Below, one piece after another: positions 1 through 62,256 of a DNA stretch of 62,256 nucleotides. The notes beneath the pieces were generated by a model. It worked only from the letters and a program-made list of their open reading frames with translations. It had not been told where the DNA came from and did not search any database. A program made the position numbers and the translations under genes. Source of the stretch: a virus. Its lineage: Duplodnaviria > Caudoviricetes. The stretch covers positions 1 to 62,256 of the IMG/VR virus record IMGVR_UViG_3300035701_000029; one strand, given 5' to 3'. Within the stretch, counting starts at the first letter, position 1. Every line of letters begins with the position of its first letter.

Positions 1-2260
1 GTGGAACAACTACTTCATTAGTGCTTTGATGCGGTGGACCGCTATCATTATATCCTCTAGTGTAAGTAGTATACCAATAGGCTACTGGTTGCTTATATGT
101 TATTTGTCCCGTCTTATTTAAGTCTCCTATTTTAATTGCCCCGGTATCTAAATATAACCAGAAACTATACCAAACTCTTTTCTTGTCAGTTCCTGACCAC
201 TGTTGATATACTCCGGATCCTCCTGCATCTACAGTTCCCCAGTATATCGCTAGGGCAGTATTGCCATAAACAGCAGTGCTAGCTGGATAAGTAAGAGGTA
301 CTGGGTCAGAGCCAATAGTGAATCTATCCCAACTAATAGGCTTCTGGTTATATCCACTTCCTCCCCAAGCTTTAAACCCACCGTTTAGAGCCCTATTGAC
401 TGCTGCTGCGCCAACTTCTATACCCTGTGCAAACTTAGCCCAATGAGCGGAGCTTCTATATAGCTCTGGCCCAAATGCCGTTGTGCTATGTCCCCATAGG
501 ACTTCTCTTTTCCTATGCCCTGGATGCGCTATCCCGCTTCCCCTAAGAGGCAATCTCAGTATTGAGTATGCGGTATGCTCTATGGAAGTCAATCGCTCTC
601 TAGAGATTGCGACAGTACCAGGTGAAGAATAGGAATCATAAGTAAAAGATTGTCCAGAGTCTACTTGAATAGATGCTCCGTCAAAAAAGAAAACTCCTGG
701 AGCAGAATGGTTATGATGCATTTTGAATTTTATATCTGCATAGGTGCAATCAGAAGGGATAACAAAATGAGATAGCGCAGAAGCCCCAATCACTCTGTTG
801 GGGTTTACACTAGCCTCATACATGGTGCTATAAATATGTTTATCATAGCGTGTCCAACTATTGTATGTCCCGCCATAATTCATTCCATATATTTGATATG
901 GGGTTGAAACACAAGCAGTCCTAGTGATACTAGAATAGTAGTTTATTTGCACTGCCGATACGCTTTTAGAGCTACCAGTTACATACTCTGGCTTAACATG
1001 CCATGCTAAGTTGTAGTCTTTAAACTTATTGATCGGAAAAGAACTACTTTGTATCACCATATTAAATTTAGAGGCACCACTATAGCTAGCGGAAGACTTA
1101 ACACAACGCGGGGGGGTCCACGGTTGAAAAATAACTGCTCTTATCCCATCGTCTGCGGCTGGTCCACCATCTTCAAATCTCCAATTTGCGGTATTGTAGA
1201 AAAACCCCCCATTAACAATAAGATTTTTCTGATAAGGTTCTTCTCTAAGAAAAGAAAAACTATTGGTGAATGCGGGCAAAGCAGTATCATTATATGCGGT
1301 GGATGTATATACTCTCCCTAAGTCTATTCTCCCCGCTGTCGTAGCAAAGATAATTTCACTGCCTAGACTTCCACTAGCTGGTCCTGCAACCACATCTGTG
1401 CGGGTACGTCTTGTAGCTCTATAGATTCCTACTCCTAACCAATCTGACTCAGTTGGGGTCTTTATGGTTAGTATGTTTTTGCAATCACCCAATGACTCAT
1501 TGATATAATCAGACTGTAGGGGTGTTGGCCCCCAAGAAGGCGGACTTGGAGGAGTCCTATCTACAAACTGCGAAGAGTCAAAATGGTACACAATACCTTT
1601 AAACAGTTCTCTTACATTAATAGCGAATGGGAACCCTAAATAGATATAAAAAGCTAAGGTCGTCCAAGTTCCTCCTGGGAACCTCACATATAGTCCTTGA
1701 TTCATAGACCTGCTGTTGGATATTTGGTAGTAAAAAGAGATATGGCTTTTAGTCCAAAGAGTATCGGTATCGGGCTTAACCCCAACAGCAAACATACAGG
1801 CACTATCATACCATCCAATAGGATGGGGCTTATCTAAAAATATAGAAGCATCCAATATGAGTTTTGTGGTAAAAATTCTTTCTGAAGCAGTGTATATCTT
1901 AGTCTTAAAAACCTGAGTAACTCCCTTACTCGCTACGTTTGGATCTAACATACCTGCCGATAGAGTTGTATTAATTCCACCTTCAAGTTGCCCGGGCTCT
2001 AAGGTAACTGTTCTATTAGCCGAAATTGAATAGTTCAATGAGGCCAACACATCTGACAATGCGGGATTAGCTCCAGATACTCCCAAGGGAAAGTTATAAG
2101 TCTCTTTTCTCCACATTAGAGTGGGGGCGCTTATCTGAGAAGATAGATCAGGTACGCCAAAAGAAGCAGTCCTTGCGGTTTCTACTGTTTTAACCCGCCC
2201 TAATTCTTCACGAACGGCACGCTGTATTTGTTCTTGTATTGTGCGGTCAAGTTTCTGCAT
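1..2260 (-). CDS. Tail fibre / receptor-binding-like protein with carbohydrate-binding-like modules (3' end runs off window; not in ORF track)
   Basis: ATG at 2260 overlaps the upstream stop (TAATG). Translated by hand (MQKLDRTIQEQIQRAVREELGRVK...) with no stop found down to position 1. Two 'NLIVNGGF'/'NRALNGGF' CBM4/9-like motifs. Follows the tail-tip gene. Confidence 0.7.
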   Translation of the reverse strand, partial: MQKLDRTIQEQIQRAVREELGRVKTVETARTASFGVPDLSSQISAPTLMWRKETYNFPLGVSGANPALSDVLASLNYSISANRTVTLEPGQLEGGINTTLSAGMLDPNVASKGVTQVFKTKIYTASERIFTTKLILDASIFLDKPHPIGWYDSACMFAVGVKPDTDTLWTKSHISFYYQISNSRSMNQGLYVRFPGGTWTTLAFYIYLGFPFAINVRELFKGIVYHFDSSQFVDRTPPSPPSWGPTPLQSDYINESLGDCKNILTIKTPTESDWLGVGIYRATRRTRTDVVAGPASGSLGSEIIFATTAGRIDLGRVYTSTAYNDTALPAFTNSFSFLREEPYQKNLIVNGGFFYNTANWRFEDGGPAADDGIRAVIFQPWTPPRCVKSSASYSGASKFNMVIQSSSFPINKFKDYNLAWHVKPEYVTGSSKSVSAVQINYYSSITRTACVSTPYQIYGMNYGGTYNSWTRYDKHIYSTMYEASVNPNRVIGASALSHFVIPSDCTYADIKFKMHHNHSAPGVFFFDGASIQVDSGQSFTYDSYSSPGTVAISRERLTSIEHTAYSILRLPLRGSGIAHPGHRKREVLWGHSTTAFGPELYRSSAHWAKFAQGIEVGAAAVNRALNGGFKAWGGSGYNQKPISWDRFTIGSDPVPLTYPASTAVYGNTALAIYWGTVDAGGSGVYQQWSGTDKKRVWYSFWLYLDTGAIKIGDLNKTGQITYKQPVAYWYTTYTRGYNDSGPPHQSTNEVVVP

Positions 2261-5200
2261 TATATATTTCCATCTCTTTTATAAAGCCACATAAAAATAG
2301 GGCCAGGGGCAAGAGGAGGCCAATATTGTTGAAGAGGTTCAGCATCAACTGTAAAGGCGGAAGGAGGAGTAAGAACTAAATTTGGCAAATTGTTTATGTT
2401 GTTGTTGGCCATCTGTCTACCAAAAGAAAAATCTACATATCCTACCACACGAGGCCTATCGCTCTCATCATATCTATAGCTAGTAGAATTATCGTTTGCC
2501 TTCTTAACCATTGAGTTAAACCCTTCAGCGTGGATACTATCTGGGTTTTTAAATATGTCTCCTAGAGTAATAGGCACTCTACCAGAGTTATCTAAAAATT
2601 CCCCGTGGAAAGCTACATAATTATAAAAATACATGGCCTTACTATCTCGACCCATATCTACATTTCCATCTTTGTTAATGTCAAGATATGGGCTAGGACT
2701 ACGGCTAATGTCAGTTTTCCCATCCCAAAATCCCTTAATAGCATCTCCAATTGGTGGAAAATGATATGTATTTTCGCCAGTTAGATTTTTGGGGTTGAAG
2801 TAAAATGTTCGACCCTTACCATCATTATAAAAATCCCACGTAATACTTTCATCTACTATAAAATCGCCATCGGTTTTTTCATGCATATATTGGTCGCGTG
2901 CGTAGTACGCTATAAAGGGGTCATCATAACGTCCTCCGCTAGCAAAGGGTCGAAGATACCCCAATATCCTAATCCACCACCATGGTTGGTCGCTGTTTTC
3001 AGACCATTGAATATTGCACATCACATTTCTTCTAAATTTTAGTCCTATAGAGTAATGACGCCTATAGTCTGAGTCTAGCTTTTCTTGTACTCTGTTATCT
3101 CCATCGGGGAATATGCCGGGCTTCTCGTTATATAAATTACCACCAGAACGAATTATGAATTTTAATCCTTTACTGGCATTTGAAGTAGAGGTAAAATGCA
3201 CCATTGGGCATTTTCTAGTTTTTTCAACATCAGATAGCCAAACATACTTCATGTTGGAATATCCGCCACTATCAGTTCTATAGGAAATATTTTTCGTACC
3301 ATCATTGTGATAACGTAAGTAGGCTCTAGGGTATTGGGTAATCTCATCAACCCCTATGTAATGTGTAGACCAACTTGTAGAATTAATATAATAATATCTG
3401 TTACCATTCCAAGCAGTAGAAAAAGCAGCAAAGGATCTACCAGCGTAAAAAGCGGGATGAGATGTAGCGAAACTCATAAGCCCCATAGGAGCACCTATCC
3501 CATTAGAATATATGGGGTACCAACATCCATCATACTGAATATGGGCATTAATCTTACCAATTGGCCCTCTTCTGGTGACTATAGAAGCTGTTGAAACAAA
3601 CCTATTATATTCTTTAGAACGATACCCCCATATATTACCAGAGTTATCTCTGAATTGGAAATCAAGGTAGAATTGAGAATACTGAGGCTTATTGCTTTTG
3701 TCTTTCGGCTCAGCAACATAATATCCAGCACCACCTTTTAGGTCTTCTTGATGGTCTGTATCATGAAAATATTGATTCCATTTTCCAATAGCATCTCTAC
3801 AGTCCCAGGTATATATTTGGTTAGCTCCCCATTCTATCCCATCATAAGACTCATAAGGCCATTCATCACTTCCTATCCCGGTAAGAGTATTGACATGTTC
3901 TGAGGTTTGATTTAAATCTCCCATAATTCTAAGATGAATTTTACCAGATACTAAGCTATCAAATTTTATAGTGGGTACAATCCCAGTTCCTTCTTGCATA
4001 TATGGATCATATGCCCCTATAACATTTTGACCTGAACTCCAAGCTGCATTAGAGCTATATTGAAGACCTCTAGTAAGAGTTTTAATATAGCCGGGGTTAG
4101 TTCCATCTGGATCTCTGGATTCATACTTAATGATCTCATAGACTTTTTGTCCACTAGATTGCATTTGTAGATAAATATATCCCTTAGGAGGTAGCCCAGT
4201 TACAGTAGTAAGCTGTATTTGGTTGACGGTAGTTTTAGTAAGTGCCGCATTAAGCCTAGCTATTACTCCCCTATTTTCTATCCTAAGATTTAATAAGGGA
4301 ACTCCACCAAATTGGCCTGCAATATCTGGCTGGGGCTTAGGGAAATATGACCCAATTGGTCGGAAACTTGTAACATCATATTTAGTTGTATAGGTCTCAT
4401 CGAACTGAGAATCAACACTTTTCACCCAAAAAGAATTTGAACTATCGACTGCTTGTGAATATTCATCCATTATAACAATTTTGTCATTAACTTCAACTAG
4501 AGGATTACCTAAAGAACCAAAATCAATATTTTTGCCAGGGTTTGCGTATTGTTTCACAATGTTATAAGAAAGATAATCTGCCTGACTCTGAGAGCCAATT
4601 GAGGGGTCTTGTACTAAAATCCTACGTGGCATCCCAACAAAATTAGAAGCAGTAGATTTAAATATGCTATTCAAATCTCTAGTAACTGAAGTAATATATT
4701 GCCCCACGGGGTTACTTGGGTTCACTATACTTGTCTGAGATTTATTATCTTGGCTACCAGATTGATCGGCACTTAGGTCATATTGATAGCTAACAAATTT
4801 CCCTAGTACATAAGCTTCATTTCTTAAGTCTTCTCCGGTATCAACCGTGCGTAAATCAGTTACTTGCCCTGGGGCATATTGATCGCTAGTTCTAAAGTTT
4901 ACCTTAGTCCCATCAAGGTCTTCATCATAGAATAAAAATCCTGCAAATTGAAGTTCCTTCCCGGTATTGTTGTGTCTCCATAAATGCACAGTATAAGTAT
5001 CGTATGTAAGATTTCTTCCTATTTCTAACACACAAGGATTAAATCCAAAACCTGGGTATACTCCATTATATAGATGCCACGCGGTTGCTAGGTATGTGTT
5101 ATACCAACAATTAGTACCATCTACCTTAACTCCACCCTTGCGAATTTCTGCAAAAATAGTAGCATTTTGTCCTGCTGTTGCTCCGCTAACATTATTTCCA

Positions 5201-6924
5201 CCATTTGGGTGATATGCAACGATAGCTTCACATCTACTCCCAGTAAAGGTGGCAACCACCGAAGACCACACGGTTTGAGCAGAGCTATAAACTGCCCTAA
5301 AAGAATCAATGTCTTTGCCCACATGAGTCCACGTTCCAGAATAAGTAAGTTTTGTAACATCTCTTGCGTCAGCATAAGTTCTAGGGGCACCTAAAACCTT
5401 CAAATATGGATACCCATATCTATTTACTCCCCAGTCCATTCCATATAGAGAAGTTATTTTTGTAATGGCGTCTTGATAATATTCTCCAAAACCAACTTCA
5501 TATAAATATGGGGCATCTGGAGGTAATGTAGCTCCCTTAATAGCAGAAGTTGGGTTCATCCCCATTGGGTTACCATATTTAATGGGGTCTCTATCTAAAT
5601 AAATTTGATATCCTAATCCATATGGCTCTACATTGTAGTTTGCGTATATGGTATTTCCACTAGCGTTTGACTTTTTCTGCCTGAGCATCATATGATAGGG
5701 GTCTAGATAAGAATTCATAGCCATGATACTAAAGGCTTTATGCAGTTCCCAGCCATCAAAACATGGAGGCTTGGTTTTCCCATTAACATGCCCAATAGTT
5801 TCTTCTAGATACCCAGCAGCCATATAGTCTATTGGGTTGGGAGCATCTACATTAAACTGTTCCCTAGCAAAAGTAGAATAATCGTTACACACTACTTCTA
5901 GGGTATCTTGCCCATCTGAATTTAAATTGACGTTGAAATCTCTAATTTGGCCTGAAAACTTTTGCACAAGCTCGTCATTACCGGAAGGGTTAACATACCC
6001 CTCGTAATAATTTATCTGTCTGTACTTCTTTAGTTGTAGTCCTGGATATCCAGTTTTATCAACGTGAAAATAAGATTCACTTATAGGGTCATAGAAAAAT
6101 CCAGCACTAGAAACCTTAGGGGCGGCCGAAGACATAAACGGAACTTCGAAAGTAAAAACAGACCCTTGTTTTTCATTAACATTTAAATTAACTTTAGAAT
6201 AATCTGGTAAGGCAGTATCCGCTATAGACTCTCCCCATTGAGCAGGAACTCCAATACCCCAAGGGCAAGTAACTGCTGCTGATAATACAACCTTGTCTGG
6301 GGTGGCGATTGCATTATCTGTCTTCCATAGGCCTACAATTCCAGTATTCATTTTTTCTGAGGCAATATACTTAGTAAAGCGGACTTCTAAAGACTTCCAA
6401 TTACCTGGAGTAACTACATTGTATGCCTTGGTCGTAGCAAGGGCAGTTGAAGCAATATGAAGGGTTTTTTCTTGAGTAGAGCCATTAGCCGAAAGATAGT
6501 TAGTCCCATCTACCCAAAATCCCGATAGTGCCCCTTCTCCACCAAAATAGAAAGTATAGTTACCAACATAGTCAAAGCGCATGTACCCCTTAAAAGTAAC
6601 ACCCCAGCTAGAACGGGGTAACTGCTGCCTTGTTAACATTGGGGGGAGACCGTTCCCCCACCAATATTTCATGATAGGCGTAGTGCCAGCATACGCCGTG
6701 CTGCGAGCGTTCCCTCCTGATACCTGAGAGTTAGAAGTGTTTGTATACCACCAAGAACTAAGGCCATTATTCCTGGCTGTATATACAGTATCAGCGTAGC
6801 GTATTTTATTAGTAGGAGTAACCCACTTAGATATGGTGGGAGAATATCCACCAACTGCGGTGAATGTTGCTAATGTCGTGGGGACATCTAGCCGTAGGAT
6901 CACAGTAGTTTCCTTTTCTTCCAA
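2260..6924 (-). CDS. Large tail-tip / baseplate hub protein with N-terminal PA14-like domain
   Basis: 1554 aa. 'WGVTFKGYMRFDYVGNYTFY...FWVDG' resembles PA14. 'FSGQIRDF...VVCNDYS' and 'GNPLVEVNDKIVI...WVKSVDSQF' resemble tail hub proteins. Lies after tape measure and Dit-like genes. Start codon uncertain. Confidence 0.7.
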   Translation of the reverse strand: MEEKETTVILRLDVPTTLATFTAVGGYSPTISKWVTPTNKIRYADTVYTARNNGLSSWWYTNTSNSQVSGGNARSTAYAGTTPIMKYWWGNGLPPMLTRQQLPRSSWGVTFKGYMRFDYVGNYTFYFGGEGALSGFWVDGTNYLSANGSTQEKTLHIASTALATTKAYNVVTPGNWKSLEVRFTKYIASEKMNTGIVGLWKTDNAIATPDKVVLSAAVTCPWGIGVPAQWGESIADTALPDYSKVNLNVNEKQGSVFTFEVPFMSSAAPKVSSAGFFYDPISESYFHVDKTGYPGLQLKKYRQINYYEGYVNPSGNDELVQKFSGQIRDFNVNLNSDGQDTLEVVCNDYSTFAREQFNVDAPNPIDYMAAGYLEETIGHVNGKTKPPCFDGWELHKAFSIMAMNSYLDPYHMMLRQKKSNASGNTIYANYNVEPYGLGYQIYLDRDPIKYGNPMGMNPTSAIKGATLPPDAPYLYEVGFGEYYQDAITKITSLYGMDWGVNRYGYPYLKVLGAPRTYADARDVTKLTYSGTWTHVGKDIDSFRAVYSSAQTVWSSVVATFTGSRCEAIVAYHPNGGNNVSGATAGQNATIFAEIRKGGVKVDGTNCWYNTYLATAWHLYNGVYPGFGFNPCVLEIGRNLTYDTYTVHLWRHNNTGKELQFAGFLFYDEDLDGTKVNFRTSDQYAPGQVTDLRTVDTGEDLRNEAYVLGKFVSYQYDLSADQSGSQDNKSQTSIVNPSNPVGQYITSVTRDLNSIFKSTASNFVGMPRRILVQDPSIGSQSQADYLSYNIVKQYANPGKNIDFGSLGNPLVEVNDKIVIMDEYSQAVDSSNSFWVKSVDSQFDETYTTKYDVTSFRPIGSYFPKPQPDIAGQFGGVPLLNLRIENRGVIARLNAALTKTTVNQIQLTTVTGLPPKGYIYLQMQSSGQKVYEIIKYESRDPDGTNPGYIKTLTRGLQYSSNAAWSSGQNVIGAYDPYMQEGTGIVPTIKFDSLVSGKIHLRIMGDLNQTSEHVNTLTGIGSDEWPYESYDGIEWGANQIYTWDCRDAIGKWNQYFHDTDHQEDLKGGAGYYVAEPKDKSNKPQYSQFYLDFQFRDNSGNIWGYRSKEYNRFVSTASIVTRRGPIGKINAHIQYDGCWYPIYSNGIGAPMGLMSFATSHPAFYAGRSFAAFSTAWNGNRYYYINSTSWSTHYIGVDEITQYPRAYLRYHNDGTKNISYRTDSGGYSNMKYVWLSDVEKTRKCPMVHFTSTSNASKGLKFIIRSGGNLYNEKPGIFPDGDNRVQEKLDSDYRRHYSIGLKFRRNVMCNIQWSENSDQPWWWIRILGYLRPFASGGRYDDPFIAYYARDQYMHEKTDGDFIVDESITWDFYNDGKGRTFYFNPKNLTGENTYHFPPIGDAIKGFWDGKTDISRSPSPYLDINKDGNVDMGRDSKAMYFYNYVAFHGEFLDNSGRVPITLGDIFKNPDSIHAEGFNSMVKKANDNSTSYRYDESDRPRVVGYVDFSFGRQMANNNINNLPNLVLTPPSAFTVDAEPLQQYWPPLAPGPIFMWLYKRDGNI

Positions 6925-6941
6925 TATTCTAGCATGGCCAT

Positions 6942-7364
6942 CTAGTTCTCCGGTTGGAGAACAAGCTCTACTGTATCGTACCTCAAGTTACCCGCACCTT
7001 TCCTTACTTGTGCTACTAAGTTTATTACCCTTGCCTTGTTCCAGTTCGTATTGTTAGGCCAGTTTGTATTAATACGAGCTAGATTTTGAAAGTTAAAATA
7101 TCTTACGGTGCCAACCCAAGCTCTCATAGTAGTAACCATTCTAGAGTCTGTAGCAGGGTTAGCAGTAGTAACCGCTCCAACATTATACCATGTAAGACTT
7201 CTTGGCCTAGAGTCCCATTTCTTCTTATGCCAAGCTGGTGCTCCATGTAAAATATCTATGGAAGCTGCATCAAAACTATCTTGTCCATCGTATTCTGCTG
7301 GGTTACGAGGGAACTCATAGGGGTTTACACCACTAGACGCTGCTGTACTTTGAATTCTGGCCAT
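6942..7364 (-). CDS. Putative distal tail (Dit-like) protein
   Basis: 140 aa, directly downstream of the tape measure gene; call from synteny only. Confidence 0.5.
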   Translation of the reverse strand: MARIQSTAASSGVNPYEFPRNPAEYDGQDSFDAASIDILHGAPAWHKKKWDSRPRSLTWYNVGAVTTANPATDSRMVTTMRAWVGTVRYFNFQNLARINTNWPNNTNWNKARVINLVAQVRKGAGNLRYDTVELVLQPEN

Positions 7365-10300
7365 TTAGAACCCGTTTCTCCTAGTCGTCCCTGTACGCAG
7401 ACCTCTTTCATACTGAGTTTGTATACGGTCAATAACAAGATTAGCTATTTGATTAGCATTACCAGTCCCATTAACCGTGATACTACCAATACTAACAGCA
7501 GGGCCTTGAGCAGCAGGGATAAATCCTGGTAAGTTAAAATTGCTCGGAGCATTAATGACTTGTTTCTGTAGCTGTTCAATAGCTAGGGTATTTTGAGTTA
7601 ACGCATCAGTGTTAGCCTGTATAGAGGGGACATATTCCTTCATTTCTTTCTTACCACCGAAGAACCCGCCGATTATTCCACCAAGAACACTACCGGCTAT
7701 TGCTCCAATAGGCCCACCTAAAGTCCCGAGCTTAGCTCCTAATGCCATACCAGCAGCACTACCTAGCTGTCCACCAGCCGCAGCAGCTTGACTTCCACCG
7801 CCAACTGAAGCTCCAATAGCTGCTCCTAAAGCATTAACCAATACGCCGAATCCAGCGTTTAAAACGTCTTTGAGCTTCGTTGTAGAGCCCTGGATGTTCT
7901 GATCTAGAGAAACGATATACTCTTCGCCTATCTTCTCATAAGTCACTCTGAGGCGTCCTATGGCGTCTTCTGTGCTAACCAAGTAGGCCAACATGCGCTC
8001 ATTAGCGTTCTTAACTTCTTCTCGTTGGTTCTCAAGTGTTTGGCCAACTGGGTCTAGCCCTTCTCCAAAGACCTTACCCCAATTCTCTGCGCTATCTCTG
8101 ACTGCTTTAACTTCATCCGCACTATATTCTTTTGTGGCCTTAAGCAACCTTGTAGATACATCACCAAAATCTTCACCAGGAGCAGCTCCACCTCTTGCTA
8201 ATGGAATACTAGGTTCTTGCTTCTGAGCCATTAGTTCAATCATTTGCCTGAACATATCGGTATGAACTGTGCTTTCTGTATATATATCTGGAAGCGGGCT
8301 TAAACTTTCCACAACTGGGCTAGAAGTTTCTTCTGCTGTTGGTATGTCAGGAGGCTTTTGTTTTGATATGAGGTCAGATACTTCCTTTAATGCACTGGTG
8401 GTAGCTTTACTTTCCGAGTAAATATCTGAAAGAGGATCAAATCCCCTTATAATAGGATCAGAAAAATCGTCTGCTGTAGGAATTTCTGGGGGCTTCTGTT
8501 TAGATATTTGGTCAGATATCTTCCCCATTTCCTTAGTTGAAGACTTGTTTTCCGAATATATATCTGAAAGCGGTCTAAGTCCTTTAACTATCGGAATAGA
8601 GGTATCGGCTGCTCTTGAGATATCTGGAGGCTTTTGATTAGCTATCTGTTCAGATACCTTAGATATAGCACTAGTTGTGTCTTTCCCTATAAGCCCATAT
8701 TCTTTCCTAAGCTCTGTAGATACCTTAGCTAAAGCAGACCTGTTATCAAACTGAGCTTTTACAACAGCACTTTCAACTGCATCCATTTCTGAAAGTTGTG
8801 TTCCATCTTGTTTAAGTTGTGCAGCTAAATATGCTAGAACCCTATCATTGTGCTTCCTAACTTCTTTTGATACTCCTTCAATTCCTCCAGCTTGATTAAC
8901 TCTGCCTGGACCCATATTGTATCCGGCAATCGCCGCTTTTAAATCTCCGCCCTTAACGGTGTCTATGCTCTCTCTGAGAATTTGCGCAGCTAATGTAAGA
9001 TTTACACCAGCGTCAGTTAGTTCGCTAGCCGAAACTCCTAAGGAATCCGCAGTTTTAGTGTTGACTTGGGCAAATCCAATATCACGCGAAACTACGTTTC
9101 CGTTAGCGTCTTTGTTTTTGTTGACTGCAAACTGATTTACACCGGATTCTGCTGCTACAATAGCTGCTAATAATCTGGGGTCTAGTTGAAATTTTTCTGC
9201 TGCGGAGTTTAGTTCTGTTCCAAAATCTTTCTTAAAGGCATCAAGTTTGCCTAATACATCTGAATTAACTAAGCCTAAGTCAGCGCCCTCTATTGCTGCC
9301 TGAATGTTATCAGCGCCCTTAGCAATAAAATCTTCTGCATTTAAAGAAAGAGGTTCTCCATGAATAGCTTCCCCTATCTTTTGTGCTCCATGTTCAAAAA
9401 CACCTTCTAGGTTCATTATGAACTTGTTAAAAATAACCTCTTCTTGACCATACAGAGCAGTAAAGTTTCCCTCACTTGTAGTAAAAGAATCACTAAGGTT
9501 ACTAACAAACGACTCGAAATTTTTCATTTCGGCGTTTTCTCGACCAGCTAACATCCCTTCGAGATCACGCAAATATTGTTTGTTAAGTCCGCCTAAAGCA
9601 GTTGCAAGAGACCTAGCAACCTGATCTCCTAATGTAGAGCCCTTAAATTCAAGCTCTACAACCTGTTGGGCAAACTTCTCGCTAACGAATTTATTAATAG
9701 ATGACCCGAGACCTTCAATAAGAGTTTTTCCAACCTCTTTAATCTCGAAAACCAACGCCCTTGTATCATGGAGTTCTTTATTAAGATCCTTAAGCCTCTT
9801 CTTGGCCTCTGTTACAGCTTGTGCGTTACCCTCTGAAACAGCCTCCTGAAGAGAAACTTCTGCTTCTTTGATTTGTTGAGTTAGTTCAAATCTCTTATCC
9901 ATCCCTGCTACAATAACAGATGGAATGGAAGCCACCGCACTAGATATAGAATTTTGGATATCTCCTATAAGGGAAACTATTCTTTCAGATTCTTTCGCAA
10001 GCTGCTCTAAACTGATCTCTCTAGCATTCTTGCGAAGGTCGATCATAAGCCCACCAAGCTCTTCAACCAGCTTAGCTTGTGTCTCTGTGTCTTTCGTCTG
10101 TAGGATTTGGTCTACGCGCATACGCGCTATGGTCTTTAATCTGTCGCGCTCAATCCTAAGAACAAGCTCTTGGCGTGTGCCAACAAGTTGTGCAAACTTA
10201 GCCTGTTTTTCATAGAAATCTTCGACGTCCCTTATCCTTAATTCCCTGGCCGCTTCCTCTTTACTAAGCTGAGCCATCGTCCTAAGCTCTTCAGTAACCA

Positions 10301-13300
10301 AAGCAACCAAAGTTTTTCTGACTTGGACGGAATCGGTTTGAATCTTGAGTTGTTCAAATTCTAGCCTATTTATCTTTCCTTGAATTTGTCTAATCTCTTC
10401 ATTCAATTTTTCTTCTGTACCAGTAGCTTCAGCCGCAATTCGTTTTTCTTTAGATTGTGCCCTAGCTAAAGATTCTTGGTTAGCTACTAGTTCACCCTGT
10501 AGAGATGAATTAAGATTTTGTAGTTCTTTTAATTGCTGTAAATAAAATCCCTGTAGGGCCTGAGCAGTGCGCTTAGCGTCTTTCTCTATCCCCTCAAAAG
10601 CCAATTGTTCCTGAATATCTTTTCTGGCGCTTATAACTCCTCTAACAATATGGTCGAATTCTTTTAGAAACTTAACCGAAAAATCAAAATCTTCAAAAGT
10701 GTGAATAACCCCTTCTACCTCATCGGCCAAGTATCCTAGAGCTTTAGCCCCTGCTCTAGCATCTGATAACGTAAGGATGTTGGACTCTGACTCTAATGAC
10801 CCTAAACTTTCTGTTATACCGTTGATAACTCTATCAAGGTTAATACTTGGTATTCTTTGTACGTCTAAAAACAACTTATTTATTCTGCCTGATAGGTTAT
10901 TTAAATCTGTAGTTAGTTTAGTAGGGTCAATTCCACTCTGAAGATTTTTTCTAAACTCACTATAGGCTTTTTCAATAGATTCTAATGTGGCTATTGCGTT
11001 TAACCTACTGTTTTGAAGAGTAGCAATAAATTCTTTTCTAATGGGCTCTGGAAGCTCCTTATCTAAATTATGGCCTAAGGTATCATAAGAAGATTCAAGG
11101 TCTTCGAATAAGGATTTTGCTTCTGAAATAATACTACCCAATTGAGATAGGTTAAGCTTTTTGGCTAAATCAATTGGTTCTAGGTTTTCTAAACCAGACG
11201 GTGGCGTTAGCTGTTTAATTGGGACTAAATTAAACTTTTCACTTGCCAAGCCTGCTTCATTTAGCCTACCAACTAGTGCTTCTAATTTTTTATTTGGCTC
11301 TGAAAACAGTTGATCGCTATTTTTTTCTACCTCAGTAACAGAATCTCTAACTCTAGACAAGGTGCCGATTTGTTCTTCAAGGGCATCTGTGTTTTTCTTT
11401 AACCTTTGGAATAAAGAATCTTCTTTATTAATCCTAGAATTAAGAAGATTAACTTGTTCTACAGTTCCTAGCGCTAACTGTTTCTGGGCCTTAAGTTGTT
11501 CATCAAAAGATAAAGATTGAAGTCGTGCTAATTCCTGTGAGGTTGTAATCTTTTCTTTCTCTAATACTTGGTTAGCCTGTAAAAGTTTATTTCTCTGAGA
11601 GGCTTTTTGTTCTTCTACCGCGTCACTACTATCCTGTTTTTCTAGTGCAATAAGAGATTTTAATGCCTCTCTCCTATTTTTGAGTGCCTTATTAAGTTCA
11701 TTCTGTCTGGTCATTAACGCCGCTACAGTAGAAAATATTGCCCTAGCTTGTTCTTCTGAGGTAACCGCAGTATCGTCCGCTACCCCTTCGTATTCTTTTT
11801 GCCTGAACATAAGAAGGGTTAGCGCTACAAAAGCAGCATCTAGCGCAATCACCCAAAGATTGAAGCTTTTAAGAAGAGCCCCCATTCCTAGAATGCGGGC
11901 TTTTGTAACAGACATTTGAACTTTCTGTGCCGCGGCATTTTTCAATTCTGCCGCAGTAAGTCTATTCATCATAGCTACAGTAAGCTTCATCAGCCCAAAT
12001 CGTTTAATCAATTTTTCATCAAGACCAAGAAGGCTCTTACCTATAGTGACATTAATAAAGCTATAGGCTTTGCTGGCAGTAATAGCTATAGCTAAGATAC
12101 CGACAAAAGCAGTGAAACCAGCAATCGCCTTAGTAAGAACTCCTCCTATTGACGTTAGGGCTTGTCCTAGAATATTGAACGCCCCTAAAAGTGCTTGAAC
12201 AGGCTTTATAAGTTCCCCGCCAATTGAATTTCTAACTGCGGATAGAGTTGCTCTTGTTCTATCTAAAACGGCTTGGAAAGTATTTAGCTGAGTACCAGCA
12301 GCAAAAATAGCCCTACCACTAGAATCTAAACTCGTAGCCACCGCGTTTTGCACAGTAGCAAAGTTATCAATTAAGGCGGTGAAGTCTACATATCGTCTAA
12401 TGCCGCTAGCAGTTAGGGCAATATTCTTTTTCTGGGCTTCTGATAAATCTGCCCACTTACCAGAAAGGTCTTCAACTATATCTAAGAATGGTCTAAATCT
12501 TCCTTTAGCGTCTAATACTGCTACACCAATATCTTGGAAGGCTTGTATTGTCTCTTCTCTTGGGAGTCTAGCTAAAATAGTTTTAAGAGATTGGGCAATT
12601 TCTTTACCAGTTTTTCTAGTAACTGCCCCAACGCCAGCAACAATACCGTTTAGTTCATCTATGGTAACTCTGAAGTCTTTAGCAACAATGCCAATTGCCT
12701 CAAGGCTTTCCATTAAGTCTTTTGCAGTAACGGGGAAATCTGCTTGGACAGCTATCCACTTATTTACAATGTCGGTTGTTTCGGACGCAGTCATCCCATA
12801 TGAAAAGATCGCACTAGTAAGAGCTTCCACTACATCTGTGGCCGCTACATTGGTAGCATTAGAAGCTAAGAGCGCTGCTTGGGTGGCTTTTATAATTTCA
12901 TTGGAACGCAACCCAACTTGTGCCCATTGGGTAAAAACATCAATGACTTCTTTTACGCCTTTAGCATACGTTTGGGCAAAATTAAACGCCTGCGCTTTCA
13001 TATCGCCCATAGTATCTACTACAGGTCTTAACACTTTTTGAAGTTGGGCAAATGAGTTTTGGATATCTGCAAACTCTTTAACAGAATCTCTAACTTCATC
13101 CATTGTGCCACGGATCAAGAAGAAAGCTACGCGATATCTTAACAGCTTGCCAATAGCAATACCTATGCGCTCATTAAGCTTGTCTTGTTCCAACCGCATA
13201 TTTTTAGTAGCATCTGCTGCCCTAAGAGTAGCGGCTTGCTGTGCTTTAAGATGGGTAACCTGTTTTTGAGATGCGTCTCCTACTTTCTTCAAAGAGGTTA

Positions 13301-14060
13301 CAGTCCCCTCAATGATTTTACCAAAAGCATCCCAATCTGTGCCACCCTTTTGTGGGAAAGCCTCTTTCATTAACCTAAGTTTTTTAATGACGGCAGTGAC
13401 TATTTTGCCTAAATCATTTAGCCCACCAACTTGATCTTTAAAATCAAGTCCTTTTTGTTTGGCTATATCAGCCCAATTTTTTTCTAGTAAATCAAGGGCT
13501 CTAGCTGCGGCTATGATTTCATCTGTCATGCCTTTTAGCTTGCCAGTTTTCATTCCCGCATCCATTTTGGATTTAAATCCAGTTAGGAATGAAGTGGTGC
13601 CCTGCATGATACCCTGCATGGTATCATTTACTTTTTCTGTCTCTTTGGTTGAACCAGCTACAGTAATTTTTTGGGCACGAACAACCGAATTGACTTTGCC
13701 TATTGCATCAGCTAATGCGTTTTGTGTTGCCCCAGCAGTTTTAGCAACATCTACATTCTCCTTCATGACGGTATTGACGCCTCTTATACCGCCTGTCAGA
13801 GATTCACTAGCGCTATTTAATCCCCCTGTAGCTGTTTCTAACTGTTTGATTACATCAGCTAAAGCTTTAGAACTAGCAGGATCTAGTTTACCCAGAATTT
13901 CATTGAGGATGCCTTTTTTGTCAACAGCACGACCAAGAATAGATTGGACATTTCTGATCTCACGCCCAACATTAAAGAAGAGTTTTTTGTATTGCTCTAG
14001 GACCGAATTAGCATTAAGAATCCTAAGCTGTATATTATGTTCTGTGGTATCTACAGCGAT
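7365..14060 (-). CDS. Tape measure protein with lytic transglycosylase (SLT) domain; probable ATC start at 14060 (first ATG at 13766)
   Basis: Over 2100 aa, helical. TP901-type TMP core ('GKEIAQSLKTILARL'). SLT motif 'AIVAAESG...DIGFAQVN...AIAGYNMGPGRV'. Gly/Ala-rich C-terminus. Frame stays open 98 codons upstream of the first ATG. Confidence 0.92.
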   Translation of the reverse strand: MAVDTTEHNIQLRILNANSVLEQYKKLFFNVGREIRNVQSILGRAVDKKGILNEILGKLDPASSKALADVIKQLETATGGLNSASESLTGGIRGVNTVMKENVDVAKTAGATQNALADAIGKVNSVVRAQKITVAGSTKETEKVNDTMQGIMQGTTSFLTGFKSKMDAGMKTGKLKGMTDEIIAAARALDLLEKNWADIAKQKGLDFKDQVGGLNDLGKIVTAVIKKLRLMKEAFPQKGGTDWDAFGKIIEGTVTSLKKVGDASQKQVTHLKAQQAATLRAADATKNMRLEQDKLNERIGIAIGKLLRYRVAFFLIRGTMDEVRDSVKEFADIQNSFAQLQKVLRPVVDTMGDMKAQAFNFAQTYAKGVKEVIDVFTQWAQVGLRSNEIIKATQAALLASNATNVAATDVVEALTSAIFSYGMTASETTDIVNKWIAVQADFPVTAKDLMESLEAIGIVAKDFRVTIDELNGIVAGVGAVTRKTGKEIAQSLKTILARLPREETIQAFQDIGVAVLDAKGRFRPFLDIVEDLSGKWADLSEAQKKNIALTASGIRRYVDFTALIDNFATVQNAVATSLDSSGRAIFAAGTQLNTFQAVLDRTRATLSAVRNSIGGELIKPVQALLGAFNILGQALTSIGGVLTKAIAGFTAFVGILAIAITASKAYSFINVTIGKSLLGLDEKLIKRFGLMKLTVAMMNRLTAAELKNAAAQKVQMSVTKARILGMGALLKSFNLWVIALDAAFVALTLLMFRQKEYEGVADDTAVTSEEQARAIFSTVAALMTRQNELNKALKNRREALKSLIALEKQDSSDAVEEQKASQRNKLLQANQVLEKEKITTSQELARLQSLSFDEQLKAQKQLALGTVEQVNLLNSRINKEDSLFQRLKKNTDALEEQIGTLSRVRDSVTEVEKNSDQLFSEPNKKLEALVGRLNEAGLASEKFNLVPIKQLTPPSGLENLEPIDLAKKLNLSQLGSIISEAKSLFEDLESSYDTLGHNLDKELPEPIRKEFIATLQNSRLNAIATLESIEKAYSEFRKNLQSGIDPTKLTTDLNNLSGRINKLFLDVQRIPSINLDRVINGITESLGSLESESNILTLSDARAGAKALGYLADEVEGVIHTFEDFDFSVKFLKEFDHIVRGVISARKDIQEQLAFEGIEKDAKRTAQALQGFYLQQLKELQNLNSSLQGELVANQESLARAQSKEKRIAAEATGTEEKLNEEIRQIQGKINRLEFEQLKIQTDSVQVRKTLVALVTEELRTMAQLSKEEAARELRIRDVEDFYEKQAKFAQLVGTRQELVLRIERDRLKTIARMRVDQILQTKDTETQAKLVEELGGLMIDLRKNAREISLEQLAKESERIVSLIGDIQNSISSAVASIPSVIVAGMDKRFELTQQIKEAEVSLQEAVSEGNAQAVTEAKKRLKDLNKELHDTRALVFEIKEVGKTLIEGLGSSINKFVSEKFAQQVVELEFKGSTLGDQVARSLATALGGLNKQYLRDLEGMLAGRENAEMKNFESFVSNLSDSFTTSEGNFTALYGQEEVIFNKFIMNLEGVFEHGAQKIGEAIHGEPLSLNAEDFIAKGADNIQAAIEGADLGLVNSDVLGKLDAFKKDFGTELNSAAEKFQLDPRLLAAIVAAESGVNQFAVNKNKDANGNVVSRDIGFAQVNTKTADSLGVSASELTDAGVNLTLAAQILRESIDTVKGGDLKAAIAGYNMGPGRVNQAGGIEGVSKEVRKHNDRVLAYLAAQLKQDGTQLSEMDAVESAVVKAQFDNRSALAKVSTELRKEYGLIGKDTTSAISKVSEQIANQKPPDISRAADTSIPIVKGLRPLSDIYSENKSSTKEMGKISDQISKQKPPEIPTADDFSDPIIRGFDPLSDIYSESKATTSALKEVSDLISKQKPPDIPTAEETSSPVVESLSPLPDIYTESTVHTDMFRQMIELMAQKQEPSIPLARGGAAPGEDFGDVSTRLLKATKEYSADEVKAVRDSAENWGKVFGEGLDPVGQTLENQREEVKNANERMLAYLVSTEDAIGRLRVTYEKIGEEYIVSLDQNIQGSTTKLKDVLNAGFGVLVNALGAAIGASVGGGSQAAAAGGQLGSAAGMALGAKLGTLGGPIGAIAGSVLGGIIGGFFGGKKEMKEYVPSIQANTDALTQNTLAIEQLQKQVINAPSNFNLPGFIPAAQGPAVSIGSITVNGTGNANQIANLVIDRIQTQYERGLRTGTTRRNGF
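8223..8636 (-). repeat. Three tandem 46-aa (138 bp) repeats inside the tape measure protein
   Basis: QKPP(D/E)I...P(L)SDIY(S/T)E...ISK unit recurs at 138-nt spacing (~8350, ~8488, ~8626). Confidence 0.9.
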
Positions 14061-14066
14061 AGGTCA

Positions 14067-14384
14067 TCACTCCATTCTAAAATGATCTCGGTCACCGCGT
14101 TTGTTCTTTTTGCGATCACGTTCTTTTCTTCTTTCAAGATCGTCGAGCCAGTCTTCTAGCAATATATCATACGGAACTATATCGTCTGGGGGACGTTCAT
14201 CTTCCAAAGTGCTGTAGACTCTATATTGATAGAATCGAAGCCAGTTTGTAAAAAGCACTTTGTTCACATCCCAGTCAACAATTTCGCCCGGGAATAGATT
14301 TGTGTGTAGATCAGAAGCCAGACTGAATTTTAACTTCCAGATTGGCTCTCTTGCGACTGCTCTAAGGGTGGCTCCCCAATGAAA
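14067..14384 (-). CDS. Tail assembly chaperone C-terminal extension (GT-like, likely reached by -1 frameshift)
   Basis: Frame is open from 14384 (…LRAVAREPIWKLKFSLASDLHTNLFPGEIVDWDVNKVLFTNWLRFYQ…PPDDIVPYDILLEDW). It overlaps the end of 14330..15046 in the -1 frame and sits between the chaperone and tape measure genes. Confidence 0.65.
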   Translation of the reverse strand, partial: FHWGATLRAVAREPIWKLKFSLASDLHTNLFPGEIVDWDVNKVLFTNWLRFYQYRVYSTLEDERPPDDIVPYDILLEDWLDDLERRKERDRKKNKRGDRDHFRME

Positions 14385-15046
14385 TCATCATCAGGGAGCA
14401 CAGAAAGAACCCCCTGAGGAAGTCCGGCCCAAAATACCATCGCTTCCTGCAGGAGCTTAAAGATCGCCAAACGATTAGATTCTTTCTTGAACTCAGCATA
14501 GTCAGTCCACAAAGATTTCCCGTCTAAGTCAAAAATACAATGAAATAATTTGCATTTCAGAGACTCAATCTCGGCTACTCCTTCAACGGTATTCTGCATG
14601 AAGTTATTCTTCCGAGTGAGCAAATCAGTTTTATCTTTCTTAACGCCACTATATTCTTTCTTGAGTTCTTCAAGGCGCACTTTATTAACACGTTTCTTGG
14701 AATGCATTGTCTGGCCTTCGCGCATTAGATCGCTAAGCCTTAGATCAAGCTCTTCCATCTTTCCTTCTTCCGCCTTAGTCCAAATACCCCTCTCGGCAAG
14801 AAGCTTTTCCATCTCACTCTCAGTTAGAACTTTCTTTTCTGAGGTGAGTAGTTCGTTCAGCTTAGTCATATAGGCATGGCTAGCTTGAGAATCAGCTTCT
14901 ACACTTGGGAAGGTAATCTTGATTTGCTTGTTTTGTTCGCCGTGAAATTCTTCTAGGGTTGTAAGTCTAAACCCCTGGCGAATTTCTTTCTCTGCGGTCT
15001 TAAGAGACTCGACAGAAAAAGCCTCTCCTAAATCTGTAAACGACAT
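14330..15046 (-). CDS. Tail assembly chaperone (G-like)
   Basis: 238 aa, charged and helical, between the tail tube and tape measure genes. Confidence 0.7.
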   Translation of the reverse strand: MSFTDLGEAFSVESLKTAEKEIRQGFRLTTLEEFHGEQNKQIKITFPSVEADSQASHAYMTKLNELLTSEKKVLTESEMEKLLAERGIWTKAEEGKMEELDLRLSDLMREGQTMHSKKRVNKVRLEELKKEYSGVKKDKTDLLTRKNNFMQNTVEGVAEIESLKCKLFHCIFDLDGKSLWTDYAEFKKESNRLAIFKLLQEAMVFWAGLPQGVLSVLPDDDFIGEPPLEQSQESQSGS

Positions 15047-15067
15047 ATAGCCCTTTCCTTTCCTGCA

Positions 15068-15092
15068 ATGAAGGGGGGATTAGCTCCCCCCA
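15068..15092 (-). terminator. GC hairpin after the major tail gene (TGGGG...CCCTTCAT family)
   Basis: Minus strand tggggggagctaatccccccttcat. Confidence 0.55.
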
Positions 15093-15096
15093 TATT

Positions 15097-16578
15097 TTAC
15101 GGAGCGACGCCAGAACCAGTGAGGGTCAAGTTATCTGCAAGGAATGTAACTTCCTGTGCTGCGTTTCCGCCAACTGAGACACTATAAGAATCTCCGCTTA
15201 CAGTCATATTGGTGACCGTAATCGTCTCCAACAGAATGTTCTTGGCACGATCCTTATAGACCTCAATTCTAAGCTGATTCGATCCATTGAATAGCCCAGT
15301 ATAGAGTTCACCAGCAACGGCCGATTCAAAGTCTCTTCCTGCGAGACGTCCCCACATATCAATATCGCTATCGTTAGCGGTTACCGTTACAGTAACCTCT
15401 GCCGGAGGAATACGAACAACCCCGTAGTACTGAAAGGTCCCCAGTTCCTCAAGGTTCTCCGAAGTCAACGACACATCAACTGCAACTGTCTGCAAACGAA
15501 GTGCCTTACCAGCAAGAGTATAAGTGGTTTCACCTACAGTGACCGAATTCCAAAGCCATGCAGTAATATATCCCTTACCAACACCACCATAACTTCCAGC
15601 GGTGCTAACAAGTGCATACCCTGGGTCTGCGCTATCTAAAGCATTACCAGACCACGTTTGGCTAGCTTGCGGTCTATAGACTAAGTAAACATCGTCTCCT
15701 TCTCTACAGAGAGGAGTTGAAGCCCACTTAGGCCAAGTGCTAGTAGCAATCGTGACCACACCTCTCATGTTTCGAGAAGTACTGAAATAGAAATCTCCAT
15801 AGCCCTTAACATAGGGAGATGTAGGAGAATACGCCGAACGGTATACTTCATTACCGGCAATTAAGGCAACTGGCAAAATATCAAAGTCAAAAGTTTGGTT
15901 AGGATAAGTGCTAGCGCCAATTGCAGAGCCCAAACGCCCAAATGCCTGGCAAGTACCTTTAACAACGCCGTCTCTGTTATTCATCATATAGGTTCTAGTA
16001 GCAGTTACAGTATGCCCTATATGCCAGTCGGTCAGCTTAAACAAGCGTACATCACCAAGGACACCAAAATACCAGTTCTTCTCAAATGAAGAAAGCGTGA
16101 AGTTTTCACTGGCAAGTCCACCGACATCAAAATTTAAACTGTATCCTGTAAGAGCAGCGCGCGGTAGAATCATTGCTCTAGCTACGCTAGTGCTCCCCTC
16201 AAGAATGGGAACCGCAATACTACAATACGCATCAAGCATATTGAGTGCAGTAACCGTCCTATAGGAAGGATTGGATGTTGCAAGCTTCTGTGAATAAAAT
16301 CCGCGCCTGCGATCTGCATAATTGCTGATAGCTGCACGTTCAATTACCATATTCGAAATAAGAGCCGCATTGTCCACACACCCATAAAGGTTAGTGTCAA
16401 TTGTCACCGACACAGTAGGACTCTGATCTACATAATCCACGATGCCGCTATTAGCTAATTCCAGAATTCGCTCCTGGGGGATATCAGAATCCGCGCTAAA
16501 ATTCTGCACCCTCTTGAGTTGAACTCCGTCCACTAATATCGCTGCTCCAGAATATCTAACTTTTTCTGGCTTAGCCAT
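15097..16578 (-). CDS. Major tail (tube) protein with central insertion
   Basis: 493 aa. N- and C-terminal halves look alike ('RVQNFSADSD..ELANSG', 'RLQTVAVDVS..ELGTF'; 'YSLNFDVGGLASENFTL', 'YSVSVGGNAAQEVTF'). Position before the chaperone and TMP genes. Confidence 0.75.
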   Translation of the reverse strand: MAKPEKVRYSGAAILVDGVQLKRVQNFSADSDIPQERILELANSGIVDYVDQSPTVSVTIDTNLYGCVDNAALISNMVIERAAISNYADRRRGFYSQKLATSNPSYRTVTALNMLDAYCSIAVPILEGSTSVARAMILPRAALTGYSLNFDVGGLASENFTLSSFEKNWYFGVLGDVRLFKLTDWHIGHTVTATRTYMMNNRDGVVKGTCQAFGRLGSAIGASTYPNQTFDFDILPVALIAGNEVYRSAYSPTSPYVKGYGDFYFSTSRNMRGVVTIATSTWPKWASTPLCREGDDVYLVYRPQASQTWSGNALDSADPGYALVSTAGSYGGVGKGYITAWLWNSVTVGETTYTLAGKALRLQTVAVDVSLTSENLEELGTFQYYGVVRIPPAEVTVTVTANDSDIDMWGRLAGRDFESAVAGELYTGLFNGSNQLRIEVYKDRAKNILLETITVTNMTVSGDSYSVSVGGNAAQEVTFLADNLTLTGSGVAP

Positions 16579-16587
16579 TTCTGCCTC

Positions 16588-17079
16588 CTAATCTACGCTC
16601 AAATAACCGGTTATTACTATCAAAGCGTGATGCTTTTCAGCTTCAATATTTGTAAAATTTTCTGGTGTAAGAACTACCATTGTACCTGGACTAAAAGTAA
16701 TTGTTCCATAAGTTGCTATTCCGCTATAATCTCCCAAAACTGTAGGGAACCCACCTGAGTCAAAGTTGTAGTAAACAATGCTGTTCTCACTTAGGGCATC
16801 CCATATTGCATAGGCTATATCGTCCCTCTGCCCATCTCTGTGTGCTAAAACGTCTAATTCCCACGTTATATTCAGGGCCGACCTGGACCCTAATTGCACA
16901 GGTAGAGCACCACCTACACTACTTTGTACGGTGACTACTGGAAAAACTGTAATTTCATCTAAGTTATCGGGATAGCCGTCCATTACAGTATATGAGCCAC
17001 TGGTAAACTTAAGGATATTTTCCATAATTTCTCGGACTTTATAAATTAGGGAAATGTCAGCGGCTCTAAATTTTAACAT
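16588..17079 (-). CDS. Tail terminator / completion protein
   Basis: 163 aa, 'DGYPD...FPVVTVQ...WELDVLA..DGQRDDIA'; immediately upstream of the tail tube gene. Confidence 0.65.
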   Translation of the reverse strand: MLKFRAADISLIYKVREIMENILKFTSGSYTVMDGYPDNLDEITVFPVVTVQSSVGGALPVQLGSRSALNITWELDVLAHRDGQRDDIAYAIWDALSENSIVYYNFDSGGFPTVLGDYSGIATYGTITFSPGTMVVLTPENFTNIEAEKHHALIVITGYLSVD

Positions 17080-17083
17080 AATT

Positions 17084-17851
17084 TCACCTAAGTATCTTTA
17101 AAGTTTTATAGTTAGCGTCGAAGTTGGCCCGCGCCATAACTTCTTTAAATTCTTGCGCAAAGTACTGTGAGCCATTAGCTTCAAGCCAACCTAATCCAGC
17201 AGCAAAGAACTTCCTAGGCTGTATTCCTGGATGTTCAAACTCAATGGTTACTTTATTTTTAATCCTGGACAAATATGATGCCTTCTTAGAAACAAGCTTG
17301 ATTTTCTTTTTACCAAAGAAGCTCTGAATCTCTGCTTTTCTTTGACCCGAATCTTTGCTTGCGGGCATTGTCATATAACTATTGGCTATATTAGCCGTAT
17401 CTTGGGTGGTGGTGAAAGTCACATTATGCTGTGCTTTCCCCCCTCCAACATTCACTCCAACTACCATGTATTCTTGTTTTCTAGTAGTAGGCTTAATCCC
17501 ATATTCTTGGAAAGCCCAGTACTTAGGCAGTTGCCCCCCTATAAGAACCGTTACATCTCCTGAATTATCCATGAAGGGTCCTAGGCGTCTTATAGAAGCT
17601 CTTAACCTACCCGTTTGTCTAGCTGAGTTCTTGTTACTCCTGGTTGCGTCAAACCTAGAAATGACTGATTCTAAAACCTTATCACCCATGCGCTTAGCTA
17701 TACCATATGTGCTATAATAGCCCCGATCTTTAATTCTAGCCGCAAGGGCTTCGGCAAAAGCAGTTAGCTTCCCATCTTCCACAAGATCCCACTGCATTTG
17801 GGCTGCTATCTGTAAAGCCGGAGTCCAGTCAATGTTAAACGTGCTACTCAT
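17084..17851 (-). CDS. Neck / tail-completion protein (HK97 gp10-like)
   Basis: 'TGRLRASI', 'YWAFQEYG' and 'HPGIQPRKFF' motifs typical of gp10-like proteins. Confidence 0.7.
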   Translation of the reverse strand: MSSTFNIDWTPALQIAAQMQWDLVEDGKLTAFAEALAARIKDRGYYSTYGIAKRMGDKVLESVISRFDATRSNKNSARQTGRLRASIRRLGPFMDNSGDVTVLIGGQLPKYWAFQEYGIKPTTRKQEYMVVGVNVGGGKAQHNVTFTTTQDTANIANSYMTMPASKDSGQRKAEIQSFFGKKKIKLVSKKASYLSRIKNKVTIEFEHPGIQPRKFFAAGLGWLEANGSQYFAQEFKEVMARANFDANYKTLKILR

Positions 17852-18059
17852 CTTTTTCTATTGTAGTGTTTTTAAAATATTCCACGAAATCTCTTCTCAT
17901 CTCGTTAAGCTCATCGACAATTACTTTCCTAATCTTGGCTTTGTCTTCGCTATGAAGATTTGCCATATCTAAAACTGCTAAAACTTTTTTAAGTCCCTGA
18001 TTCGTGCGCCTAATTGTCAATTCTTCTAATGGAGAGTAAAACTCTACTACAAATTTCAC
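17844..18059 (-). CDS. Hypothetical protein (71 aa)
   Basis: ORF overlapping both neighbours in the connector module. Confidence 0.6.
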   Translation of the reverse strand: MKFVVEFYSPLEELTIRRTNQGLKKVLAVLDMANLHSEDKAKIRKVIVDELNEMRRDFVEYFKNTTIEKDE

Positions 18060-18559
18060 GGGTCTGATTTCTCCCTAATCCGAACAAGTGTCACCTCAAT
18101 TATGGATAGGTCATCTATTCCAAATCTTTTTTCATCTTTTGGTTTATAGTAAGTACCGTCTACTACAACACGTTGAGCCCCTTTAAACATACTAGCTGAA
18201 GTAGAAACCCATGGATTCACAAGAACATCTGGTAGCTTCATTGTAATTCTAGCATCACCGTCTGGGGCTACTTGGTACAACGTATTTCCATCTTTGTAAT
18301 AACTAAGAGACCCAATTCTTTTATCTACAAAAGCCTTAATGAATGTTTCAGTATGGCTATAAACTCTCCCTGTACCATCGCAAGTAGAACATGAGGGGTT
18401 TGTAGCTTCTTTATTTATAGGGTCCCAATCGCATGAGGGGCAAGCTGTATCCGTTCTATAGAATATAGAGATATTACGGCCATAAGCATCAATCATATGG
18501 TATAGATTGCGCTTGTATAGCCGATCGTATAGTTTTCTAGTTCTGTCCCATCTAGCCAT
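18056..18559 (-). CDS. Head closure / head-tail joining protein with CxxC...CxxC motif
   Basis: 167 aa, 'CPSCDWDP...CSTCDGTG'; connector module synteny. Confidence 0.6.
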   Translation of the reverse strand: MARWDRTRKLYDRLYKRNLYHMIDAYGRNISIFYRTDTACPSCDWDPINKEATNPSCSTCDGTGRVYSHTETFIKAFVDKRIGSLSYYKDGNTLYQVAPDGDARITMKLPDVLVNPWVSTSASMFKGAQRVVVDGTYYKPKDEKRFGIDDLSIIEVTLVRIREKSDP

Positions 18560-19365
18560 TAGTATTCACTTACCTCTAAGTCAGCAATAGAATAATTATT
18601 TATCAGGACACCACTCGCCCCATTTATCTTAAGGTCGAATTCTAACTTATTAAGGTCTTCATTTAGAAGTTTAAGGTATTCTGTTTGTGCTCTTAAGCCA
18701 GTAGCTAAATTAAAATTGATATCGCCAGCGTTAATGTTCCCAGTACCAAAAACATTCAGTCGGACTTGAGCTTCCATAATCATCTTTACCGTATTTGCCA
18801 AATACCAATTGCGAGCCGCAACAAGCAAGTCGGCATTCTGTCCACCATATTGAAAGTCTATTCTACCGCTTCTATCGTTACCGGCTGTGCTGATTACGAC
18901 ATTGTACCCAAAATCATAAACAGAATTAGCTCTGCCAACTCCGTCCTGTACATAGTAATTAATATCTTCTGTTGCAATTAGATAGGCGTCTTCATAGGTA
19001 TCACCTATTGCGTTTCTAACTGAGCGGACAAAAGACCTTCCTACAGAAGTTGAAGAATATATGATGGGTATGTCTATGACATCAAAATAGACAGGATCGT
19101 CCATAGTGATAAGAGCACCGTTGATGTACCCCTCGAACCAAGCTTGATACACACCGCGTTCTGTTGCATAAGCAGTAGATGCGGTAAAATTGTAGAAGTA
19201 GACCCCTACGGCCTCAAAAGTACATGCAGCACTAGAGACCACTTGTTCACCCAGGGGGTTGTAGACTACTACTCTCGGGTTTGTAGGGTCTACGAGCTTA
19301 TTGTCAACATCTCGAAATTCCACATAGATTCGTTCTTGTTGACCACTAAGAATTTTCTTACCCAT
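18559..19365 (-). CDS. Head-tail adaptor with N-terminal Ig-like domain
   Basis: N-terminal 'EFRDVDNKLVDP...GVYFYNF...GVYQAWF' beta domain; C-terminal 'VRNAIGDT...EDINYYV' adaptor-like part. Confidence 0.6.
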   Translation of the reverse strand: MGKKILSGQQERIYVEFRDVDNKLVDPTNPRVVVYNPLGEQVVSSAACTFEAVGVYFYNFTASTAYATERGVYQAWFEGYINGALITMDDPVYFDVIDIPIIYSSTSVGRSFVRSVRNAIGDTYEDAYLIATEDINYYVQDGVGRANSVYDFGYNVVISTAGNDRSGRIDFQYGGQNADLLVAARNWYLANTVKMIMEAQVRLNVFGTGNINAGDINFNLATGLRAQTEYLKLLNEDLNKLEFDLKINGASGVLINNYSIADLEVSEY

Positions 19366-20574
19366 TTAGTTTCCCCCTTCGACACCATTTGAAATCAAAA
19401 CTCCATCTAAAACAGGAGATGGTCCTACTAAAGACCTTGGTCCACTGCTGCTAGAAGTATATCTAGCATATAGACTATATTTGCGAGATTCACTGGCACT
19501 TGCAACAAATGGATCAGGACAAGTTGAACCAACACTTGTATGTACTTTTGTATCATTTGTCCCGGCCGCATCATAACGGAAGTTAACGAATTCTGATATT
19601 GTGGTAGCTCCTTGTGCAACGCAATAAGTAGTTCCACCTGTAAGATTTTGCGTAACAGCCGCTGAGCTATCCCAACCAGTTTGACCTATATCAATATCTG
19701 TAATATTCACACATGCCGATAATTGAGCATCTGGGTCACTACCTCCTACAACATACACGGCTGCTTTTATATTCATATTTTCCGCATCGTCAGAAGCGGC
19801 TGCCGCAAAAAATTTAGTTACTTGATCGCCACCTGAAGCGACTATACGCATAGAAGTTAAGGTACCACCATAGTTTGCGTACATATTAGCGCCTACGTCT
19901 GAATTAAGAGACCCGCCTTCTGTAGTATATCCAAAATCAGGGTCAACATAAATTGGGTAAGCAGAAGCATCTAAAAATTCAGATGGTATAGATATAGTAA
20001 AAACTCCATTTGTGGTGTCAATGAACATCTCACACCAAGCTTCTATACCCCTAGCATCCCAAGCTTTTGGGCGATACACATGTGCGAATTTGCCAGCACG
20101 ATACTGTTCATAAGTATTATCGTATTGCATATCGTTAGCGCAAGAGTTATGGTAAAGAGCATATGATCCAACAACTGAATCTGGTCTTCCGTTTATTTCT
20201 CCTGGCTGATACAACCAATCTATCCCCCAGCTATATATGGGGTAGCTAAATACATTGGTTTTAGGCCTAGCGTCAAGCCAAAAGCCCCATTCAGTATAGC
20301 TATCATGGGGAACAACATTATGCTGCTCATTATCTACTGGTTTTAAATCTAATATAAACCCACATTCTTGTCCCCAACCATTCATTTCAAAAACTCTGCC
20401 ATCCCAATTTATCTGTAGGTTTCTGTTAAACAGCCCGATTTTTGGGGGGTCTGCTAAATCAGACCAAGATTGCTTACCAACAAATTGTGTCCTCTGCGTA
20501 TCTAAATTTTGGATAGCAAGAGCCGATCCCAAAAAAATCAAAGAAATTAAGCCAGCATAAAGAAATTTATTCAT
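19366..20574 (-). CDS. Signal-peptide-bearing protein in the structural module (402 aa)
   Basis: MNKFLYAGLISLIFLGSALA looks like a Sec signal. Beta-rich body with 'YPIYVDPDFGYTT' linker. Confidence 0.6.
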   Translation of the reverse strand: MNKFLYAGLISLIFLGSALAIQNLDTQRTQFVGKQSWSDLADPPKIGLFNRNLQINWDGRVFEMNGWGQECGFILDLKPVDNEQHNVVPHDSYTEWGFWLDARPKTNVFSYPIYSWGIDWLYQPGEINGRPDSVVGSYALYHNSCANDMQYDNTYEQYRAGKFAHVYRPKAWDARGIEAWCEMFIDTTNGVFTISIPSEFLDASAYPIYVDPDFGYTTEGGSLNSDVGANMYANYGGTLTSMRIVASGGDQVTKFFAAAASDDAENMNIKAAVYVVGGSDPDAQLSACVNITDIDIGQTGWDSSAAVTQNLTGGTTYCVAQGATTISEFVNFRYDAAGTNDTKVHTSVGSTCPDPFVASASESRKYSLYARYTSSSSGPRSLVGPSPVLDGVLISNGVEGGN

Positions 20575-20581
20575 AGAGTTC

Positions 20582-21253
20582 CTATGGATTAATGTAATGA
20601 TAAATGACCTTAGAGCTATCCAAAACAGCCTGATTATTGTGATGGTAAAAATACTGTGTAGCTACAAACAATGTATCCCCAGTGTTTAAAGAAGCGCTTC
20701 CATTAAAATCTGCAATCCTGTAATATTGAACTGAGTCTTTTGGCGTAACCCCTGACGGTGGGTATAAAACCCTATAGGTGTACTTATCTGCTCCTAAAAA
20801 GTACTGTAAGTCATACAGAGCATCCCACCCGTTACCCCTAACAACTCGATAAGTAAACTCTTTGCTACTGGTATTTGCGTTATATGCCACCCTAATATAG
20901 ACCGCGATTTGTCCAAGACTATCTTCCCCCGTCTTAACAAGACCATCTATGCTGGCTCTAAACTTAATATAATATCGTCCAGACCCAGATTCTCCAAGAG
21001 CATCTACTTGAGCATGATCCGCTCCTCTAGTTCCAGCACTCTTAAGAGAGTCAAATTTTACTCCTCTGTAATATCGGACAACTACAATAGTGTCCATATC
21101 TTTTACTCTAAGTCCAGTGCTATCATGGCAAGAAAGATAGAGCCCAACAGTATCTAATGGGGAGTAAAGCTGACCGAATATGCCTTCAAACTCCGCCTTA
21201 GCGACTTGCGGAATAGCTAGTATCATAAGCACCAAAAACAACCATTTCTTCAT
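20582..21253 (-). CDS. Signal-peptide-bearing hypothetical protein (223 aa)
   Basis: MKKWLFLVLMILAIPQVAKA|EF, with an AxA cleavage site. Confidence 0.6.
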   Translation of the reverse strand: MKKWLFLVLMILAIPQVAKAEFEGIFGQLYSPLDTVGLYLSCHDSTGLRVKDMDTIVVVRYYRGVKFDSLKSAGTRGADHAQVDALGESGSGRYYIKFRASIDGLVKTGEDSLGQIAVYIRVAYNANTSSKEFTYRVVRGNGWDALYDLQYFLGADKYTYRVLYPPSGVTPKDSVQYYRIADFNGSASLNTGDTLFVATQYFYHHNNQAVLDSSKVIYHYINP

Positions 21254-21286
21254 AGGTATCTCCTTGTTTCCTCTATATTTATACGG

Positions 21287-23485
21287 TTAGCTAAGCCCTG
21301 GCTCTGTTAAAGCCTTGATAGTCCCAGCCTTTGCTCTTTCTTTAATAGTGGGCCTTGCTCCACCCTCTCTGCTTGTAATAGTCGGCTTCTTACTTCTGTC
21401 AATAATCCTCCCACGTCCAATTAGTCCTGAAGGTTGAGCAAAGACATAAATTTGCCTAACCATATCTGCCCTATAGGCACCGCTAATATGGAGTTCTTTC
21501 TTAAGATATCCAAACTCAACGCCTCTTATGAAAATTTCTTTATAGAAAGACTGTGGGCTTGAACCAAAAATGTATAGTTGCTTGTAAGCTTGGCCTATTT
21601 CTAGCCCTTGGATATAGACCTGTTTCGACTGACTATCAACCGCCTGCCCAGTAATATATATCTGTTTATAGACTTGGCCAAAAGAACTACCGGGGATAAA
21701 TATCTGCTTATAAGCTTGCCCATAAGAAAGACCTTGTATGTAAACTTCTCTTATGTAGCTATTTAGGTCAGCACCACTTATATAGATTTGTTTGTAGATA
21801 TCTCTTAGGTCCTGCCCGCCTACAAAGATTTCTTTGTATGTAGCCCCAGAAGCAACGCCCCAAACATAAATCTGCCTTAGACAGATGTTCTCAGAAGGGA
21901 TATTCCCCAAGATATACAGTTGCTTGTAAGTTTGAGATATGTCAGCGCCAGAGACATAAATTTGTTTACTGGTGTAATCTAACGATAGACCACCTACAAA
22001 AAGCTGTTTATATTGTGCAGATGTGTCTATGCCCTTAATGTATATCTGTTTGGATAACTCTCTAAAATCATTGCCCTGAACAAATATTTGTTTGTAGATA
22101 GAGGAATAATCTAGCCCTTGTATGAATATTGGTCTAGTAACTGGATTTGCGGATTCATACTGACCAGTGATAACAATTGGCCTATAGGTTGACCCAATCT
22201 CATTAATTAAGATAAAAAGTTGTTTGTAAGCACTGGCAATTTCTAGCCCTGGCACAAATACTGGTCGGTACTGATAGTCTAGCGATAACCCCTGAACAAA
22301 GATTTGTTTGCTATGGGAACCTACAGATAAGCCCTGTACGAAAATTTGTTTATACGCATCAGTAAGCGATACGCCTTGGATAAACAGTTCGCGCTTGTGC
22401 GAAGAAAGATCAGCACCGCCAATATATATTTGCTTACTAATTTCGCTAAAAGACTGACCAGTAATAACTATTTCTTTGTATGTAGCCCCTAGCGAAACAC
22501 CCCAAACATAAAGAGGTCTTACTACTGGGTTTGCAGATTCATACTGACCGGTAATAGAAAGCTGCTTATATGTAGAGGATATATCTTGAGCAGAAAGATA
22601 AATTTGTTTGTAGGTATCAGAGAGAGAATATCCCCAAACATAAATCTGACGGTAACTATCAGAATAGGCTAAGCCATCTATATAAATTTGACGATATGTG
22701 CTAGCCTCTGATACACCACCTATGAAAATCTGCTTGGATAGGCCAGAATATGACTGCCCGCCTATGTAGATTTGCTTATAATTTTGGTCTAAAGAAAGAC
22801 CTTGTACAAATATTTGCTTGTAGGCTTGGTCAACTGCTAATCCCCAAACGTATAGGGGTCTATAAACAGCATTGATGTCTAAACCTTGTATGAAGATTTG
22901 CTTATACTGGGAATCAAAAGACACACCCTGTATAAAAATCTGCTTGTAAGAAGAACCAACTGATTCTCCTCGAATATACAATGGCCTATAAATAGCGTTA
23001 GTATCTAGCCCCTGGATAAAGATTTGTTTATAGATACTCCCAGTATCAAGCCCTTGTATAAAAACTTGTTTTGAATGGTAAGAGACCTGGCTTCCGCCAC
23101 CTACGCCTTCAATATAAAGCTGTCTGACTAGTGTTGCAATTGGGCCACTACTTTGAAATTCGAGGTCTTCTATCTGCCCTAAAAACGCATCGTCTCCATA
23201 AATCCAATAATTATTTACATATAAATGACCCTTAATATAAAGTTCTCTGTATACAGTGCCAGTTACAATATAAGATAGCCCATCAATAAATATCTGCCTA
23301 TAGGTGGATACAGAATCTTGGGCAGAAAGATAGATTTGTTTATAGGTTTGCCCTAGAGAAAAGCCTTGAATAAATATGGGGCGATAATCTTGGCTTACAT
23401 TAACTTCAATTAATAGGACACCACTACCATCTTCTAGCTGGTAGCCGTCAGTAGCGCTTGTCTCTATTAAATAGCGGTCTGCCAT
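21287..23485 (-). CDS. Repeat-rich virion protein with ~14-aa tandem repeats (YKQIFIQGLDxxxx); fibre / beta-solenoid-like
   Basis: 732 aa. Most of the sequence is (Y/S)(K/R)(Q/P/E)(I/L)(F/Y)(I/V)xG units at ~14-residue spacing. Confidence 0.75.
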   Translation of the reverse strand: MADRYLIETSATDGYQLEDGSGVLLIEVNVSQDYRPIFIQGFSLGQTYKQIYLSAQDSVSTYRQIFIDGLSYIVTGTVYRELYIKGHLYVNNYWIYGDDAFLGQIEDLEFQSSGPIATLVRQLYIEGVGGGSQVSYHSKQVFIQGLDTGSIYKQIFIQGLDTNAIYRPLYIRGESVGSSYKQIFIQGVSFDSQYKQIFIQGLDINAVYRPLYVWGLAVDQAYKQIFVQGLSLDQNYKQIYIGGQSYSGLSKQIFIGGVSEASTYRQIYIDGLAYSDSYRQIYVWGYSLSDTYKQIYLSAQDISSTYKQLSITGQYESANPVVRPLYVWGVSLGATYKEIVITGQSFSEISKQIYIGGADLSSHKRELFIQGVSLTDAYKQIFVQGLSVGSHSKQIFVQGLSLDYQYRPVFVPGLEIASAYKQLFILINEIGSTYRPIVITGQYESANPVTRPIFIQGLDYSSIYKQIFVQGNDFRELSKQIYIKGIDTSAQYKQLFVGGLSLDYTSKQIYVSGADISQTYKQLYILGNIPSENICLRQIYVWGVASGATYKEIFVGGQDLRDIYKQIYISGADLNSYIREVYIQGLSYGQAYKQIFIPGSSFGQVYKQIYITGQAVDSQSKQVYIQGLEIGQAYKQLYIFGSSPQSFYKEIFIRGVEFGYLKKELHISGAYRADMVRQIYVFAQPSGLIGRGRIIDRSKKPTITSREGGARPTIKERAKAGTIKALTEPGLS

Positions 23486-23486
23486 T

Positions 23487-24107
23487 TTATGCTATTTTCT
23501 GTATCCATACAGATGTAGGAGTACTTAAAGTTTGAGTACCGGTAGTGGCAACTTCCGACCCATAATATAATTGCAAGTCACCAGAAACAGTAACAACTAA
23601 TAGCCCTCGAATTACTATTAGGCAATCACCATCTGCTACGTCAGTTGCAGATACTCTAATAATATCAACTGTAGTACTAGGGGCTCTTACAGTCCCACCT
23701 GTTTTCATTCTAAACCCAGGTTCTGCTGTTACAGTTCCTAAATAAGAAAAATTACCAGTATTTGCGGAAGAACAGGACATAGTGGCTTCAACATTAAATG
23801 CAGTTTGTGTTCCAGAAAAATTAACACCAAACTTCATACCATTGGTTGAATCGGTTGTTCTGAAAACTACTCTGTATTCAAAATCCCAAGTACCTGTTTC
23901 AAGAGTTTTATCTAACCCTGTAGCTTTAACCATTGTAGTACTAGTAGTATTTAAATTAGAACCTAACTGCCCACGGATAGTCCCTAAAAAAGTTTCTACT
24001 TGACTAAGAGAAGCCTTTTTAGTTGTGCCGGCCTCGTTAACGGCAAATGTTTCAGTACCAGTAATACTAGCATCTGTGCCCAATGCTGAAATTTTTCTGT
24101 CTGCCAT
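23487..24107 (-). CDS. Fibre/whisker-like virion protein, paralogue 3
   Basis: MADRKISAL... start at 24107 (TAATG coupling). Shares 'FGVNFSGT' and 'VTVSGDLQLYY' with its two upstream neighbours. Confidence 0.65.
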   Translation of the reverse strand: MADRKISALGTDASITGTETFAVNEAGTTKKASLSQVETFLGTIRGQLGSNLNTTSTTMVKATGLDKTLETGTWDFEYRVVFRTTDSTNGMKFGVNFSGTQTAFNVEATMSCSSANTGNFSYLGTVTAEPGFRMKTGGTVRAPSTTVDIIRVSATDVADGDCLIVIRGLLVVTVSGDLQLYYGSEVATTGTQTLSTPTSVWIQKIA

Positions 24108-24727
24108 TACGCCACCTTCCAACACAGTAGAGAAGTTGGGGCTTTAACTATTTGGTTTCCAGCCGCGTCTACCTCTGATCCATAATAAAGTTGTAAATCT
24201 CCAGATACAGTAACTACTACAATTCCTTTAATGCAAAATAGAATATCGACGTTAATGGTATCAACTGATGTTGACCCTCCTATAGAAGCAGTGGTACTAG
24301 GAGAACGACCGGCTCCACCTGATCTTAGTCCTGTTGTACCAGAAACTACATCTTGATCTACCGCACCAGTTGAAGCTAGGGTTGTTGCTTCAAATTGAGT
24401 TCCCTCAACTATAAATGTAGTCTGCGTCCCGCTAAAATTTACACCAAAAGACATACCTGTTCCAGCAGTGTCCGACCTGTAAACTATCTTATATTCAAAT
24501 AGCCATGTGCCCGTATCTAGGGTTTGATCTATATTTGTTGCTTTAACTTTCGTGGTGCTAGAAATAGTTGCAGTATCAGACCCAAGGCTTTTTACAATAA
24601 GGCCTAAGTAAGTCTTAAACTGTGTTAATGTGGCTTTTTTACTGGCGCCAGATTCATTAACCGGAAATTCATTAGCTCCTGCTGCTGCACTAACAGCACT
24701 AAGCGCAGATATTTTAGTATCAGCCAT
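24107..24727 (-). CDS. Fibre/whisker-like virion protein, paralogue 2
   Basis: MADTKISAL...; high similarity to both flanking genes. Confidence 0.65.
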   Translation of the reverse strand: MADTKISALSAVSAAAGANEFPVNESGASKKATLTQFKTYLGLIVKSLGSDTATISSTTKVKATNIDQTLDTGTWLFEYKIVYRSDTAGTGMSFGVNFSGTQTTFIVEGTQFEATTLASTGAVDQDVVSGTTGLRSGGAGRSPSTTASIGGSTSVDTINVDILFCIKGIVVVTVSGDLQLYYGSEVDAAGNQIVKAPTSLLCWKVA

Positions 24728-25338
24728 TATGCAACCTTTCTACAAATTAATGAACTAGGAGCTTTAACTATTTGGTTTCCAGCCGCGCCTACCTCAGAAG
24801 AATAATAAAGTTGGAGATCGCCAGAAACAGTTACAACAATAACTCCCTTAATCCAAAACATCATATCTACGTTAATGGTATCAACTGATGTTGACCCTCC
24901 TATAGAAGCAGTGGTACTAGGGGATCTTATAGCGCCTCCAGATTTTAAACCAAAAGTACCATGAAGTTGATCTGCTGCACCAGTTGAAGCAGAAGTGGTG
25001 GCTTCTGTTTGAGTTCCTTCTGCTATAAAAGTAGTTTTGGTTCCACTAAAATTAACCCCGAAGACCATACCGGTAGTAAGAGTGTCCGATCTATAAACTA
25101 TACAATAATCAAACATCCAAGTGCCTGTAGTTAAAGTTTGGTCAAGATTGGTTGCTTTAACTTTCGTAGCACTAGAAATAGTACCAGTATCAGATCCCAA
25201 TGTTTTTCGTACATACCCTAAAAAGGTCTGTATATCGGCTAGAGTTATTTTTTTGCTTATTCCATCGTTAACTGCGGTTTCATGTGTCCCAACCGCTGCG
25301 GCTACCGCAGTAAGTGCCGAAATCTTAGTATCAGCCAT
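24727..25338 (-). CDS. Fibre/whisker-like virion protein, paralogue 1
   Basis: MADTKISAL...; high similarity to the two downstream genes. Confidence 0.65.
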   Translation of the reverse strand: MADTKISALTAVAAAVGTHETAVNDGISKKITLADIQTFLGYVRKTLGSDTGTISSATKVKATNLDQTLTTGTWMFDYCIVYRSDTLTTGMVFGVNFSGTKTTFIAEGTQTEATTSASTGAADQLHGTFGLKSGGAIRSPSTTASIGGSTSVDTINVDMMFWIKGVIVVTVSGDLQLYYSSEVGAAGNQIVKAPSSLICRKVA

Positions 25339-25354
25339 CTTCGCTCCAAAAATT

Positions 25355-25379
25355 AAAAAGGGTAGCCACAGCTACCCCA
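25355..25379 (-). terminator. Intrinsic terminator
   Basis: Minus strand ggggtagc-tgtg-gctaccc followed by TTTTT. Confidence 0.7.
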
Positions 25380-25408
25380 TTAGTTTTAGTCCCTTATCAT
25401 AAGGTATT

Positions 25409-25861
25409 TTATGGCTCACATAAATCACCTAACCCAGTAGGCGCTTCTTCATAGAACTTATCAATATACTCTTCAGTAGAACCGCCAGCCCCACGAATTT
25501 CAATCCAACTAATGGGCTCTATATCCCCTGTTTTGATCCAAAGAGTTGTTCGTATGTCTCTTGTTTTCCATGATAAACCTATGAAGCTAATCGCCAAACC
25601 CTGAAGGGGAAGAAATCTTTCCCTATATTGCACCCAAAATTTTTCTGGCTTTACAGTTGAATTGAAGTTTCCGCGAGTCCCGGTTGATGGGGTATTATAT
25701 CTTACTCCGTTAACCGTAGCGGTAATTGCAGTAATTGTTAAGTTGTTCTTAACACAATGCTTAACAAGTTTTTTAAAGGGGAGTTCTTCGTCCTGCACGA
25801 AGAGGTCTTTTTCGTTGATAGACCTTCCGTCGCTTAAATAAGCGACCCATTCTGTAGACAT
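25409..25861 (-). CDS. Hypothetical protein (likely start MSTEWV at 25861)
   Basis: GGAGGT Shine-Dalgarno upstream of the ATG at 25861. Confidence 0.65.
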   Translation of the reverse strand: MSTEWVAYLSDGRSINEKDLFVQDEELPFKKLVKHCVKNNLTITAITATVNGVRYNTPSTGTRGNFNSTVKPEKFWVQYRERFLPLQGLAISFIGLSWKTRDIRTTLWIKTGDIEPISWIEIRGAGGSTEEYIDKFYEEAPTGLGDLCEP

Positions 25862-25894
25862 GTAACCTCCTGGCCCGTAAACGTGCCATTGAAA

Positions 25895-25921
25895 ATGAAG
25901 GGCTACCATAAGGTAGCCCCA
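25895..25921 (-). terminator. GC hairpin (TGGGG...CCCTTCAT family)
   Basis: Minus strand tggggctaccttatggtagcccttcat. Confidence 0.55.
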
Positions 25922-25946
25922 ACTGTTTGTGCCTTAGGCACATCAA

Positions 25947-26615
25947 TTAGCTGTAAGTAATGTCGATAGCTACTGCTCCACCCTTTTTGCCTGCCGAAAT
26001 TGGATTAGCCGAGAATGCTAAGAACCAATGTGCAGCGCTAGTGTTATTGTAGTTATTCATTGCCCTAGAGCCAGAATTAATTAACAAGTCCATCTTTAGT
26101 GAATCTTTAGTATCTCTCACCCAGGGCTTAGAACTATGCAACTGCTTAATCGCTAAAATAAAGCCTGCGTTAGCTGAATTGCCAGTGACTTGCTGAGAAG
26201 CATTTAGCACACCATACCAAGCTGATGCCTGAGTAAAGGAAACTGGGGCGCCAGTACTAAACATGAATCGAACTCCATAAGAAGGCTTCGGAGTTGCCCA
26301 TTCATTATTGGCAGTTAGACGATTGTAGTATTCTACTCCCGAACCCATTGTAGAAGTACTAACTGCAAACCCAGTAGCAGTAAGATAGCGAACATTGTTT
26401 ACATAGCGTGTGATAGTAGGAGTGGCAGTGCTATAAACTAACGCACTTCTAGTCTGCCAACTACCAACAGTGACAGGTTGCCCTCCCTGAGTGAAAAATC
26501 CCAAGGCTGTATTGGTGGCAGGCCAAGCAGTGGAAATACCAAATCCATTGCCGCCTAGCACCGAATAAGAAGTTCCAGTGGAACTACTTCTCTGAAGATA
26601 TACTTTCCATCCCAT
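25947..26615 (-). CDS. Putative virion structural protein (222 aa, Ser/Thr/Gly-rich)
   Basis: Strong SD, beta-rich composition, located in the head module. Confidence 0.55.
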   Translation of the reverse strand: MGWKVYLQRSSSTGTSYSVLGGNGFGISTAWPATNTALGFFTQGGQPVTVGSWQTRSALVYSTATPTITRYVNNVRYLTATGFAVSTSTMGSGVEYYNRLTANNEWATPKPSYGVRFMFSTGAPVSFTQASAWYGVLNASQQVTGNSANAGFILAIKQLHSSKPWVRDTKDSLKMDLLINSGSRAMNNYNNTSAAHWFLAFSANPISAGKKGGAVAIDITYS

Positions 26616-26636
26616 TTTATGCTACCTCCCTTGGGA

Positions 26637-27185
26637 CTAATCCGTTTCAACAGGGACTAGATTTTCTTCCTGATACTTTTGCTTAAGTTCTTTAGCCCTA
26701 CTGTCAGCATAGCTAGCTAGATGCGCTGGCAAATTATGCTCTACAATGCGCTTTCTTACCCTATCAAGAGTAAAAATGGAGTCCACTGATAAAATATAGT
26801 CTTTAATTTCATCGTTGTCTAAAAGAAGAACCTTATCAATCTGCTTATCGGTTACCGAATTAGGATTGATGATATCTTCCAAATCCTCATTCATAATTTC
26901 AACCACATACCCCATCTTATAAAACTGAGACTGCAAAATTACTTCTCTCTCGCCATCAGAAATATCATCTCTAGTCTCAAGAGGCTTAATGGCCTTAGTC
27001 TCTTTTCCATTCTTAGGAGTCAAAAAATACATAGAATTACTAATGTTTTTGAATCTATACCTAGCTGTTTCTGTAACTAGCTGAAGGGGCTGTGTGTTGC
27101 CTTGATTCTTAGCAACAAACTGAACTTCTTCTCGGACCATTCTTTTACTAGTTTGGTCGTTCTTACTGCCTTTAGGCCGTCCCAT
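26637..27185 (-). CDS. Hypothetical head-module protein (likely start MGRPKGSK)
   Basis: AAGGAG SD before the ATG at 27185; N-terminal GRPKG AT-hook-like motif; directly after the major capsid gene. Confidence 0.6.
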   Translation of the reverse strand: MGRPKGSKNDQTSKRMVREEVQFVAKNQGNTQPLQLVTETARYRFKNISNSMYFLTPKNGKETKAIKPLETRDDISDGEREVILQSQFYKMGYVVEIMNEDLEDIINPNSVTDKQIDKVLLLDNDEIKDYILSVDSIFTLDRVRKRIVEHNLPAHLASYADSRAKELKQKYQEENLVPVETD

Positions 27186-27198
27186 TTTATACTCCTTC

Positions 27199-27221
27199 AT
27201 GAAGGGCGCCTAAGCGCCCCA
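27199..27221 (-). terminator. GC hairpin after the major capsid gene (TGGGG...CCCTTCAT family)
   Basis: Minus strand tggggcgcttaggcgcccttcat. Confidence 0.55.
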
Positions 27222-27228
27222 GTTGTTA

Positions 27229-28143
27229 TTAGTCGATATAGATGCGGAAGTTTCTCTCGGGGAACCACACTGCGCATCCAACCCTGGTCCACATATGAAT
27301 GTGCCAGATCAGAGCATCAATGTCAACTGCGTCCAAAGAATCAAGATTCTGTTGGACAACAAATTTCCCAGAGCCTCCACCCATAACCATAACATCTTGG
27401 TTAGTGATCGTGTTGCGTCCGTTTGCATCAACCCACTGCATGAGCGGAATTAACGGTACACCACGATATACACCGATAGCACCAGTACGTACGACCTGAT
27501 CCTTTACAGAATCAGAAAATACGCCGCTGTCTACGTTAGACACGCTGCCGAAATCCATAATGGCATTCAGCAAATGTCTGCGGGCAACGATAGCCTTAGC
27601 TCCGCCGCCAGCCTGGTCATTACACCAATTAAGAGCAAAATCAAGAGAGGCCTTAGTTAAAACGCCACCCGTATCATTTGCGTAATTGGGGCCTGCGCTG
27701 GTAATAGAACCAACCACAGTTGACCAAGTCTTAGCATTGATAGCTCCCAGAATAGCATCACGTGCCATCCCAGTTTGTTCAGCAATTGTGCCATAACGTC
27801 CAGCGCGAAGCTGGTTCAATTCATACTCCGGATGTGCAGAAAGCATTTCCGTACTCAACGTGAATACTTTCTGGAAGATAGCTGTACGCGGAGCATACGA
27901 ACCAGGCTCATGCCAGTAGACGCGCATCTTCGAAGGAAGCGTCCATTCTACGTTCGTTCCCAGAGGGATAAACTCTTTGTCTAGCAAGAATCCAGAAAGG
28001 TCACGTTGTTCAATGTCATTCTGCAACTTCTCGGTAATCTTCTTAGCCAAAGCCGCACGAAGCTTAGGATCATTGCTGTCAAATGCCTTAGACATTTCTT
28101 CAGCTAGAGCTTTTTGGACTTCAGCACTTGCAAAATTCTCCAT
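27229..28143 (-). CDS. Major capsid protein (HK97-like fold)
   Basis: 304 aa, 'GAIGVYRGVPLI' P-domain-like motif. Lies after protease, scaffold and decoration genes, followed by a hairpin. Confidence 0.8.
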   Translation of the reverse strand: MENFASAEVQKALAEEMSKAFDSNDPKLRAALAKKITEKLQNDIEQRDLSGFLLDKEFIPLGTNVEWTLPSKMRVYWHEPGSYAPRTAIFQKVFTLSTEMLSAHPEYELNQLRAGRYGTIAEQTGMARDAILGAINAKTWSTVVGSITSAGPNYANDTGGVLTKASLDFALNWCNDQAGGGAKAIVARRHLLNAIMDFGSVSNVDSGVFSDSVKDQVVRTGAIGVYRGVPLIPLMQWVDANGRNTITNQDVMVMGGGSGKFVVQQNLDSLDAVDIDALIWHIHMWTRVGCAVWFPERNFRIYID

Positions 28144-28169
28144 AGAACAACCTCCCTATCTTATATTAA

Positions 28170-28793
28170 TTAAAACGATTCGCCAACATACCCAGGAACA
28201 ATCTTGAAGCGAAGCTTCAAAGCCGTTCCATACTTGTTTGCAAATACTCTGCTCCACTGAGCAGCGCTGGCCAAGTAAATTTCGATCATACGAAACTTCT
28301 TAACAGCCGGAGGCGCTCCAGCAGAACCAACCGCAGTAGCGGTCAACATACCACGATGCAAATGCGACCAATTTACATACAATCCAGTATTGGGAAGAAC
28401 ACTGTGCATCATAATGTTCTGAACCTGGTAAAATCCAGCAGACAAACCACGAGACTCAGCAGTAGCAGCCGGAATTGCATAGCCCAAAGAGAAGGAGTTA
28501 CGAGAGAACTTATCAGTCCAGAACTCGCCACCCTCATAATAGACTACGCGGGAACCCTTAGGAAGCTTGTCAACAGCATCGGAGGTATCGCTAAGGTCTT
28601 CCTCCATACGGTATTTCTTAACCGGATAATAACACTTCGCGGACTGTGCCGAATCATAGGGGCAGCTTAAAAGGATGGTTCCTTCTGCGTCTACGCCCTT
28701 GATATAGGTGATATAGCCCTGATATGCAGAGGCATAATCCATCTTGGCTTCGCCTTGGCGAACGTGATCCGGTGCATTAATTACTTCTAACAT
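28170..28793 (-). CDS. Capsid decoration / cement protein (putative)
   Basis: 207 aa between scaffold and MCP; 'YYEGGEFWTDKF' motif. Confidence 0.55.
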   Translation of the reverse strand: MLEVINAPDHVRQGEAKMDYASAYQGYITYIKGVDAEGTILLSCPYDSAQSAKCYYPVKKYRMEEDLSDTSDAVDKLPKGSRVVYYEGGEFWTDKFSRNSFSLGYAIPAATAESRGLSAGFYQVQNIMMHSVLPNTGLYVNWSHLHRGMLTATAVGSAGAPPAVKKFRMIEIYLASAAQWSRVFANKYGTALKLRFKIVPGYVGESF

Positions 28794-28802
28794 TTTATCC
28801 TC

Positions 28803-29636
28803 CTAGATTTTTGATAAAACAGAGTTAAAAGTCTTAAACGGATCTTCGTCAATTTCACCATTCGGCAAGGAGCCCTCTGCCTTTGATTCAGCAACGATAT
28901 CAGTTGAAGCCTTAGACTTGTTTTTTTCCTTGTCTTTCTTCTTCTTCTCTTCCTCAAGCAACATTTTCTTCTTTTCTTCTTCGGTCATCATAGCGGCGTT
29001 CTGCGTGATTACCTCAGCAAGTTGTTTCTTATAAAGAGAAAAGGCTTTGTCTGACATCTCGGCTACCGCTTCTTCGGTTTCTTTCTTAGTTTCCTCATCA
29101 GCAAACTTCAATCCAATCTCAGCAAGCGACAACATCCTTTCACGGACACGGTCGGTTGCCTCTACCTGGTCACGATATTCCTTGAAGCTCTGTTCAATCT
29201 TTTCTTTCTCAGCTTGAATGACTTCATTTTCTTTCGTGGCCTTAGTAAGAATTTCATTAGCAGAGGCAAGCTGGATCTTAAGCTCTTCAATAGCTTTGGC
29301 TCTCTTGTCCTTATCGACAAAATCAGCCATAATAAGGTCAACTTTCTTCTGCACTTCGTCACGAAATTCCTGGCTATTAATATCAATCATTTTTTTGCCT
29401 CCCGTGGATTCTTCTAAATTCAATTCCACTTCAAATTCTTCCGCAGCCTTACAAATCTTGTCTAATACATAGAGATAATCGGCTGTATCGTAAATTTTAT
29501 ACGGCATAAGACCAAAATTATCAAAAGATTGGGTCACTGCTACCGCATCGTCGATAGGAAACAGCCTATTAACATCGTCTGCAAAAGCCTCGTTAGGAAG
29601 ATCGCTATCGGTGAGATTCTGCAAATCTTCCGTCAT
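28803..29636 (-). CDS. Capsid scaffolding protein
   Basis: Coiled-coil, E/K-rich 277 aa upstream of decoration and MCP genes. N-terminal 'DLPNEAFA...RLFPIDD' head-associated motif. Confidence 0.7.
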   Translation of the reverse strand: MTEDLQNLTDSDLPNEAFADDVNRLFPIDDAVAVTQSFDNFGLMPYKIYDTADYLYVLDKICKAAEEFEVELNLEESTGGKKMIDINSQEFRDEVQKKVDLIMADFVDKDKRAKAIEELKIQLASANEILTKATKENEVIQAEKEKIEQSFKEYRDQVEATDRVRERMLSLAEIGLKFADEETKKETEEAVAEMSDKAFSLYKKQLAEVITQNAAMMTEEEKKKMLLEEEKKKKDKEKNKSKASTDIVAESKAEGSLPNGEIDEDPFKTFNSVLSKI

Positions 29637-29637
29637 T

Positions 29638-30744
29638 TCAATTTTCTTCAGCAGAGGTGTTCCCCCCTCTCATTTGTAAAAATTTAACCCAATCCGATAT
29701 AGATGGGTCTAACTTAAAGTGACCAATGGCTTTAGCTAACATGCCAAAGTTATGCTGGCGAGAAGCTATGGCCAAACCAACTGACTTTACATCCGCTGGA
29801 TTTCTAACTACTCCTGCTCCTACAAAATTTAAACCAAGCAGCCAGCGAGTTGTTCCAGCGTTTACTTGCATCCTGTTGTTTAGATGATCGCAATAGTCTA
29901 GAGACGAGGAAAAGGTCTCTTCACATACCGAGCATTTAGCTGACTGAAAATAAGTCTCCATAGAAAAGAACAAGCCACTATCTGCATATCTCTCCGAAAC
30001 AACCCTAGCTCTCTCTGGATGTTTGTGTTTCCAAACAGCAGCTTTTGCTATAATGGTCGCTTCGTTGTCTTTTTCCACGTATTCGGTATCATAGATAACG
30101 CCAATATTTTCAGTAGTGTGCTCCCAGTTTAGAGGTTTCTTTCTTGCTGTCTCATGACCCTGTTTCATCTCTTCATTAACAAACCCATCATGGTTCTTGT
30201 TTGCCCCTGTATGGCAAAGTTCAAATTTAACGTGCATCAAGTCTTTATTTTGGTCTCCGGCTTTTGCTTGATCTGAATCGGTAGGGTCGAAAACAGTCCC
30301 TTTAACGAGAATATCTACATAGTTTTCCATAGTGCCCTTCCCACCGTTTCTCTTGGCGTGCATTTTCCTATGGCAACTCCTACACATATACCTTAGATTA
30401 GACCTGTTATTGTTTTTTCTATTTCCATCTTTATGGTCTATATCTAGCTGCCCGCTCTTAGTTCCACACTTAGCGCATTTCTTCTCTAGAGGTTTGAACT
30501 TCTTATCACCTTTGTTATGCTTCCTGTCTGGAGCAAAACGATTGTGGTAAGTATCATCTCCCTTAGATTTTTGCTTATCTTGATATTTGAACCAATTGAC
30601 TTGTTTTTCTCTTTTCTTGGCTTCTTCTTCACTATCGAAAGTACCTAGATGCTTACCCGTATGGCTATAGAGCCCCCACTTGCTGCCCTCTTTTTTTATA
30701 ATAGCCTCAACGAGTTGCTCCGCCAATTTAGACATCTCCCTCAC
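29638..30744 (-). CDS. Prohead protease fused to an HNH endonuclease domain
   Basis: HNH: CAKCG...DIDHKDGNRKNNNRSNLRYMCRSCH. Protease-like: NKNHDGF, KPLNWEH, IGVI, FSMETYF, CSVC, FVGAGVVRNPAD. Confidence 0.75.
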   Translation of the reverse strand: MREMSKLAEQLVEAIIKKEGSKWGLYSHTGKHLGTFDSEEEAKKREKQVNWFKYQDKQKSKGDDTYHNRFAPDRKHNKGDKKFKPLEKKCAKCGTKSGQLDIDHKDGNRKNNNRSNLRYMCRSCHRKMHAKRNGGKGTMENYVDILVKGTVFDPTDSDQAKAGDQNKDLMHVKFELCHTGANKNHDGFVNEEMKQGHETARKKPLNWEHTTENIGVIYDTEYVEKDNEATIIAKAAVWKHKHPERARVVSERYADSGLFFSMETYFQSAKCSVCEETFSSSLDYCDHLNNRMQVNAGTTRWLLGLNFVGAGVVRNPADVKSVGLAIASRQHNFGMLAKAIGHFKLDPSISDWVKFLQMRGGNTSAEEN

Positions 30745-31171
30745 CTTTACCTATAACCCAAATAGAATAGGTGGCTCTTGCAGTTGCACCAGCAACGCCT
30801 TGAGCAAGCCAATGATTAATCTTAACATTTCCGTAACCATATTGGCTAATATTAAAAGGATAGTAGTTAGTTGCATACCCGCTTAAAGTGCAGAGCGGCA
30901 ACGTACTAGCAGTAATAGGCTTAGAAAGAGCCCATCTCCCTTTGGTGTCTTTTATAAGTTTGTCTGGGTTATCGCCAGAAGTTTGTATGCTAAAACCAAT
31001 TTTTGGCATTCTAGAATTATAGTGCGGATGGGAAGAAGCCACATAGGCAACCAAATAGCATTCTTTATAATTTCCTAAAGAAAAATGGGCTCCAACTGTA
31101 GCTAAACCGTTAGCTCCGGCTACGGTACCCCTCATTGCATATTCGGCTACTGGAAATTTATTTCTATACAT
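30728..31171 (-). CDS. Hypothetical (possible virion) protein
   Basis: 147 aa ORF with SD in the head module. Confidence 0.55.
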   Translation of the reverse strand: MYRNKFPVAEYAMRGTVAGANGLATVGAHFSLGNYKECYLVAYVASSHPHYNSRMPKIGFSIQTSGDNPDKLIKDTKGRWALSKPITASTLPLCTLSGYATNYYPFNISQYGYGNVKINHWLAQGVAGATARATYSIWVIGKGEGDV

Positions 31172-31209
31172 TGTCCACCTCTATCTCATTACATTTCTAC
31201 GGTTTCTGC

Positions 31210-31635
31210 CTAATTTGTTTTTTTTCTGAAATCCCATAGGGTGTCAACTAAAAGATTAGGCTTACTTAATGAATCTAGGGTAACTACATACTGCACACCA
31301 ACATCTAAGCTTTCTGTAATTTGAGCCCATGGAACATTTGGAACAATCACCCCAGAAGAATCAGTTTGAGGTTCTTTAGGATATCTAGACCATGTTTGTG
31401 CTTTAGTAGGATCAATCCCCATAGCTATTAAAAAACCTTCTAGTTTTCCGCTATCATTCTGTACAGAAGCAGTAAGTAAAACAATAGCCTTTTCTACAGA
31501 GCTTATCTTTCGTTCATGACTTTCAGCTAAGGCATAAGTACTATACATGAAAAAAGCACAAATAGCGGCGCTTATACCAATAGCCATCATTTCTTTATAT
31601 TTCTTAAGGGTTTCTAGCATTTGCTCTCTCCGCAA
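31210..31635 (-). CDS. Hypothetical membrane-anchored protein
   Basis: One hydrophobic segment (MMAIGISAAICAFFMYSTYALA). Confidence 0.55.
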   Translation of the reverse strand: MRREQMLETLKKYKEMMAIGISAAICAFFMYSTYALAESHERKISSVEKAIVLLTASVQNDSGKLEGFLIAMGIDPTKAQTWSRYPKEPQTDSSGVIVPNVPWAQITESLDVGVQYVVTLDSLSKPNLLVDTLWDFRKKTN

Positions 31636-31978
31636 GTATTTTTAGGACCTGATCTATCTTGGCATCTAGTTTGTCATAATTTTTGTCTGTCTTGTTAATT
31701 TGCATCTGAAGCCCAGAAATATCTCTATCGTGGTTAAATCTTATATTTTGATGCTCTTTGTTATTGTATTCTTCTATAGGCCCTATGGTAGACTGCATTG
31801 CGGCCCGTAACTCTGAATTGTTTATGTAGTGCTTGGGCTCACCCCACATATTGTCAACTAAAGAAAACCCGGCATTAATAGTTAACATAAATGCTAAAAT
31901 AACTCCAATAAAAACTTGCCACCTACTTAAATTAATGGTGACACTTTCGCCATTAGATTTTGTTCCATTAACTACCAT
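31604..31978 (-). CDS. Membrane protein with coiled coil (possible holin/lysis accessory)
   Basis: TM segment followed by 'KLDAKIDQVLKIL' coiled coil. Confidence 0.5.
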   Translation of the reverse strand: MVVNGTKSNGESVTINLSRWQVFIGVILAFMLTINAGFSLVDNMWGEPKHYINNSELRAAMQSTIGPIEEYNNKEHQNIRFNHDRDISGLQMQINKTDKNYDKLDAKIDQVLKILAERANARNP

Positions 31979-33509
31979 CTATAGTTACCTCACTAACTTC
32001 TGCTTTAGCTTTAGGGCTAGCGGGTTTCTTCTGAACCTTTTGATCCACGGCAGGTTTTGTCCCTATTTTCTTATCAGCTTTATCTTTAGGGCTTCCCTTT
32101 TTTGGCCTACCCTTTTCGCCAGGTTTTTCATTAGGGCCACCAAAAGGAAGTTGGGGCGGTACAAACAATGCGTCTTCTCCACTTCTCTGATGGCGTTTCT
32201 TTTTGTTAAGTACACTGTCATAATCATAGTTAGCTTCTTCTAAGGCAGTCTCGGCATCAATCAAGCCTCTATCATAGAACTGCATAATGAGATTTTTAAT
32301 TGCCTGATCGTTTGACAAGTTCATCCTTTCCCATTTTACCTTTGGATACAAGTCTGGATACCCATTTTCTACGGCAATTTGATGATAGACATCCTCAATC
32401 CAGTTCCCAACCATATCTCTAAATTTTTGTAGCCTCTCTGTCAATACTATAACTGAAGCCCATGGGTCTTGACCCTTTGCTAAACTGGGGTCTATTAAGA
32501 TCGCAGGAATACCTAAAGCCCTTAGGAGTTCCTGACGAGGTTCGACGTACTTCTTTTCAAATGCTAGAATTTTGCTATCAGGAGCAACTTGTATGGTCTC
32601 TACATCGTGTGCCCAAACTAATGTTGAAGTAGGAGTGTTATGCTTCAAAAGTTGAGAAAACGCAATTAGCCTACCCTGAGAAGCAGGGTGATCTTTATCG
32701 CCAATCTTATATATAGTGGTATAGTTAGCAAGACCTTCAGTTGTTGCATCATCTAGTCTGCGCAATCTCCTTATAGAAGCAACAGAAGAAAAAGCTCTAG
32801 TTAAATATGGTAGCCCCCAAGCTTCATAGTCTCTGCCTTTTCTTTTTAGGTGTGATATGAATTTAGGATTAAGCGGATAGCCATCATTTTCTCTAGTCTT
32901 TTTCATAATGCCTAGGTCTTTAAGGTCTTTGACTCCGGGATTGCTTCGTCCGTCTTGTCTAGATAATGCCTCTAGTTCATAACTGGGCCTAAGAAATAGT
33001 CTAGCATGACCAAATGATTGGTAGCTTTTAGGGATATTTACAAGCTGTGGGTTAAGACAAACAATCCTCATCGGGAGCTTCATAGAAGCAGGTGCCCCAG
33101 GAACATCTGTGTTGTACCAGCTAGTATAGGGGAACCCATTCCCCTTAACCCAAAAATCTAAGCCAAGCTTACTGACAACTTCTTGCAACCCCCTAATAGT
33201 AGAGGTTACATTTTGATTAACTTGCTTGTTAAAAAACTGTATAGCTAAGTCTATGTCTTTCTTTCCAGTTTCTTCTGCTCCAATTACCGTTACTGCAAAT
33301 TCCACAAAAATATCTATCGCGTTACCGCAAGTCCCTTCATAGCGATAAAGCTTGTCACAAAGATCCATTACTTCATAGATTTCTTTATCTGGGGTAGAGA
33401 TATAGTCACGGACACGGTTCAATAAAAAATCTTGAGCATTCTCTACAGTTGTAGGAACTCTTATCCCTTGGGCCATGTCTAATGTAGCTATGCTCTTGTT
33501 AATCTTCAT
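31968..33509 (-). CDS. Portal protein
   Basis: 513 aa immediately after TerL; 'GNGFPY', 'LNPQLV', 'WGLPYL', 'YDRGLID' portal-type motifs. Confidence 0.85.
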   Translation of the reverse strand: MKINKSIATLDMAQGIRVPTTVENAQDFLLNRVRDYISTPDKEIYEVMDLCDKLYRYEGTCGNAIDIFVEFAVTVIGAEETGKKDIDLAIQFFNKQVNQNVTSTIRGLQEVVSKLGLDFWVKGNGFPYTSWYNTDVPGAPASMKLPMRIVCLNPQLVNIPKSYQSFGHARLFLRPSYELEALSRQDGRSNPGVKDLKDLGIMKKTRENDGYPLNPKFISHLKRKGRDYEAWGLPYLTRAFSSVASIRRLRRLDDATTEGLANYTTIYKIGDKDHPASQGRLIAFSQLLKHNTPTSTLVWAHDVETIQVAPDSKILAFEKKYVEPRQELLRALGIPAILIDPSLAKGQDPWASVIVLTERLQKFRDMVGNWIEDVYHQIAVENGYPDLYPKVKWERMNLSNDQAIKNLIMQFYDRGLIDAETALEEANYDYDSVLNKKKRHQRSGEDALFVPPQLPFGGPNEKPGEKGRPKKGSPKDKADKKIGTKPAVDQKVQKKPASPKAKAEVSEVTIDGS

Positions 33510-33517
33510 AAGTCCTC

Positions 33518-35107
33518 CTAGACCCAGAACCCAACACCAATTGGGTCTTCAATTTGCTGAGGGACCGTCAATATCTCGTTAACCCCCATATTGGCAAGCG
33601 CTAAGGCAGTAGCCCTATCCTTCTTTTTTCCTTGTGGAACTGTAAACTTAAAGAAATTGCCCATTGCTTCCGCCTGCAATAACATCAATTCTTGTTTCGT
33701 AGCGATTAAATCCCACCCTGCGCGCTCCAATCTACTATCTGGATGCCTTCTTATGTCTAGGGCAAATGAAAATCTAGTATGCTGCATGTCTGCCTTAAGA
33801 CTGCTATACATATGATTTACGGTAGGTTGAGTAAAGGGTATCATTCTAAGAGTACGCAATCCGTAAGCTTCCGGGGGAATGTTTTTATCATCCATATCGA
33901 ATATGGGAAGTGCTACTTCCCCAGTTGCAGGATGGCGCCAAGCCTCTGTAAGTAAGTCTTTAAAAGTTGTTCCTCCACCAGCAGGATCCATCATGATCCG
34001 TTTAGTCCCAGGGAACCGAAATAATGTCATTCTAATTTCTGATAACATTTGCTGATAAGTAGCGCCATTCATTGCTCTAGAATAAACAAGAGCCCGATTC
34101 ATTCCACCGGTCATTTTAAGCATCGCTATAGCAAAGTTATCTCCTCCCGCAATACGAGCAGAGTCAACCCCCATTACATATGTGCCTTCGGGATCTTCAA
34201 GCGCTATTTCTATCCCACCATCCCTCTTAGAAGAACAAGTTTCTATAAGTTTAGCAGGGAAGAATCCTTTAGTTTCAATTGGGAATATAGCCAGATTTTC
34301 CATAGCAAAAGCTTCTTCTGTCATATCAGCTTTTTGCATACGAAGAACATCTTCGGCTATCCTATATGGAGAATTTGGTATGCGAAGGATATCTTGGTAA
34401 TTATAATTATGAACCGCATATTTATCTGGTTGTCTTTCCTGCATTACGTTGTAAAGCAAGAATTGGATATATAGATGATTGAAGGCATAGTAGGCCGAAG
34501 AACTAATAATCATTTTGTTTGGCCGACCTTCATTTTGAATATTCATCATTGGGCGAAGAACTAGTTGGATGATCTCTTCGTCAAGCTGAGCGTATTCATC
34601 CGGAAGAAGTACATTATATCTGCGACCACGAACTTTATTTCCGTCACCTAATGGTAGGGCTTCCACAAAAGACCCATTGTTAAACCTGATTAATTCTTTT
34701 TGATATGTTCTATGTAGCCCCTTCCCCCTCGGAGAACTCTTTCTAACTGATGCTCTTAAAAAAGGAGACTTGTCATAAAACTCCTCAATGTAGTCAAACA
34801 CATACCCAGCTTGTCTAAACACCGGAGCAATGACTCCTATTTTAGTACCTGGCCACAACATAGCATACAAGACAGCAAACAAGGCTAACATCCATGTCTT
34901 ACCAACACCGCGACCTAAAACCATCATGACGTAGTTCTTAAAGAACATGTCATTAAGCATTTCGCGCTGAAGCCAAATTAAATCAACACCAATTATTTCT
35001 TTGGCTGCTATAACAGGGAAATTTCGATAATACCAAACTAACTGTTCATTAGCAGTTAATTTGTACTGTTCGGATTTTGTTAGCCTAGTTGCTATCTGAG
35101 TCTTCAC
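33518..35107 (-). CDS. terL: Terminase large subunit
   Basis: Walker A 'GRGVGKT', Walker B 'LLPDEY', 'ISSSA' motif III, nuclease 'MGVDSA' and 'KKDRATAL'. Confidence 0.95.
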   Translation of the reverse strand: MKTQIATRLTKSEQYKLTANEQLVWYYRNFPVIAAKEIIGVDLIWLQREMLNDMFFKNYVMMVLGRGVGKTWMLALFAVLYAMLWPGTKIGVIAPVFRQAGYVFDYIEEFYDKSPFLRASVRKSSPRGKGLHRTYQKELIRFNNGSFVEALPLGDGNKVRGRRYNVLLPDEYAQLDEEIIQLVLRPMMNIQNEGRPNKMIISSSAYYAFNHLYIQFLLYNVMQERQPDKYAVHNYNYQDILRIPNSPYRIAEDVLRMQKADMTEEAFAMENLAIFPIETKGFFPAKLIETCSSKRDGGIEIALEDPEGTYVMGVDSARIAGGDNFAIAMLKMTGGMNRALVYSRAMNGATYQQMLSEIRMTLFRFPGTKRIMMDPAGGGTTFKDLLTEAWRHPATGEVALPIFDMDDKNIPPEAYGLRTLRMIPFTQPTVNHMYSSLKADMQHTRFSFALDIRRHPDSRLERAGWDLIATKQELMLLQAEAMGNFFKFTVPQGKKKDRATALALANMGVNEILTVPQQIEDPIGVGFWV

Positions 35108-36104
35108 GGGAAACTATTGTTCCTGTTATGGTTTCTTCGGTTTCGGTCGAGGTTTCTTCAGTTGTTCCTTCTTCGTCTGTTCTTTCTTCCTCTGATCCTG
35201 CTTCCAACTCGGTTCGCTCTTCTTCGAGGACTTCATCATGTATCCTTTCTGCTTCTTGCATTATTTGGTCCATCTCTTTTGTGTCTAAGACATGGCCTAT
35301 GTTTCCCTCTGCGTCCAACCCCAAGAGAGCTTCGATTTTCTCAAATGGAGGCAATGGATTTAGGGGGCCGTTTTGATTTCTGAGAAATTTCTGCTTTTGA
35401 GCTTCTTTTTCCCATTCTTTTACTTTATCTCTAGCTGTTGCAATCTTTCTATCAACATCGAGAGAAAGGCTAGCTACATCCCCAGACCTATTCTCTATTA
35501 GATCAGCCCGCTGCTCTCTCGTTATACCAAGTTTAACCTGAGTATCTTGTAATCTTTTAAGGCTCTCAGTCATGAACTTACTAAATGTGTCTGCGTTTTG
35601 AGGATTAGACAAAATCATTCCAGCAACCCTGCGCTGGGTCAACTCTTCTACTAAAAGCTGAAATAACAGAGGTACGTCCGAACTCTTATTAAATTCGAAC
35701 TCTCCTTCATACTCCGCCTTACGTTGGTTAAACCACTTTTGCTCTTCTGTGCTTAGATGGTTTTCTAGTTGAAAAAGCTCTTGGATAGTTTTCTTAATTT
35801 TTTCTTTGTGATTTATTACATTAGGGATACTGTCTGCATTTGGTCTTAAATTATTATGAGAAGCCCATTGATAGCCTGACTTCATTTTGATTCTAGTTTC
35901 TATATCTCTAGGAGCGCGTGGCCAACCAACCTGCGCTTCATCTAAAATACCCTTAACTTTCTCTGGTACTTCTGATGGAGCTAAACCGTTCTTAGCTTGA
36001 AAAAACTCGGATAGCTTTGTATACCAAGTATTATATTGTACTTGAGACAAATCAATTTTTTTTGGCTTAGAAGGTCTACGCATAGGTTCTCCACTTATCT
36101 TCAT
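35085..36104 (-). CDS. Putative terminase small subunit
   Basis: Overlaps the TerL start; helical, with 'KLGITREQR' motif and an acidic tail. Synteny-based. Confidence 0.5.
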   Translation of the reverse strand: MKISGEPMRRPSKPKKIDLSQVQYNTWYTKLSEFFQAKNGLAPSEVPEKVKGILDEAQVGWPRAPRDIETRIKMKSGYQWASHNNLRPNADSIPNVINHKEKIKKTIQELFQLENHLSTEEQKWFNQRKAEYEGEFEFNKSSDVPLLFQLLVEELTQRRVAGMILSNPQNADTFSKFMTESLKRLQDTQVKLGITREQRADLIENRSGDVASLSLDVDRKIATARDKVKEWEKEAQKQKFLRNQNGPLNPLPPFEKIEALLGLDAEGNIGHVLDTKEMDQIMQEAERIHDEVLEEERTELEAGSEEERTDEEGTTEETSTETEETITGTIVSREDSDSN

Positions 36105-36152
36105 AATTTCTACGGTATTAGGCAGATACAGAGAAGATATAACGAAAGAAAA

Positions 36153-36707
36153 TTAGGTATTATATAGGTCTGTGAAGATTTCTTTAACTTTTCTGCGGAC
36201 TGAAAGAAGAATAAGCTCTACTTCTTTTTTGGATATTTTAAGTTCTTTAGCTACTCTAGATGGCTTAAAGCCACCTTCTCCCTTAAGCATGAAATTGTAA
36301 ACTGCTCTCTCTGAATGAGTTAGAGCGAGTTCAATTCTACTTTCGAACTCTTTAAATTTCTGTTCTGTTGTGGATTTAAGCTTGTCAATTTCACAAGCTA
36401 TGTTTAGGAAGTAGGTATCGCTTGTATAGTGTTGGTTATGGTAGTAGTCTGAACCTATGATAGCTTTTTCAAAAACTTCTTGCTTCAAAACATCAAAACG
36501 TAATTTCCTAGCATGGAGTTGTAGAGTTTGATAAACCCATGTAGAAAGTTTTCCTCTAGATGGGTCATAATGACTCTTGTAGGCCATCCATAGCCGAGTC
36601 CTCAGATTTTGTTGAAAGTCTTGTAGGTCTCGCTTATCCCTACAATACTTATACGCAAATGTCTTTACATGAGGATCAAATTTTTTAATAAACTCATTAT
36701 CATCCAT
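36153..36707 (-). CDS. Phage RNA polymerase sigma factor (sigma70 family, regions 2 and 4)
   Basis: 'DFQQNLRTRLW...YDPSRGKLSTWVY' region 2; 'LTHSERAVY...VAKELKIS' region 4. Directly upstream of the packaging/structural genes. Confidence 0.85.
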   Translation of the reverse strand: MDDNEFIKKFDPHVKTFAYKYCRDKRDLQDFQQNLRTRLWMAYKSHYDPSRGKLSTWVYQTLQLHARKLRFDVLKQEVFEKAIIGSDYYHNQHYTSDTYFLNIACEIDKLKSTTEQKFKEFESRIELALTHSERAVYNFMLKGEGGFKPSRVAKELKISKKEVELILLSVRRKVKEIFTDLYNT

Positions 36708-37807
36708 TAATCATCAACTAGCCCAACAAAAAACTTTAACAAGTACCCGTCAGTTATAAACTGAGTTAGATCAGAAGTTGTAAAGCTCCAACTCACTGGT
36801 CCCTCAAATTCTTTTAGTATCCCAAGCATGTAATTACCATCAACTAAAATAGAGTATTCAAAATCAACCGGTTCTGTTAGGTCCACATACTCTTTACCAG
36901 AGTATCCAGGTCCTTCTACTAAGAGTTCCATTTCGCTGTTCTTAATATTAATTCTAACGGCATGGGTTTTATCGTCTGCAACCACTCCAATCCTATGAAG
37001 CGCTTCATACAAATGGGCCTTATTAAAAGTGAAAGATTTGTCCGCATCTTTAGACTCATCAATACAGTTTTTTAGTTCCGCCCAAGGATAAGAACAATTA
37101 GGAGTGCGATACCCAAATCTAAATTTCCCAGCGCATCCGAAATAGTATCCATTCTCTTCTTTATACTCCAAGTACCTAAGGTCGGATAGCCTCATAATAA
37201 AATCTATAAGAAACTTTGGCAAAATTCCTTCTGGCATATCAATCAGGTCTTTGCGCCTAACATGCGCCCCCAGTTGAATGTCTGAGCACGTTAAAGAATC
37301 ATAAGTATCGCTGTGCGCTACATAAACGCCCGACAACGCTTCGTGTTCTTTGTCAGCAGAAGAGTAAATGCAAGAGAGAGCTTCTTTTAGCTGCTTTAAA
37401 TCAACCTTATGAACCTTGCTATCAATTTCTTTAATTTCTGTAAGTGGTTCGAACTCTTGTAGGGGATAATCTGGAATCTTATATTCAGAGCGCCCCGAAG
37501 ATACCACTAAAACATTATGAGTTCCAGACTTTGCCTGGACGCTACCAATCTGGATATTACCTGCAAACTTACTGACCAAACCTATAAGAGAAAACACATC
37601 CACACAAATCTTACCGGTTTCTTTAATATCTGTAGTAACTGTAGCCGACATCATTGCATATTCATTGACTGTCTTTAGCAACATCCCATCTTCTGAAACA
37701 TTGACAAGAACCTGCCTTCTGAGCAATTCGGTATTTTTAGGATTAATGATCGAACTAACTATCTGAAGACAACCAGTAAGTTCCTTCGCATCTACATTAA
37801 CTAGCAT
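36707..37807 (-). CDS. dnaN: DNA polymerase III beta-like sliding clamp
   Basis: ~366 aa from MLVNVDAKEL; 'ALSGVYV', 'LYEALHRI', 'VDGNYMLGIL' clamp-like three-domain pattern. Confidence 0.8.
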   Translation of the reverse strand: MLVNVDAKELTGCLQIVSSIINPKNTELLRRQVLVNVSEDGMLLKTVNEYAMMSATVTTDIKETGKICVDVFSLIGLVSKFAGNIQIGSVQAKSGTHNVLVVSSGRSEYKIPDYPLQEFEPLTEIKEIDSKVHKVDLKQLKEALSCIYSSADKEHEALSGVYVAHSDTYDSLTCSDIQLGAHVRRKDLIDMPEGILPKFLIDFIMRLSDLRYLEYKEENGYYFGCAGKFRFGYRTPNCSYPWAELKNCIDESKDADKSFTFNKAHLYEALHRIGVVADDKTHAVRINIKNSEMELLVEGPGYSGKEYVDLTEPVDFEYSILVDGNYMLGILKEFEGPVSWSFTTSDLTQFITDGYLLKFFVGLVDD

Positions 37808-38151
37808 TTCTTCCCTCTCTTTGTTAACTCCCCTATAACTTCTTTCCATCTAAACCACTCTGGTACGGGGTGCGACTCATACTTATTAATCAGCCATTCC
37901 GTCAAATCGAAAGTACCATCATGCAAATTCCTATGATGAGAGAAACATAAGGTAATCAAATTATGGAGGCTATCGTCTCCGCCTAGGCTTTTGTTGATAA
38001 TATGATGAGTGCCTATTTCTTGCGTACTTCCACATATACGGCACATGTATTGATCTAGTTCTTTACTTTTGGTAATATTTTTTGGAGACTTGACCTTCTT
38101 CTTCTTGAAGAAACTTTTTCTGCTGGAATGTGCTTTCCAAAACAATAGCAT
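37801..38151 (-). CDS. HNH endonuclease
   Basis: CRICG...HHIINKSLGGDDSLHNLITLCFSHH. Confidence 0.85.
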   Translation of the reverse strand: MLLFWKAHSSRKSFFKKKKVKSPKNITKSKELDQYMCRICGSTQEIGTHHIINKSLGGDDSLHNLITLCFSHHRNLHDGTFDLTEWLINKYESHPVPEWFRWKEVIGELTKRGKKC

Positions 38152-38494
38152 CCCCCTCCTTCTTAGAGGTCTTTTCTAGCATAAGCCCATAAATAAGAGA
38201 TGAATAATTAGATATGTCTAAGCAGGTGTCTCGAATACTTTCGTCTTTGACTTGGGCTTCATACCCTGGCTGGATAAGAGTGCTTAAGCGTGAAATCTTG
38301 TCTAGCAGTCTAATAAAAGCCCCTACTTCAGCCGAAACTCTAAGTTTGTCGTATGTCTCACAGGTCTTAAAGTTAGCAAACGCATCGGCGTCTTCATTTC
38401 CACCTGTAGCATAGTCTGAATTCTTTTTTTGGGAAAGATCGTGCGCATCGTCGTAGAATTTCTTTTGGAGTTCTCTAAATTGTGATCTGGTCAT
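38063..38494 (-). CDS. DUF1599-like nucleotide-modification-associated protein
   Basis: 'KKNSDYA...AFANF...IRLLDKISRL...DESIRDTCLDISNYS' motif. Confidence 0.75.
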   Translation of the reverse strand: MTRSQFRELQKKFYDDAHDLSQKKNSDYATGGNEDADAFANFKTCETYDKLRVSAEVGAFIRLLDKISRLSTLIQPGYEAQVKDESIRDTCLDISNYSSLIYGLMLEKTSKKEGDAIVLESTFQQKKFLQEEEGQVSKKYYQK

Positions 38495-39176
38495 CGCCTT
38501 CTTCCTTTGAGTGATTATTTGGATCGTAGCTAATTTCTCCTATCATATGCCTCAGGGCATAAAGTGGCTCTAAATACTCCGACTTACCAGAAGATGCGAT
38601 TTTATCTGAGATAGCTAAGTCCACAAGAAGGCTAGCCAAATGATTGTACTTATCTACAAACTTCCTTACTGTATCATTACGCCAATTAGGCTGTCTTTGA
38701 TAATCTAGTGGGTGAGAATGAAACTGAACTAGCCTACAGATATCCCCAGAGTTTTTAATTTTCATCCTCTTTAAAATACCCTTAGATAGTTTAGCTCCTG
38801 TAAACTCATGGTTTCTGAAATTTAGAGTTCCATCAGAGTTGACCTTGTAGTATATCTTCCCAATATCATGCAAAAGAGCAGCCCACTTTAAAACCGGATT
38901 ATCTGGCACATTTTGAACTACTAAAACGCTATGGTGTAGAGCGTTTCTAGAGTTTTGCTTGTGTTGTGGGACTTTTTTTAAATCCGCTAGCTCTGGTATA
39001 ATTGCATCAAAAAAACCACAGTTATCTAAATTAAATAATAGCTCTTTGCAATTGGGGGCAAGAAGAATTTCTTGCAACTTGCCCCCAATTGTTTCTAATT
39101 CATCTCTAGTGTATTTAGACCAATGGTCTCTACGCTTGAGGTCTAAAAATGTAAGGCTACTGAGGCTTTTCGACAT
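38475..39176 (-). CDS. HD-domain protein resembling the C-terminal half of CCA-adding enzyme / poly(A) polymerase
   Basis: 'IIPELADLKKVPQ...HHSVLV...WAALLHDIGK...FRNHEFTGA'. No N-terminal nucleotidyltransferase motif. Confidence 0.75.
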   Translation of the reverse strand: MSKSLSSLTFLDLKRRDHWSKYTRDELETIGGKLQEILLAPNCKELLFNLDNCGFFDAIIPELADLKKVPQHKQNSRNALHHSVLVVQNVPDNPVLKWAALLHDIGKIYYKVNSDGTLNFRNHEFTGAKLSKGILKRMKIKNSGDICRLVQFHSHPLDYQRQPNWRNDTVRKFVDKYNHLASLLVDLAISDKIASSGKSEYLEPLYALRHMIGEISYDPNNHSKEEGDDQITI

Positions 39177-39399
39177 TTTTCTTTTCTTGCCAAACTTCAG
39201 TACCTTTATATGCCACCTTAGCCCCAGCGTATATACCAAAACACCACTTCAAAAGGTCTACATAATTTTCTTGACTAAGAAACCCTAAAAATAGGGCACA
39301 ATGAAGGCCAACCAATATTAACCCAAATACAATAGTGGTTCTTAGTCCTTGTAGATTTTCAAACTTCAATAATTCTAGAACTTGTGCCAACAAAATCAC
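39157..39399 (-). CDS. Small two-TM membrane protein (holin-like)
   Basis: 80 aa, two hydrophobic segments and a basic C-terminus. Confidence 0.5.
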   Translation of the reverse strand: MILLAQVLELLKFENLQGLRTTIVFGLILVGLHCALFLGFLSQENYVDLLKWCFGIYAGAKVAYKGTEVWQEKKNVEKPQ

Positions 39400-39404
39400 A
39401 CCCC

Positions 39405-39791
39405 TTAGTTTTCGAGTCTCCAGGTATCTCCAACATGACTATTTAAAGACTGTACTGCCATTGAAAGCAAAAGCTTAACAACATATTGATCCGCCCACTC
39501 TGCGTACCAAGGCATTTCAATAACATCGTCTAAAAACTTTACCGCCAGATCAAGCTTATTTTTGCCATCAGGCTCATCTACTCCCTCAAGAGTAGAAAAG
39601 TCAATAGCCGCTTTTTCTACGATAGTTACAACGTGGTCTAAAAAAGCTGCAATCAAATGAGCTTTCTTAAACATGGTTTTTTCATTAATCCCGCCAAAAG
39701 CTTCTTTTGCTTCCGCCTTTAGGGTTTCAATATCCGTATAGGACGAGAGCCAAGACTGAAGATACTTATAATCGAACTTTACTGTAGGCAT
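39405..39791 (-). CDS. Hypothetical protein
   Basis: 128 aa with GGAGG SD. Confidence 0.6.
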   Translation of the reverse strand: MPTVKFDYKYLQSWLSSYTDIETLKAEAKEAFGGINEKTMFKKAHLIAAFLDHVVTIVEKAAIDFSTLEGVDEPDGKNKLDLAVKFLDDVIEMPWYAEWADQYVVKLLLSMAVQSLNSHVGDTWRLEN

Positions 39792-39799
39792 AAATCCTC

Positions 39800-40282
39800 C
39801 TAGCCATTAAGTCTGCTGATTTCTTCTTTATCCCACGATAAAACAGAGCGACCAAGGTCAATCGAGCTATTCAATTCACGTACCTTGTCTTTCCCTCTGT
39901 CTGCCACATATTTATACGATAAATACTTCTGTTCTTCGAGGTAAGGAGTAGTAGGATCACTATCTCCAGGAATCTTTACTTGAGTGTTTCTAGACAGCGC
40001 TTCTTTGCGAATAGAAGTAAACTTTCTATCTCCGGCATATGTGGACTCTACTACTTCTAGAGCGTGATCGCAAGCGAACTCCCATCTAGACTTAGCCATA
40101 TCTGCCCTGTAGGAAGCTATAGTGGCCATCTCTACAATTCGCCCCATTTCGTTTTCAAACTCTAACAGTTTATTCCTAATAGCCCCACCGTGTTCTTTAG
40201 GGTCTATAAAAAATGTCACTTCATCAAAAGGGGTCCTAAAGGGTGGCTTAAGGATATCACTTACTTTCATTTTCCCATCCAC
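39800..40282 (-). CDS. Helical protein, possibly UvsY-like recombination mediator
   Basis: 160 aa coiled-coil pattern in the DNA metabolism block; weak resemblance only. Confidence 0.35.
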   Translation of the reverse strand: MDGKMKVSDILKPPFRTPFDEVTFFIDPKEHGGAIRNKLLEFENEMGRIVEMATIASYRADMAKSRWEFACDHALEVVESTYAGDRKFTSIRKEALSRNTQVKIPGDSDPTTPYLEEQKYLSYKYVADRGKDKVRELNSSIDLGRSVLSWDKEEISRLNG

Positions 40283-40361
40283 AAATGCTACACCAGTCTA
40301 CTGGGTCCTCTCCTATGCAAATAAGCTCACTTCCGCACCTAGGGCATGCCAGATAGCACAA
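40257..40361 (-). CDS. Small Zn-ribbon peptide (34 aa; not in ORF track)
   Basis: TTG start; MCYLACPRCGSELICIGEDPVDWCSICGWENESK. Confidence 0.5.
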   Translation of the reverse strand: MCYLACPRCGSELICIGEDPVDWCSICGWENESK

Positions 40362-40461
40362 TATCGTCTTCCTTCATAATAAGCTCAAAGCACATCCGAT
40401 TTAGTTCTTTAAGGAGGGCTAACTCCTTGTCGTTTAGCGTAAGTTCTAGGCTACTTGGCAT
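40339..40461 (-). CDS. Small hypothetical protein (40 aa; not in ORF track)
   Basis: MPSSLELTLNDKELALLKELNRMCFELIMKEDDIVLSGMP; overlaps the RNR stop and fills the gap. Confidence 0.4.
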   Translation of the reverse strand: MPSSLELTLNDKELALLKELNRMCFELIMKEDDIVLSGMP

Positions 40462-42398
40462 TTATCCCCCTCGCAAAATTCTTTCGCCCCGTCTAAGTAA
40501 CTCTCTTTGTTGTTAACTCTGATTTCCTTCAATTTTGCAGATCGAGACTTATATTCCGCCTCAGATATAGGAACATACGGAGCCATATCATATCCATGTT
40601 CTTCATAGGGCAAAAAAGATATCCCCTTTAGGCGGCTCTCATATAGAGATAGGGCCTTAGCGATATCCGGAGCTTCATTTGAACGGAATTTGACAGTACA
40701 ACTCACTTGATTGTCTGCCCAATAATGCTGCATCTGTGCTGCAAGCTCTAGCTGCTCCCACATAGAGACTTGAGCTACAGAACGGGTGAAGTTTCGTTCT
40801 CTAACGGGAAAAGCGATCACAGAAGAAGTCTTAGAGTATGTGTCCTGATGTGTGACTTCATAGCCAGCTTCTTTAAGAATTTTTATAAGCGGAGAATCGG
40901 CGTCAATTCTCATATGCCTAATATAGTACTCAGATTCGGGGTAATGCACACCTGGAGGAACTCCAGGCAATAGAGATACAGTCCCAGATGGCTTTACAGA
41001 CGTTACTTTAATGCTTTGGGGGATACATAGCCATCTAGAATATACCTTGTCTAGCTGTCGGATATATTTATAGCCCTCTTCGCACCAACGCAAATGTTCT
41101 CTAATGCCACGCATAGCAATAGCTTCTGCTATTCCACTCTGAGAAGTCCCAATTCGCCTATTGCGAAGCATAACCGCATTGCTTCTAGGGTTATGTGTTG
41201 GAACAAGAGTAACTGTCTTGGCATATAAATAGGCATATTTGAGGACTCTCATGTATTCATCCAAATCTTTGCATCTAGATGGATATGTCTCAACTAAACA
41301 ACAAAGTTCAAAAGACTCTAGGCTTTGTTCAATGCAGGGGTTTGCCCCTTCAACAAGCGCGTCTATGCCCTCTTGAAATCCGTCTACCATCCTCCCATAG
41401 TTGCGCATGTTGTGGAGCCAAATAAACCCTGGTTCTCCATTCTTAGCAATTTGCTCGCCAAGTTTATTGTAATCCATTCCAATTTCTGCCAACACACTAT
41501 TATTGCTAGTCCATCTATGATCGTTGAGTTCTGCTAAGTATTTAGTTGGATCTTTTAAAGAAGTAAAACCTTCATCATTGGGGTCTCCAAACATTACCTC
41601 AGCAGTTCTGCGAACATTGCCAGAAATAACACATTTGCCGATAACATTAAATATATCTACTATGGCAGCCGAGGAAATTTTTTCCCCTTCAACCGGTGTG
41701 AGGATTGTTGAGATGTCCGCAACCAGGGTTTCAAGCGGTTTATAGCCTGACGCCGTTCCACCCAACCCCTTAATCCTGGAACCTTTTTTCCTAATTTTTG
41801 TATAATCAATCTCCCGTGGGAAAGAACTCTTTCCAACGTAGGAGTTAAGAATTGTCTCAATTAAATCGACCCAGCCCTCTCGCGTATCTGCAACTACATA
41901 AACAAAGTCGCCAATTTTTGGCTTTCTAATCGTTACTAAACCAGATCCTCTAGCGTCTCCTCCTACTCCTACTCCTAACATAGACATATCCATAAGAAAA
42001 GAAAATGGAGAGGTAAAATCTGTGCTAAGTTCCTTAGTAGAAACAAATGCACAGTTGTTAAGAGGGGCACCACCTTTTTCATCTATAATCGAAGCCCCCA
42101 TGTTTTGTAATCCGCGTCCAGGAGGAGACCATTTGAACTCCCAAGCTAAACGATACATTTCTTGGGCAGAGTTTTGTGCCTTGTATGAATTCCATGGAAC
42201 TTTAAGAAGCTCGCAATGGCGTCTTTGTATTGTATAGACCCCTTCAACTACTCGCCTTAGTGTTTCCCAAAACTCTTCGTGACCACCCTCTTCTTTTTCT
42301 CTAGCATATTTGGTTAAAAATGTAATATAGCCTATTGGTCCCCATTCTGGTTGTTTACCACGAAATTTGGCAATAAAATCCTCTTTAAGCTGAAACAT
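40446..42398 (-). CDS. nrdJ: Class II (adenosylcobalamin-dependent) monomeric ribonucleotide reductase
   Basis: 'PPGRGL', 'NNCAFVST', 'GNVRRTAE', 'NPCIEQSLESFELCCLVE', 'TSVKPSGTVS', C-terminal 'FCEGDKC'. Confidence 0.95.
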   Translation of the reverse strand: MFQLKEDFIAKFRGKQPEWGPIGYITFLTKYAREKEEGGHEEFWETLRRVVEGVYTIQRRHCELLKVPWNSYKAQNSAQEMYRLAWEFKWSPPGRGLQNMGASIIDEKGGAPLNNCAFVSTKELSTDFTSPFSFLMDMSMLGVGVGGDARGSGLVTIRKPKIGDFVYVVADTREGWVDLIETILNSYVGKSSFPREIDYTKIRKKGSRIKGLGGTASGYKPLETLVADISTILTPVEGEKISSAAIVDIFNVIGKCVISGNVRRTAEVMFGDPNDEGFTSLKDPTKYLAELNDHRWTSNNSVLAEIGMDYNKLGEQIAKNGEPGFIWLHNMRNYGRMVDGFQEGIDALVEGANPCIEQSLESFELCCLVETYPSRCKDLDEYMRVLKYAYLYAKTVTLVPTHNPRSNAVMLRNRRIGTSQSGIAEAIAMRGIREHLRWCEEGYKYIRQLDKVYSRWLCIPQSIKVTSVKPSGTVSLLPGVPPGVHYPESEYYIRHMRIDADSPLIKILKEAGYEVTHQDTYSKTSSVIAFPVRERNFTRSVAQVSMWEQLELAAQMQHYWADNQVSCTVKFRSNEAPDIAKALSLYESRLKGISFLPYEEHGYDMAPYVPISEAEYKSRSAKLKEIRVNNKESYLDGAKEFCEGDKCQVA

Positions 42399-42418
42399 TA
42401 AACCACCCCTTTATATAT

Positions 42419-43027
42419 CTATATACGATTTTGAAAATAGCAGGACCAGTCCGCTGTTTCTAAAACAACGTAGCCCCTTTTAAATACTGGAAGGAAAACT
42501 ACTGTAGTATCTAGGAACATAAAAGAAGACCAAGTATTAAACCCATAGCCCCCCACAAAAACATATCTAAAAGACCTAGAATTAAGAAGGGCAAATAAAT
42601 CATCGTGAAAATCTAAACTACCGCTTTTTGCTAACTTACCAGGAACATTATGAAGTAGTAAAATATCCGCATCTTTAGGAGTATTAAACAAGTCATACTT
42701 CCTCATGTGTTTAATCGGTACTGATGCGCTTTCATAAAAATTAGGACTATATGTACCGGATACTCCAGCAACCTTTATCCTGTAGTCTAAGAGAATTTCT
42801 TTATTAACAAAACGCCAAGGCATTGCATCATCTTCAATGATTCTCTTCACCATGCCAAAATCTTCGTGTTTGCCCGCTATAAAATAAGTATCTACAGGAG
42901 GAACAAAACTCCTTTCTGTAATGCCAGTATTTCCAGCTATAAGGATAGAATCAGCATCAACAAAAGAAGCATCCTTAGCAAGGGCACGAAAATCTCCGAA
43001 TACTCCGGCGGTTACCAATAGTTTCAT
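42419..43027 (-). CDS. Metallophosphoesterase-like protein (divergent)
   Basis: 'ILIAGN', 'FIAGKHED', 'DILLLH' calcineurin-like pattern. Confidence 0.6.
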   Translation of the reverse strand: MKLLVTAGVFGDFRALAKDASFVDADSILIAGNTGITERSFVPPVDTYFIAGKHEDFGMVKRIIEDDAMPWRFVNKEILLDYRIKVAGVSGTYSPNFYESASVPIKHMRKYDLFNTPKDADILLLHNVPGKLAKSGSLDFHDDLFALLNSRSFRYVFVGGYGFNTWSSFMFLDTTVVFLPVFKRGYVVLETADWSCYFQNRI

Positions 43028-43028
43028 A

Positions 43029-43997
43029 TTAAGACATCTTTATTTTTGGGGTCATTAGTTCTTCAATACGAGGAATGACTTTATTGAAATCATAAGTATC
43101 AATAATGAACTGGCGGTTTGCCGCCTGTACTTTCCTCTTCTCTTCTAGACCGAGCGATTCAAACTCTTCAATAAGATTGACGCACTCTTGTACGGTATTC
43201 CAGGTATGAATATTGGGGTATGCCAAATCTGAGCCTAACCAATTTCTAACCAATGGGATAGCCCCGGTCAGCATAGACTCAGCAATCCCGTAATTGAATG
43301 ACTCAAATAGGGATGTGTTAAGCGAGTATTTCTTGTCTTTCAGCCACAAATTTACCTCTTTTTGATGGCCGTCAAAAACAATGTTGGGCGGAGAAACAGT
43401 CTCCATATATCTATCAAACATAACCTTGTATCTAAGGTCTTGATGTTCTCCGGCAGAGAATAACCGATGGGGTAGTTTCCTTTCCAACACTTTCTCCATA
43501 ATGGGGAAAATTAAGCTAGAGTCCTTCTTGTAATTAATATGCCCCAAGTATGCAATCTTATCTCTCTTTTCTAAAATATCGGCTAAGTCATAATCTTCTG
43601 TTTTAACTAGGTTTGGAATAATATGGGTCTCACAAGAATTTTGAATCTTATCCCAAAACCCCATAGTCCTTAAAATATCTTTAACCGATTCGTTGACTAA
43701 AATAAGATGGTCAACCTTACTCCAATCAGGCTGTCCGGGCATATCGGTAAATGCCTCATAGCTATGTAAGCGACAAATGACCTTGGCATGCCTAGTGGGG
43801 AAGTTAGCCAAAGCATACAACATCAGTTCGTTACACCATTCAAACCAAAGAATATCAGAAGTTTGAACACATTGAGCAAACTTAGCTTCATCCCCTCTGA
43901 TAAAGACATTGACGGACCCTTCACCGTGAATATCAGCAAAATGTTTTGCTATATCCGGAATGAAAGAGGGAGGATTGGCAAAAAACGTAATTTTCAT
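43029..43997 (-). CDS. Glycosyltransferase (GT-B, GT4-like)
   Basis: 'NTSLFESFNYGIAESMLTG' ExxxxxxxE motif. Confidence 0.85.
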   Translation of the reverse strand: MKITFFANPPSFIPDIAKHFADIHGEGSVNVFIRGDEAKFAQCVQTSDILWFEWCNELMLYALANFPTRHAKVICRLHSYEAFTDMPGQPDWSKVDHLILVNESVKDILRTMGFWDKIQNSCETHIIPNLVKTEDYDLADILEKRDKIAYLGHINYKKDSSLIFPIMEKVLERKLPHRLFSAGEHQDLRYKVMFDRYMETVSPPNIVFDGHQKEVNLWLKDKKYSLNTSLFESFNYGIAESMLTGAIPLVRNWLGSDLAYPNIHTWNTVQECVNLIEEFESLGLEEKRKVQAANRQFIIDTYDFNKVIPRIEELMTPKIKMS

Positions 43998-44833
43998 GAC
44001 TCTTTCCTTTCGTATTTTTGTATTGCATAAGCAGGACGTATAATATTCTTGTTTTCAGAAAACACTTCTAAAATTGCTGGAATTATTTCTTCTTCCATAT
44101 AAGAATAGCCCAAAGCTCTGGTGGGAATAAACTGATGTGCGCAAGCTATGACTACAAACCGAGGGTGATAGAATGTAATTTGGTCTTTAATATAGTTTAG
44201 AGTAAGATACCTCGTGCTTGTTAAAACTAAGCAATCTGGGTCCTTTCTTACTATATTTAATCCATTCATTTCGAAGTTATCTGTGATTAGGTTTTGATAA
44301 TCTTCAGAAATAGCAATTCTCTTGTTCCCAGCAGAAAGCTTCCTAATCATATTAATAACCTTTTTGTAATACTCACTTTCCCCAAATCTTAATAGGTCTT
44401 TACTAGGATCTACTTCTCCGCACATAGCTTCATAATATTCCACAGCAACTTCTTTAGAATAGCGAATGAATGGCTCATAGTTATGGATGTAGTTTAAATA
44501 GGGATGGTCAGATTGTTTAAACGTATAGCTATTTACTTCTGCGGGTTCAAATTTAGGTATGTTCCAAATAAGCCTAGGACTGAATAGGTCGTATGCAGCC
44601 CTAGCTAAATGAGCTTCAGAGTCTCCGAAGTCGAATCCATGTAGGAAAGTGAATTCGTCATTTTCGTATTCGCCCTTCTTGTCTTGCAATAGCTTACTAA
44701 GACTGTCTCTCGCAACGTCTAGCGTACTACTCTTGACTTGAAACGCTTTAATTGATCTGTTGAAGGGAGACAAAAAAAATGTCTTAACTGCTTCTTCCCC
44801 ATCGGTATCTAAAGAAGTTATAATCACTTCCAT
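43994..44833 (-). CDS. Hypothetical protein in the glycosylation cluster
   Basis: 279 aa, translationally coupled to neighbours. Confidence 0.6.
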   Translation of the reverse strand: MEVIITSLDTDGEEAVKTFFLSPFNRSIKAFQVKSSTLDVARDSLSKLLQDKKGEYENDEFTFLHGFDFGDSEAHLARAAYDLFSPRLIWNIPKFEPAEVNSYTFKQSDHPYLNYIHNYEPFIRYSKEVAVEYYEAMCGEVDPSKDLLRFGESEYYKKVINMIRKLSAGNKRIAISEDYQNLITDNFEMNGLNIVRKDPDCLVLTSTRYLTLNYIKDQITFYHPRFVVIACAHQFIPTRALGYSYMEEEIIPAILEVFSENKNIIRPAYAIQKYERKES

Positions 44834-45258
44834 TCCTTTCCACTATGCTTTAAGATCGAAGTAAAAATTGATTCCCAAGATGCCTCAGAGGCATCTTCAA
44901 GAAAAGAAAATGCTCGATCATCAACAAAGTATTTACATGGTGGTTTGGCATAGCCAAGATAAATTTCGTCAAACGGAAAATCATAGTCCTCTAGCCACTT
45001 AAGCATGGTGTGCATTAAAGTTCCATGCTTAAGATTAAATTCATTTTTAGTATAGGTATCTACTCTGCTAGTCCAAATAACTATATAATATCCCAGTTCT
45101 CTTAGATTAGACAGAACTCCCTCTGCTCCAGGCAATGGGGGGCCAATAATTCTTAGGTCGGTAGCAATAGGGGCACAGCAACCATCAAAATCAACTGCAA
45201 TCCTTCTATTAAACCCTCTTCCACAAACCAAAGATTTGTTTTTAGTATATAGCTTCAA
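44824..45258 (-). CDS. HAD-superfamily phosphatase
   Basis: 'IAVDFDG', 'IWTSR', 'KPPCKYFVDDR'. Likely TTG start at 45258 after GGAGG. Confidence 0.8.
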   Translation of the reverse strand: MKLYTKNKSLVCGRGFNRRIAVDFDGCCAPIATDLRIIGPPLPGAEGVLSNLRELGYYIVIWTSRVDTYTKNEFNLKHGTLMHTMLKWLEDYDFPFDEIYLGYAKPPCKYFVDDRAFSFLEDASEASWESIFTSILKHSGKEWK

Positions 45259-45877
45259 AATCAATCCTCCACTGAATATCATTGACGTTTGTTCTATCTG
45301 TATACGCCAATAAAACAGCATACTTTGCCCCACGAGGAGAGGGATGGTCACCGAAATCTATTTTATAGTAAGGATTTATCTTTTTTAGGTTTTCTATAAT
45401 TGTTTCTAAGCTAATGTCTTGCCAACACTTACCCTTAGCTTTCCATTCCGGGTTAGGAGCAACTCCAGCTTGGTTAATGTCGTCAATAAGAATGCTATGA
45501 GTTTTAATGGGATGGTTTCTAATCGCGGCTAGCTCTTCAATAATAGGAACTTCAACTCTACCCACAGTATACCCAGGTTCCCAGTGACCATCTAGCCAAA
45601 AAGTAATAGGTTTTTCAATTTTCTCAATTATCGACCATAAAACATCTGCACTATCCCCTAAATGCAAATGGACATTCTTATTTTCTTTATACCTCTCTTT
45701 AGCCATATCATAAAAATAAGAGTCTATTTCTATACTATGTATTTCCTTAAAGCCGCACTGCAAAGCCGTTAGTATCCCCTGCCCCTTAAAAGTGCCGGTT
45801 TCGATAAAGACATCATTACGGAATTGTAATAACAAATCCCATCTTAATGTGGTGTTTTCAAAAAATAAACTGGACAT
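45242..45877 (-). CDS. SAM-dependent methyltransferase-like protein
   Basis: 'FIETGTFKGQG', 'SIEID', 'GDSADVL', 'FWLDGH', 'ILIDD'. Confidence 0.75.
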   Translation of the reverse strand: MSSLFFENTTLRWDLLLQFRNDVFIETGTFKGQGILTALQCGFKEIHSIEIDSYFYDMAKERYKENKNVHLHLGDSADVLWSIIEKIEKPITFWLDGHWEPGYTVGRVEVPIIEELAAIRNHPIKTHSILIDDINQAGVAPNPEWKAKGKCWQDISLETIIENLKKINPYYKIDFGDHPSPRGAKYAVLLAYTDRTNVNDIQWRIDFEAIY

Positions 45878-46905
45878 TAAGAAGCCCCTTTCATTTTTAA
45901 GCACTCTTGGAATAAGGCTTCATATTGTTTACTAACAGCCTCTGGACTGTACAAGGCTTTAACCTTGTTTATTGCACCACGAGAAAAAATCTCGTATTCT
46001 TTTGGGTTGTTTATTAGAAAATGAACGGCACTTGCCAAATGAAACAATTCTTTTCTACAAATAATCCCTGCCCCTTGCGCTGCTTCTGGTCCAGCGCTAT
46101 CTTGCCATGTTATTATGGGAATACCTTGAGACATGGCTTCTACAATACAATATTCAAATCCCGCTTCCCATGTTGGGTTAATGCATATATCGAGTCTGTT
46201 AAGCGCGGCAAGTTTATCTTTTTGTTCTCCCTCTACAACAAAATAATTTGGTATTTCAACCTTTTTCATCTCTTCATAATATTGTCGGTTAAATTCATGC
46301 CCCATTAGTAAAAACTTAAGAAAATGCCGATATTCTGCCATAATTTTGGCTACCCCATATATAACATGGTGGAGCTTATCAATTTCATACCTAGCAAGCC
46401 TTCCTACAACAATCTGTCTGTGTTCTTCACTAGGGAATTGCCTTGGCTCTGCTATCGGCAATGTGCATATATTAGGGATAACTAAAACCTTCCTATCCTT
46501 ACTCTTGCTAGCGGTGTATTCACTTTGCCCAACCGTAAAAGCACACATATCTTTGGGAATATGAGAAGGTCTCGGGCAATGAAGATTTTCTATGACGGGA
46601 ATCTTTTTGACATAGGCTTCCGTTACCCAATTGGGATTATCTCCACCCCCCGTCTGCTTCACAATTATGTCGATTTTATGATAATTCAGAAGCGCGCTAA
46701 AACCTGGATAATTTTCATTCTCGGCTATAATGCTGTCGCAACCAGCAGCTTCAAATTCTTTTTTAATGTCGGTATCTAACCAACAGTACCCAATAGCATA
46801 ATGCTTATACTGTGGAGTAGTAGCCTTAACTAGTTCTAGGGTGGCTTGAGCTATGCCTCCAAGAGCCCACCCATTAATGACATGTAATATCCTTGGCCTA
46901 AACAA
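45877..46905 (-). CDS. Glycosyltransferase (GT4-like)
   Basis: 'ILHVINGWALGGI', 'VGRLAR', 'EAGFEYCIVEAMSQGIPII'. Likely TTG start at 46905. Confidence 0.9.
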   Translation of the reverse strand: MFRPRILHVINGWALGGIAQATLELVKATTPQYKHYAIGYCWLDTDIKKEFEAAGCDSIIAENENYPGFSALLNYHKIDIIVKQTGGGDNPNWVTEAYVKKIPVIENLHCPRPSHIPKDMCAFTVGQSEYTASKSKDRKVLVIPNICTLPIAEPRQFPSEEHRQIVVGRLARYEIDKLHHVIYGVAKIMAEYRHFLKFLLMGHEFNRQYYEEMKKVEIPNYFVVEGEQKDKLAALNRLDICINPTWEAGFEYCIVEAMSQGIPIITWQDSAGPEAAQGAGIICRKELFHLASAVHFLINNPKEYEIFSRGAINKVKALYSPEAVSKQYEALFQECLKMKGAS

Positions 46906-47917
46906 TGTTTTCCCTCCGTAAGAACTCATACAGTTCAAGCGCCCATCTTTCATTGCTCCTATACTTAGCACAAAAGTCCCGAGAACCTTCAGTATATATA
47001 TTAATAAATTGCGGCAATTCGAATATCATTTCAATCTTGCGGCTGAGATCATATACATTAAAAGGTTCTGCATATATGCCAAAATCTCCATATATGCGTC
47101 TAGCTTCTGGCCAATCTGCTGCTATGACCGGTTTTCCAATTGATATCCCCTCAAGACCACATTGAGATACAATCCTAGGGTTATCGGGGAAAGTAATAAT
47201 TGCAGAAGACTCATGGTAGTGCTTATATTTATCCATTTCTGAACAATTTGGTATTTGTTCGTAGGGGACCTTAAGAAATGAAGCAAGCGAACTCAAATCT
47301 GGTCCAACTCCCAAAACTAGAAGCTTAATTGAGGTGTCGGCCATTGAAATGGCCTCTAAGATCATATGCACCCCTTTATCTGGACGAACTATCCCCGAAT
47401 AACAAAGCTGTTTCTTAATTTGGAAATCTCTTGGGTTAAGATTGAGTGTGTTAACAGGGTGAAACAACGGACATGTAGGAATTGACAACCCCTGAAGCTC
47501 GTCTATATCAATTTTCTTCCATGAAGTCAAGAAATCTAAATAAGATAGTACTCCCCCATATTGCGACCACATTTTTTGAATATGTGGTAAGTAGTTTCTT
47601 GTTTTAGGGATAAAAGTATGGGAAGGTAAATCTAAGATGTTGCATCCAACTTTTTTTCCAGTGTGATCTTTGAGATGCAACAAAAGCGGAATTGCAGAAA
47701 TATCAAATCCAAAGAAAATATCATATTTTGAGATATCGGCTGTATCCGATGTTATAATATTCACTTTCGGTAGATCAATCTCAAACGGTATAGTTGGATT
47801 CCCCTCAAATAGGTAGGCTACATCTATGTCGAAGTATTCTTCTAGAGCCTTTGCTACTGGATAGACCTGCCCTGGAAAAGCAGCAAAAAACAAGCACATT
47901 TTTAACCGTTCGGCCAT
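46898..47917 (-). CDS. Glycosyltransferase (GT4-like)
   Basis: 'YSGIVRPDKGVH', 'GLEGISIGKPVIAAD'. Confidence 0.85.
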   Translation of the reverse strand: MAERLKMCLFFAAFPGQVYPVAKALEEYFDIDVAYLFEGNPTIPFEIDLPKVNIITSDTADISKYDIFFGFDISAIPLLLHLKDHTGKKVGCNILDLPSHTFIPKTRNYLPHIQKMWSQYGGVLSYLDFLTSWKKIDIDELQGLSIPTCPLFHPVNTLNLNPRDFQIKKQLCYSGIVRPDKGVHMILEAISMADTSIKLLVLGVGPDLSSLASFLKVPYEQIPNCSEMDKYKHYHESSAIITFPDNPRIVSQCGLEGISIGKPVIAADWPEARRIYGDFGIYAEPFNVYDLSRKIEMIFELPQFINIYTEGSRDFCAKYRSNERWALELYEFLRRENIV

Positions 47918-48984
47918 ATGATCTTCCTTAGTGATTGAACAAAAACTTGTTTGCTGTACCTGCTATTAAGAAACTCTTTCATTTCAACTATGTCTGTTTC
48001 AAATGTAAGAGCCTTCTTCATTTGGGCAGTAAATTCTTCGGGAGTCCTAGCAAACAGTATGTGTTTGTCTAGGTACATCTCTCTGTTAAGCGGATTATCC
48101 CATACTACTGAAGTCTTTCCACACCACATGCACTCAGCTATAGTTCCAGAGCCACAATATGACCCTCTTTCGCCAGAAATACCAAATTTAGCCCCAGCGA
48201 TAAAGTTATACTTCTCTGTTTCGGTTATCTCTGACAAGATTCTTAAAGTGATGCCATGTTTAGCTGCTAGATTCTTGCATTTTACTTCATCTGGGCCACT
48301 ACCTACAAAATATAGGTCTAGTTCATCTTTAAGGTCTTTGAACATCTCGATAATTTCAGCTTGGCCCTTATGTTCATTAATACTGGCACACGAAATAGCG
48401 TAGTCCCTAGCCCCCTTATATGGTTTTGTGGGTTCTTCAAAAAATACTGGGTAGAAGACTTTACCGACTGGCATCTTATTAAGGTAAAAATAACTATTGT
48501 AATAGGTAGGTGTCTTAACTGCTATAAGATCCCAGTTCCCCCTACTTAGCTCTCGTTTGATCGTATCCCAGCTAGCTATATAATCGGAATAGTAATGATG
48601 CTTGCCACTATAGTAGTCCATAGGGATATCTAACAACATTACGTACTTCCTAATATTATCTATCTTAGATGCTATGGCTCTATACACATTTTCAGCAGAA
48701 GTTAAAACTGTGTGGTCTGTCGCCAACAAAACAACGTCTTTACCCTTACATCTTTCTATAAGATCCGGACTAACTACTAAATTACCGCTCTGTGAATCTA
48801 TCCTATTAAAAATGATTTCATCAGAAAGGCTTTCTGATGTTTTTAATTTCCGAAAAGAAAGCCTCGCTGGGAAAAGACAAATAGGGACAGTTTCAATGTC
48901 CATTTGTTTTTTAATTTCTTCTGATACAAGAAGGACAAAGTGTTCGGTTATTTTTGTAACCAAGATAATTACTTTATTGGGCAT
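47902..48984 (-). CDS. Glycosyltransferase (GT4-like)
   Basis: 'EHKGQ', 'VGSGP', 'IAECMWCGK'. Confidence 0.8.
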   Translation of the reverse strand: MPNKVIILVTKITEHFVLLVSEEIKKQMDIETVPICLFPARLSFRKLKTSESLSDEIIFNRIDSQSGNLVVSPDLIERCKGKDVVLLATDHTVLTSAENVYRAIASKIDNIRKYVMLLDIPMDYYSGKHHYYSDYIASWDTIKRELSRGNWDLIAVKTPTYYNSYFYLNKMPVGKVFYPVFFEEPTKPYKGARDYAISCASINEHKGQAEIIEMFKDLKDELDLYFVGSGPDEVKCKNLAAKHGITLRILSEITETEKYNFIAGAKFGISGERGSYCGSGTIAECMWCGKTSVVWDNPLNREMYLDKHILFARTPEEFTAQMKKALTFETDIVEMKEFLNSRYSKQVFVQSLRKIIWPNG

Positions 48985-50059
48985 CGTTGACTACCTTGCA
49001 AATTAAGTTAATATGCTCTTTTGTTAGAGAAATTGAAGATGGTAAACAAATGGTACGTTGGAATAAAGATATTGCATTTCCTTGACCAACTGTTTGTAGA
49101 TGTTTAGTAAACGGCAAGCTACTCATCGGTTTAAAAATGTACCTATAATCAATAAGATTGAGATCAAGTGCCCTCATAGCATCATCTCTTTTGTGCTTAT
49201 TAGGAAAAGTAAATGCATTTAACCAAAAATTAGGCTTTGCTCCAAGGACATGGGCCTGTGGATATGCTGGCGGGTTGATCCCTATCTCGTAAGACTTTCT
49301 GATTGTTGTTTTGTACTGTAGGAAGAATTCAATCTTTTTCAACTGTGAACGCCCCAGCGCTGCGGACATATGAGTCATTCTGTAGTTATACCCAGCTTTT
49401 GCATGATCGTATTCTTTACCACCTGGATAATGACTGACTAAATTGTACGCCTCTTCGTACTGCCAATCTGGGACAACTAAAGCTCCGCCTTCACCCGTAG
49501 TAATGATCTTATTAGCGAAAAAACTGAAAACCCCGTAGTCTCCCCTTGTCCCACAAAATCTTCCTCTAGCATCTTTGCTTCCAAGAGACTCGGCTGCATC
49601 TTCAATGACCACAATGTTCTTAGATTTGACATACTGTTCGAAATTGTCCGAAAATTCAAATGGTGTGCCAAGCAAATCCACAGTAATAATATGAGAAATA
49701 TCTTTGTCTTTGAGATATTGCCAATTCATATTCCAATCAGAACTAGTAATATCACAAAGAACAATCTTGTTTGTTTCTTGGAACAAAGCATTAAGAGTTG
49801 CAGCAAAAGTTATATCTGGAATTGCAACATATTCGGCGTTTCTAACTCCCGACAGAACATAGGCGATATGAAGAGCGGCACTACCGCTCGAAGTTAAAAC
49901 AATTCGTTTGTTAAGCTGCGCAAGACCTAAATAGTCTTCCAGATCGTGAGCAAATCGTACATACTCTGGCCCATGATGCGAAACCCATCCCATTTTCAAC
50001 CCATCGGACACTGCTTTAACATCTTGTTCTGTAATACAGGGCTCTAGTACTTTAATCAT
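48974..50059 (-). CDS. DegT/DnrJ/EryC1/StrS PLP-dependent sugar aminotransferase (perosamine synthase-like)
   Basis: 'SSGSAALH', 'IEDAAESLG', 'SFFANKIITTGEGG', 'GYNYRM', 'CLPSS'. Confidence 0.95.
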   Translation of the reverse strand: MIKVLEPCITEQDVKAVSDGLKMGWVSHHGPEYVRFAHDLEDYLGLAQLNKRIVLTSSGSAALHIAYVLSGVRNAEYVAIPDITFAATLNALFQETNKIVLCDITSSDWNMNWQYLKDKDISHIITVDLLGTPFEFSDNFEQYVKSKNIVVIEDAAESLGSKDARGRFCGTRGDYGVFSFFANKIITTGEGGALVVPDWQYEEAYNLVSHYPGGKEYDHAKAGYNYRMTHMSAALGRSQLKKIEFFLQYKTTIRKSYEIGINPPAYPQAHVLGAKPNFWLNAFTFPNKHKRDDAMRALDLNLIDYRYIFKPMSSLPFTKHLQTVGQGNAISLFQRTICLPSSISLTKEHINLICKVVNDAQ

Positions 50060-51132
50060 ACATACTCCTCAAAAATTTTAGTGAGTCTTTCGCCACTTGC
50101 CCTGGGGGAGAAATAATCGTCTACTCTTTTGTGCGCCCTGCGCCTTAAAGAAAAAAGATCAACCTCTCTATTAAGAACTTGAAGTATTTTAGCCTGTAGG
50201 TCTTCTACATCTTTAGGTTTTGCGTATATGGCACAATCCTCGTATTCTTCTCTATTGATAGGATAATCAAACACAACTGCCGGAACTCCCAAGGCCATAG
50301 CTTCTAGGGGAGCAATGGCTCCCATCCATGGGTTACATTGTGGGTAGCAAAGTAGCCTAGAGTTTTTAACAATTTCATGTTTCTTAAGTTCTGGCGCTTT
50401 GGGGAAATATTCAAATCGTTTGCCCAAATAAGATTTTGCTAAAGCTACTTGTTCCGCTTCCTGAGATCCACCAACTGCTACTGCTTTATAGCCAATATCA
50501 ATTCCATATAGGGCTTCTATTAAGTATCGACCCCCCTTAAATTCTTCAAACCTATGAGAAGAAGAGACATATGGCTCAACATCAACCATCTCCGAATTAT
50601 TTATTTTGTAAATCATGTCTAAAGTAGCAACTACGAAGAAAGACTTCTTAGCTGGCTTCTGAGTTCTCTTAGTATATTCTTCGGCAGCAACCGAACTAAT
50701 AAAAATCAAACTATCTAACTCTTCTCCAATTTTTAAATACCTATAAAACCTGTTAGAATAGTCTTGATTGTAGTTTGGTTGGCCTGGATCAATAACATGA
50801 ACTGGAAAATCTAAGAAAATACAAAATGCTGGAACTCCATAAAATTTTTTAAGTGACGCAACATATGGCACAACAGATTGATCTATTCCAATGATAACAT
50901 CTGGTTTTTCTATAGACTCGGGAATAGTAGTATAGACCCCATGAGGAACTTTTATAATGTCTTCGCTAATTAAGGGAGCTGGTATCCACCCGTTACAAAA
51001 AATTCCATGATCTATATCGTGAAGAATCTTCACTTCATGGCCCACTTCTTTTAACCCAGAAGCAATTGCTAATTCCTGATGGCCAACAAATAAAGTGCCG
51101 TTAGCTATGCACAGAACTTTCATTACACACAT
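50056..51132 (-). CDS. Glycosyltransferase (GT4-like), paralogue of 51101..52183
   Basis: 'LEAMALGVPAVVFD'; shares 'HQEL.IA.GLK..G.EV' and 'G.DQSV' with its neighbour. Confidence 0.85.
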   Translation of the reverse strand: MCVMKVLCIANGTLFVGHQELAIASGLKEVGHEVKILHDIDHGIFCNGWIPAPLISEDIIKVPHGVYTTIPESIEKPDVIIGIDQSVVPYVASLKKFYGVPAFCIFLDFPVHVIDPGQPNYNQDYSNRFYRYLKIGEELDSLIFISSVAAEEYTKRTQKPAKKSFFVVATLDMIYKINNSEMVDVEPYVSSSHRFEEFKGGRYLIEALYGIDIGYKAVAVGGSQEAEQVALAKSYLGKRFEYFPKAPELKKHEIVKNSRLLCYPQCNPWMGAIAPLEAMALGVPAVVFDYPINREEYEDCAIYAKPKDVEDLQAKILQVLNREVDLFSLRRRAHKRVDDYFSPRASGERLTKIFEEYV

Positions 51133-52183
51133 GCTCCAAAATTTGAGTTAGCGCTTTTCCTGCTTGTTCTGGTGTAAACATCAATTGAACCCGTTCTTTG
51201 CCCCTAGCCTTTAGGGTTTCGAGATCAATTTCTTTGTTTAACACCAATAAAAGCTTTTCTTGTAAGTCGTCTATATTTTTAGGGGCTGTATATACAACAG
51301 AGTCACCAAAAAACTCTTTGTACAAAGGGAAGTCAGAGCAAACTACAGGAGTCCCCATATACAAGGCCTCAAGAACAGCCATCCCCCCTGACCATCCACA
51401 TAAATTGGGGTAGCAAAGAACTTTCGCACTTTTCAATAATCTCCACTTATTAGCTTCTGCAAGTTTTGGATATGGGTGGAATTTATCCGCAAGCATTCTT
51501 TGAGCAAACGCTATAACTTGGGGCTCAATAAACCCCCCTGCAAAAGCAGCGCAATAGTCTACCATCATTTCACTAAGAGCTTTAATAAGGTACTCTGTTC
51601 CATTGTAGCTAAAGAATTTATGAGTAGAAGCTATATAGGGAACGTCAATATCGAATTTTTTACCATCAATTGCATTTGTTGTGCAAAGAGGGTAGTAAAA
51701 ATAGTATGGGGGCTTGCGCAAGTTATTAGCAGCCCTAAGCGCCATGGTTTTACTGGTGAAAATTATACCTCCACTCATTTCGTTTGCGTAATTAATGGCG
51801 GTGTAGTAGTTAGCTGAATATTCTGGATCATAGTCCTGCGGAGACCCCTCATCAATCATATGACGTGGATAATCAAGCATAATGCAACTAGCAGGGCAAT
51901 GATACTCGCTCTCATATGCCCTAGTCAAAGCAGACACACTCTGGTCTAGCCCCAAACAGCAATCTACCCCCTTAATCCCCTTCTCAACTTCGAAATCTCC
52001 CGGCTTTTTAATTATGATCTCTTTAGATAAGAGAGGAGGGGGGATGTATCCCTTGTTAAATTCGCTACATTGTGGGTCATGAAGAATAACCACTTCGTTT
52101 CCAGCTTGCTTAAGCCCCGCTGCTATATGCAACTCTTGATGGGCCATTGATAAAAACCCATTACCAATTAATAGTACCTTCAT
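51101..52183 (-). CDS. Glycosyltransferase (GT4-like), paralogue of 50056..51132
   Basis: 'VLEALYMGTPVVCSD'. Confidence 0.85.
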   Translation of the reverse strand: MKVLLIGNGFLSMAHQELHIAAGLKQAGNEVVILHDPQCSEFNKGYIPPPLLSKEIIIKKPGDFEVEKGIKGVDCCLGLDQSVSALTRAYESEYHCPASCIMLDYPRHMIDEGSPQDYDPEYSANYYTAINYANEMSGGIIFTSKTMALRAANNLRKPPYYFYYPLCTTNAIDGKKFDIDVPYIASTHKFFSYNGTEYLIKALSEMMVDYCAAFAGGFIEPQVIAFAQRMLADKFHPYPKLAEANKWRLLKSAKVLCYPNLCGWSGGMAVLEALYMGTPVVCSDFPLYKEFFGDSVVYTAPKNIDDLQEKLLLVLNKEIDLETLKARGKERVQLMFTPEQAGKALTQILEHVCNESSVHS

Positions 52184-52404
52184 TTATCCACCCAAACAAT
52201 TCCCGAAAAGAACAACCATTCTATGTCTGATCTTTTAAGCTTTACCTTGCGGTTATCGGCGAAGTATAGAAAACATTCTAGGCAGAGTTTTTTTTCAACT
52301 AGGCTGGCCGGAACAGACATGGCCCAAATAATATCGTTGATCTTATAGCTTGCTCTCCTGATTTTCTTGCAATAGCTACAGCGTTTTTCCATATTCTCAT
52401 CCAC
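52180..52404 (-). CDS. Small Cys-rich (Zn-binding) protein
   Basis: CSYC...LCLEC. Confidence 0.6.
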   Translation of the reverse strand: MDENMEKRCSYCKKIRRASYKINDIIWAMSVPASLVEKKLCLECFLYFADNRKVKLKRSDIEWLFFSGIVWVDK

Positions 52405-53363
52405 TAGGTTAGCTCCATGTGTTTAAAAATCTTTTCAAAGCTATGCTTAAAGGTAAAAGAAGATAAGACCGTGTTCATTCCCCTATCTGCAATCTTTTTC
52501 CTAAGATCCGGTTTGTCTCGGTAAAACTCTATTTTATCGGCACACTCTTCGTTAGAACTATATAGAATGATATTCCTTCCGTCTTGAAAGAAATCTGTAT
52601 GGCCCTTAATTCTGTTGGTTATTAAGAACCCACCAGCAGCCATAATTCTATAGTCCCTAGCGCTCCAAGAGTATTTAATATTTGGCCATCCGCTATGTCC
52701 AAGGTTTATAATGGAATTAGCAGAGACTACGTTGTTGCCCCAATTGCCAGTAATGCTTTCTCCAACGTGTCGGCCTTTCAGATCAACTGTCCCATAGATT
52801 TTTCCATAAATTTTAATAAGATCATCAAACTTTTCAACCAAGTACTTTAGCCAATCTGCCCTATCTAGGTGAACAAACCCTCTTTGTTTATACCATTGAG
52901 AATCTTCTACTATTTGGCCAACAAAAGTACACCCATAGTAGTTATTAGTCTTAATTGGATAGTGAGACCACGGATCGCAGCCTTCTGGAACCCAGTAACC
53001 TTTAGGAAAAGCCTTGGCGTGATCTGGGGAGATGGTGAAAAAGTAGTCTAGCTTATCTAACCCTGGGCGTAGAGAACTTACTGGAACTTCTACGCCGCCA
53101 AATGTAACATCGAAGATCCAACCGCATTTTATGGGGCACTCTATCCAATCAATGAAGTGTTCTAACTCATTAAGATATAGAATAAGACAAACATCTGGCT
53201 TTATTGTATTGATAAAATCTACGGTTCGCTCAATTGAATGATTCCGATGATCGGAGAATGAAAAATCTATTTCTAGGGCGTGTTCTCTGGCAAATTCATG
53301 TAGTCCGTTACGTAAAAAAATGTTAGACTGCCCATCATTGGGCATAGACAAATGAACTTTCAT
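52404..53363 (-). CDS. CgeB-like glycosyltransferase (GT-B)
   Basis: 'TFVG', 'WSARDYRIMAAGGFLIT', 'RKKIADRG' pattern of CgeB / glycosyl transferase group 1-like proteins. Confidence 0.8.
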   Translation of the reverse strand: MKVHLSMPNDGQSNIFLRNGLHEFAREHALEIDFSFSDHRNHSIERTVDFINTIKPDVCLILYLNELEHFIDWIECPIKCGWIFDVTFGGVEVPVSSLRPGLDKLDYFFTISPDHAKAFPKGYWVPEGCDPWSHYPIKTNNYYGCTFVGQIVEDSQWYKQRGFVHLDRADWLKYLVEKFDDLIKIYGKIYGTVDLKGRHVGESITGNWGNNVVSANSIINLGHSGWPNIKYSWSARDYRIMAAGGFLITNRIKGHTDFFQDGRNIILYSSNEECADKIEFYRDKPDLRKKIADRGMNTVLSSFTFKHSFEKIFKHMELT

Positions 53364-53621
53364 TTAAAATGACCTGTCATATTCTGCCCAACCAGCCGAT
53401 TCAAGCTCTTCCTTCAATTCTTGGGCTAGCTTCTTAATGTGGCTCCTTGTTGACGAAGTTACATCCATCCCACCCTGAAGCTTAACGATTTTGTCTTCTA
53501 GCCTACGATTTTTAGCCTCAAGGCCCTTAATTACTCGCTGAAGCTCTTGAATAGCTTCTTTGGCCATGTCGTCTAGTTGCTTGGGGTCAACAGAAACCTC
53601 AATTTTGGTTTTCATATACAA
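53364..53621 (-). CDS. Coiled-coil hypothetical protein
   Basis: 85 aa heptad pattern. Confidence 0.6.
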   Translation of the reverse strand: MYMKTKIEVSVDPKQLDDMAKEAIQELQRVIKGLEAKNRRLEDKIVKLQGGMDVTSSTRSHIKKLAQELKEELESAGWAEYDRSF

Positions 53622-54568
53622 CTCCGTAAAACCCTATTACAGATTTCGTATCTAAGTTCCATTTCGGCCTTCGCAACATCTCTAAAATTTTGACCGTATT
53701 GTTCTTGACCTTGGTTAGACGCATGAATCTGTTCCGAAATCGAAGTTGCTATACTTCTTGGAGAGTCGTTTCTCTTAACACATAAGGAAGATGGGACCCA
53801 AGATAAACTATTGCTAACTAAACATGGTACATGACACATGGCATGTTCATAGGCCGCAATATTAAATGAGTCACTATAGGTAACCTGCAACCCCAATCTA
53901 GAACTAGCGACAATCCTTGTTTTTTCTTCTTCGGTAATTGAGGCAACAGAGTTAGACCAATTGTCAATACCAAACATTTTTTGAAAATAATCAAAGGGTT
54001 CATATGCCATCATATAGCTGTAAACTGGCTCTTTTACATGGAAGTCTCTTTGGGCAATTTTAATAGCGGCTAACTGGTTCATAAAGTTCCTATGAGCCCT
54101 AAGATTGTTCCCAATCAATAAAATCCCACTTCTCTTATGTATAGGGGTGTATATTCCTTCAAAATCTGAGACAACCGGTAGAAAAACAATTCTTTTGTCC
54201 GCAAAAGTCTCCGAAATTCCTTTATCGGAACAAAAAATATAATCTAGTTTGTGCGATCTGTCCTCCAACATAGACAAAAGGTGGCCAAATAATGAAATTT
54301 CGCCATTACATGATGCTTGCCCTAACGGAGAACAGAACAAATACCCAATTTTTACTCTAGATGGTAGGTTTTGTATCCACTCATAGACCTCTTGCGGTAA
54401 ATAATTGCCAAAAATCACTAAGTCGGCATGTTTGATCTCCTCATAAACATAATCCATTGAAGAGATACCACCAATTTTATGCTTTGTTAGGCCAGTTTTC
54501 TCCAAAGAGCGCATGGTGGTGTTCAACCCGTTGTGTGGATCACTAGATTTGTTTATGGTATAAATCAT
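53612..54568 (-). CDS. Glycosyltransferase-like protein
   Basis: 'LGLQVTYSDSFNIAAYEHAMCHVPCLVS' degenerate GT-B C-terminal motif. Confidence 0.65.
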   Translation of the reverse strand: MIYTINKSSDPHNGLNTTMRSLEKTGLTKHKIGGISSMDYVYEEIKHADLVIFGNYLPQEVYEWIQNLPSRVKIGYLFCSPLGQASCNGEISLFGHLLSMLEDRSHKLDYIFCSDKGISETFADKRIVFLPVVSDFEGIYTPIHKRSGILLIGNNLRAHRNFMNQLAAIKIAQRDFHVKEPVYSYMMAYEPFDYFQKMFGIDNWSNSVASITEEEKTRIVASSRLGLQVTYSDSFNIAAYEHAMCHVPCLVSNSLSWVPSSLCVKRNDSPRSIATSISEQIHASNQGQEQYGQNFRDVAKAEMELRYEICNRVLRSCI

Positions 54569-54783
54569 TTGCTACTCTTTGATGGAAAAAACAATGAAGA
54601 AAGAAAGTAAATAGTGAGAAAAACACCAAATGCCTGGTACGGGGTGATTGCTTTTTGGCCAAACACCTCAACCATCACCCAATTCCACAGTGTATGTGTT
54701 ATCCAAGACCCCAATAATATATAAACTATGATAAAAATGGCAGCAGTAACTCCAATAAGAACCCATTCCCATATTTTAATCAT
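54565..54783 (-). CDS. Small membrane protein
   Basis: 72 aa, two hydrophobic segments. Confidence 0.65.
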   Translation of the reverse strand: MIKIWEWVLIGVTAAIFIIVYILLGSWITHTLWNWVMVEVFGQKAITPYQAFGVFLTIYFLSSLFFPSKSSK

Positions 54784-55085
54784 ATTCTTCTCTTCCTTCG
54801 CTTCGGTGGAGCTATGCTAACTATGGTAGTTTTATCCACTTTAGGCCGTCCCCTCTTAGCCTTTGTAGTAACAGTGGTAGATTCTTCAATTTTAGCCATT
54901 TCATCAGGACCAAAATACCTCAAAATAGAGTTAAGAGACTGATGATCTAAAACTTGACCCTCTCTTATAATTGCTTCTATCTTTTCGTATTTTTTTCTAC
55001 AGGGAGTGCAAAGGTAAATGCCCTTCCATTTCTCAAGTAGATAAACCCGATGAACACATATCGGGCAGCACAACTGGTCGATCAT
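54780..55085 (-). CDS. Zn-finger protein with AT-hook-like KRGRPK
   Basis: CPIC...CTPC; basic C-terminus. Confidence 0.6.
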   Translation of the reverse strand: MIDQLCCPICVHRVYLLEKWKGIYLCTPCRKKYEKIEAIIREGQVLDHQSLNSILRYFGPDEMAKIEESTTVTTKAKRGRPKVDKTTIVSIAPPKRRKRRI

Positions 55086-55318
55086 CTGATTTTAATAGTC
55101 AGTTGAATTGGAAGCTTGATGTTGGGGCTAATGTAGAATGTTTCTTTGGAGATACCATGAGCCTTACCATAATCGGTAAAACACTTAACCAATTCATTAT
55201 AAATGTTTGCTTCTGTAATCACTAACTCACCAACATATTGATCTGCGGAGTTAGTAAGGGTAAATGTGTTTTGGTCCATTGTCCCCGAAACCTTTATATG
55301 TCCTTTAAGGTCAATCAT
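55082..55318 (-). CDS. Hypothetical protein
   Basis: 78 aa, coupled to neighbours. Confidence 0.55.
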   Translation of the reverse strand: MIDLKGHIKVSGTMDQNTFTLTNSADQYVGELVITEANIYNELVKCFTDYGKAHGISKETFYISPNIKLPIQLTIKIR

Positions 55319-55460
55319 CTTCTTCCTCTTCTTCTTCGTCAGCAGTACTTTCTTCTATAAGCCCTTTTTCCGCTCCGCAGATTGGACATCCTTCTTCCCA
55401 TTCGAAAATAAATGGATAGGTGTCTATGTACGAACAAATAGTGCATTGGACTTTTTCCAT
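55311..55460 (-). CDS. Rubredoxin/Zn-ribbon-like peptide with acidic tail (49 aa; not in ORF track)
   Basis: GGAGGGG SD; MEKVQCTICSYIDTYPFIFEWEEGCPICGAEKGLIEESTADEEEEEEDD. Confidence 0.7.
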   Translation of the reverse strand: MEKVQCTICSYIDTYPFIFEWEEGCPICGAEKGLIEESTADEEEEEEDD

Positions 55461-55530
55461 ACGAGCCCCTCCGCTCTAAAGGAAAAGCCCCTTTTTGGGG
55501 CATTGTTAAGTTTTTCGAAAGTTCCAAATT

Positions 55531-55809
55531 TCACTGGTTAAAGTACTCCATAACGTCTCCGGACCTATGTATAAGAACTTGGCCTCCTGACGGAAAGTTC
55601 CCTGATCTAATATATATCTGTATCAACTCTTGCTCATACAGAAGTTTGAAGCGTTCAAGCTCTGACTGTGTGATAAAGATTTGTCTGCGATTGTTGTACT
55701 TGACTGCAAGTTCAGCAATAAACGACAGCACAGACAGCTTAACTTTGATGTTTGTAAACTTGGCTAGTTCCTCGGTAGTAGCATGAGCGAGTTTTCTAAA
55801 CCCCTTCAA
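55531..55809 (-). CDS. Hypothetical protein
   Basis: 92 aa with GGAG SD. Confidence 0.55.
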   Translation of the reverse strand: MKGFRKLAHATTEELAKFTNIKVKLSVLSFIAELAVKYNNRRQIFITQSELERFKLLYEQELIQIYIRSGNFPSGGQVLIHRSGDVMEYFNQ

Positions 55810-56227
55810 AATCTCCTACCTCCCTTGGGAGAGCCTTACCCTTAATTGGAGATGTCATAATATAGTCCAAATAAGTTATTGGGTCCATCGTTAAATTATA
55901 GGCGTACTTAATCTCTCCATGATCGACAAATTTCTGTTCTTGGACATGATAATGGTCGTGGATAAAGCTAGAGTCATAAGGGTAGTGAACTTCTACGTCA
56001 CAAGTCACTTCTCCATCAATCATGGTATAATCAGGATCGTTTTCATACTCAATAGTAACAACACCACCAGAAGTACACATGAACGCAATAACCCCAGCAA
56101 AAAACTCCTTGTAGTACTCCTCGCAGTGGTCTACGTTTTCGCCAGAAGAATTTCTAAATTCATTAATTAAGGAAGAGATGTCTTTACCCAACTCCCTAGA
56201 CCGCTTTAAAAGCTGTTCTTTTGTCAT
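55796..56227 (-). CDS. Hypothetical protein
   Basis: 143 aa with GAGGGG SD. Confidence 0.6.
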   Translation of the reverse strand: MTKEQLLKRSRELGKDISSLINEFRNSSGENVDHCEEYYKEFFAGVIAFMCTSGGVVTIEYENDPDYTMIDGEVTCDVEVHYPYDSSFIHDHYHVQEQKFVDHGEIKYAYNLTMDPITYLDYIMTSPIKGKALPREVGDFEGV

Positions 56228-56292
56228 GTTCCCCCTCGAACGTGTTGACTGTCTAGCTGTTGACTCTGATATCTCTTATATCCTACACTCCT

Positions 56293-56451
56293 CTACGCAT
56301 CACCGGTGTCTTCTGCTTCCGACAACAATTCATCTACCCGCTTCAAAACCTCTTCTTTATCTAAAATAGCTTCGTTCTCATATTCATAGTTACCAGTCTT
56401 CATCCATTCCAACAAATAGCCTTTAGTTAAACAGCGAATTGCTAAATACAT
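56293..56451 (-). CDS. Small hypothetical protein (52 aa; not in ORF track)
   Basis: GAGGGGTGA SD; MYLAIRCLTKGYLLEWMKTGNYEYENEAILDKEEVLKRVDELLSEAEDTGDA. Confidence 0.6.
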   Translation of the reverse strand: MYLAIRCLTKGYLLEWMKTGNYEYENEAILDKEEVLKRVDELLSEAEDTGDA

Positions 56452-56491
56452 AGCGTCACCCCCTCTTAGTCTTAATACGGTTTAGCCAAAC

Positions 56492-56522
56492 AAAAAAAAG
56501 GAGCCGATTTTACTCGGCTCCC
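56492..56522 (-). terminator. Intrinsic terminator
   Basis: Minus strand ggagccga-gtaaaa-tcggctcc followed by T8. Confidence 0.85.
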
Positions 56523-56570
56523 TGTCCCCTCCAACCCTAGCGGTGCGCGCTAGCGATTAGCTTTGAAAAT

Positions 56571-56609
56571 AAAAAAGGGACGAGGGGCTCAGTAAATGCC
56601 CCCCGCCCC
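56571..56609 (-). terminator. Intrinsic terminator
   Basis: Minus strand ggggcggggggc...gcccctcgtccc followed by T6. Confidence 0.75.
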
Positions 56610-56654
56610 ACCGAAAGGAGTGAGCAGATGAGATCGCTCACGCTTGAAATACAA

Positions 56655-56777
56655 TTAAACACTTTTCTTCTCAGAGTCAAGAGGAAGTCTTGTTTCTAAT
56701 GTTTTTCTAATGAGTTCAATTTCTTTAGTAGCTGCCTTAAGGATGTTTATTAATTCCCATTCGAAATCTCTACTCAT
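56655..56777 (-). CDS. Small hypothetical protein (40 aa; not in ORF track)
   Basis: MSRDFEWELINILKAATKEIELIRKTLETRLPLDSEKKSV; overlaps the upstream stop. Confidence 0.5.
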   Translation of the reverse strand: MSRDFEWELINILKAATKEIELIRKTLETRLPLDSEKKSV

Positions 56778-56985
56778 TGTCTAATCCCAATCCTTTTAAA
56801 TAAGTCTGGCATAGATTGGCTAAAAATCCTACTTCTCTGGGAGTGAGCCAAATCTTTGTGCTATTATACAAGGGGTCGTCCTTATCGAAATATATGCAAA
56901 TATGGGCACTTAAATTCTTATCAAGCTCGAAGGTCAATTCTCCCTTGCCTTTTTCGTCGGTAAGGGCTAGTTGCATTGAACTCAT
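56770..56985 (-). CDS. Hypothetical protein
   Basis: 71 aa with AAGGGG SD. Confidence 0.55.
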   Translation of the reverse strand: MSSMQLALTDEKGKGELTFELDKNLSAHICIYFDKDDPLYNSTKIWLTPREVGFLANLCQTYLKGLGLDNE

Positions 56986-57056
56986 ACAGTCCCCTTCTTA
57001 AAAATCATCAACGCATACAGTTAATAGATAGAAGATCCCTTAGACCCCAAATTTTT

Positions 57057-57308
57057 TTAAATTAAAGAAGTTGTCCAAAATGGCGGAGCGTCTTCATCGT
57101 TTACTGGTTTAACAAATACAGCATAAAACACAGAATGGCATCTATCACAAGTGAATGGTGAATGTCTGTTGACATCACTAGTTACGTCTTTTTTAGCTTC
57201 GGTTAGATAGAATACTCGCATAGCCATATTTTCCGATCCCTTGCTTTGGGCACTATACAGCTTCCCGCATCTTGGGCAGGGGCAAAGAACTGTATCATAA
57301 ATTCCCAT
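57057..57308 (-). CDS. Zn-ribbon protein
   Basis: 'MGIYDTV.CPCPRCG...QSK...CDRC'; AGGAGG SD. Confidence 0.7.
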   Translation of the reverse strand: MGIYDTVLCPCPRCGKLYSAQSKGSENMAMRVFYLTEAKKDVTSDVNRHSPFTCDRCHSVFYAVFVKPVNDEDAPPFWTTSLI

Positions 57309-57319
57309 CTATCCTCCTT

Positions 57320-58231
57320 TTACCATTCCATCACTACGCTTGCAGAAGTCCATCCGGCCCCAACACCAGTAAGTAAGATTTTATCCCCTTCTACAATTCT
57401 CTGTTTGTCAAGAGCATCATTAAGGGCTATTGGAATACAAGCAGAACTTGTATTGGCATACCTATCCATAACAGTGTGAATTTTTTCAAACGGAATGCCC
57501 AAAGCTTTCGCGGCGTCTTTAAGCACTCCAATCCCAGGTTGATGAGGAATGACTAAATCAATATCATCTGCGGTCAAGTTTGCTCTTCTTAGACATTCAG
57601 TAGCACTCGCATAGATATGTTCCACTGCGAGTTGATAAACCCACTTCCCCTTCATGTGCCAAAAGTTATCTTTTTCGATAGTCCAAGCTTCGGCTCCGCT
57701 CCCATCTGATGCCCAATGTGTTGCTAGAATACCTCTACCATTAGATAAGACAACTGCTCCTGCTCCATCACCGAAGAAAACGCAGTTCCTATCTCCCCAA
57801 TCGGTATATTTAGATAGTGTATCTGCTCCGACCACTAAAATATTCCTATACCGTTTGCTCTCCATCATCTCACAAGAAGCGACTAGGGCATAGATAAAAC
57901 TAGCACACACCGCAGTCATATCAAACGCTGGTGGTCCGTTAAGCCCCAATGCGTCTTGAATGTAACAAGCTGTTGCAGGAGCACGTTTATCTGGGGTTGT
58001 CGTTCCAACAATAATTAAATCAATTTCGGTAGCCTTTGCTTCTATGATCGCTTTTGCCGCTGCGTTAAGAGCAAGGCTTCGAGTAGTTTCTTCCACACAA
58101 ATATGACGAGACTTGATGTTTAAAGTCTTCGCCGCCCAAGGAGGGTCAACATAGTGACCCAATTCTTTCAATTGCTCGTTAGAAACACTCCAAGCGGGGA
58201 CACACATCCCAACTCCCATGATTTTAGGCAT
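57320..58231 (-). CDS. fabH: Beta-ketoacyl-ACP synthase III (FabH family)
   Basis: Catalytic triad motifs 'AVCASF', 'IPHQ', 'ANTSSACIP'; also 'FGDGAGAVV' and 'GVGAGWT'. Confidence 0.93.
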   Translation of the reverse strand: MPKIMGVGMCVPAWSVSNEQLKELGHYVDPPWAAKTLNIKSRHICVEETTRSLALNAAAKAIIEAKATEIDLIIVGTTTPDKRAPATACYIQDALGLNGPPAFDMTAVCASFIYALVASCEMMESKRYRNILVVGADTLSKYTDWGDRNCVFFGDGAGAVVLSNGRGILATHWASDGSGAEAWTIEKDNFWHMKGKWVYQLAVEHIYASATECLRRANLTADDIDLVIPHQPGIGVLKDAAKALGIPFEKIHTVMDRYANTSSACIPIALNDALDKQRIVEGDKILLTGVGAGWTSASVVMEW

Positions 58232-58558
58232 TTACCACCATAAGTCTCTCCAATACTCACTAAAGGCTTTTATCCCCTTATCGTATCTTTTATGGTCTGC
58301 GGTATCCATTAACTCTTCGTTGGCAACTCTTTCCATAGCGAAAATGATGTCGTCAATCTTTTCATCCCACTTATCCGATGTTAGGCTAGGAGGATACCCG
58401 CAGTTCACCTCTTTGAATCGCTTAAGTCGCGGCAACAGCCACTTAGCTAAGTGTGCATCGAGACACCACGTCTCGGAGTCATCCCATCCACGAGTGAGCC
58501 GTTGCCAAAAGAACTTAACGCTTCTTATTAACACCGAACCTCCCAAGCCTAAATTCAA
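58232..58558 (-). CDS. Conserved-looking phage hypothetical protein
   Basis: 'QRLTRGWDDSETWCLD...LPRLKRFK...GYP...W...IIFA...YWRDLWW' pattern familiar from phage hypotheticals. Confidence 0.7.
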   Translation of the reverse strand: MNLGLGGSVLIRSVKFFWQRLTRGWDDSETWCLDAHLAKWLLPRLKRFKEVNCGYPPSLTSDKWDEKIDDIIFAMERVANEELMDTADHKRYDKGIKAFSEYWRDLWW

Positions 58559-58736
58559 TGTCAGCTAATAAACATTCTAGTCCGCAAGTACACCTCCCAC
58601 AGCCACAAACCAGAGAATCTCTAGAATGACAATATCTATTGTGCTCTAAATATTCTCTGGCTTTGCTGAGGAGAAGTCTTAGTTCGTTCTCGTTCTTACT
58701 CACGCTCTCAATAAGTGTACTTTCCTTTGCTCCCAT
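58515..58736 (-). CDS. Small Cys-rich hypothetical protein
   Basis: 'H...CH...CGCGRCTCGL'. Confidence 0.55.
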   Translation of the reverse strand: MGAKESTLIESVSKNENELRLLLSKAREYLEHNRYCHSRDSLVCGCGRCTCGLECLLADIEFRLGRFGVNKKR

Positions 58737-59364
58737 TGATAAATCCAGGAGCGCTAGTAGAAATTATTCCGGCTTGGTAAACAGCACTAACCGCAAACTC
58801 TCCAGTCCCCCTATAAGTAGAAACAGAATTATCCACAGCTTCCCATAGTCTTGTCGTATGAATAGGGCTAGCAATATATCCAAAGCTATGTCGAATGCCA
58901 ATCATTGAGCCTTCTTTGATCGCATCCTGATTCGCGCCAAGATATACAAACTCCCACTTCAAGTCTTCAGCAGACTCATTAACCAAATCTAAAATTTGCT
59001 TCTTGGTGAATTTTCTAGAAGCGTTCTCTTCTCCATCAGTGATAATGACAAACACCACTTGGTCGATCTTCCTACGTTGTTTCAACAGACGATGTTTCGT
59101 TTTTCCGATGGTATCTCCAATAGCGTCTAAAAGCGGAGTGCCCCCTCTGGGCTCTAAAACTAAAGCAGGCACGCTCTTCACCGATAGCCCCTCATACACA
59201 GTATCAATTCCAACAGAATCGAATTGAACTAGTGTTAGACTGGCTCTCCCCGGCAATTTCTTCTGTCCTCGGACGAAAGTATTAAACCCCCCAATAGTGT
59301 CTTTCTTCACACCCTCCATAGACCCTGACCGATCAAGGAGGACGACAATCTCAGTGTTTTTCAT
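58708..59364 (-). CDS. von Willebrand factor A domain protein
   Basis: MIDAS 'LLDRSGSM', 'GGTPLLDAIG', 'IITDGEENAS'. Likely start MKNTEI at 59364 after GAGGAG. Confidence 0.9.
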   Translation of the reverse strand: MKNTEIVVLLDRSGSMEGVKKDTIGGFNTFVRGQKKLPGRASLTLVQFDSVGIDTVYEGLSVKSVPALVLEPRGGTPLLDAIGDTIGKTKHRLLKQRRKIDQVVFVIITDGEENASRKFTKKQILDLVNESAEDLKWEFVYLGANQDAIKEGSMIGIRHSFGYIASPIHTTRLWEAVDNSVSTYRGTGEFAVSAVYQAGIISTSAPGFINGSKGKYTY

Positions 59365-59376
59365 GGTTTCTCCTCT

Positions 59377-59398
59377 CATTGAAGAATATTCTTCAATG
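59377..59398. promoter_or_regulatory. Perfect 22-bp palindrome (operator or leader hairpin) upstream of the vWA RBS
   Basis: CATTGAAGAAT|ATTCTTCAATG; a minus-strand TATAAT lies just upstream (59419-59424). Confidence 0.6.
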
Positions 59399-59760
59399 GC
59401 TCTGTTAGAGCTTATTACATTATACGGCAAGGAGGAGCATTTTGTAAGATTTCCGTGCATGAATCACCTAGACGTTACCTTTTCTAGCTCCTGGGAAAAA
59501 TTTACCCAAGTAGGGTTAAATCCTAGACCCGAAATTGGGGATGACTAAGACACTCTCTACTGACTCGTTCGCTAACTCATTGTCTAGCAATAACGTAGTA
59601 TCTATTGTTCTAGAAATCTGTTGAGAGAAGCTGAGCTTTTCGCTCTGCTGAAGCTGAAAGTAGCTGTGAGCTTTACGAATACTCTATACTGCACATATGA
59701 GCAGATTGAAAGTAGTTTCTCAAGCAATACTGCACATTTGAACAGTATGCGAAAAAGCTG

Positions 59761-59789
59761 TTGACTCATGTGCTTCTGTTGTCGATAAT
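59761..59789 (+). promoter_or_regulatory. Sigma70-type promoter inside the GG/CC-free island
   Basis: TTGACT-17 nt-GATAAT, ~85 nt upstream of the ATG at 59874. Confidence 0.7.
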
Positions 59790-59873
59790 GAGAGCAGAAG
59801 CAGAGAAGAGCAAGACGATAATGCACTCACTCATCTTGCTCACAATTCGAGAGTGCAGAGAAGAGCAAAGCAA

Positions 59874-60428
59874 ATGTCAAAGAAGCAAGCTGTAGAAGAG
59901 AAGCAAGTCGAACGCAAGAGCGTTTCGACGAAAGAGAATGCAGACGTTAGCAGATTAACTGCTTTCGTCGATTCTCTGAGCAGTGTCAAGTCTGCTGCTG
60001 CTGCTGTTGAGCAGTGCAGCAGTGAGCAAGAGATGTATCTGCTTGCTCTCGCAATAGTGCGAGAGAAATTGAGTGAGCGTTTTACATTCACTCAATTCGC
60101 TTCTGCTGTTAACGAAAGCGAAAAATGCAAAAAGCTTTCACTCACTGCTTATCTGTACAAGCAGAGAAAAGCAGCGAACGTGCTTTCGCTTCGTGAAAGC
60201 ACTCACTCTATCTGTGCAGACAGAGTCTTGCACAGAGAGAGAGTCGCACAGATTCACAAGTCTGCAAAGACTAGTAACAGCTTTTCAACAGTGCATGTCG
60301 CTTCTGCTTTGCTTGACAGAGCAAAGCACGAAACAGACAATCAAGCAAGAGCAAGAGAAGTGTTTCACTCACTCAACAGTAATGCGATTAGCTTGCTTGA
60401 ATCTATCGTCAAGATAGTGAGCAAGTAA
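59874..60428 (+). CDS. Early protein lacking Gly, Pro and Trp (184 aa); probable paralogue of 61866..62256
   Basis: ATG at 59874 (MSKKQAVEEK...), promoter upstream, terminator downstream, colinear motif matches to the 61866 ORF. Confidence 0.8.
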   Translation: MSKKQAVEEKQVERKSVSTKENADVSRLTAFVDSLSSVKSAAAAVEQCSSEQEMYLLALAIVREKLSERFTFTQFASAVNESEKCKKLSLTAYLYKQRKAANVLSLRESTHSICADRVLHRERVAQIHKSAKTSNSFSTVHVASALLDRAKHETDNQARAREVFHSLNSNAISLLESIVKIVSK

Positions 60429-60436
60429 TTCAACAG

Positions 60437-60469
60437 AGAGAGAGCAGCAGAAATGTTGCTCTCTCTTTT
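60437..60469 (+). terminator. Intrinsic terminator built without GG/CC
   Basis: agagagagcagca-GAAA-tgttgctctctct followed by TTT. Confidence 0.8.
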
Positions 60470-60498
60470 CTAATCACTCAATTGAAAGAGAGAAGCAA

Positions 60499-60699
60499 AT
60501 GACAGACAGAGAAGCGACAATTGAAGCTCTTGACAGAGCAATCAACAGAAATGACAGAGAAGCAGTGTATCAGCTTGTGCAATTGCTCAACAGACAGACA
60601 GAGCAAGAGCTAAGAGAGAAAGACAGATTCACGAATATCATACTCTTTGCTTGTGCTTGCGAATTAGCTGCTTGTCTGCTGCTTGTGCTATTCGCATAA
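60499..60699 (+). CDS. Small protein with C-terminal membrane anchor, lacking Gly/Pro/Trp (66 aa)
   Basis: Purine-rich GAAAGAGAG RBS; C-terminal hydrophobic segment; followed by hairpin agcactc-GAAA-gagtgct (60703-60720). Confidence 0.65.
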   Translation: MTDREATIEALDRAINRNDREAVYQLVQLLNRQTEQELREKDRFTNIILFACACELAACLLLVLFA

Positions 60700-61033
60700 G
60701 AGAGCACTCGAAAGAGTGCTTGAGTAGAAAGCCTGAACCTGACCTTAATGTGATGACTGTACATCGACAGCCACATCCAGACCAGAACAAGCTTACGAAT
60801 ACTCATGCCTTACCGCTCTTATAAAGAAGTCTCCTGATCCATCATCTTATAGTCTTGTTACTCTTGTCTGGCTATGTCTTATTACGAATACCTATTAAGC
60901 TTGGGGTTTTGTTCTGGTGTGCTAATCTGAGCCTGAGCCCATAGAGTAAGAATGCATTGTATAGAGAGTACTGTGTGTTGGTAGTTTCGCCGAAACCGCT
61001 GTTAAACAATAACCTGTAGTGTTCGGAGGTAGT

Positions 61034-61312
61034 ATGTTGGAAATGGCAATCTGTGCGGATTGTGGTAGATCATGTCGTCTTGATATGATGACCACTCGTC
61101 TTTCACCACTCACTGATGACCCTACTAATGAAGCCTTAGCAGTCAGGCAGTTTGTGTGCGACTCCTGTGCTGACTGGTTTCATCACTTCGGCAACAGTAA
61201 GAGGGGTGAGTGTCACAAGTGTGGAGATAGTATGTGGAAGAAGCATGCGGTTCATGTAGCGGACGATGCATGGGGCTCGTTCGTATGCGGTCTGTGTAAG
61301 GAGGTAGTATGA
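61034..61312 (+). CDS. Cys-rich Zn-finger protein
   Basis: GGAGGT SD then ATG at 61034; four CxxC pairs. Confidence 0.7.
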   Translation: MLEMAICADCGRSCRLDMMTTRLSPLTDDPTNEALAVRQFVCDSCADWFHHFGNSKRGECHKCGDSMWKKHAVHVADDAWGSFVCGLCKEVV

Positions 61313-61467
61313 CGTGCGACAAATGCGGTGGGCCTCTAGATGAACAGAGCCACACGTTCATCGAGGACAATGTGCTCTACACCTCAGAAGTCAATATATG
61401 CCGGAAGTGTATCGACGGCATAGATCGGCTTATCAAATCAATCTTCAGCCAACAGAAAGGAGGTTAA
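61309..61467 (+). CDS. Small Zn-finger protein (52 aa; not in ORF track)
   Basis: AAGGAGGT SD, ATGA overlap; MTCDKCGG...ICRKCIDG... Confidence 0.65.
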   Translation: MTCDKCGGPLDEQSHTFIEDNVLYTSEVNICRKCIDGIDRLIKSIFSQQKGG

Positions 61468-61468
61468 T

Positions 61469-61555
61469 ATGGGGCGTCAATCGTGGTTATACATACTGTT
61501 GATCTGGTTGAACTTAGCGGCTAAGTATATCGCGCTTCGTGACCTAATCCAGTGA
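61469..61555 (+). CDS. Small hydrophobic peptide (28 aa; not in ORF track)
   Basis: AAAGGAGGT SD; MGRQSWLYILLIWLNLAAKYIALRDLIQ. Confidence 0.5.
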   Translation: MGRQSWLYILLIWLNLAAKYIALRDLIQ

Positions 61556-61772
61556 CACGGGCTCGTTACGCCTGAGCCTGACCACAACCTTTCCACAAGG
61601 GGGCAGCCATATCTAGTCCTGGACCGCTAGATCAACTGCCCTTCATTATAGTAGAGTAGTCTCTAGTCACCAGATTACGAATACGCCGCATTAAGGGAGG
61701 TTTGATACGATCTGGATCTAATTCCGGAACCACATTAAGAAGAAAGGAGGTTAACGCCACACAAAAAACCAC

Positions 61773-61802
61773 TTGACAAAGTTAAAGGACATGAGCTATC
61801 TT
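61773..61802 (+). promoter_or_regulatory. Sigma70-type promoter
   Basis: TTGACA-18 nt-TATCTT with an upstream A-tract. Confidence 0.7.
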
Positions 61803-61865
61803 GTACTCATGTTCGAGGAACAAAACGTCAACGCTGCTAAGGCAGCACACAAAAGGAGCTTTACA

Positions 61866-62256
61866 ATGTCTAACAAGAAGAACACCACCGAGAACGCGGT
61901 TGTCAAGACTGCGAAGGCTGAGAAGATCGAGAAGAAGCCTGTTGTCGTGGCCCCCGAAGCGAAAGCGGACATGGCTCAGTTGAAAGCAGTGTGTGAGGCC
62001 ATCGTGTCACGCGACAAGGGTGCTCGTCTCTCGGAGTCGGAGATGCTCGTCGCATCAGCGGCGATGAATCTCGACAGGTGGGGAACGAACGTCACGAAGG
62101 AGCAGATGCTCAAGGACGTGAACGAACGATGTGCTTTCGGTGCGTACTACTACAGGGACGCGGCGGAAGACAGAAAGGGCACGTTCAATCTCTATCGTGG
62201 CGTGCATCGGGACGTGTGTGCACATGACGGGAGCAAACTGGGACGTGGCACAAACG
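61866..62256 (+). CDS. Early protein (runs off window; not in ORF track); probable paralogue of 59874..60428
   Basis: AAAGGAG SD, ATG at 61866; MSNKKNTTENAVVK...ADMAQLKAVCEAI...SESEML...VNERC...AYYYR...HRDVCA; open to the window end. Confidence 0.8.
   Translation, partial: MSNKKNTTENAVVKTAKAEKIEKKPVVVAPEAKADMAQLKAVCEAIVSRDKGARLSESEMLVASAAMNLDRWGTNVTKEQMLKDVNERCAFGAYYYRDAAEDRKGTFNLYRGVHRDVCAHDGSKLGRGTN

Follow-up and report, generated by a model that had tools for sequence, protein, structure and literature searches.

In an incomplete genome of an uncultured tailed phage, we identified a gene block of about 12 kb (42419-54568, minus strand) that encodes eight GT-B glycosyltransferases (GTs), a DegT-family aminotransferase, a HAD-type phosphatase, a methyltransferase-like protein, a phosphoesterase-like protein, and the product of a near-orphan gene. 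On balance, given that its candidate priming enzyme is closest to putative flagellin-glycosylating enzymes of bacteria, we favor cytoplasmic O-glycosylation of protein, with a virion protein as the most likely putative acceptor. The window, meaning the whole stretch of DNA analyzed, is 62,256 nucleotides long and comprises the entire record IMGVR_UViG_3300035701_000029. Five relatives (G001-G005) span 58-117 kb, one of them with terminal repeats.

Gene content of the cluster

A previous sequence-only reading of this DNA had described a tightly coupled glycosylation cluster adjoining the ribonucleotide reductase gene nrdJ. We confirmed this layout: all cluster genes lie on the minus strand, each overlaps or abuts its neighbor, and nrdJ starts 20 bp past the cluster end (Table 1). 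The presence of eight GT-B GTs and DegT likewise supported its proposal of a glycan pathway that draws on many GTs and includes an amino sugar. Among the further neighbors it had named, the HD protein and the clamp were recovered, whereas DUF1599 gave only a sub-threshold match.

Table 1. Features of the cluster and its surroundings
Position	Strand	Feature	Evidence
36707-37849		Clamp	Pfam scan
38063-38494		DUF1599 'nucleotide modification associated domain'	Sub-threshold: E 0.0078, 17 bits vs cut-off 25
38475-39239		HD protein	Pfam scan
40446-42398	-	nrdJ-type ribonucleotide reductase	phrog_367 E 4.3e-121; PF17975 E 9.5e-23; synteny in relatives
42419-43027	-	Phosphoesterase-like protein, 202 aa	No Pfam match itself; G001 orthologue and profile
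43029-43997	-	Core GT4-type glycosyltransferase, 322 aa	PF13692 E 0.012 alone (weak); orthologues
43994-44833	-	Near-orphan, 279 aa	
44824-45351	-	HAD-type phosphatase, 175 aa as called	phrog_1238 E 4e-16
45242-45904	-	Methyltransferase-like protein, 220 aa	Weak: Erm/KsgA SAM-binding region, E 0.004-0.007
45877-46971	-	GT4 (a)	PF13692 E 2.2e-13
46898-47917	-	GT4 (b)	PF13692 E 2.8e-6, 28.1 bits vs cut-off 27
47902-48984	-	GT4 (c)	PF00534 E 2.7e-8
48974-50059	-	DegT-family NDP-sugar aminotransferase	PF01041 E 2.7e-62
50056-51132	-	GT4 (d)	PF00534 E 7.9e-15
51101-52183	-	GT4 (e)	PF00534 E 6.2e-15
52180-52404	-	Small ORF, 74 aa	No family match; small ORF at equivalent place in relative L046
52404-53363	-	CgeB-like GT (Glyco_trans_1_2)	PF13524 E 1.9e-19
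53364-53621	-	Small coiled-coil ORF, 85 aa	Coiled-coil matches, all sub-threshold
53612-54568	-	Eighth GT, GT-B fold	No Pfam match; ESM Atlas structure match
57320-58231	-	FabH/KAS III-like enzyme	PF08541 E 1.8e-28; PF08545 E 1.4e-25

Six GT4-like genes had been proposed. Five of these, (a) to (e), exceeded the curated cut-off of Pfam Glycos_transf_1 or Glyco_trans_1_4, and the sixth, which we call the core GT, is backed by orthologues and a profile. The CgeB-like GT was borne out and has orthologues in G002 and locus L046; in locus L083, a 1210-aa protein carries a Glyco_trans_1_2 domain fused to a core-GT-like domain. The gene formerly described as a degenerate GT was verified by structure, not by Pfam: the ESM Atlas model of the exact protein matched GT families and clusters, many of the clusters viral, with TM of 0.80-0.84. 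Its orthologues are found in G002 and L046/L048. Sub-threshold NCBIfam matches to BshA and GlcN-PG synthase were also observed. Every protein of the cluster is soluble (pI 5.3-7.6), and a polytopic membrane protein is absent from the cluster; Pfam scans of the 70 ORFs of the window detected no flippase, polymerase, or initiating phosphoglycosyltransferase families.

The calls of a DegT-family aminotransferase and a HAD phosphatase both held. DegT is probably of the 4-aminotransferase type; its best NCBIfam matches, the LegC and PseC families, both fell below their cut-offs, and its nearest solved structures were 7b0m (an entry titled only 'Sugar aminotransferase'), perosamine synthetases, and 1o61. 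The HAD protein matched the capsule-biosynthesis phosphatase family TIGR01689 with E 1.8e-8, under its cut-off, and its true start is probably further downstream than called. For the proposed methyltransferase, weak matches to the Erm/KsgA SAM-binding region are suggestive. A homologue (E 5e-16) is encoded in L064, a phage head-module locus, two genes after a core-GT homologue and next to a methyltransferase-GT2 fusion gene.

The near-orphan gene, absent from the earlier reading, had 7 matches among 1.84 billion representatives, and a sequence search of the PDB returned no match. Its model (pLDDT 75) shows two Rossmann-like alpha/beta halves, and the best Foldseek hits, with TM of at most 0.39, were mostly SAM methyltransferases, hinting at a faint resemblance to class I methyltransferases. 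Upstream of the cluster, beyond two terminator-like hairpins, lies a gene for a FabH-like enzyme whose translation has Cys, His, and Asn. We infer that this enzyme could possibly serve as acyl donor for the amino sugar.

A conserved gene pair beside the reductase gene

The phosphoesterase assigned by the earlier reading is related to Metallophos and Dbr1, as judged from its G001 orthologue (Metallophos PF00149, E 1.3e-8) and from a five-sequence profile (A3) that matches Dbr1 (E 2.7e-5); its metal-binding motifs, however, are degenerate and unconserved among the five sequences. The AlphaFold model of this protein was unusable (pLDDT 49.6). Orthologues of the adjacent core GT in four relatives passed Pfam with E 1.7e-9 to 5.7e-15, and a five-sequence profile matched solved GT4 enzymes (best E 7.7e-5). 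The core GT is our candidate for the priming enzyme.

This pair adjoins the reductase gene in G001, G002, G003, and G005 (four of the five relatives) and in L046, with nrdJ marking the conserved position of the island, and the sugar genes that follow differ from phage to phage. In G004 the pair is missing, but directly behind the capsid gene lie a gene for a double GT of 798 aa and a GT2 gene. The capsid proteins of the relatives that share the pair position are only 46-49% identical to that of the window, and a fixed genomic position across such phages argues for a fixed role.

Genomic contexts of core-GT homologues

Homologues of the core GT were of three kinds: TPR-GT proteins of flagellar clusters, phage GTs encoded between portal and capsid genes, and members of its own family. 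Top-ranking homologues were TPR+GT4 proteins of 532-548 aa (E 1e-61 to 3e-65) that match query residues 2-316 and are encoded in FlgI-FlgJ-FlgK-flagellin-FliW-GT clusters. A flagellin gene was present in 24 of the 56 genome loci with a core-GT homologue (phmmer detected 20 of these and Pfam the other 4), and FliW without flagellin in 1 further locus; among the best 13 genome loci (E <= 1e-50), 11 had a flagellin gene. The 79 metagenome loci included 22 with flagellin and 8 phage head modules. In viral loci outside the family, a set that partly overlaps the metagenome loci, the homologue lay between portal and capsid genes in 11 of 20, defining a second phage group. Within the available DNA, 31 genome and 46 metagenome loci, many of them short, had neither flagellar nor phage-head context. 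A quick tree, built with FastTree only, placed the core GT of the window on a long branch within a clade (99% local support) that contained 13 flagellar entries, 5 family members, and 2 others. A tblastn search (E <= 1e-3) of 50,697 deposited phage records gave no match to the core GT, indicating that it belongs to another GT lineage than the mycobacteriophage GTs.

FlmG is described, in the part of PMC7591256 drawn on here, as a cytoplasmic flagellin O-glycosyltransferase composed of a flagellin-binding TPR domain and a GT-B domain. Judged by neighborhood and FlmG-like architecture, the bacterial homologues would function in flagellin glycosylation.

The flagellar contexts also speak for an explanation that we regard as unlikely, namely that the enzymes modify a host structure during infection (flagellin or an envelope glycoconjugate such as wall teichoic acid), whether to block superinfection or to divert sugar pools of the host. 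GT-B enzymes that add sugars to teichoic acids work on the cytoplasmic side and have no flippase of their own, which favors this explanation; large-phage sugar islands are often taken as host-takeover genes, and phrog_2170 and phrog_1238 belong to the PHROG category 'moron, auxiliary metabolic gene and host takeover'. By contrast, TPR, the flagellin-binding part of FlmG, is missing from the phage GT, and eight GTs are many for decorating an existing polymer. When the window was scanned with Pfam and PHROG, neither an integrase nor any other indication of lysogeny came up, and for a lytic phage there is little benefit in altering new flagella or walls. In the second phage group, moreover, the homologue lies inside the head module.

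Another explanation, to which we assign a low probability, is that the sugars end up on neither protein nor DNA but in a glycoconjugate that is soluble or bound to lipid, such as a glycolipid or a glycoside of a small molecule, or that the genes are a recently captured bacterial cassette without a fixed role. GT4 includes glycolipid and thiol-sugar synthases, in line with the sub-threshold BshA and GlcN-PG synthase matches; a FabH-like enzyme is encoded upstream, and 31 of the 56 genome loci are uninformative in context. Against this stand the fixed position of the pair and the informative homologue contexts, which point to protein targets.

Proposed glycosylation pathway

If the cluster glycosylates protein, as we favor, its product would be a hetero-oligosaccharide with as many as about eight sugars, a tailored amino sugar among them, assembled directly on the acceptor. 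The likeliest acceptor is one protein, or several, of the phage's own virion. Because the genes overlap or abut and end so close to nrdJ, joint expression prior to or during assembly is probable, and so is co-transcription with the nucleotide-metabolism genes. DegT would aminate an NDP-4-keto-6-deoxy sugar supplied by the host; the cluster encodes no dehydratase. Tailoring of the amino sugar would be the task of the methyltransferase-like protein and the HAD phosphatase, perhaps joined by the FabH-like enzyme. Priming would fall to the core GT, which may attach the initial sugar to Ser/Thr of the acceptor. Unlike its bacterial relatives, this GT has no TPR targeting domain, and its gene always lies alongside that of the degenerate phosphoesterase-like protein. 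The seven other soluble GT-B enzymes would lengthen the chain. The reductase-adjacent island differs in every relative, suggesting that diversifying selection acts on the structure of the glycan, as would be expected of an exposed surface.

The earlier reading had left virion and host-surface glycosylation equally open beside DNA modification; the evidence now favors the protein option, and within it the virion. Against a virion acceptor, the cluster lies outside the structural module, beside the nucleotide-metabolism genes (nrdJ, HD, clamp, and the sub-threshold DUF1599). A sequon-like motif of another phage family was not enriched here (20 observed vs 18.0 expected).

DNA modification and the GG/CC-free island

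It had also been proposed that the glycan is added to phage DNA, perhaps in GG/CC contexts, with a GG/CC-free early island as a bare starter cassette. We consider this very improbable. The island itself is real: it spans 1193 bp (59539-60732), against 161 bp for the next longest such stretch in the window, and its 191-aa protein has a 71%-identical homologue that likewise lacks Gly, Pro, and Trp. The location of the cluster among nucleotide-metabolism genes also fits a role in DNA modification. However, the proposed coupling did not hold: none of the five relatives has the island or any GG/CC-free stretch longer than 229 bp, and all five carry GT genes. Such stretches longer than 250 bp were absent from the 79 metagenome loci with core GT, as were those longer than 173 bp from 25 viral loci with core GT.

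The statement that the window contains no base-activating enzyme was upheld by Pfam scans of its 70 ORFs. In the relatives, thymidylate-synthase family and Tet_JBP genes were each found in none of five and a C5 methyltransferase in one, all of which weighs against DNA as the acceptor. Two relatives have 7-deazaguanine genes, in another module; G001 and G002 possess FolE, QueD, a radical-SAM gene, and a DpdA-like gene with an adjacent GT4, in favor of DNA modification, but this GT4 has no orthologue among the window GTs, and G003 retains the sugar island without a deazaguanine module though its replication module is present. Because the contig is incomplete, the sequence it lacks could hold genes for preparing DNA bases.

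Six-base palindromes without GG/CC were more avoided (56 observed vs 105.3 expected) than GC-matched palindromes with GG/CC (61 vs 74.1), a pattern that, with few sites, is compatible with GG/CC-context protection. TGATCA, AGATCT, and AACGTT had 0 copies (15.7, 14.3, and 11.0 expected), and such strong avoidance argues against blanket modification of any base. Context-specific sugar hypermodification is known, at GpC via C5-MT and 5mYOX, according to a portion of bioRxiv 10.1101/2023.12.21.572611. The DNA glycans described by that study have up to three sugars, as opposed to eight GTs here, and others are called 'mono- and poly-arabinosylated' in an excerpt of PMC13326640. Also unfavorable to a DNA acceptor, the GTs are acidic to neutral, and the nearest homologues of the core GT sit in protein-glycosylation contexts.

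Comparison with known glycosylation systems

The cluster resembles flagellin O-glycosylation islands (the Caulobacter FlmG architecture and the P. syringae viosamine island) in the full-length alignment of its core GT to the GT domains of TPR-GT proteins encoded beside flagellin and FliW, in its soluble cytoplasmic GT-B enzymes, and in an amino sugar that would be tailored with the help of a DegT aminotransferase, a methyltransferase, and an enzyme of KAS III type. The cited part of PMC3927599 describes this combination in flagellin glycan islands, and the FabH-like enzyme of the window parallels VioS of the viosamine island. Unlike those islands, the phage cluster has no TPR domain or flagellin gene, has a degenerate phosphoesterase-like protein as constant neighbor, and comprises eight GTs next to a reductase gene in a phage genome.

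In mycobacteriophages, capsid and tail-tube subunits bear glycans (Freeman et al. 2023, as cited in PMC12619734), and soluble phage GTs are thought to glycosylate the phage's own capsid and tail proteins, as stated in the quoted text of PMC12619734. The present cluster, whose glycosylation is predicted from genes, is similar in this respect and differs in GT lineage, larger size, and an amino-sugar step. DNA sugar hypermodification systems (T-even glucosylation; 5mYOX/ThyS-linked clusters, bioRxiv 10.1101/2023.12.21.572611; and polyarabinosyl-5hoC, PMC13326640) share phage GT-B enzymes near replication and nucleotide-metabolism genes. Their clusters sometimes add epimerases and a second GT; they adjoin a thymidylate-synthase homologue or C5-MT plus 5mYOX, arrangements not found in the window or the five relatives. 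Megavirinae, as eukaryotic giant viruses, are unlike the phage studied here. According to PMC10117803, their clade-specific fibril glycosylation clusters likewise combine rare bacterial-type amino-sugar pathways with GTs, vary from one virus to its relatives, and serve to decorate the surface of the particle.

Gene content of the glycosylation cluster

The sequence-only reading had described a large glycosylation cluster tightly packed beside nrdJ, and this description stood: we counted eight GT-B glycosyltransferases (GTs), and the DegT-family aminotransferase was clear. Five cluster genes passed the curated Pfam cut-offs for GT4 enzymes (Glycos_transf_1, Glyco_trans_1_4). The conserved, or core, GT, which forms a pair with the adjoining phosphoesterase-like gene, matched weakly on its own (E 0.012); its orthologues passed Pfam, and a five-sequence profile matched solved GT4 enzymes. 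Besides a CgeB-like GT, the gene at 53612-54568, which has no Pfam match, was assigned as a putative GT solely from structure prediction: the ESM Atlas model of its exact sequence aligned to GT families at TM 0.80-0.84. The DegT protein matched PF01041 over its full length (E 2.7e-62; residues 8-357 on profile positions 2-359 of 360) and reached no NCBIfam equivalog cut-off, so that its substrate sugar is left unnamed by family. Identification was fair for the HAD phosphatase and weak for the methyltransferase-like gene. All cluster proteins are soluble, with pI values of 5.3-7.6. This gene content supports a multi-sugar pathway.

Features of the window and of related loci
Sequence	Feature	Coordinates	Description
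Window	Tape measure protein		2133 aa
Window	Three tandem paralogues	23487-25338	203-212 aa; all start MAD.KISAL
Window	Fourth small protein	25947-26615	
Window	Capsid protein	27229-28143	HK97-type
Window	Gene with PHROG label	29638-30744	'DNA methyltransferase'; label set aside
Window	nrdJ	40446-42398	
Window	Glycosylation cluster	42419-54568 (-)	
Window	Phosphoesterase-like gene	42419-43027 (-)	202 aa
Window	Core GT	43029-43997 (-)	322 aa
Window	Near-orphan gene	43994-44833	279 aa
Window	CgeB-like GT	52404-53363	PF13524, E 1.9e-19
Window	Putative GT	53612-54568	
Window	Small ORF	54565-54783	Holds the only hydrophobic segment among the small ORFs
Window	Terminator-like hairpin	55501-55487	Cluster strand
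Window	Terminator-like hairpin	56523-56498	Cluster strand
Window	FabH/KAS III-like gene	57320-58231	Intact-looking; Cys, His, Asn present
Window	GG/CC-free island	59539-60732	1193 bp, about 43% GC
Window	Last ORF, cut off (from 61866)	61871-62256	58% GC
L083	TPR, GT4, GT2, CgeB-like fusion	3003-6635	1210 aa, bacterial
L041 (G005)	Reductase gene	4237-7203	Intein with HNH endonuclease domain
L042 (G003)	Reductase gene	9851-12799	Intein with HNH endonuclease domain
G001 (L012/L013)	7-Deazaguanine-like module	15210-23846	
G002	7-Deazaguanine-like module	28526-34887	

The near-orphan 279-aa protein, which the sequence-only reading had left unnamed, had 7 matches among 1.84 billion representatives. 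Its model (pLDDT 75) has two Rossmann-like halves, and Foldseek matches were weak and methyltransferase-like (TM ≤0.39). Calcineurin-like phosphoesterases carry the metal-binding motifs DxH, GD, GNH[DE], H and GH. For the phosphoesterase-like protein a fold relationship to Metallophos/Dbr1 is supported; the conserved metal-binding motif positions vary among its five orthologues, which do not keep the Metallophos motif set, and the protein may be no enzyme. Its structure model was unusable (pLDDT 49.6), and complex prediction with the core GT gave a score of 0.00, which is no answer and speaks neither for nor against pairing.

Adjacent cluster genes overlap or lie end to end, with nrdJ starting 20 bp past the cluster end. 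On the cluster strand, the two strongest terminator-like hairpins lie upstream of the cluster. Promoter and terminator scans were overall no richer than shuffles, and the operon structure is thus drawn from gene spacing and the two strong hairpins. Families of initiating phosphoglycosyltransferases, flippases or transporters, and polymerases or ligases were absent by Pfam from the window and from the islands of five relatives. By gene content, the cluster does not appear to be a Wzx/Wzy- or ABC-dependent surface polysaccharide locus.

Relatives and their sugar islands

The window is one contig of 62256 bp, the entire record for this genome, with no terminal repeat or overlap between its ends and no tRNA genes. 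Judged by its proteins it is a tailed phage: a portal, large terminase, sigma-70-type factor, beta clamp, HNH protein, HD protein and class II ribonucleotide reductase were identified beside the capsid and tape measure proteins. The genome is incomplete, as neither a DNA polymerase nor a helicase or primase turned up in the window. Minus-strand genes extend from 2 to 59460, and plus-strand genes begin at about 59850. One PHROG label was set aside, as the relatives' homologues of the labelled gene are situated between the genes for portal and capsid and match no methyltransferase family in Pfam.

Megablast found no near-identical or close relatives among named deposited phages, and the best deposited matches of TerL, from Bacillus siphoviruses, are at most 31% identical. 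Scans of viral contigs with the single proteins TerL, the 191-aa protein of the GG/CC-free island and the CgeB-like GT gave no matches. The capsid protein had 88 homologues in a large protein collection, the closest 92% identical and the next 65-71% identical, the latter on contigs of 33-46 kb; contigs of the family reach 130 kb. A capsid alignment found 11 IMG/VR loci, and five of these records were taken whole: G001 (103 kb, with terminal repeats), G002 (111 kb), G003 (117 kb), G004 (88 kb) and G005 (58 kb). Their capsids are only 39-49% identical to that of the window, and we therefore treat them as distant relatives. The source name of one 48%-identical capsid homologue (P0041), a Candidatus Hodarchaeales MAG, was rejected as host because genes of bacterial type (sigma-70, beta clamp, RecA, peptide deformylase, RecU and SpoVG) occur in the phage and its relatives; the name is probably a binning artefact.

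Four of the five relatives (G001, G002, G003 and G005) share the order clamp, HNH, HD, 160-aa gene, reductase, phosphoesterase-like gene and core GT, and the sugar genes that follow the pair differ in each. The island of G001 holds one further GT4. That of G002, nearest to the window's, holds two DegT genes, a hexapeptide acyltransferase, three GT4, a CgeB-like GT and a 328-aa GT. A UDP-GlcNAc 2-epimerase, an SDR and a GT2 make up the island of G003, and that of G005 has two 2-epimerases, an SDR, a methyltransferase, a DegT gene, a GT2, an LpxD-like acyltransferase and a PIG-L deacetylase. The metagenome scan added another relative (L046/L047/L048, also L178), which carries a DegT gene, two GT4, a CgeB-like GT and a 306-aa GT. 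G004 is without the pair and has a sugar-nucleotide cluster elsewhere (C-methyltransferase, FdtA, SDR, acyltransferase, two DegT, CgeB-like GT); its capsid gene is directly followed by genes for a 798-aa protein, which carries two GT domains, and for a GT2.

The reductase genes that adjoin the islands of G003 and G005 each carry an intein. The window reductase belongs to another, shorter nrdJ type; it is 21-24% identical to the G001 and G005 enzymes, and BLAST did not match it to the ones in G002 and G003.

Homologues of the core GT at flagellin loci and in phage head modules

An alignment of five core-GT orthologues was used to scan metagenome contigs, bacterial genome contigs and viral contigs. 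The metagenome contigs gave 79 loci, 21 of them with flagellin by phmmer and one more (L043) by Pfam. Eight were phage head modules, with a terminase and SPP1-type portal followed by the GT, a methyltransferase and the capsid gene; four belonged to the window's family, two of these being G001 and G003 themselves, and 46 were uninformative or short.

Contigs from genomes of bacterial species gave 56 loci. Flagellin was found by phmmer in 20 of these and by Pfam in L125, L130, L132 and L146, bringing the count to 24; one more, L137, has FliW. A random gene has roughly a 1 in 100 chance of lying within 8-10 kb of a flagellin gene, given few flagellin genes per several-megabase genome, and against this estimated rather than computed expectation 24 of 56 is a strong enrichment. 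Among the 13 best loci (E ≤1e-50), 11 have flagellin; the other two are L123, with a cut-off gene in that position, and L129, on a 4-kb contig. The best homologues are proteins of 532-548 aa with N-terminal TPR repeats and a GT4 domain, in the gene order FlgI, FlgJ-like, FlgK, flagellin, FliW, GT, GT2-TPR. The named organisms are mostly MAGs of Ignavibacteria, Zixibacteria and Thermotogae, and the isolates include Clostridium sporogenes, Thermovorax and Marinitoga. Two Clostridium loci have GT, SDR and GT2-TPR genes, but no flagellin within 8-kb flanks.

Among the 25 loci on viral contigs, five belonged to the window's family, and in 11 of the other 20 the GT lies between the portal (or a minor head gene) and the capsid gene. 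Several of these contigs also occur in the metagenome set (e.g. L186 and L097), so that the two counts are not independent. In a FastTree phylogeny of 126 GT domains, the window GT fell in a clade with 99% local support, together comprising 13 flagellar, five family and two other rows; its long branch makes this placement provisional.

In one bacterial protein (L083), TPR repeats, a core-GT-like GT4 domain, a GT2 domain and a CgeB-like domain are fused, so that two GT types separate in the phage cluster stand in one polypeptide.

A protein as the probable acceptor

The sequence-only reading had left DNA and virion or host-surface glycosylation equally open. The homologue contexts now lend clearly better support to a protein target, most simply the virion, and the link to DNA found no support. 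We lean towards this protein target, with somewhat more confidence than doubt, because in a second phage group the GT lies within the head module, because G004 has GTs directly after its capsid gene, and because mycobacteriophage capsid and tail-tube subunits bear glycans, as cited in PMC12619734. Acceptors other than proteins, the host surface or DNA we hold to be improbable. A tblastn search run with the core GT gave no match at E ≤1e-3 in 50,697 deposited phage records, and homology to the mycobacteriophage virion-glycosylation GTs was accordingly not found for it.

The core GT is homologous to the TPR-GT proteins of flagellin loci (phmmer E 1e-61 to 3e-65). PMC7591256 describes one such architecture, the TPR plus GT-B protein FlmG of Caulobacter, as needed and sufficient for flagellin O-glycosylation, with the TPR half binding flagellin. 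In flagellin glycan islands, an aminotransferase, a methyltransferase and a KAS III enzyme tailor an amino sugar, according to PMC3927599; the window likewise has DegT, the methyltransferase-like gene and, 2.7 kb upstream of the cluster, the FabH-like gene. An acyl carrier protein was not recognized near the latter, and an 83-aa ORF beside it, Cys-rich and without a match, was rejected for that role by eye. Unlike the flagellin-locus proteins, however, the phage GT has no TPR repeats, and no flagellin family was found in the window. The cluster may thus work like a flagellin glycosylation system, but it does not belong to that class. Modification of the host surface or of flagellin itself, to which the flagellin loci would point, we regard as unlikely. 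The phosphoesterase-like neighbour is a candidate for aiming the TPR-less GT at its acceptor.

Just downstream of the capsid gene, the head module encodes three tandem paralogues and a fourth small protein, all with 23-26% Ser+Thr. The four have no family match and no homologue in the five relatives, and are only candidates for surface or acceptor proteins. The motif [S/T]-[G/A]-x-T was not enriched in the structural proteins of the window (20 observed, 18.0 expected from shuffles).

If the particles bear their own variable glycan coat, a GT lineage that also serves flagellin glycosylation would have been turned towards virions in two or more phage groups, and the 'glyco-type' island, fixed in its genome position, would be a virus's analogue of the O-antigen locus. 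The coat would matter for how stable the phage is, how it adsorbs and how it is recognized, and the core GT with its degenerate phosphoesterase-like neighbour would be a pair for studying retargeting after TPR loss.

DNA as a possible acceptor

According to bioRxiv 10.1101/2023.12.21.572611, the published DNA sugar pathways begin with a base supplied either by a thymidylate-synthase homologue or by the combination of a C5 methyltransferase and a TET-type dioxygenase; intact pathways are usually clustered, and the glycans have one to three sugars. Polyarabinosylated 5-hydroxycytosine is described in PMC13326640. As the sequence-only reading had noted, no base-activating enzyme is present among the window ORFs. 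In the five relatives, thymidylate synthase (PF00303) and Tet_JBP (PF12851) were found in none and a C5 methyltransferase (PF00145) in one. A Pfam scan of G001 took in 84 of its 141 ORFs of at least 60 aa inside single 20-kb pieces, apart from five that cross piece borders and many small ones; most of the G001 island region was covered by another scan. The window does not contain a ThyS- or 5mYOX-linked DNA hypermodification cluster by these families, although in an incomplete genome this does not prove absence from the phage. Genes of the 7-deazaguanine class (FolE-QueD-QueE-QueC with DpdA) were likewise not found in the window.

The replication module of G001 has four DNA methyltransferase genes (one D12-class N6A, three of the N6_N4 family), FolE, QueD, a radical-SAM gene and a GT2, and a GT4 lies beside a 399-aa protein with a weak TGT match; the same GT4 and TGT-like pair occurs in G002. 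In both phages FolE, QueD and the radical-SAM gene stand with a DpdA-like protein of 394-400 aa, FolE and the TGT-like match being confined to these two of the five relatives, the GT4 being directly upstream of its gene (52% and 59% identity between the two phages). This module looks like a 7-deazaguanine system by sequence, and a sugar-bearing 7-deazaguanine is a possibility in G001 and G002.

That the cluster acts on phage DNA is nevertheless very improbable. The deazaguanine module occupies another part of the genome and is missing from G003, a phage with replication genes that still keeps the sugar island, and no window GT is an orthologue of the DpdA-adjacent GT4. Four palindromes are absent from the window: TGATCA (15.7 expected), AGATCT (14.3), AACGTT (11.0) and CAGCTG (8.2). 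The total avoidance of the first three speaks against blanket modification of any base. Six-bp palindromes with GG/CC are less avoided (61 observed, 74.1 expected) than GC-matched ones without (56 observed, 105.3 expected; binomial p ~0.02, calculated by hand), which fits the idea of a glycan on DNA in GG/CC contexts, on a handful of sites and for a phage without an assigned host. A practical rule is that, without a base-activating enzyme, many phage GT clusters close to replication genes should not be taken for DNA-modification systems. GATC has zero copies in G003, against 346 expected.

The GG/CC-free island

The stretch without GG or CC on either strand is real, the next longest in the window being 161 bp. 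It takes in a divergent promoter-like region, together with two early genes on the plus strand whose products (191 aa and 66 aa) are without Gly, Pro or Trp. A 71%-identical homologue of the 191-aa protein on another contig (P0100) is also without Gly, Pro and Trp, so the trait is kept in nearer relatives. A large, strain-specific oligosaccharide on DNA in GG/CC contexts, with base activation encoded in the missing genome part and a bare 1.2-kb early cassette for the start of host polymerase, would draw on this conservation and on the weaker avoidance of GG/CC palindromes; the 7-deazaguanine module of two relatives, with its own GT, is an example of a base-activating route. The co-occurrence of GT clusters with GG/CC-free islands, which the sequence-only reading had put forward as a check, was not borne out: such islands were found in none of the five relatives, whose longest GG/CC-free stretches are 119-229 bp at 29-36% GC, and in none of the 79 metagenome or 25 viral loci, which reach 10 kb from the GT. 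We consider this GG/CC scheme highly improbable.

In the last ORF, CC is absent from the final 257 bp while GG is frequent, and TA is absent for 274 bp; unlike the symmetric GG/CC-free island, this lack of CC is strand-asymmetric.

What the first reader, a model, noticed from the sequence alone, without database searches (positions are those of the whole stretch)
59540..60732. A 1.19-kb functional island with no GG or CC dinucleotide at the strand switch
Seen: no GG or CC from 59540 to 60732, although the segment is roughly 40-45% GC (my rough estimate gives about 100 expected) and flanking DNA has many G/C runs. A and T runs are retained. The island still holds a TTGACT-17-GATAAT promoter, two ORFs (184 and 66 aa) with no Gly, Pro or Trp (the residues whose codons need GG/CC), GG-free ribosome-binding sites (GAGAAGAG, GAAAGAGAG; elsewhere GGAGG) and two GAAA-loop hairpins. 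It begins where the long minus-strand gene run ends. Inference: strong selection on the DNA itself. (a) It may be the first-injected or first-transcribed DNA, kept free of a GG/CC-targeted base modification so host RNA polymerase can read it. (b) It may be purged of defence motifs: NGG (SpCas9-type) and CC (type I-F) PAMs, GGCC/CCGG/CCWGG restriction sites, CCA/GGCC phosphorothioate sites.
Basis: partly seen in the sequence, partly recalled or inferred. Interest (0 to 1): 0.95.

Follow-up and report, generated by a model that had tools for sequence, protein, structure and literature searches.

The report
Phage operon with no GG/CC
A 1.2-kb two-gene operon in a large sediment phage contains not one GG or CC dinucleotide on either strand, and natural selection keeps it that way, most likely so that this early-acting DNA cannot be seen by a host defence that reads GG/CC.

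Summary
Window 59540-60732 (1193 nt, 43% GC) has 0 GG/CC where about 112 are expected. The next longest such tract in the window is 161 nt, and 80 other phage loci (0.9 Mb) reach at most 218 nt. The borders are sharp: 21 GG/CC in the 175 nt to the left, 14 in the 175 nt to the right.

The island is one unit: a sigma-70-like promoter, a 184-aa and a 66-aa gene without Gly, Pro or Trp, an intrinsic terminator and a second hairpin. Contigs from other sediment samples bridge both borders.

Selection is ongoing. None of 45 substitution sites seen in two strain variants creates GG/CC, although about 25% of random changes would. In the right flank, 9 of 48 substitutions change a GG/CC. Homologues of the 184-aa protein at 70% and 41% identity also lack Gly, Pro and Trp.

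The constraint covers non-coding DNA and both strands, so it acts on the DNA. My best reading (0.4) is a stealth early or leading cassette purged of a GG/CC-type defence motif, such as a CRISPR PAM, by analogy with the T5 pre-early and T7-like leading regions. First-injection status, the host and the protein functions remain untested. A GG/CC-directed self-modification gets no support.

The parts
59540..60732 (.). GG/CC-free island, 1193 nt, 43.2% GC
59673..59682 (+). One copy of the 10-nt motif TTACGAATAC, which is shared with the GG/CC-containing intergenic regions downstream
   Evidence: 4 exact copies in the window, all on the + strand within 59673-61684; 6 copies in the 4165-nt L082, 0.10 expected.
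59686..59745 (+). Two 19-nt direct repeats (59686-59704 and 59727-59745, 89% alike, 41 nt apart) just upstream of the -35 hexamer; operator-like
   Evidence: family D13
59761..59789 (+). Sigma-70-like promoter TTGACT-17-GATAAT (10 of 12 matches)
   Evidence: Such matches are near chance level window-wide (22 at 10 of 12 or better).
59874..60428 (+). ORF1, 184 aa, basic, predicted all-helical, 0 Gly/Pro/Trp; its N-terminal third varies between strains
   Evidence: No ORF this long in 1000 dinucleotide shuffles (largest 166 aa).
60435..60474 (+). 15-bp stem, GAAA loop, then UUUUCU: an intrinsic-terminator-like hairpin after ORF1
   Evidence: -23.9 kcal/mol, z -4.99
60499..60699 (+). ORF2, 66 aa, acidic helical N-terminal part and hydrophobic C-terminal tail, 0 Gly/Pro/Trp
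   Evidence: The allele that is 86% identical (P0009) is also free of Gly/Pro/Trp.
60702..60721 (+). 8-bp stem, GAAA loop hairpin; the island ends 11 nt after it
   Evidence: -12.3 kcal/mol, z -3.68
60733..60870 (+). Right flank that contains CC but still no GG on the + strand (C-rich, G-poor)
   Evidence: the GG-free tract is 59540-60870 and the CC-free tract is 59530-60732.

Best explanation
The island is a self-contained promoter-to-terminator cassette of a large sediment phage. It sits at the divergent switch between the long minus-strand gene run and a cluster of small plus-strand genes.

Shown: the cassette is under absolute, ongoing purifying selection against the dinucleotide GG on either DNA strand. 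The selection is strong enough that its two proteins do without Gly, Pro and Trp and its ribosome-binding sites do without GG.

Inferred: the cassette is the part of the genome that is exposed and must be expressed before the rest of the genome is protected, or before it has even entered the cell. This would make it a leading or pre-early module. It is kept invisible to a DNA-targeting host defence whose recognition element is GG/CC. The most economical candidate is a CRISPR-Cas PAM: CC for type I-F and some I-A/I-B systems, NGG for type II-A (PAM identities are recalled, not from a call). With no PAM, no spacer can be acquired from this segment and none can act on it. Its products, of unknown function, would then neutralise defence or allow the remaining DNA to enter or act. 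That would explain why the rest of the genome needs no GG/CC depletion.
For: 1. The constraint acts at DNA level. The purge covers 334 nt of non-coding leader, the 70-nt spacer, both ORFs and both strands, and no other dinucleotide is affected.

2. The borders are sharp and lie in non-coding DNA: 21 and 14 GG/CC in the adjoining 175 nt.

3. Selection is ongoing. L082 differs at 11 island sites and the X4 strain variant at 37 listed sites plus 6 indels. That is 45 distinct sites, and none creates GG/CC. About 24.9% of random substitutions and 30-35% of synonymous ones would create one. The chance of 0 in 45 is 2.5e-6. In the right flank, 9 of 48 substitutions add or remove a GG/CC; Fisher p = 0.0027.

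4. The genes are real and old. The rebuilt X4 ORF2 translates exactly to the independent protein record P0009, with 28 nt changes and 9 aa changes. ORF1 homologues P0002 (70% identity, 187 aa) and P0003 (41%, 205 aa) have 0 Gly/Pro/Trp. The median Gly+Pro+Trp share of the window's 49 ORFs of 150 aa or more is 12.3%, and the lowest apart from ORF1 is 4.0%.

5. The phage already uses motif avoidance. AGATCT is 0 observed against 21.9 expected, TGATCA 0/16.4, CAGCTG 0/13.3, GAGCTC 0/12.5, AACGTT 0/10.5, ATCGAT 0/10.3 and CTGCAG 1/13.3. GG and CC themselves are not depleted outside the island (1.13x and 1.15x). This is expected if only the island is exposed to the GG/CC reader.

6. Precedent in print. 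In T5, only spacers against the first-injected pre-early region interfere; early and late targets do not, although the same protospacers work on plasmids (PMC5389539, passages read). Murciavirus phages escape a type I RM system when the motif is absent from the leading region, even though it is present elsewhere (PMC12455610, abstract). BF23 and its relatives resist RM if the sites lie outside the terminal repeats (PMC10644984, abstract). [quoted passage not shown]

7. The border asymmetry is in the direction a PAM predicts. The GG-free zone runs 138 nt further right and the CC-free zone 10 nt further left. The consequence is that no protospacer with a flank PAM reaches into the island from the right (inference).

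8. Variation within the island is mosaic and high next to identical flanks, as in arms-race genes (X4 records 1 and 2 have 0 differences; record 3 has 43, clustered at 60443-60746).
Against: No evidence places the island at a genome end or shows that it enters or is transcribed first. The contig is a fragment (33% complete). Only assembled contigs could be laid, and these cannot show ends. Contig depth across the island in X4 is flat (7.27, 6.43, 7.43, 7.23), so the island is not inside a long T5-type terminal repeat. The terminase and portal genes lie 24 kb away.

The host and its CRISPR type are unknown. The only hint is that the terminase's nearest cultured relatives are phages of Bacillus, Clostridium and Staphylococcus, at about 31% identity.

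ORF1 and ORF2 match no Pfam, PHROG, NCBIfam or PDB entry, so an anti-defence role is pure inference.

The promoter match is no better than 21 others in the window.

The DNA of the two distant ORF1 homologues could not be obtained, so for them only the protein-level signature is known.

Up to 5 of the 43 differences of the X4 variant contig were not listed by the tool and could not be checked.

On the left, a CC at 59529-59530 would still allow a protospacer reaching about 23 nt into the island.
Confidence: 0.4

Rival explanations
1. Mobile 'moron' with public-target avoidance. The cassette (own promoter, genes, terminator) moves between phages by recombination. Because many phages share it, host spacers against it would give broad immunity, so the cassette itself is selected to carry no PAM. 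No special entry order is needed.
For: It has the promoter-to-terminator architecture and a composition distinct from its flanks. Both borders are sharp and lie in non-coding DNA. Alleles are exchanged in a mosaic fashion inside the island while the flanks stay identical. The Gly/Pro/Trp-free trait holds across the whole protein family.
Against: The ORF1 family is rare. Only 2 proteins in 1.84 billion representatives reach E <= 0.001, and none was found in IMG/VR or in 185,579 genomes. It is therefore hardly a widely shared target. The island also shares the local TTACGAATAC motif with its neighbours, so it is integrated into this phage's regulation. One extra targetable gene among thousands of PAMs gives only weak selection, which is hard to square with an absolute purge.
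Confidence: 0.15
2. Self-immunity by motif absence. An early phage product, possibly encoded in the island, attacks DNA at GG/CC, for example a frequent-cutting nuclease or nickase used to destroy host DNA. The DNA present in the cell at that time survives because it has no site.
For: This explains an absolute, local, double-strand, two-base constraint. T5 pre-early products destroy host DNA while most of the phage DNA is still outside the cell (PMC5389539 passages; 10.1101/866236 abstract). ORF1 is basic and carries an invariant stretch, ICADRVL-x-RE...HK, in all three homologues.
Against: No nuclease family or fold is recognisable in ORF1 or ORF2. The rest of the phage genome is full of GG/CC, so it would need delayed entry or another form of protection. 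No such enzyme is known in phages of bacteria; the chlorovirus CCD nickase is the nearest example, and that is recalled, not from a call.
Confidence: 0.1
3. Modification-free early region. The phage modifies G or C in the GG/CC context. The island escapes modification so that the unmodified host RNA polymerase or other host factors can use it at once.
For: It would explain both the symmetry and the locality. The window encodes many sugar-handling enzymes, 6-7 GT1 glycosyltransferases and a DegT aminotransferase, although nothing ties them to DNA.
Against: GG/CC-containing 6-bp palindromes are avoided at least as strongly as those without (0.65 against 0.82 observed/expected; GGGCCC 0 observed against 7.6 expected). 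They do not look protected by a modification. The strong genome-wide site avoidance suggests largely unmodified DNA. No methyltransferase, DpdA or hydroxymethylase was recognised, but only 33% of the genome is in view. The plus-strand genes downstream have normal GG/CC content yet share the same 10-nt regulatory motif.
Confidence: 0.1
4. RNA-level constraint. The transcript or transcripts of the island must lack GG and CC, for example to escape a GG-specific endoribonuclease or an RNA-binding repressor, or to avoid Shine-Dalgarno-like and anti-Shine-Dalgarno-like sequences.
For: The right border falls 11 nt after the last hairpin, so it coincides with a likely transcript end. GG absence on the + strand continues for another 138 nt.
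Against: About 220-255 nt of the island lie upstream of the only recognisable promoter. GG and CC are equally absent, which an RNA reader would not require unless both strands are transcribed. No known RNA family is present.
Confidence: 0.07
5. Mutational erosion. A CC-specific cytosine deaminase, from the host or the phage, acts repeatedly on this exposed segment and converts CC to CT and GG to AG. The motif is lost by mutation pressure rather than by selection.
For: AG (147 observed, 89.6 expected) and CT (98 observed, 58.3 expected) are among the three most enriched dinucleotides. The proteins are rich in Ser and Leu and lack Gly and Pro.
Against: The island's GC content (43.2%) is higher than that of the rest of the window (about 40.5%), and GC is the most enriched dinucleotide (100 observed, 55.3 expected). 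Erosion predicts neither. A count of zero in every strain would need an enormous mutation rate confined within borders sharp to the base. The variant spectrum is ordinary.
Confidence: 0.05
6. Artefact, chance, or a by-product of two proteins that happen to lack Gly, Pro and Trp.
For: None beyond the fact that the proteins are helical.
Against: The Poisson probability of 0 when 112 are expected is about 1e-49. Independent contigs from other samples carry the island. The non-coding parts are purged too. Codon junctions are purged (0 of 13 substitutions in unchanged codons of ORF2 create one, although 35% could).
Confidence: 0.01

Closest known systems
Pre-early (first-step-transfer) region of T5-like phages (T5, BF23)
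   Same: It is a short leading segment with its own promoters and small genes of host-takeover or anti-defence type. It is the only part of the genome on which CRISPR (PMC5389539) and RM systems (PMC10644984) can act, so it is the only part that has to be free of targets.
   Different: The T5 segment is about 10 kb and lies inside a long terminal repeat. It has an injection-stop region with DnaA boxes (10.1101/866236). No total absence of a dinucleotide is reported for it. Here the island is 1.2 kb, contig depth shows no doubling, there is no homology to T5 genes, and entry order is unknown.
Leading region of Autographiviridae (T7-like Murciavirus), where absence of a type I RM motif decides escape (PMC12455610)
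   Same: Selection on motif content is local, confined to the early-entering region, while the motif remains elsewhere in the genome. The region is variable between strains and is said to encode anti-defence genes.
   Different: There the motif is a specific bipartite type I site lost by a few mutations. Here a two-base element is purged completely, and protein composition is reshaped as a result.
Genome-wide PAM depletion in phages (PMC4246573; PMC12174588 for type I-F in Pseudomonas phages)
   Same: The same presumed selective agent, a CRISPR PAM, and the same dinucleotide class.
   Different: The published cases are modest statistical depletions over whole genomes. Here the rest of the genome is not depleted (GG 1.13x, CC 1.15x), while one 1.2-kb unit is depleted absolutely.
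Phage morons (independent promoter-gene-terminator units with deviant composition); concept recalled, no paper read here
   Same: Own promoter, own terminator, located between phage gene blocks, composition unlike the flanks.
   Different: Morons deviate in GC content. None is known to lack a dinucleotide.
Restriction-site (palindrome) avoidance in phage genomes
   Same: Counter-selection of short DNA words. It is also seen in the rest of this phage.
   Different: That avoidance concerns 4-6-bp palindromes genome-wide. GG/CC is not a palindrome, and the purge is local. Only 14 of 64 palindromic hexamers contain GG/CC, so the purge is an inefficient way to remove restriction sites.

Membership tests
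T5-type pre-early / first-step-transfer region | Lies at the genome end that enters the cell first | not testable with these tools
   The contig is a 33%-complete fragment. Only assembled contigs were laid, and these show no molecule ends (table 6: none).
T5-type pre-early / first-step-transfer region | Contained in a long direct terminal repeat (double read depth) | tested here: not met
   X4 contig depths across the left flank, the island and the right flank are 7.27, 6.43, 7.43 and 7.23. Contig-mean depth is a weak measure.
T5-type pre-early / first-step-transfer region | Homologues of A1, A2, dmp or other T5 pre-early genes | tested here: not met
   No PHROG, Pfam or NCBIfam hit for ORF1 or ORF2.
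T5-type pre-early / first-step-transfer region | Free of the host defence's recognition elements while the rest of the genome is not | tested here: met
   0 GG/CC in the island against 93.9 per kb elsewhere. The relevant defence itself is not identified.
Anti-CRISPR (acr) operon | Sequence or structural homology to a known Acr | tested here: not met
   Profile and sequence searches of PDB chains gave nothing meaningful. The AF2 model was too poor for a fold search (pLDDT 48).
Anti-CRISPR (acr) operon | Adjacent aca gene (helix-turn-helix repressor) | tested here: not met
   No HTH family was found in ORF2 or in the next plus-strand ORFs tested, 61019-61312 and 61773-62255. The same two ORFs, 61309-61467 and the 209-aa L082 ORF also gave nothing in NCBIfam. 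The next ORFs are zinc-ribbon-like by eye.
Anti-CRISPR (acr) operon | Inhibits a Cas effector | not testable with these tools
   This needs an experiment.
Moron | Own promoter and own terminator flanking one or a few genes between phage gene blocks, with deviant composition | tested here: met
   Promoter-like site, terminator-like hairpin with a U run, unique dinucleotide content. Promoter activity is not shown.
Genome-wide PAM depletion | The motif is under-represented across the whole phage genome | tested here: not met
   GG is at 1.13x and CC at 1.15x expectation outside the island.
Base-modification-free early region | The phage DNA carries a GG/CC-context modification | not testable with these tools
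   No chemistry or raw signal data were available. The indirect test (palindrome avoidance by class) gives no support.

The most novel reading that the evidence does not exclude
The island is a PAM-null 'stealth leader'. This phage escapes all GG/CC-PAM CRISPR systems, for both acquisition and interference, by exposing at first only a 1.2-kb segment from which the PAM has been erased down to the last dinucleotide. Its proteins evolved without Gly, Pro and Trp to allow this. The segment's products then disarm the defence or let in the rest of the genome. If so, an absolute short-motif void could be used to read, from sequence alone, both the leading end of an uncultured phage and the PAM or recognition element of its unknown host's defence.
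Probability: 0.25. Interest if true: 0.9.

Novelty: new variant of a known kind. Interest (0 to 1): 0.85.

Why it matters
A working operon that has lost one of the ten strand-symmetric dinucleotide classes, and with it three amino acids and the core of its Shine-Dalgarno sites, shows how strong selection on raw DNA words can be in a phage.

If the stealth-leader reading holds, it extends the T5 and T7 principle that only the first-exposed DNA must be free of targets, from specific restriction sites to CRISPR PAMs. It would also give a sequence-only way to find leading regions, early anti-defence genes and host PAMs in metagenomic phages.

The two Gly/Pro/Trp-free proteins are natural examples of folding with a 17-letter amino-acid alphabet. 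They are also candidates for new anti-defence or host-takeover functions.

Tried and rejected
Relatives.
- Searches for ORF1-family DNA found none in IMG/VR. These used the single proteins, the alignment A3, and a degenerate back-translation of the invariant peptide.
- None was found in 185,579 genomes.
- The metagenome scan gave only the 99%-identical contig L082.
- No relatives were found with the terminase, the downstream 209-aa ORF or the DegT-like gene in genomes.
- BLAST of the island and of 20 kb of the window against 50,697 phage records found no match.
- The 80 loci around distant VWA-protein homologues (30-55% identity) have no island, but they are probably not syntenic.
- Bacillus phage Basilisk, which shares about 30% terminase identity, has no island. 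Its longest tract is 235 nt at 34% GC.

Function.
- AF2 on a 3-sequence alignment gave pLDDT 48, so no fold search was run.
- The ESM Atlas gave only unnamed viral clusters.
- PDB sequence searches gave chance-level hits.
- Rfam found nothing. No tRNA genes were found.

Expression. No RNA holder was listed among the 12 runs, so there is no information on expression.

Termini. All four laid runs are contigs, so molecule ends cannot be seen. Contigs of three runs (X4, X6, X7) stop at 59679. I read this as a strain branch point in the assembly graph, not as a terminus.

Short spurious pieces belong to other organisms and were not counted. One example is X8 record 26: only 37 nt of a 659-nt contig fit, its loose ends are unlike the window and contain GG/CC, and it has an inserted G at 59894 that would make a GG. 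The X6 loose ends at 59991 and 60027, on the CTG-repeat stretch, are another.

Two strongly diverged pieces of the ORF1 N-terminal region could not be checked for GG/CC, because their letters were not all listed. These are X6 record 12 (17 differences and 4 gaps in 125 nt) and X8 record 27 (17 differences and 4 gaps in 174 nt).

Other ideas rejected.
- A GATGACT repeat at both borders as a target-site duplication: the right copy is not conserved in L082.
- An additional purge of GATC, GCGC and CGCG (0 observed for 4.8, 5.6 and 2.1 expected): L082 has one GCGC, so that part is not absolute.
- The CACTCA enrichment was not explained.

Paper supplements were not consulted. Supplementary Table S1 of PMC5389539 may bear on the T5 statement.

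Modell et al. 2017 is not held and is cited only through the review PMC6546361.

Literature searches for a local dinucleotide-free phage region found only genome-wide PAM depletion and leading-region RM papers. I saw no report of a GG/CC-free gene cassette in those listings.
Full report
WHAT IS THERE

The window is a 62,256-nt IMG/VR viral contig. It is classed as linear and estimated 33% complete, so it is a fragment of a large tailed phage.
- From position 2 to 59364 almost every long ORF lies on the minus strand. These include the terminase large subunit, portal, ribonucleotide reductase and a clamp-like protein.
- The same run holds a sigma-70 region-2 protein and a block of 6-7 GT1 glycosyltransferases with a DegT aminotransferase.
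- It also holds a FabH-like enzyme and a VWA-domain protein.
- By homology, the VWA gene starts at the ATG at 59364, which is preceded by GAGAGGAGA.
- From 59874 rightwards there are small plus-strand genes.
- The terminase's closest cultured relatives are phages of Bacillus, Clostridium and Staphylococcus at about 31% identity. The host is otherwise unknown: there is no tRNA and no close host-like gene.

- Positions 59540-60732 (1193 nt; A386 T292 G277 C238; 43.2% GC) contain no GG and no CC. Base composition predicts 64 GG and 48 CC. The rest of the window has 93.9 GG+CC per kb, slightly more than expected (1.13x and 1.15x).
- The next longest tract is 161 nt. Sliding 1193-nt windows outside the island never hold fewer than 71.
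- The largest tract is 218 nt in 80 other phage loci totalling 908,363 nt, and 143 nt among the 44 of these with at least 40% GC.
- No other dinucleotide or complementary pair shows anything similar.
- The borders are abrupt and lie in non-coding DNA: 21 GG/CC in the 175 nt to the left and 14 in the 175 nt to the right.
- The island's GC content is kept up by an excess of GC, AG, CT, GA, CA and TG.

IT IS A FUNCTIONAL UNIT

- There is a 334-nt leader. It holds one TTACGAATAC motif, two 19-nt direct repeats, and a TTGACT-17-GATAAT site.
- ORF1 (184 aa) is followed by a 15-bp GAAA-loop hairpin with a U run (-23.9 kcal/mol).
- ORF2 (66 aa) is followed by an 8-bp GAAA-loop hairpin (-12.3 kcal/mol). 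The island ends 11 nt after it.
- Both start codons are preceded by GA-only purine tracts ending in AAGCAAATG.
- An ORF of 184 codons was not reached in 1000 dinucleotide-preserving shuffles (largest 166).
- Neither protein contains Gly, Pro or Trp. Among the window's 49 ORFs of 150 aa or more, the median share of these residues is 12.3% and the lowest apart from ORF1 is 4.0%.

IT IS NOT AN ARTEFACT

- A separate metagenome contig, L082 (4165 nt, 99% identical), starts inside the island. It is GG/CC-free over all 1092 nt that overlap the island and continues into normal sequence.
- Twelve sediment-metagenome runs hold the stretch or parts of it; one may be the source sample.
- I laid 4 of the 12. 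X4, X6 and X7 have contigs across the left border with 0 differences. X4 has a contig across the right border.

SELECTION IS ONGOING AND OLD

- L082 differs from the window at 11 island positions.
- The X4 strain carries a contig (59962-61099) with 43 differing letters and 6 gaps. Of these, 37 substitutions and 6 indels inside the island were listed. Applying them leaves 0 GG/CC.
- As a check, the rebuilt ORF2 translates exactly to the independent protein record P0009, which is 86% identical to the window's ORF2.
- Together the two variants give 45 distinct substitution sites, and none creates GG/CC. About 24.9% of random substitutions and 30-35% of synonymous ones would do so. The chance of none in 45 is 2.5e-6.
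- In the flank 60733-62256, 9 of 48 substitutions between L082 and the window add or remove a GG/CC. Fisher p = 0.0027.
- The caveat is that up to 5 of the X4 contig's differences were not listed.
- An exhaustive profile search of 1.84 billion representatives found only two proteins at E <= 0.001, P0001 (the protein's own cluster) and P0003.
- With the word-index search, the family consists of near-identical copies, P0002 (70% identity, 187 aa) and P0003 (41%, 205 aa).
- Both have 0 Gly, Pro and Trp. None of their Met residues is followed by a residue whose codons start with G.
- At the phage's median composition, the chance of 205 residues without Gly/Pro/Trp is 2e-12.
- Their DNA could not be obtained, so for them the evidence is at protein level only.

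WHERE THE CONSTRAINT ACTS

- It acts on DNA, or at least on both strands. It covers non-coding and coding parts alike, including about 220 nt upstream of the only recognisable promoter. GG and CC are equally absent.
- The ORFs pay for it in amino acids and in ribosome-binding strength.
- A mutational origin (CC-specific deamination) would explain the AG and CT excess. It would not explain the raised GC content, the GC-dinucleotide excess, or a count of zero held within borders sharp to the base.

WHICH READER OF GG/CC?

The window gives two indirect clues.

First, the rest of the phage strongly avoids many 6-bp palindromes. AGATCT is 0 observed against 21.9 expected, TGATCA 0/16.4, CAGCTG 0/13.3, GAGCTC 0/12.5, AACGTT 0/10.5, ATCGAT 0/10.3 and CTGCAG 1/13.3. 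The phage therefore lives by motif avoidance, and its DNA is probably not broadly modified.

Second, palindromes that contain GG/CC are avoided at least as much (observed/expected 0.65) as those that do not (0.82). This gives no support to a protective GG/CC-directed modification.
- A general restriction-site purge is also a poor fit, because only 14 of 64 palindromic hexamers contain GG/CC.
- GATC, GCGC and CGCG are absent from the window's island, but L082 has a GCGC.
- A two-base recognition element points to CRISPR PAMs: CC for type I-F and some I-A/I-B systems, NGG for many type II-A systems. These identities are recalled knowledge, not from a call.
- The small asymmetry of the borders is in the direction PAM geometry predicts. 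The GG-free zone extends 138 nt further right and the CC-free zone 10 nt further left. This is weak evidence, because the right flank is simply C-rich and G-poor.

WHY LOCAL?

Published work supplies the logic.
- In T5, only spacers against the first-injected pre-early region interfere with infection. Spacers against early or late genes do nothing, although the same targets are cleaved on plasmids (PMC5389539; passages read).
- T5-like BF23 resists type I, II and III RM systems if the sites lie outside the terminal repeats (PMC10644984; abstract).
- Murciavirus phages escape a type I RM system when the motif is missing from the leading region, although it is present elsewhere (PMC12455610; abstract).
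- Genome-wide PAM depletion is known, but it is only statistical (PMC4246573, search listing only; PMC12174588, search listing and passages).

A segment that alone is exposed before the phage's counter-measures act must by itself be untargetable, while the rest need not be. This matches the contrast seen here: an absolute void in the island against no depletion elsewhere. The island's architecture resembles the T7 and T5 leading ends, with a non-coding leader carrying a promoter, first small genes and a hairpin boundary. The T7 layout is recalled, not from a call. The high, mosaic strain variation inside the island beside identical flanks fits arms-race genes.

WHAT IS NOT SHOWN

- Nothing shows that the island enters or is expressed first.
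- Contig depth is flat across it, so it is not in a long terminal repeat.
- The terminase genes are 24 kb away.
- The promoter match is one of 22 equally good matches in the window.
- ORF1 and ORF2 have no recognisable family or fold.

I therefore give the stealth-leader reading 0.4. The rivals and their weights are listed under Rival explanations: a mobile PAM-free moron, self-immunity to a GG/CC-directed phage nuclease, a modification-free region, an RNA-level constraint and deaminase erosion.

NOVELTY

The principle of local motif avoidance in first-exposed DNA is known. A complete dinucleotide void in a working operon is not in any listing I retrieved. Nor is such a void conserved over a protein family down to 41% identity and reshaping the amino-acid alphabet. 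I class the finding as a new variant of a known kind, with high interest.

CLOSED OR UNAVAILABLE TOOLS

Paper supplements were not available.

Noticed in passing
window 59673, 60793, 60882, 61675 (+ strand); L082 33, 1153, 1242, 2067, 2866 (+) and 3264 (-): The 10-mer TTACGAATAC occurs 4 times exactly in the window, all within 2 kb and on the + strand, and nowhere else in the other 60 kb. In the 4165-nt L082 it occurs 6 times (0.10 expected). Only the 10-nt core is conserved, and each copy sits in an intergenic stretch upstream of a small gene. It is probably the site of a phage regulator or an unusual promoter element of this gene cluster.
   Followed up: partly
whole window outside 59540-60732: There is strong genome-wide avoidance of 6-bp palindromes: AGATCT 0 observed/21.9 expected, TGATCA 0/16.4, CAGCTG 0/13.3, GAGCTC 0/12.5, AACGTT 0/10.5, ATCGAT 0/10.3, CTGCAG 1/13.3, CTCGAG 0/7.2, GGGCCC 0/7.6. 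This is a fingerprint of the unknown host's restriction systems.
   Followed up: partly
window 45877-53363 (-), 57320-58231 (-): A run of six or seven GT1-family glycosyltransferases with a DegT/DnrJ/EryC1 aminotransferase, and nearby a FabH-like ketoacyl synthase III. This is a sugar or lipid-modifying block that is unusual for a phage. Its target (virion, host surface or DNA) is unknown.
   Followed up: no
window 36153-36707 (-) and 36707-37849 (-): A 184-aa protein with only sigma-70 region 2 lies next to a clamp-like 'processivity factor' gene. This recalls the T4 gp55/gp45 late-transcription pair (recalled, not from a call).
   Followed up: no
window 59889-60073 and 60443-60746: Strain variation is mosaic. 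In run X4 the flanks and most of ORF1 are identical to the window, but the terminator and ORF2 segment differs by about 10%. In X6 and X8 the N-terminal third of ORF1 differs by 10-14% with indels. These are hypervariable patches inside an otherwise 99% identical region.
   Followed up: partly
window 59824-60480 (+): CACTCA occurs 8 times in the island. That is 8 of the 10 + strand copies in the whole window, mostly as TTCACTCA(A/C)T and in different reading frames. It is unexplained.
   Followed up: no
window 60733-60870 (+): Directly after the island comes a C-rich stretch with many CC but no GG for 138 nt. It could be a Rho-utilisation-like region or part of the same constraint.
   Followed up: no
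window 55601-55762: This is the second-longest GG/CC-free tract (161 nt), inside a 92-aa minus-strand ORF. It is probably just a locally AT-rich helical coding stretch.
   Followed up: no
window 29638-30744 (-): A 368-aa protein with an HNH_3 domain and a weak match to a PHROG annotated as DNA methyltransferase, located downstream of the portal gene. It may be a packaging-associated HNH nuclease.
   Followed up: partly
L083/L084 (Bacillus phage Basilisk KC595511.2): This phage is among the cultured relatives of the terminase (about 30% identity). Its physical ends (218-bp terminal repeats) lie at a divergent strand switch, between minus-strand genes at the right end and small plus-strand genes at the left end. 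The layout is the same as around the island, but Basilisk has no GG/CC-free island (longest tract 235 nt at 34% GC).
   Followed up: partly

What the first reader, a model, noticed from the sequence alone, without database searches (positions are those of the whole stretch)
59874..62256. The Gly/Pro/Trp-free gene looks like a recoded paralogue of a normal gene 2 kb downstream
Seen: manual alignment of 59874..60428 with the unannotated ORF from 61866 gives colinear matches: MSKK/MSNKK, ADVSRLTAFVDSL/ADMAQLKAVCEAI, SEQEMYLLALAI/SESEMLVASAAM, TFTQFASAVNE/TKEQMLKDVNE, AYLYK/AYYYR, HSICA/HRDVCA. The downstream copy uses Gly, Pro, Trp, GG/CC and a canonical AAAGGAG SD. Both have their own sigma70-type promoter. 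Inference: one family is present as a 17-amino-acid 'stealth' version and an unconstrained version. That fits a first-expressed function (anti-defence, host takeover, or enabling transcription of modified DNA) later supplied by the second copy.
Basis: partly seen in the sequence, partly recalled or inferred. Interest (0 to 1): 0.85.

Follow-up and report, generated by a model that had tools for sequence, protein, structure and literature searches.

The report
Recoded early-gene copy in GG/CC-free DNA
A phage from sediment carries a 1.2-kb stretch of DNA with no GG or CC at all, whose main gene therefore makes a protein without glycine, proline or tryptophan and is probably a rewritten duplicate of an ordinary gene just downstream, most likely so that one copy sits on DNA that host defences cannot recognise.

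Summary
Window 59540-60732 has no GG or CC (0 against about 111 expected). It is a complete early cassette: promoter-like site, gene A (59874-60428, 184 aa, 17 amino acids), strong terminator, small ORF2.

Gene B starts at 61866 and is cut by the window end. Its full length, 178 aa, is seen in a near-identical metagenome contig, L002.

- About 22-25% identity; BLASTP E 2e-4.
- hhalign P 0.003-0.004, but probability only 8-11%.
- One of four cross-family BLASTP pairs gives nothing.

Other tests favour real kinship:
- My full-length profile alignment beats 1000 of 1000 column shuffles and 86 of 86 real protein segments.
- Each gene is the other's best unbiased match among 224 window ORFs.
- Six of nine B glycine columns face serine in A.

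A 71%-identical homologue of A also lacks Gly, Pro and Trp.

I judge paralogy likely (about 0.75). The purpose, a defence-target-free first-expressed copy, is inference. Structure prediction, the decisive test, was unavailable. The protein's function is unknown; it is basic with a Lys-rich tail.

The parts
59540..60732 (.). DNA run without any GG or CC on either strand (about 1.19 kb). It covers a promoter region, two ORFs, UTRs and two hairpins.
   Evidence: 1193 nt between flanking GG/CC; next longest 161; 0 against mean 111.5, minimum 85, in 1000 shuffles; L002 1-1091 also free
59673..59682 (+). First copy of the exact 10-mer TTACGAATAC, 88 nt before the -35 of gene A.
   Evidence: 4 exact copies in the window, all + strand and all in the last 2.6 kb
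59761..59789 (+). Sigma70-like promoter pattern TTGACT-17-GATAAT upstream of gene A.
   Evidence: 10 of 12 matches; pattern only
59874..60428 (+). Gene A: 184 aa, pI 9.5, Lys-rich N-terminal tail, 17-amino-acid alphabet (no Gly, Pro or Trp).
   Evidence: homologues P0001 (99%) and P0002 (71%, also without G/P/W); 6 nt differences to L002 but only 1 aa change
60435..60468 (+). Intrinsic-terminator-like hairpin (15-bp stem, then UUUUCU) after gene A.
   Evidence: -23.9 kcal/mol, z -5.4, 0 of 200 shuffles fold as well
60499..60699 (+). ORF2: 66 aa, acidic, hydrophobic C-terminal tail, also free of GG/CC. No paralogue found.
   Evidence: (0 against 4.7 in synonymous permutations, 2 of 2000)
60793..60802 (+). 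Second copy of TTACGAATAC, 61 nt after the end of the GG/CC-free run. With the first copy it brackets the cassette as a 12-mer, TTACGAATACTC.
   Evidence: (D8)
60882..60891 (+). Third copy of TTACGAATAC, before the zinc-ribbon-like ORFs.
61034..61467 (+). Two small Cys-rich (CxxC) ORFs between A and B, in ordinary DNA.
   Evidence: only sub-threshold zinc-ribbon matches
61675..61684 (+). Fourth copy of TTACGAATAC, 98 nt before the -35 of gene B.
61773..61802 (+). Sigma70-like promoter pattern TTGACA-18-TATCTT upstream of gene B.
   Evidence: 10 of 12 matches; pattern only
61866..62256 (+). Gene B, cut by the window end. Full length 178 aa in L002:2258-2794, followed there by a GC-rich terminator (L002 2801-2827). 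pI 9.55, GC3 0.72, with Gly, Pro, Trp and GG/CC present.
   Evidence: homologues P0003 and P0006

Best explanation
Gene A and gene B are distant paralogues, copies of one early, basic, roughly 180-aa protein. Each is its own small transcription unit: TTACGAATAC motif, then about 90-100 nt, a sigma70-like promoter, the gene, and a terminator.

One copy, A, lies with a small second ORF in a 1.19-kb cassette from which every GG:CC step has been removed. That removal forced the loss of Gly (GGN), Pro (CCN) and Trp (TGG), so the protein is recoded into 17 amino acids.

Shown:
- The DNA-level constraint exists and is maintained.
- The two units have matching architecture.
- A weak but colinear similarity runs over the full length.

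Inferred:
- The cassette is DNA that GG/CC-dependent DNA-targeting defences cannot recognise. These include CRISPR-Cas types with a CC or GG PAM and the many restriction sites that contain GG or CC. It also lacks GATC, GCGC and CGCG and is poor in 6-bp palindromes.
- The phage can therefore express this protein from host RNA polymerase at the very start of infection even in well-defended hosts, while the ordinary copy B supplies it afterwards.
- The protein's activity is not known. Its charge (pI about 9.5) and Lys-rich tail suggest nucleic-acid binding.
For: Constraint on the DNA:
- 0 GG/CC against about 111 expected.
- Recoding protein A with the phage's own codon usage gives a mean of 22.4, minimum 7, in 2000 trials.
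- Permuting A's own synonymous codons gives 14.9 +/- 2.8; 0 of 2000 reach 0.

Constraint is maintained:
- L002 differs from the window at 11 positions inside the run and is still free of GG/CC.
- None of the 20 substitutions and 10 indels listed inside the run from other samples' contigs creates GG or CC, by my reading.
- P0002, 71% identical, has no G, P or W.

Kinship of A and B:
- BLASTP E 2e-4 and 3e-4.
- The B profile finds A as the best non-self hit among the window's 224 ORFs: E 4e-4 with next 0.19; E 0.0064 with next 0.37 using three B members.
- Local profile-profile score is reached by 0 of 600 and 1 of 1500 column shuffles and 1 of 800 block shuffles.
- Semi-global score 49.2 against 11.8 +/- 5.0; 0 of 1000 shuffles; reversed control 8.5; 25 of 163 aligned columns identical in all five sequences.
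- Against 86 real 150-180-aa segments of this phage's proteins (maximum 53.5), the three B members score 70.5, 71.0 and 65.0.
- 6 of 9 Gly-majority columns of B face Ser in A, where Ser is 14.7% overall. The invariant Trp faces Leu (TTG) and the invariant Pro faces Thr (ACG), each one base away.
- Lengths are 178-187 aa and pI 9.5-9.7 in all five.
- Both units share the same layout.

Defence-proofing:
- GATC 0 (expected 4.9), GCGC 0 (5.3), CGCG 0 (2.0).
- 6-bp palindromes without GG/CC: 9 against 23.6 +/- 4.4. This is the second lowest of 52 windows.
- Precedent: absence of a restriction motif only in the first-injected region suffices for escape (PMC12455610, abstract).
- Precedent: spacers are enriched on anti-CRISPR genes and early positions (bioRxiv 10.64898/2026.10.15.759504, abstract).
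Against: Kinship:
- hhalign probability is only 8-11%.
- A against P0003 gives no BLASTP alignment at E<=100, and P0002 against P0003 only E 0.029.
- BLASTP of A against the 224 window ORFs does not list B at all.
- The signal fell when a third B member was added (13.9 to 10.2 bits). The B profile barely sees P0002 (E 2.8).
- A's own profile scores an antisense ORF of the same GG/CC-free DNA above B. Composition alone can therefore give E about 0.002.
- One real protein segment reaches 53.5 in the global test.
- The gap penalties of the global test were my choice, and only one setting was tried.
- No fold comparison was possible. The Atlas's own models of A and P0003 are poor (pLDDT 0.53 and 0.50).

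Purpose:
- The rest of the phage is not depleted in GG/CC (observed/expected 1.13-1.15), so it stays targetable.
- The cassette is not shown to be at a genome end or to enter first.
- Host, host defences and timing are unknown.
- A and B are basic and about 180 aa, unlike the small acidic inhibitors I recall as typical (recalled; from no call).
- The set of five 4-mer palindromes was chosen after seeing the counts.
Confidence: 0.45

Rival explanations
1. A and B are paralogues, but the GG/CC-free state serves the phage's own chemistry rather than escape from host recognition. In one version, the virion DNA carries a bulky modification placed in a GG/CC context, which host RNA polymerase cannot read. 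In another, the phage makes a nuclease that cuts at GG/CC. Either way, the cassette is the only stretch that stays unmodified or uncut, so it can be transcribed at once. Its product then enables use of the rest of the genome.
For: - The exclusion is absolute (0 of about 111 expected). That fits a rule where a single site is harmful better than it fits probabilistic escape.
- The window carries at least 3 ORFs with glycosyltransferase-family Pfam matches among a run of similar-sized ORFs at 45.9-53.4 kb, plus a FabH-like gene. These could belong to a DNA hypermodification pathway.
- GG/CC are not depleted elsewhere in the phage. This is expected if the rest is protected by modification.
Against: - No DNA-modification enzyme (base-exchange, hydroxymethylase, DNA glycosyltransferase family) was identified. 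GT1-type enzymes and FabH are more typical of polysaccharide or lipid synthesis (their usual role is from general knowledge).
- Gene B and the zinc-ribbon ORFs have host-type promoter patterns in GG/CC-containing DNA.
- The extra loss of GATC, GCGC, CGCG and 6-bp palindromes is not predicted by a GG/CC-specific modification.
- Only a third of the genome is in hand.
Confidence: 0.2
2. The resemblance is chance. A and B are unrelated small basic, probably helical, early proteins of similar size. The matching blocks come from similar composition (Ala, Ser, Lys, Glu, Leu-rich helices) and from picking the best pair by eye.
For: - hhalign probability 8-11%.
- No BLASTP alignment for A against P0003.
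- B is not listed when A is searched by BLASTP against the 224 window ORFs.
- The signal weakens with P0006 added and with P0002 as target.
- A composition-driven false hit occurs at E 0.002.
- The reversed-sequence control reaches 33-38 in the local test, against 42-54 observed.
Against: - Full-length colinear score is beaten by 0 of 1000 shuffles, with the reversed control at background.
- All three B members score above all 86 real segments.
- A and B are each other's best unbiased hits within the window.
- Identical columns fall on residues invariant within both families. The Gly-to-Ser, Trp-to-Leu and Pro-to-Thr pattern is what recoding predicts.
- Length, pI and unit architecture are the same.
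- A and P0003 share the same two nearest named Atlas neighbours, Closter_coat and DUF3102. This is a lead only.
Confidence: 0.22
3. The GG/CC-free state is a mutational scar, for example from a context-specific deaminase that converted CC/GG on both strands, and is not maintained by selection.
For: AG/CT and GA/TC dinucleotides are enriched in the run (observed/expected 1.64, 1.69, 1.33, 1.33). C-to-T changes at CC would produce this.
Against: - Both ORFs are intact.
- A changes by only 1 aa over 6 nt differences to L002.
- The property persists at 71% protein identity and across strain variants.
- The edges coincide with a functional cassette, from promoter to terminator.
- TGG would have become stop codons.
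Confidence: 0.03

Closest known systems
First-step-transfer (pre-early) region of phage T5 and BF23
   Same: A short leading stretch with host-type promoters is expressed first and encodes functions that protect the rest of the genome. Whether restriction sites occur inside that stretch matters (PMC10644984, passages read).
   Different: Here no genome end, two-step injection or terminal repeat is shown. The avoided element is a dinucleotide rather than specific 6-bp sites, which forces a reduced amino-acid alphabet. No sequence similarity to T5-like phages was found.
Restriction-motif absence confined to the early-injected region of Autographiviridae (Murciavirus)
   Same: Lack of the defence target only in the first-injected region is enough, although the motif occurs elsewhere in the genome (PMC12455610, abstract). 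This mirrors a cassette-only exclusion in a genome with normal GG/CC content.
   Different: That case concerns one Type I motif and experimentally known injection order. Here every GG:CC step is excluded over 1.19 kb, and injection order is unknown.
PAM depletion in phage genomes, and targeting of anti-CRISPR loci
   Same: CC/GG is the PAM of type I-F (PMC12174588, title and abstract start in the listing; passages searched). Hosts hold spacers preferentially against anti-CRISPR genes and early positions (bioRxiv 10.64898/2026.10.15.759504, abstract).
   Different: The reported depletion is genome-wide and partial. Here it is total and local, and A is not shown to be an anti-CRISPR.
Anti-defence genes in the leading region of conjugative plasmids
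   Same: The first-entering DNA carries promptly expressed anti-defence genes (PMC11541004; PMC13478746 asks whether target depletion shapes that region; both seen only as search listings with the start of the abstract).
   Different: Plasmid, single-stranded entry. No dinucleotide-free DNA or recoded paralogue was seen in what I read.

Membership tests
A and B as one protein family (paralogues) | Sequence similarity beyond chance by standard tools | tested here: inconclusive
   BLASTP E 2e-4 and 3e-4, but none for A against P0003 and 0.029 for P0002 against P0003. hhalign P 0.0027-0.0042, probability 8-11%. HMMER B profile to A: E 4e-4 and 0.0064 in a 228-sequence database.
A and B as one protein family (paralogues) | Colinear similarity over the full length, above shuffled and real-protein controls | tested here: met
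   Semi-global profile score 49.2 against 11.8 +/- 5.0; 0 of 1000 shuffles; reversed control 8.5. B members score 65-71 against a maximum of 53.5 in 86 real segments. Gap penalties were my own; one setting tried.
A and B as one protein family (paralogues) | Same predicted fold | not tested
   The structure jobs failed, were not accepted or never finished. The Atlas's own models have pLDDT 0.53 and 0.50 and give no shared fold.
First-injected / leading region (T5 FST-like) | Lies at the genome end that enters the cell first | not testable with these tools
   The record is a 62-kb fragment, estimated 33% complete. Only assembled contigs of public runs could be laid, and these show no molecule ends.
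First-injected / leading region (T5 FST-like) | Depleted of defence target motifs compared with the rest of the genome | tested here: met
   0 GG/CC against about 111 expected. 6-bp palindromes 9 against 23.6, second lowest of 52 windows. The rest of the genome has GG/CC observed/expected of 1.13-1.15.
First-injected / leading region (T5 FST-like) | Expressed at once from host-type promoters | tested here: inconclusive
   Hexamer pattern 10 of 12 at 59761-59789, and a terminator at 60435-60468. No RNA run holds the stretch.
Anti-CRISPR locus (Acr with Aca regulator) | Adjacent helix-turn-helix Aca-type regulator, or a match to a described family | tested here: not met
   No Pfam, PHROG or NCBIfam family for A, ORF2, B or the two Cys-rich ORFs above threshold. 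No dedicated anti-CRISPR library was available.
Anti-CRISPR locus (Acr with Aca regulator) | Inhibits a Cas effector | not testable with these tools
   Needs an experiment. The host and its CRISPR type are unknown.
Pfam DUF3102 (nearest named neighbour in the ESM Atlas) | Match to the family model | tested here: not met
   hmmscan against Pfam lists no DUF3102 match for A at E<=0.1, nor for P0002, B or P0003 at E<=1. Atlas scores were 0.89 and 0.82, below the lead level.

The most novel reading that the evidence does not exclude
Immune pressure on DNA has rewritten a protein. A phage keeps a duplicate of an early gene on a stretch of DNA purged of every GG:CC step, the PAM of several CRISPR-Cas types and part of many restriction sites. 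The protein is thereby reduced to a 17-letter alphabet without glycine, proline or tryptophan, yet stays functional and conserved. Such 'target-free first-strike cassettes' would be a general, sequence-detectable marker of the very first phage genes and of new anti-defence proteins.
Probability: 0.35. Interest if true: 0.85.

Novelty: new variant of a known kind. Interest (0 to 1): 0.68.

Why it matters
If the reading is right, it matters in three ways.

- **DNA-level pressure reshaping a protein.** Escape from DNA-targeting defences could dictate a protein's amino-acid alphabet. A and B would be a natural pair of 'before and after' sequences, showing how a fold tolerates replacing all Gly, Pro and Trp: mostly Gly to Ser, Trp to Leu, Pro to Thr.
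- **A simple search rule.** Long runs lacking one dinucleotide step, next to a strand switch and a host-type promoter, could mark first-expressed and possibly anti-defence genes in uncultivated phages.
- **A clue to the host.** The missing motif (CC/GG) would hint at which defences dominate in the unknown sediment host.

In seven full-text searches I found no description of a GG/CC-free phage segment or of such a recoded paralogue. The library lacks most subscription journals, and supplements were closed.

Tried and rejected
**Structure prediction and superposition.**
- Two jobs failed after interruption.
- New jobs were not accepted.
- One job for family A was accepted but had not finished.
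- Jobs for family B got 'machine did not answer'.
- So no fold comparison and no fold search were done.

**Known families.** None found in Pfam, PHROGs, NCBIfam or PDB sequences.

**Relatives.**
- None in cultured phages, by DNA or protein.
- None in viral contigs.
- None in genome contigs.
- The metagenome scan gave only L002.
- The exhaustive search with B gave P0003 plus P0004. P0004 is a 2140-aa protein matching only B's Lys/Ala-rich N-terminal part, with no informative domain; I judged it uninformative.

**Other attempts.**
- RNA evidence: no RNA holder listed.
- Atlas: does not hold L002's B.
- Rfam: nothing near threshold in 59000-62256.
- ORF2: no paralogue among 942 ORFs.
- The 161-nt GG/CC-free stretch at 55601-55762 lies in an AT-rich minus-strand ORF. 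I took it as unrelated.
- Partial GG/CC depletion of B at codon junctions: 49 against 56.0 +/- 3.0, 23 of 2000. It does not survive correction for the 12 genes tested.
- TTACGAATAC as a -35 or -10 replacement: no fixed distance to a -10-like hexamer in the six copies (my reading).
Full report
**What the window is.** The window is the whole of one virus record, 62,256 nt, estimated about one third complete.
- Almost all of it is a minus-strand block: large terminase 33518-35107, portal, major head protein 27229-28143, tape-measure-like 7365-13766, ribonucleotide reductase, sliding clamp, an HD protein, at least three glycosyltransferase-family ORFs at 45.9-53.4 kb, and a FabH-like gene.
- The terminase is only 31% identical to those of about 80-kb Bacillus siphophages.
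- No cultured phage matches the last 5 kb by DNA, or genes A and B by protein.
- At about 59.5 kb transcription switches to the plus strand. The finding lies there.
- The same DNA occurs in sediment metagenomes of 12 studies, 7 of them holding half or more of the sampled words. All are DNA runs.

**The GG/CC-free run.**
- Between the GG/CC dinucleotides at 59539 and 60732 there are 1193 nt without any GG or CC. The next longest such gap in the window is 161 nt.
- Shuffles of the run's own bases give 111.5 on average and never fewer than 85.
- The run is not just a gene. It holds about 335 nt upstream of gene A, gene A (59874-60428), a 15-bp terminator hairpin at 60435-60468 (-23.9 kcal/mol; 0 of 200 shuffles fold as well), ORF2 (60499-60699, 66 aa) and a second, weaker hairpin.
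- The constraint acts on DNA. Rewriting protein A with the phage's own codon usage gives 22.4 GG/CC on average, minimum 7 of 2000. Merely permuting A's own synonymous codons gives 14.9 +/- 2.8; 0 of 2000 reach zero. ORF2 gives 0 against 4.7, 2 of 2000.
- Protein A consequently uses 17 amino acids. Gly, Pro and Trp make up 8.0, 3.8 and 1.3% of seven other proteins of this phage.

**The constraint is maintained.**
- L002 is a 4165-nt metagenome contig with a 99% identical protein. It begins inside the run, differs from the window at 11 positions within it, and has no GG/CC in its first 1091 nt.
- Contigs from other samples carry divergent variants of the terminator and ORF2 parts. Of the 20 substitutions (11 of them to G or C) and 10 indels listed inside the run, none creates GG or CC. 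This is my reading. A further 40 and 6 rows were not shown, and some contigs have depth under 5.
- The only more distant homologue found, P0002 (71% identical, 187 aa), also has no Gly, Pro or Trp.
- With about 57 differing residues and a 13% background for these three amino acids, that would happen by chance about 3 times in 10,000 (my arithmetic).

**Gene B.**
- The ORF from 61866 runs off the window. L002 shows it whole: 178 aa (L002:2258-2794), followed by an 11-bp GC-rich stem and T tract.
- It has AAAAGGAG 7 nt before the ATG, a TTGACA-18-TATCTT pattern at 61773-61802, 9 Gly, 2 Pro, 1 Trp and 49 GG/CC.
- Its GC3 is unusually high, 0.72 against 0.35-0.45 for structural genes.
- Its family is tiny. 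An exhaustive search of 1.84 billion representatives with the 130-aa part found P0003 (67%, 187 aa) and an uninformative 2140-aa protein. A profile search added P0006 (178 aa).

**Are A and B related? Evidence against, or weak.**
- hhalign gives P 0.0042, 0.0037 and 0.0027 but probabilities of only 8, 9 and 11%.
- BLASTP gives E 2e-4 and 3e-4 for A against B, but nothing for A against P0003 and 0.029 for P0002 against P0003.
- Smith-Waterman shuffles reach the real score 4, 5, 5 and 78 times in 2000.
- BLASTP of A against the 224 stop-to-stop ORFs of the window does not list B. P0002 lists it first, at E 0.43.
- A's profile scores an antisense ORF of the same GG/CC-free DNA (E 0.002) above B (0.04-0.16). 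This shows how far shared composition alone can go.
- Adding P0006 lowered the B-profile score for A from 13.9 to 10.2 bits, and that profile hardly sees P0002 (E 2.8).

**Are A and B related? Evidence for.**
- The B profile's best non-self hit in the window is A: E 4e-4 with next 0.19, and 0.0064 with next 0.37. B does not share A's compositional bias.
- My local profile-profile score beat 600 of 600 column shuffles with two B members. With three B members it was reached by only 1 of 1500 column shuffles and 1 of 800 shuffles of 8-column blocks. The reversed control was fairly high, 33-38 against 42-54.
- A semi-global alignment (gap 8/1, the one setting tried) runs from the shared MS-K start to the C-terminal ...L-x-x-[IY][VA]-x-[IA] end. 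It scores 49.2 against 11.8 +/- 5.0 (maximum 41.0; 0 of 1000), with the reversed control at 8.5. Of 163 aligned columns, 25 are identical in all five sequences.
- Against 86 real 150-180-aa segments of this phage's own proteins (mean 14.1, maximum 53.5), the three B proteins score 70.5, 71.0 and 65.0.
- The recoding idea makes a prediction that holds. Of 9 Gly-majority columns of B, 6 face Ser in A (Ser is 14.7% of A). The others face Ala, Val and Thr. The invariant Trp faces Leu coded TTG, and the invariant Pro faces Thr coded ACG.
- No column shuffle of 500 gives 6 such pairs, although shuffled alignments cover fewer Gly columns.
- All five proteins are 178-187 aa with pI 9.5-9.7.
- The two units are built alike: TTACGAATAC, then 88 or 98 nt, the promoter pattern, then 85 or 64 nt, the gene, then a strong terminator.
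- The Atlas lists Closter_coat and DUF3102 as the nearest named clusters for both A and P0003. This is a lead only.

I put true paralogy at about 0.75.

**What it does.** No library names either protein. What follows is inference.
- Both proteins are basic with a Lys-rich N-terminal tail of about 30 residues. This suggests nucleic-acid binding.
- An exclusion symmetric on both strands points to recognition of double-stranded DNA, not RNA or protein.
- I favour escape from host DNA-targeting defences. CC/GG is the PAM of several CRISPR-Cas types (type I-F per PMC12174588; the others recalled) and part of many restriction sites.
- The run also lacks GATC (expected 4.9), GCGC (5.3) and CGCG (2.0). 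It has 9 rather than 23.6 +/- 4.4 six-base palindromes of the kinds that contain no GG/CC. That is the second lowest of 52 windows of this genome. The 4-mer set was picked after the fact.
- Precedents: in Murciavirus phages, absence of a Type I motif from the first-injected region alone gives escape (PMC12455610, abstract). T5 and BF23 express protective pre-early genes from the first-transferred segment (PMC10644984, passages). A preprint reports spacers enriched on anti-CRISPR genes and on early positions (10.64898/2026.10.15.759504, abstract).
- Against this reading: the rest of the phage has normal GG/CC content. Neither the genome end nor the order of entry nor the host is known. A and B do not look like the small acidic inhibitors I recall as typical (recalled; from no call).
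- The main rival keeps the paralogy but explains the exclusion by a phage modification or nuclease acting at GG/CC. The glycosyltransferase-rich block makes that worth testing, but no DNA-modifying enzyme was recognised.

**Novelty.** Motif avoidance in early or leading DNA is known. Total removal of a dinucleotide step over a whole cassette, with a protein pushed into a 17-letter alphabet beside an ordinary paralogue, is not something I found in seven full-text searches. The library is incomplete, and supplements were closed. I class it as a new variant of a known kind.

**What remains open.** The fold comparison was not possible because the structure service did not deliver. Also open are the DNA of the P0002, P0003 and P0006 contigs, the genome ends, the host, expression timing and the protein's activity.

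Noticed in passing
window 59673, 60793, 60882, 61675 (+ strand); L002 33, 1153, 1242, 2067, 2866 (+) and 3264 (-): The exact 10-mer TTACGAATAC occurs four times in the window. All copies are in the last 2.6 kb on the plus strand, and none is in the first 59 kb. L002 has 6 copies (0 of 200 shuffles reach 6). One copy precedes each early transcription unit, and the 12-mer TTACGAATACTC brackets the GG/CC-free cassette. The flanks are not conserved. It is probably a regulatory protein site or a phage-specific promoter element.
   Followed up: partly
window 45877-53363 and 57320-58231 (- strand): A run of similar-sized ORFs (320-364 aa). Three of the four scanned match glycosyltransferase families (GT1-type). 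A FabH-like 3-oxoacyl-ACP synthase III gene lies nearby. This is unusual cargo for a phage and could serve surface, capsid or DNA glycosylation.
   Followed up: partly
window 61866-62256 / L002:2258-2794: Gene B has GC 0.56 and GC3 0.72, against GC3 of 0.35-0.45 in structural genes. It has fewer GG/CC than its composition predicts (49 against 87). The junction-level test is borderline (23 of 2000).
   Followed up: partly
window 60499-60699 (+): ORF2 is the second gene of the GG/CC-free cassette: 66 aa, acidic, with a hydrophobic Cys-containing C-terminal tail. It shares with gene A the start region AAGAG-N6-GCAAATG, a Shine-Dalgarno-like element without GG. No paralogue and no known family.
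   Followed up: partly
window 55601-55762: The second longest GG/CC-free stretch (161 nt). It lies inside an AT-rich minus-strand ORF (55531-55809). It is longer than expected for the genome's GG/CC density but has no other special feature.
   Followed up: no
window 61034-61467 and L002:2943-3194: Several small Cys-rich (CxxC...CxxC) ORFs lie between and after the two paralogues. They are likely zinc-ribbon early proteins. Only sub-threshold matches were found.
   Followed up: no
window 58708-59460 (-): A VWA-domain protein (PHROG 7371, E 1e-52) is the last minus-strand gene before the strand switch. Its upstream region overlaps the left part of the GG/CC-free run.
   Followed up: no
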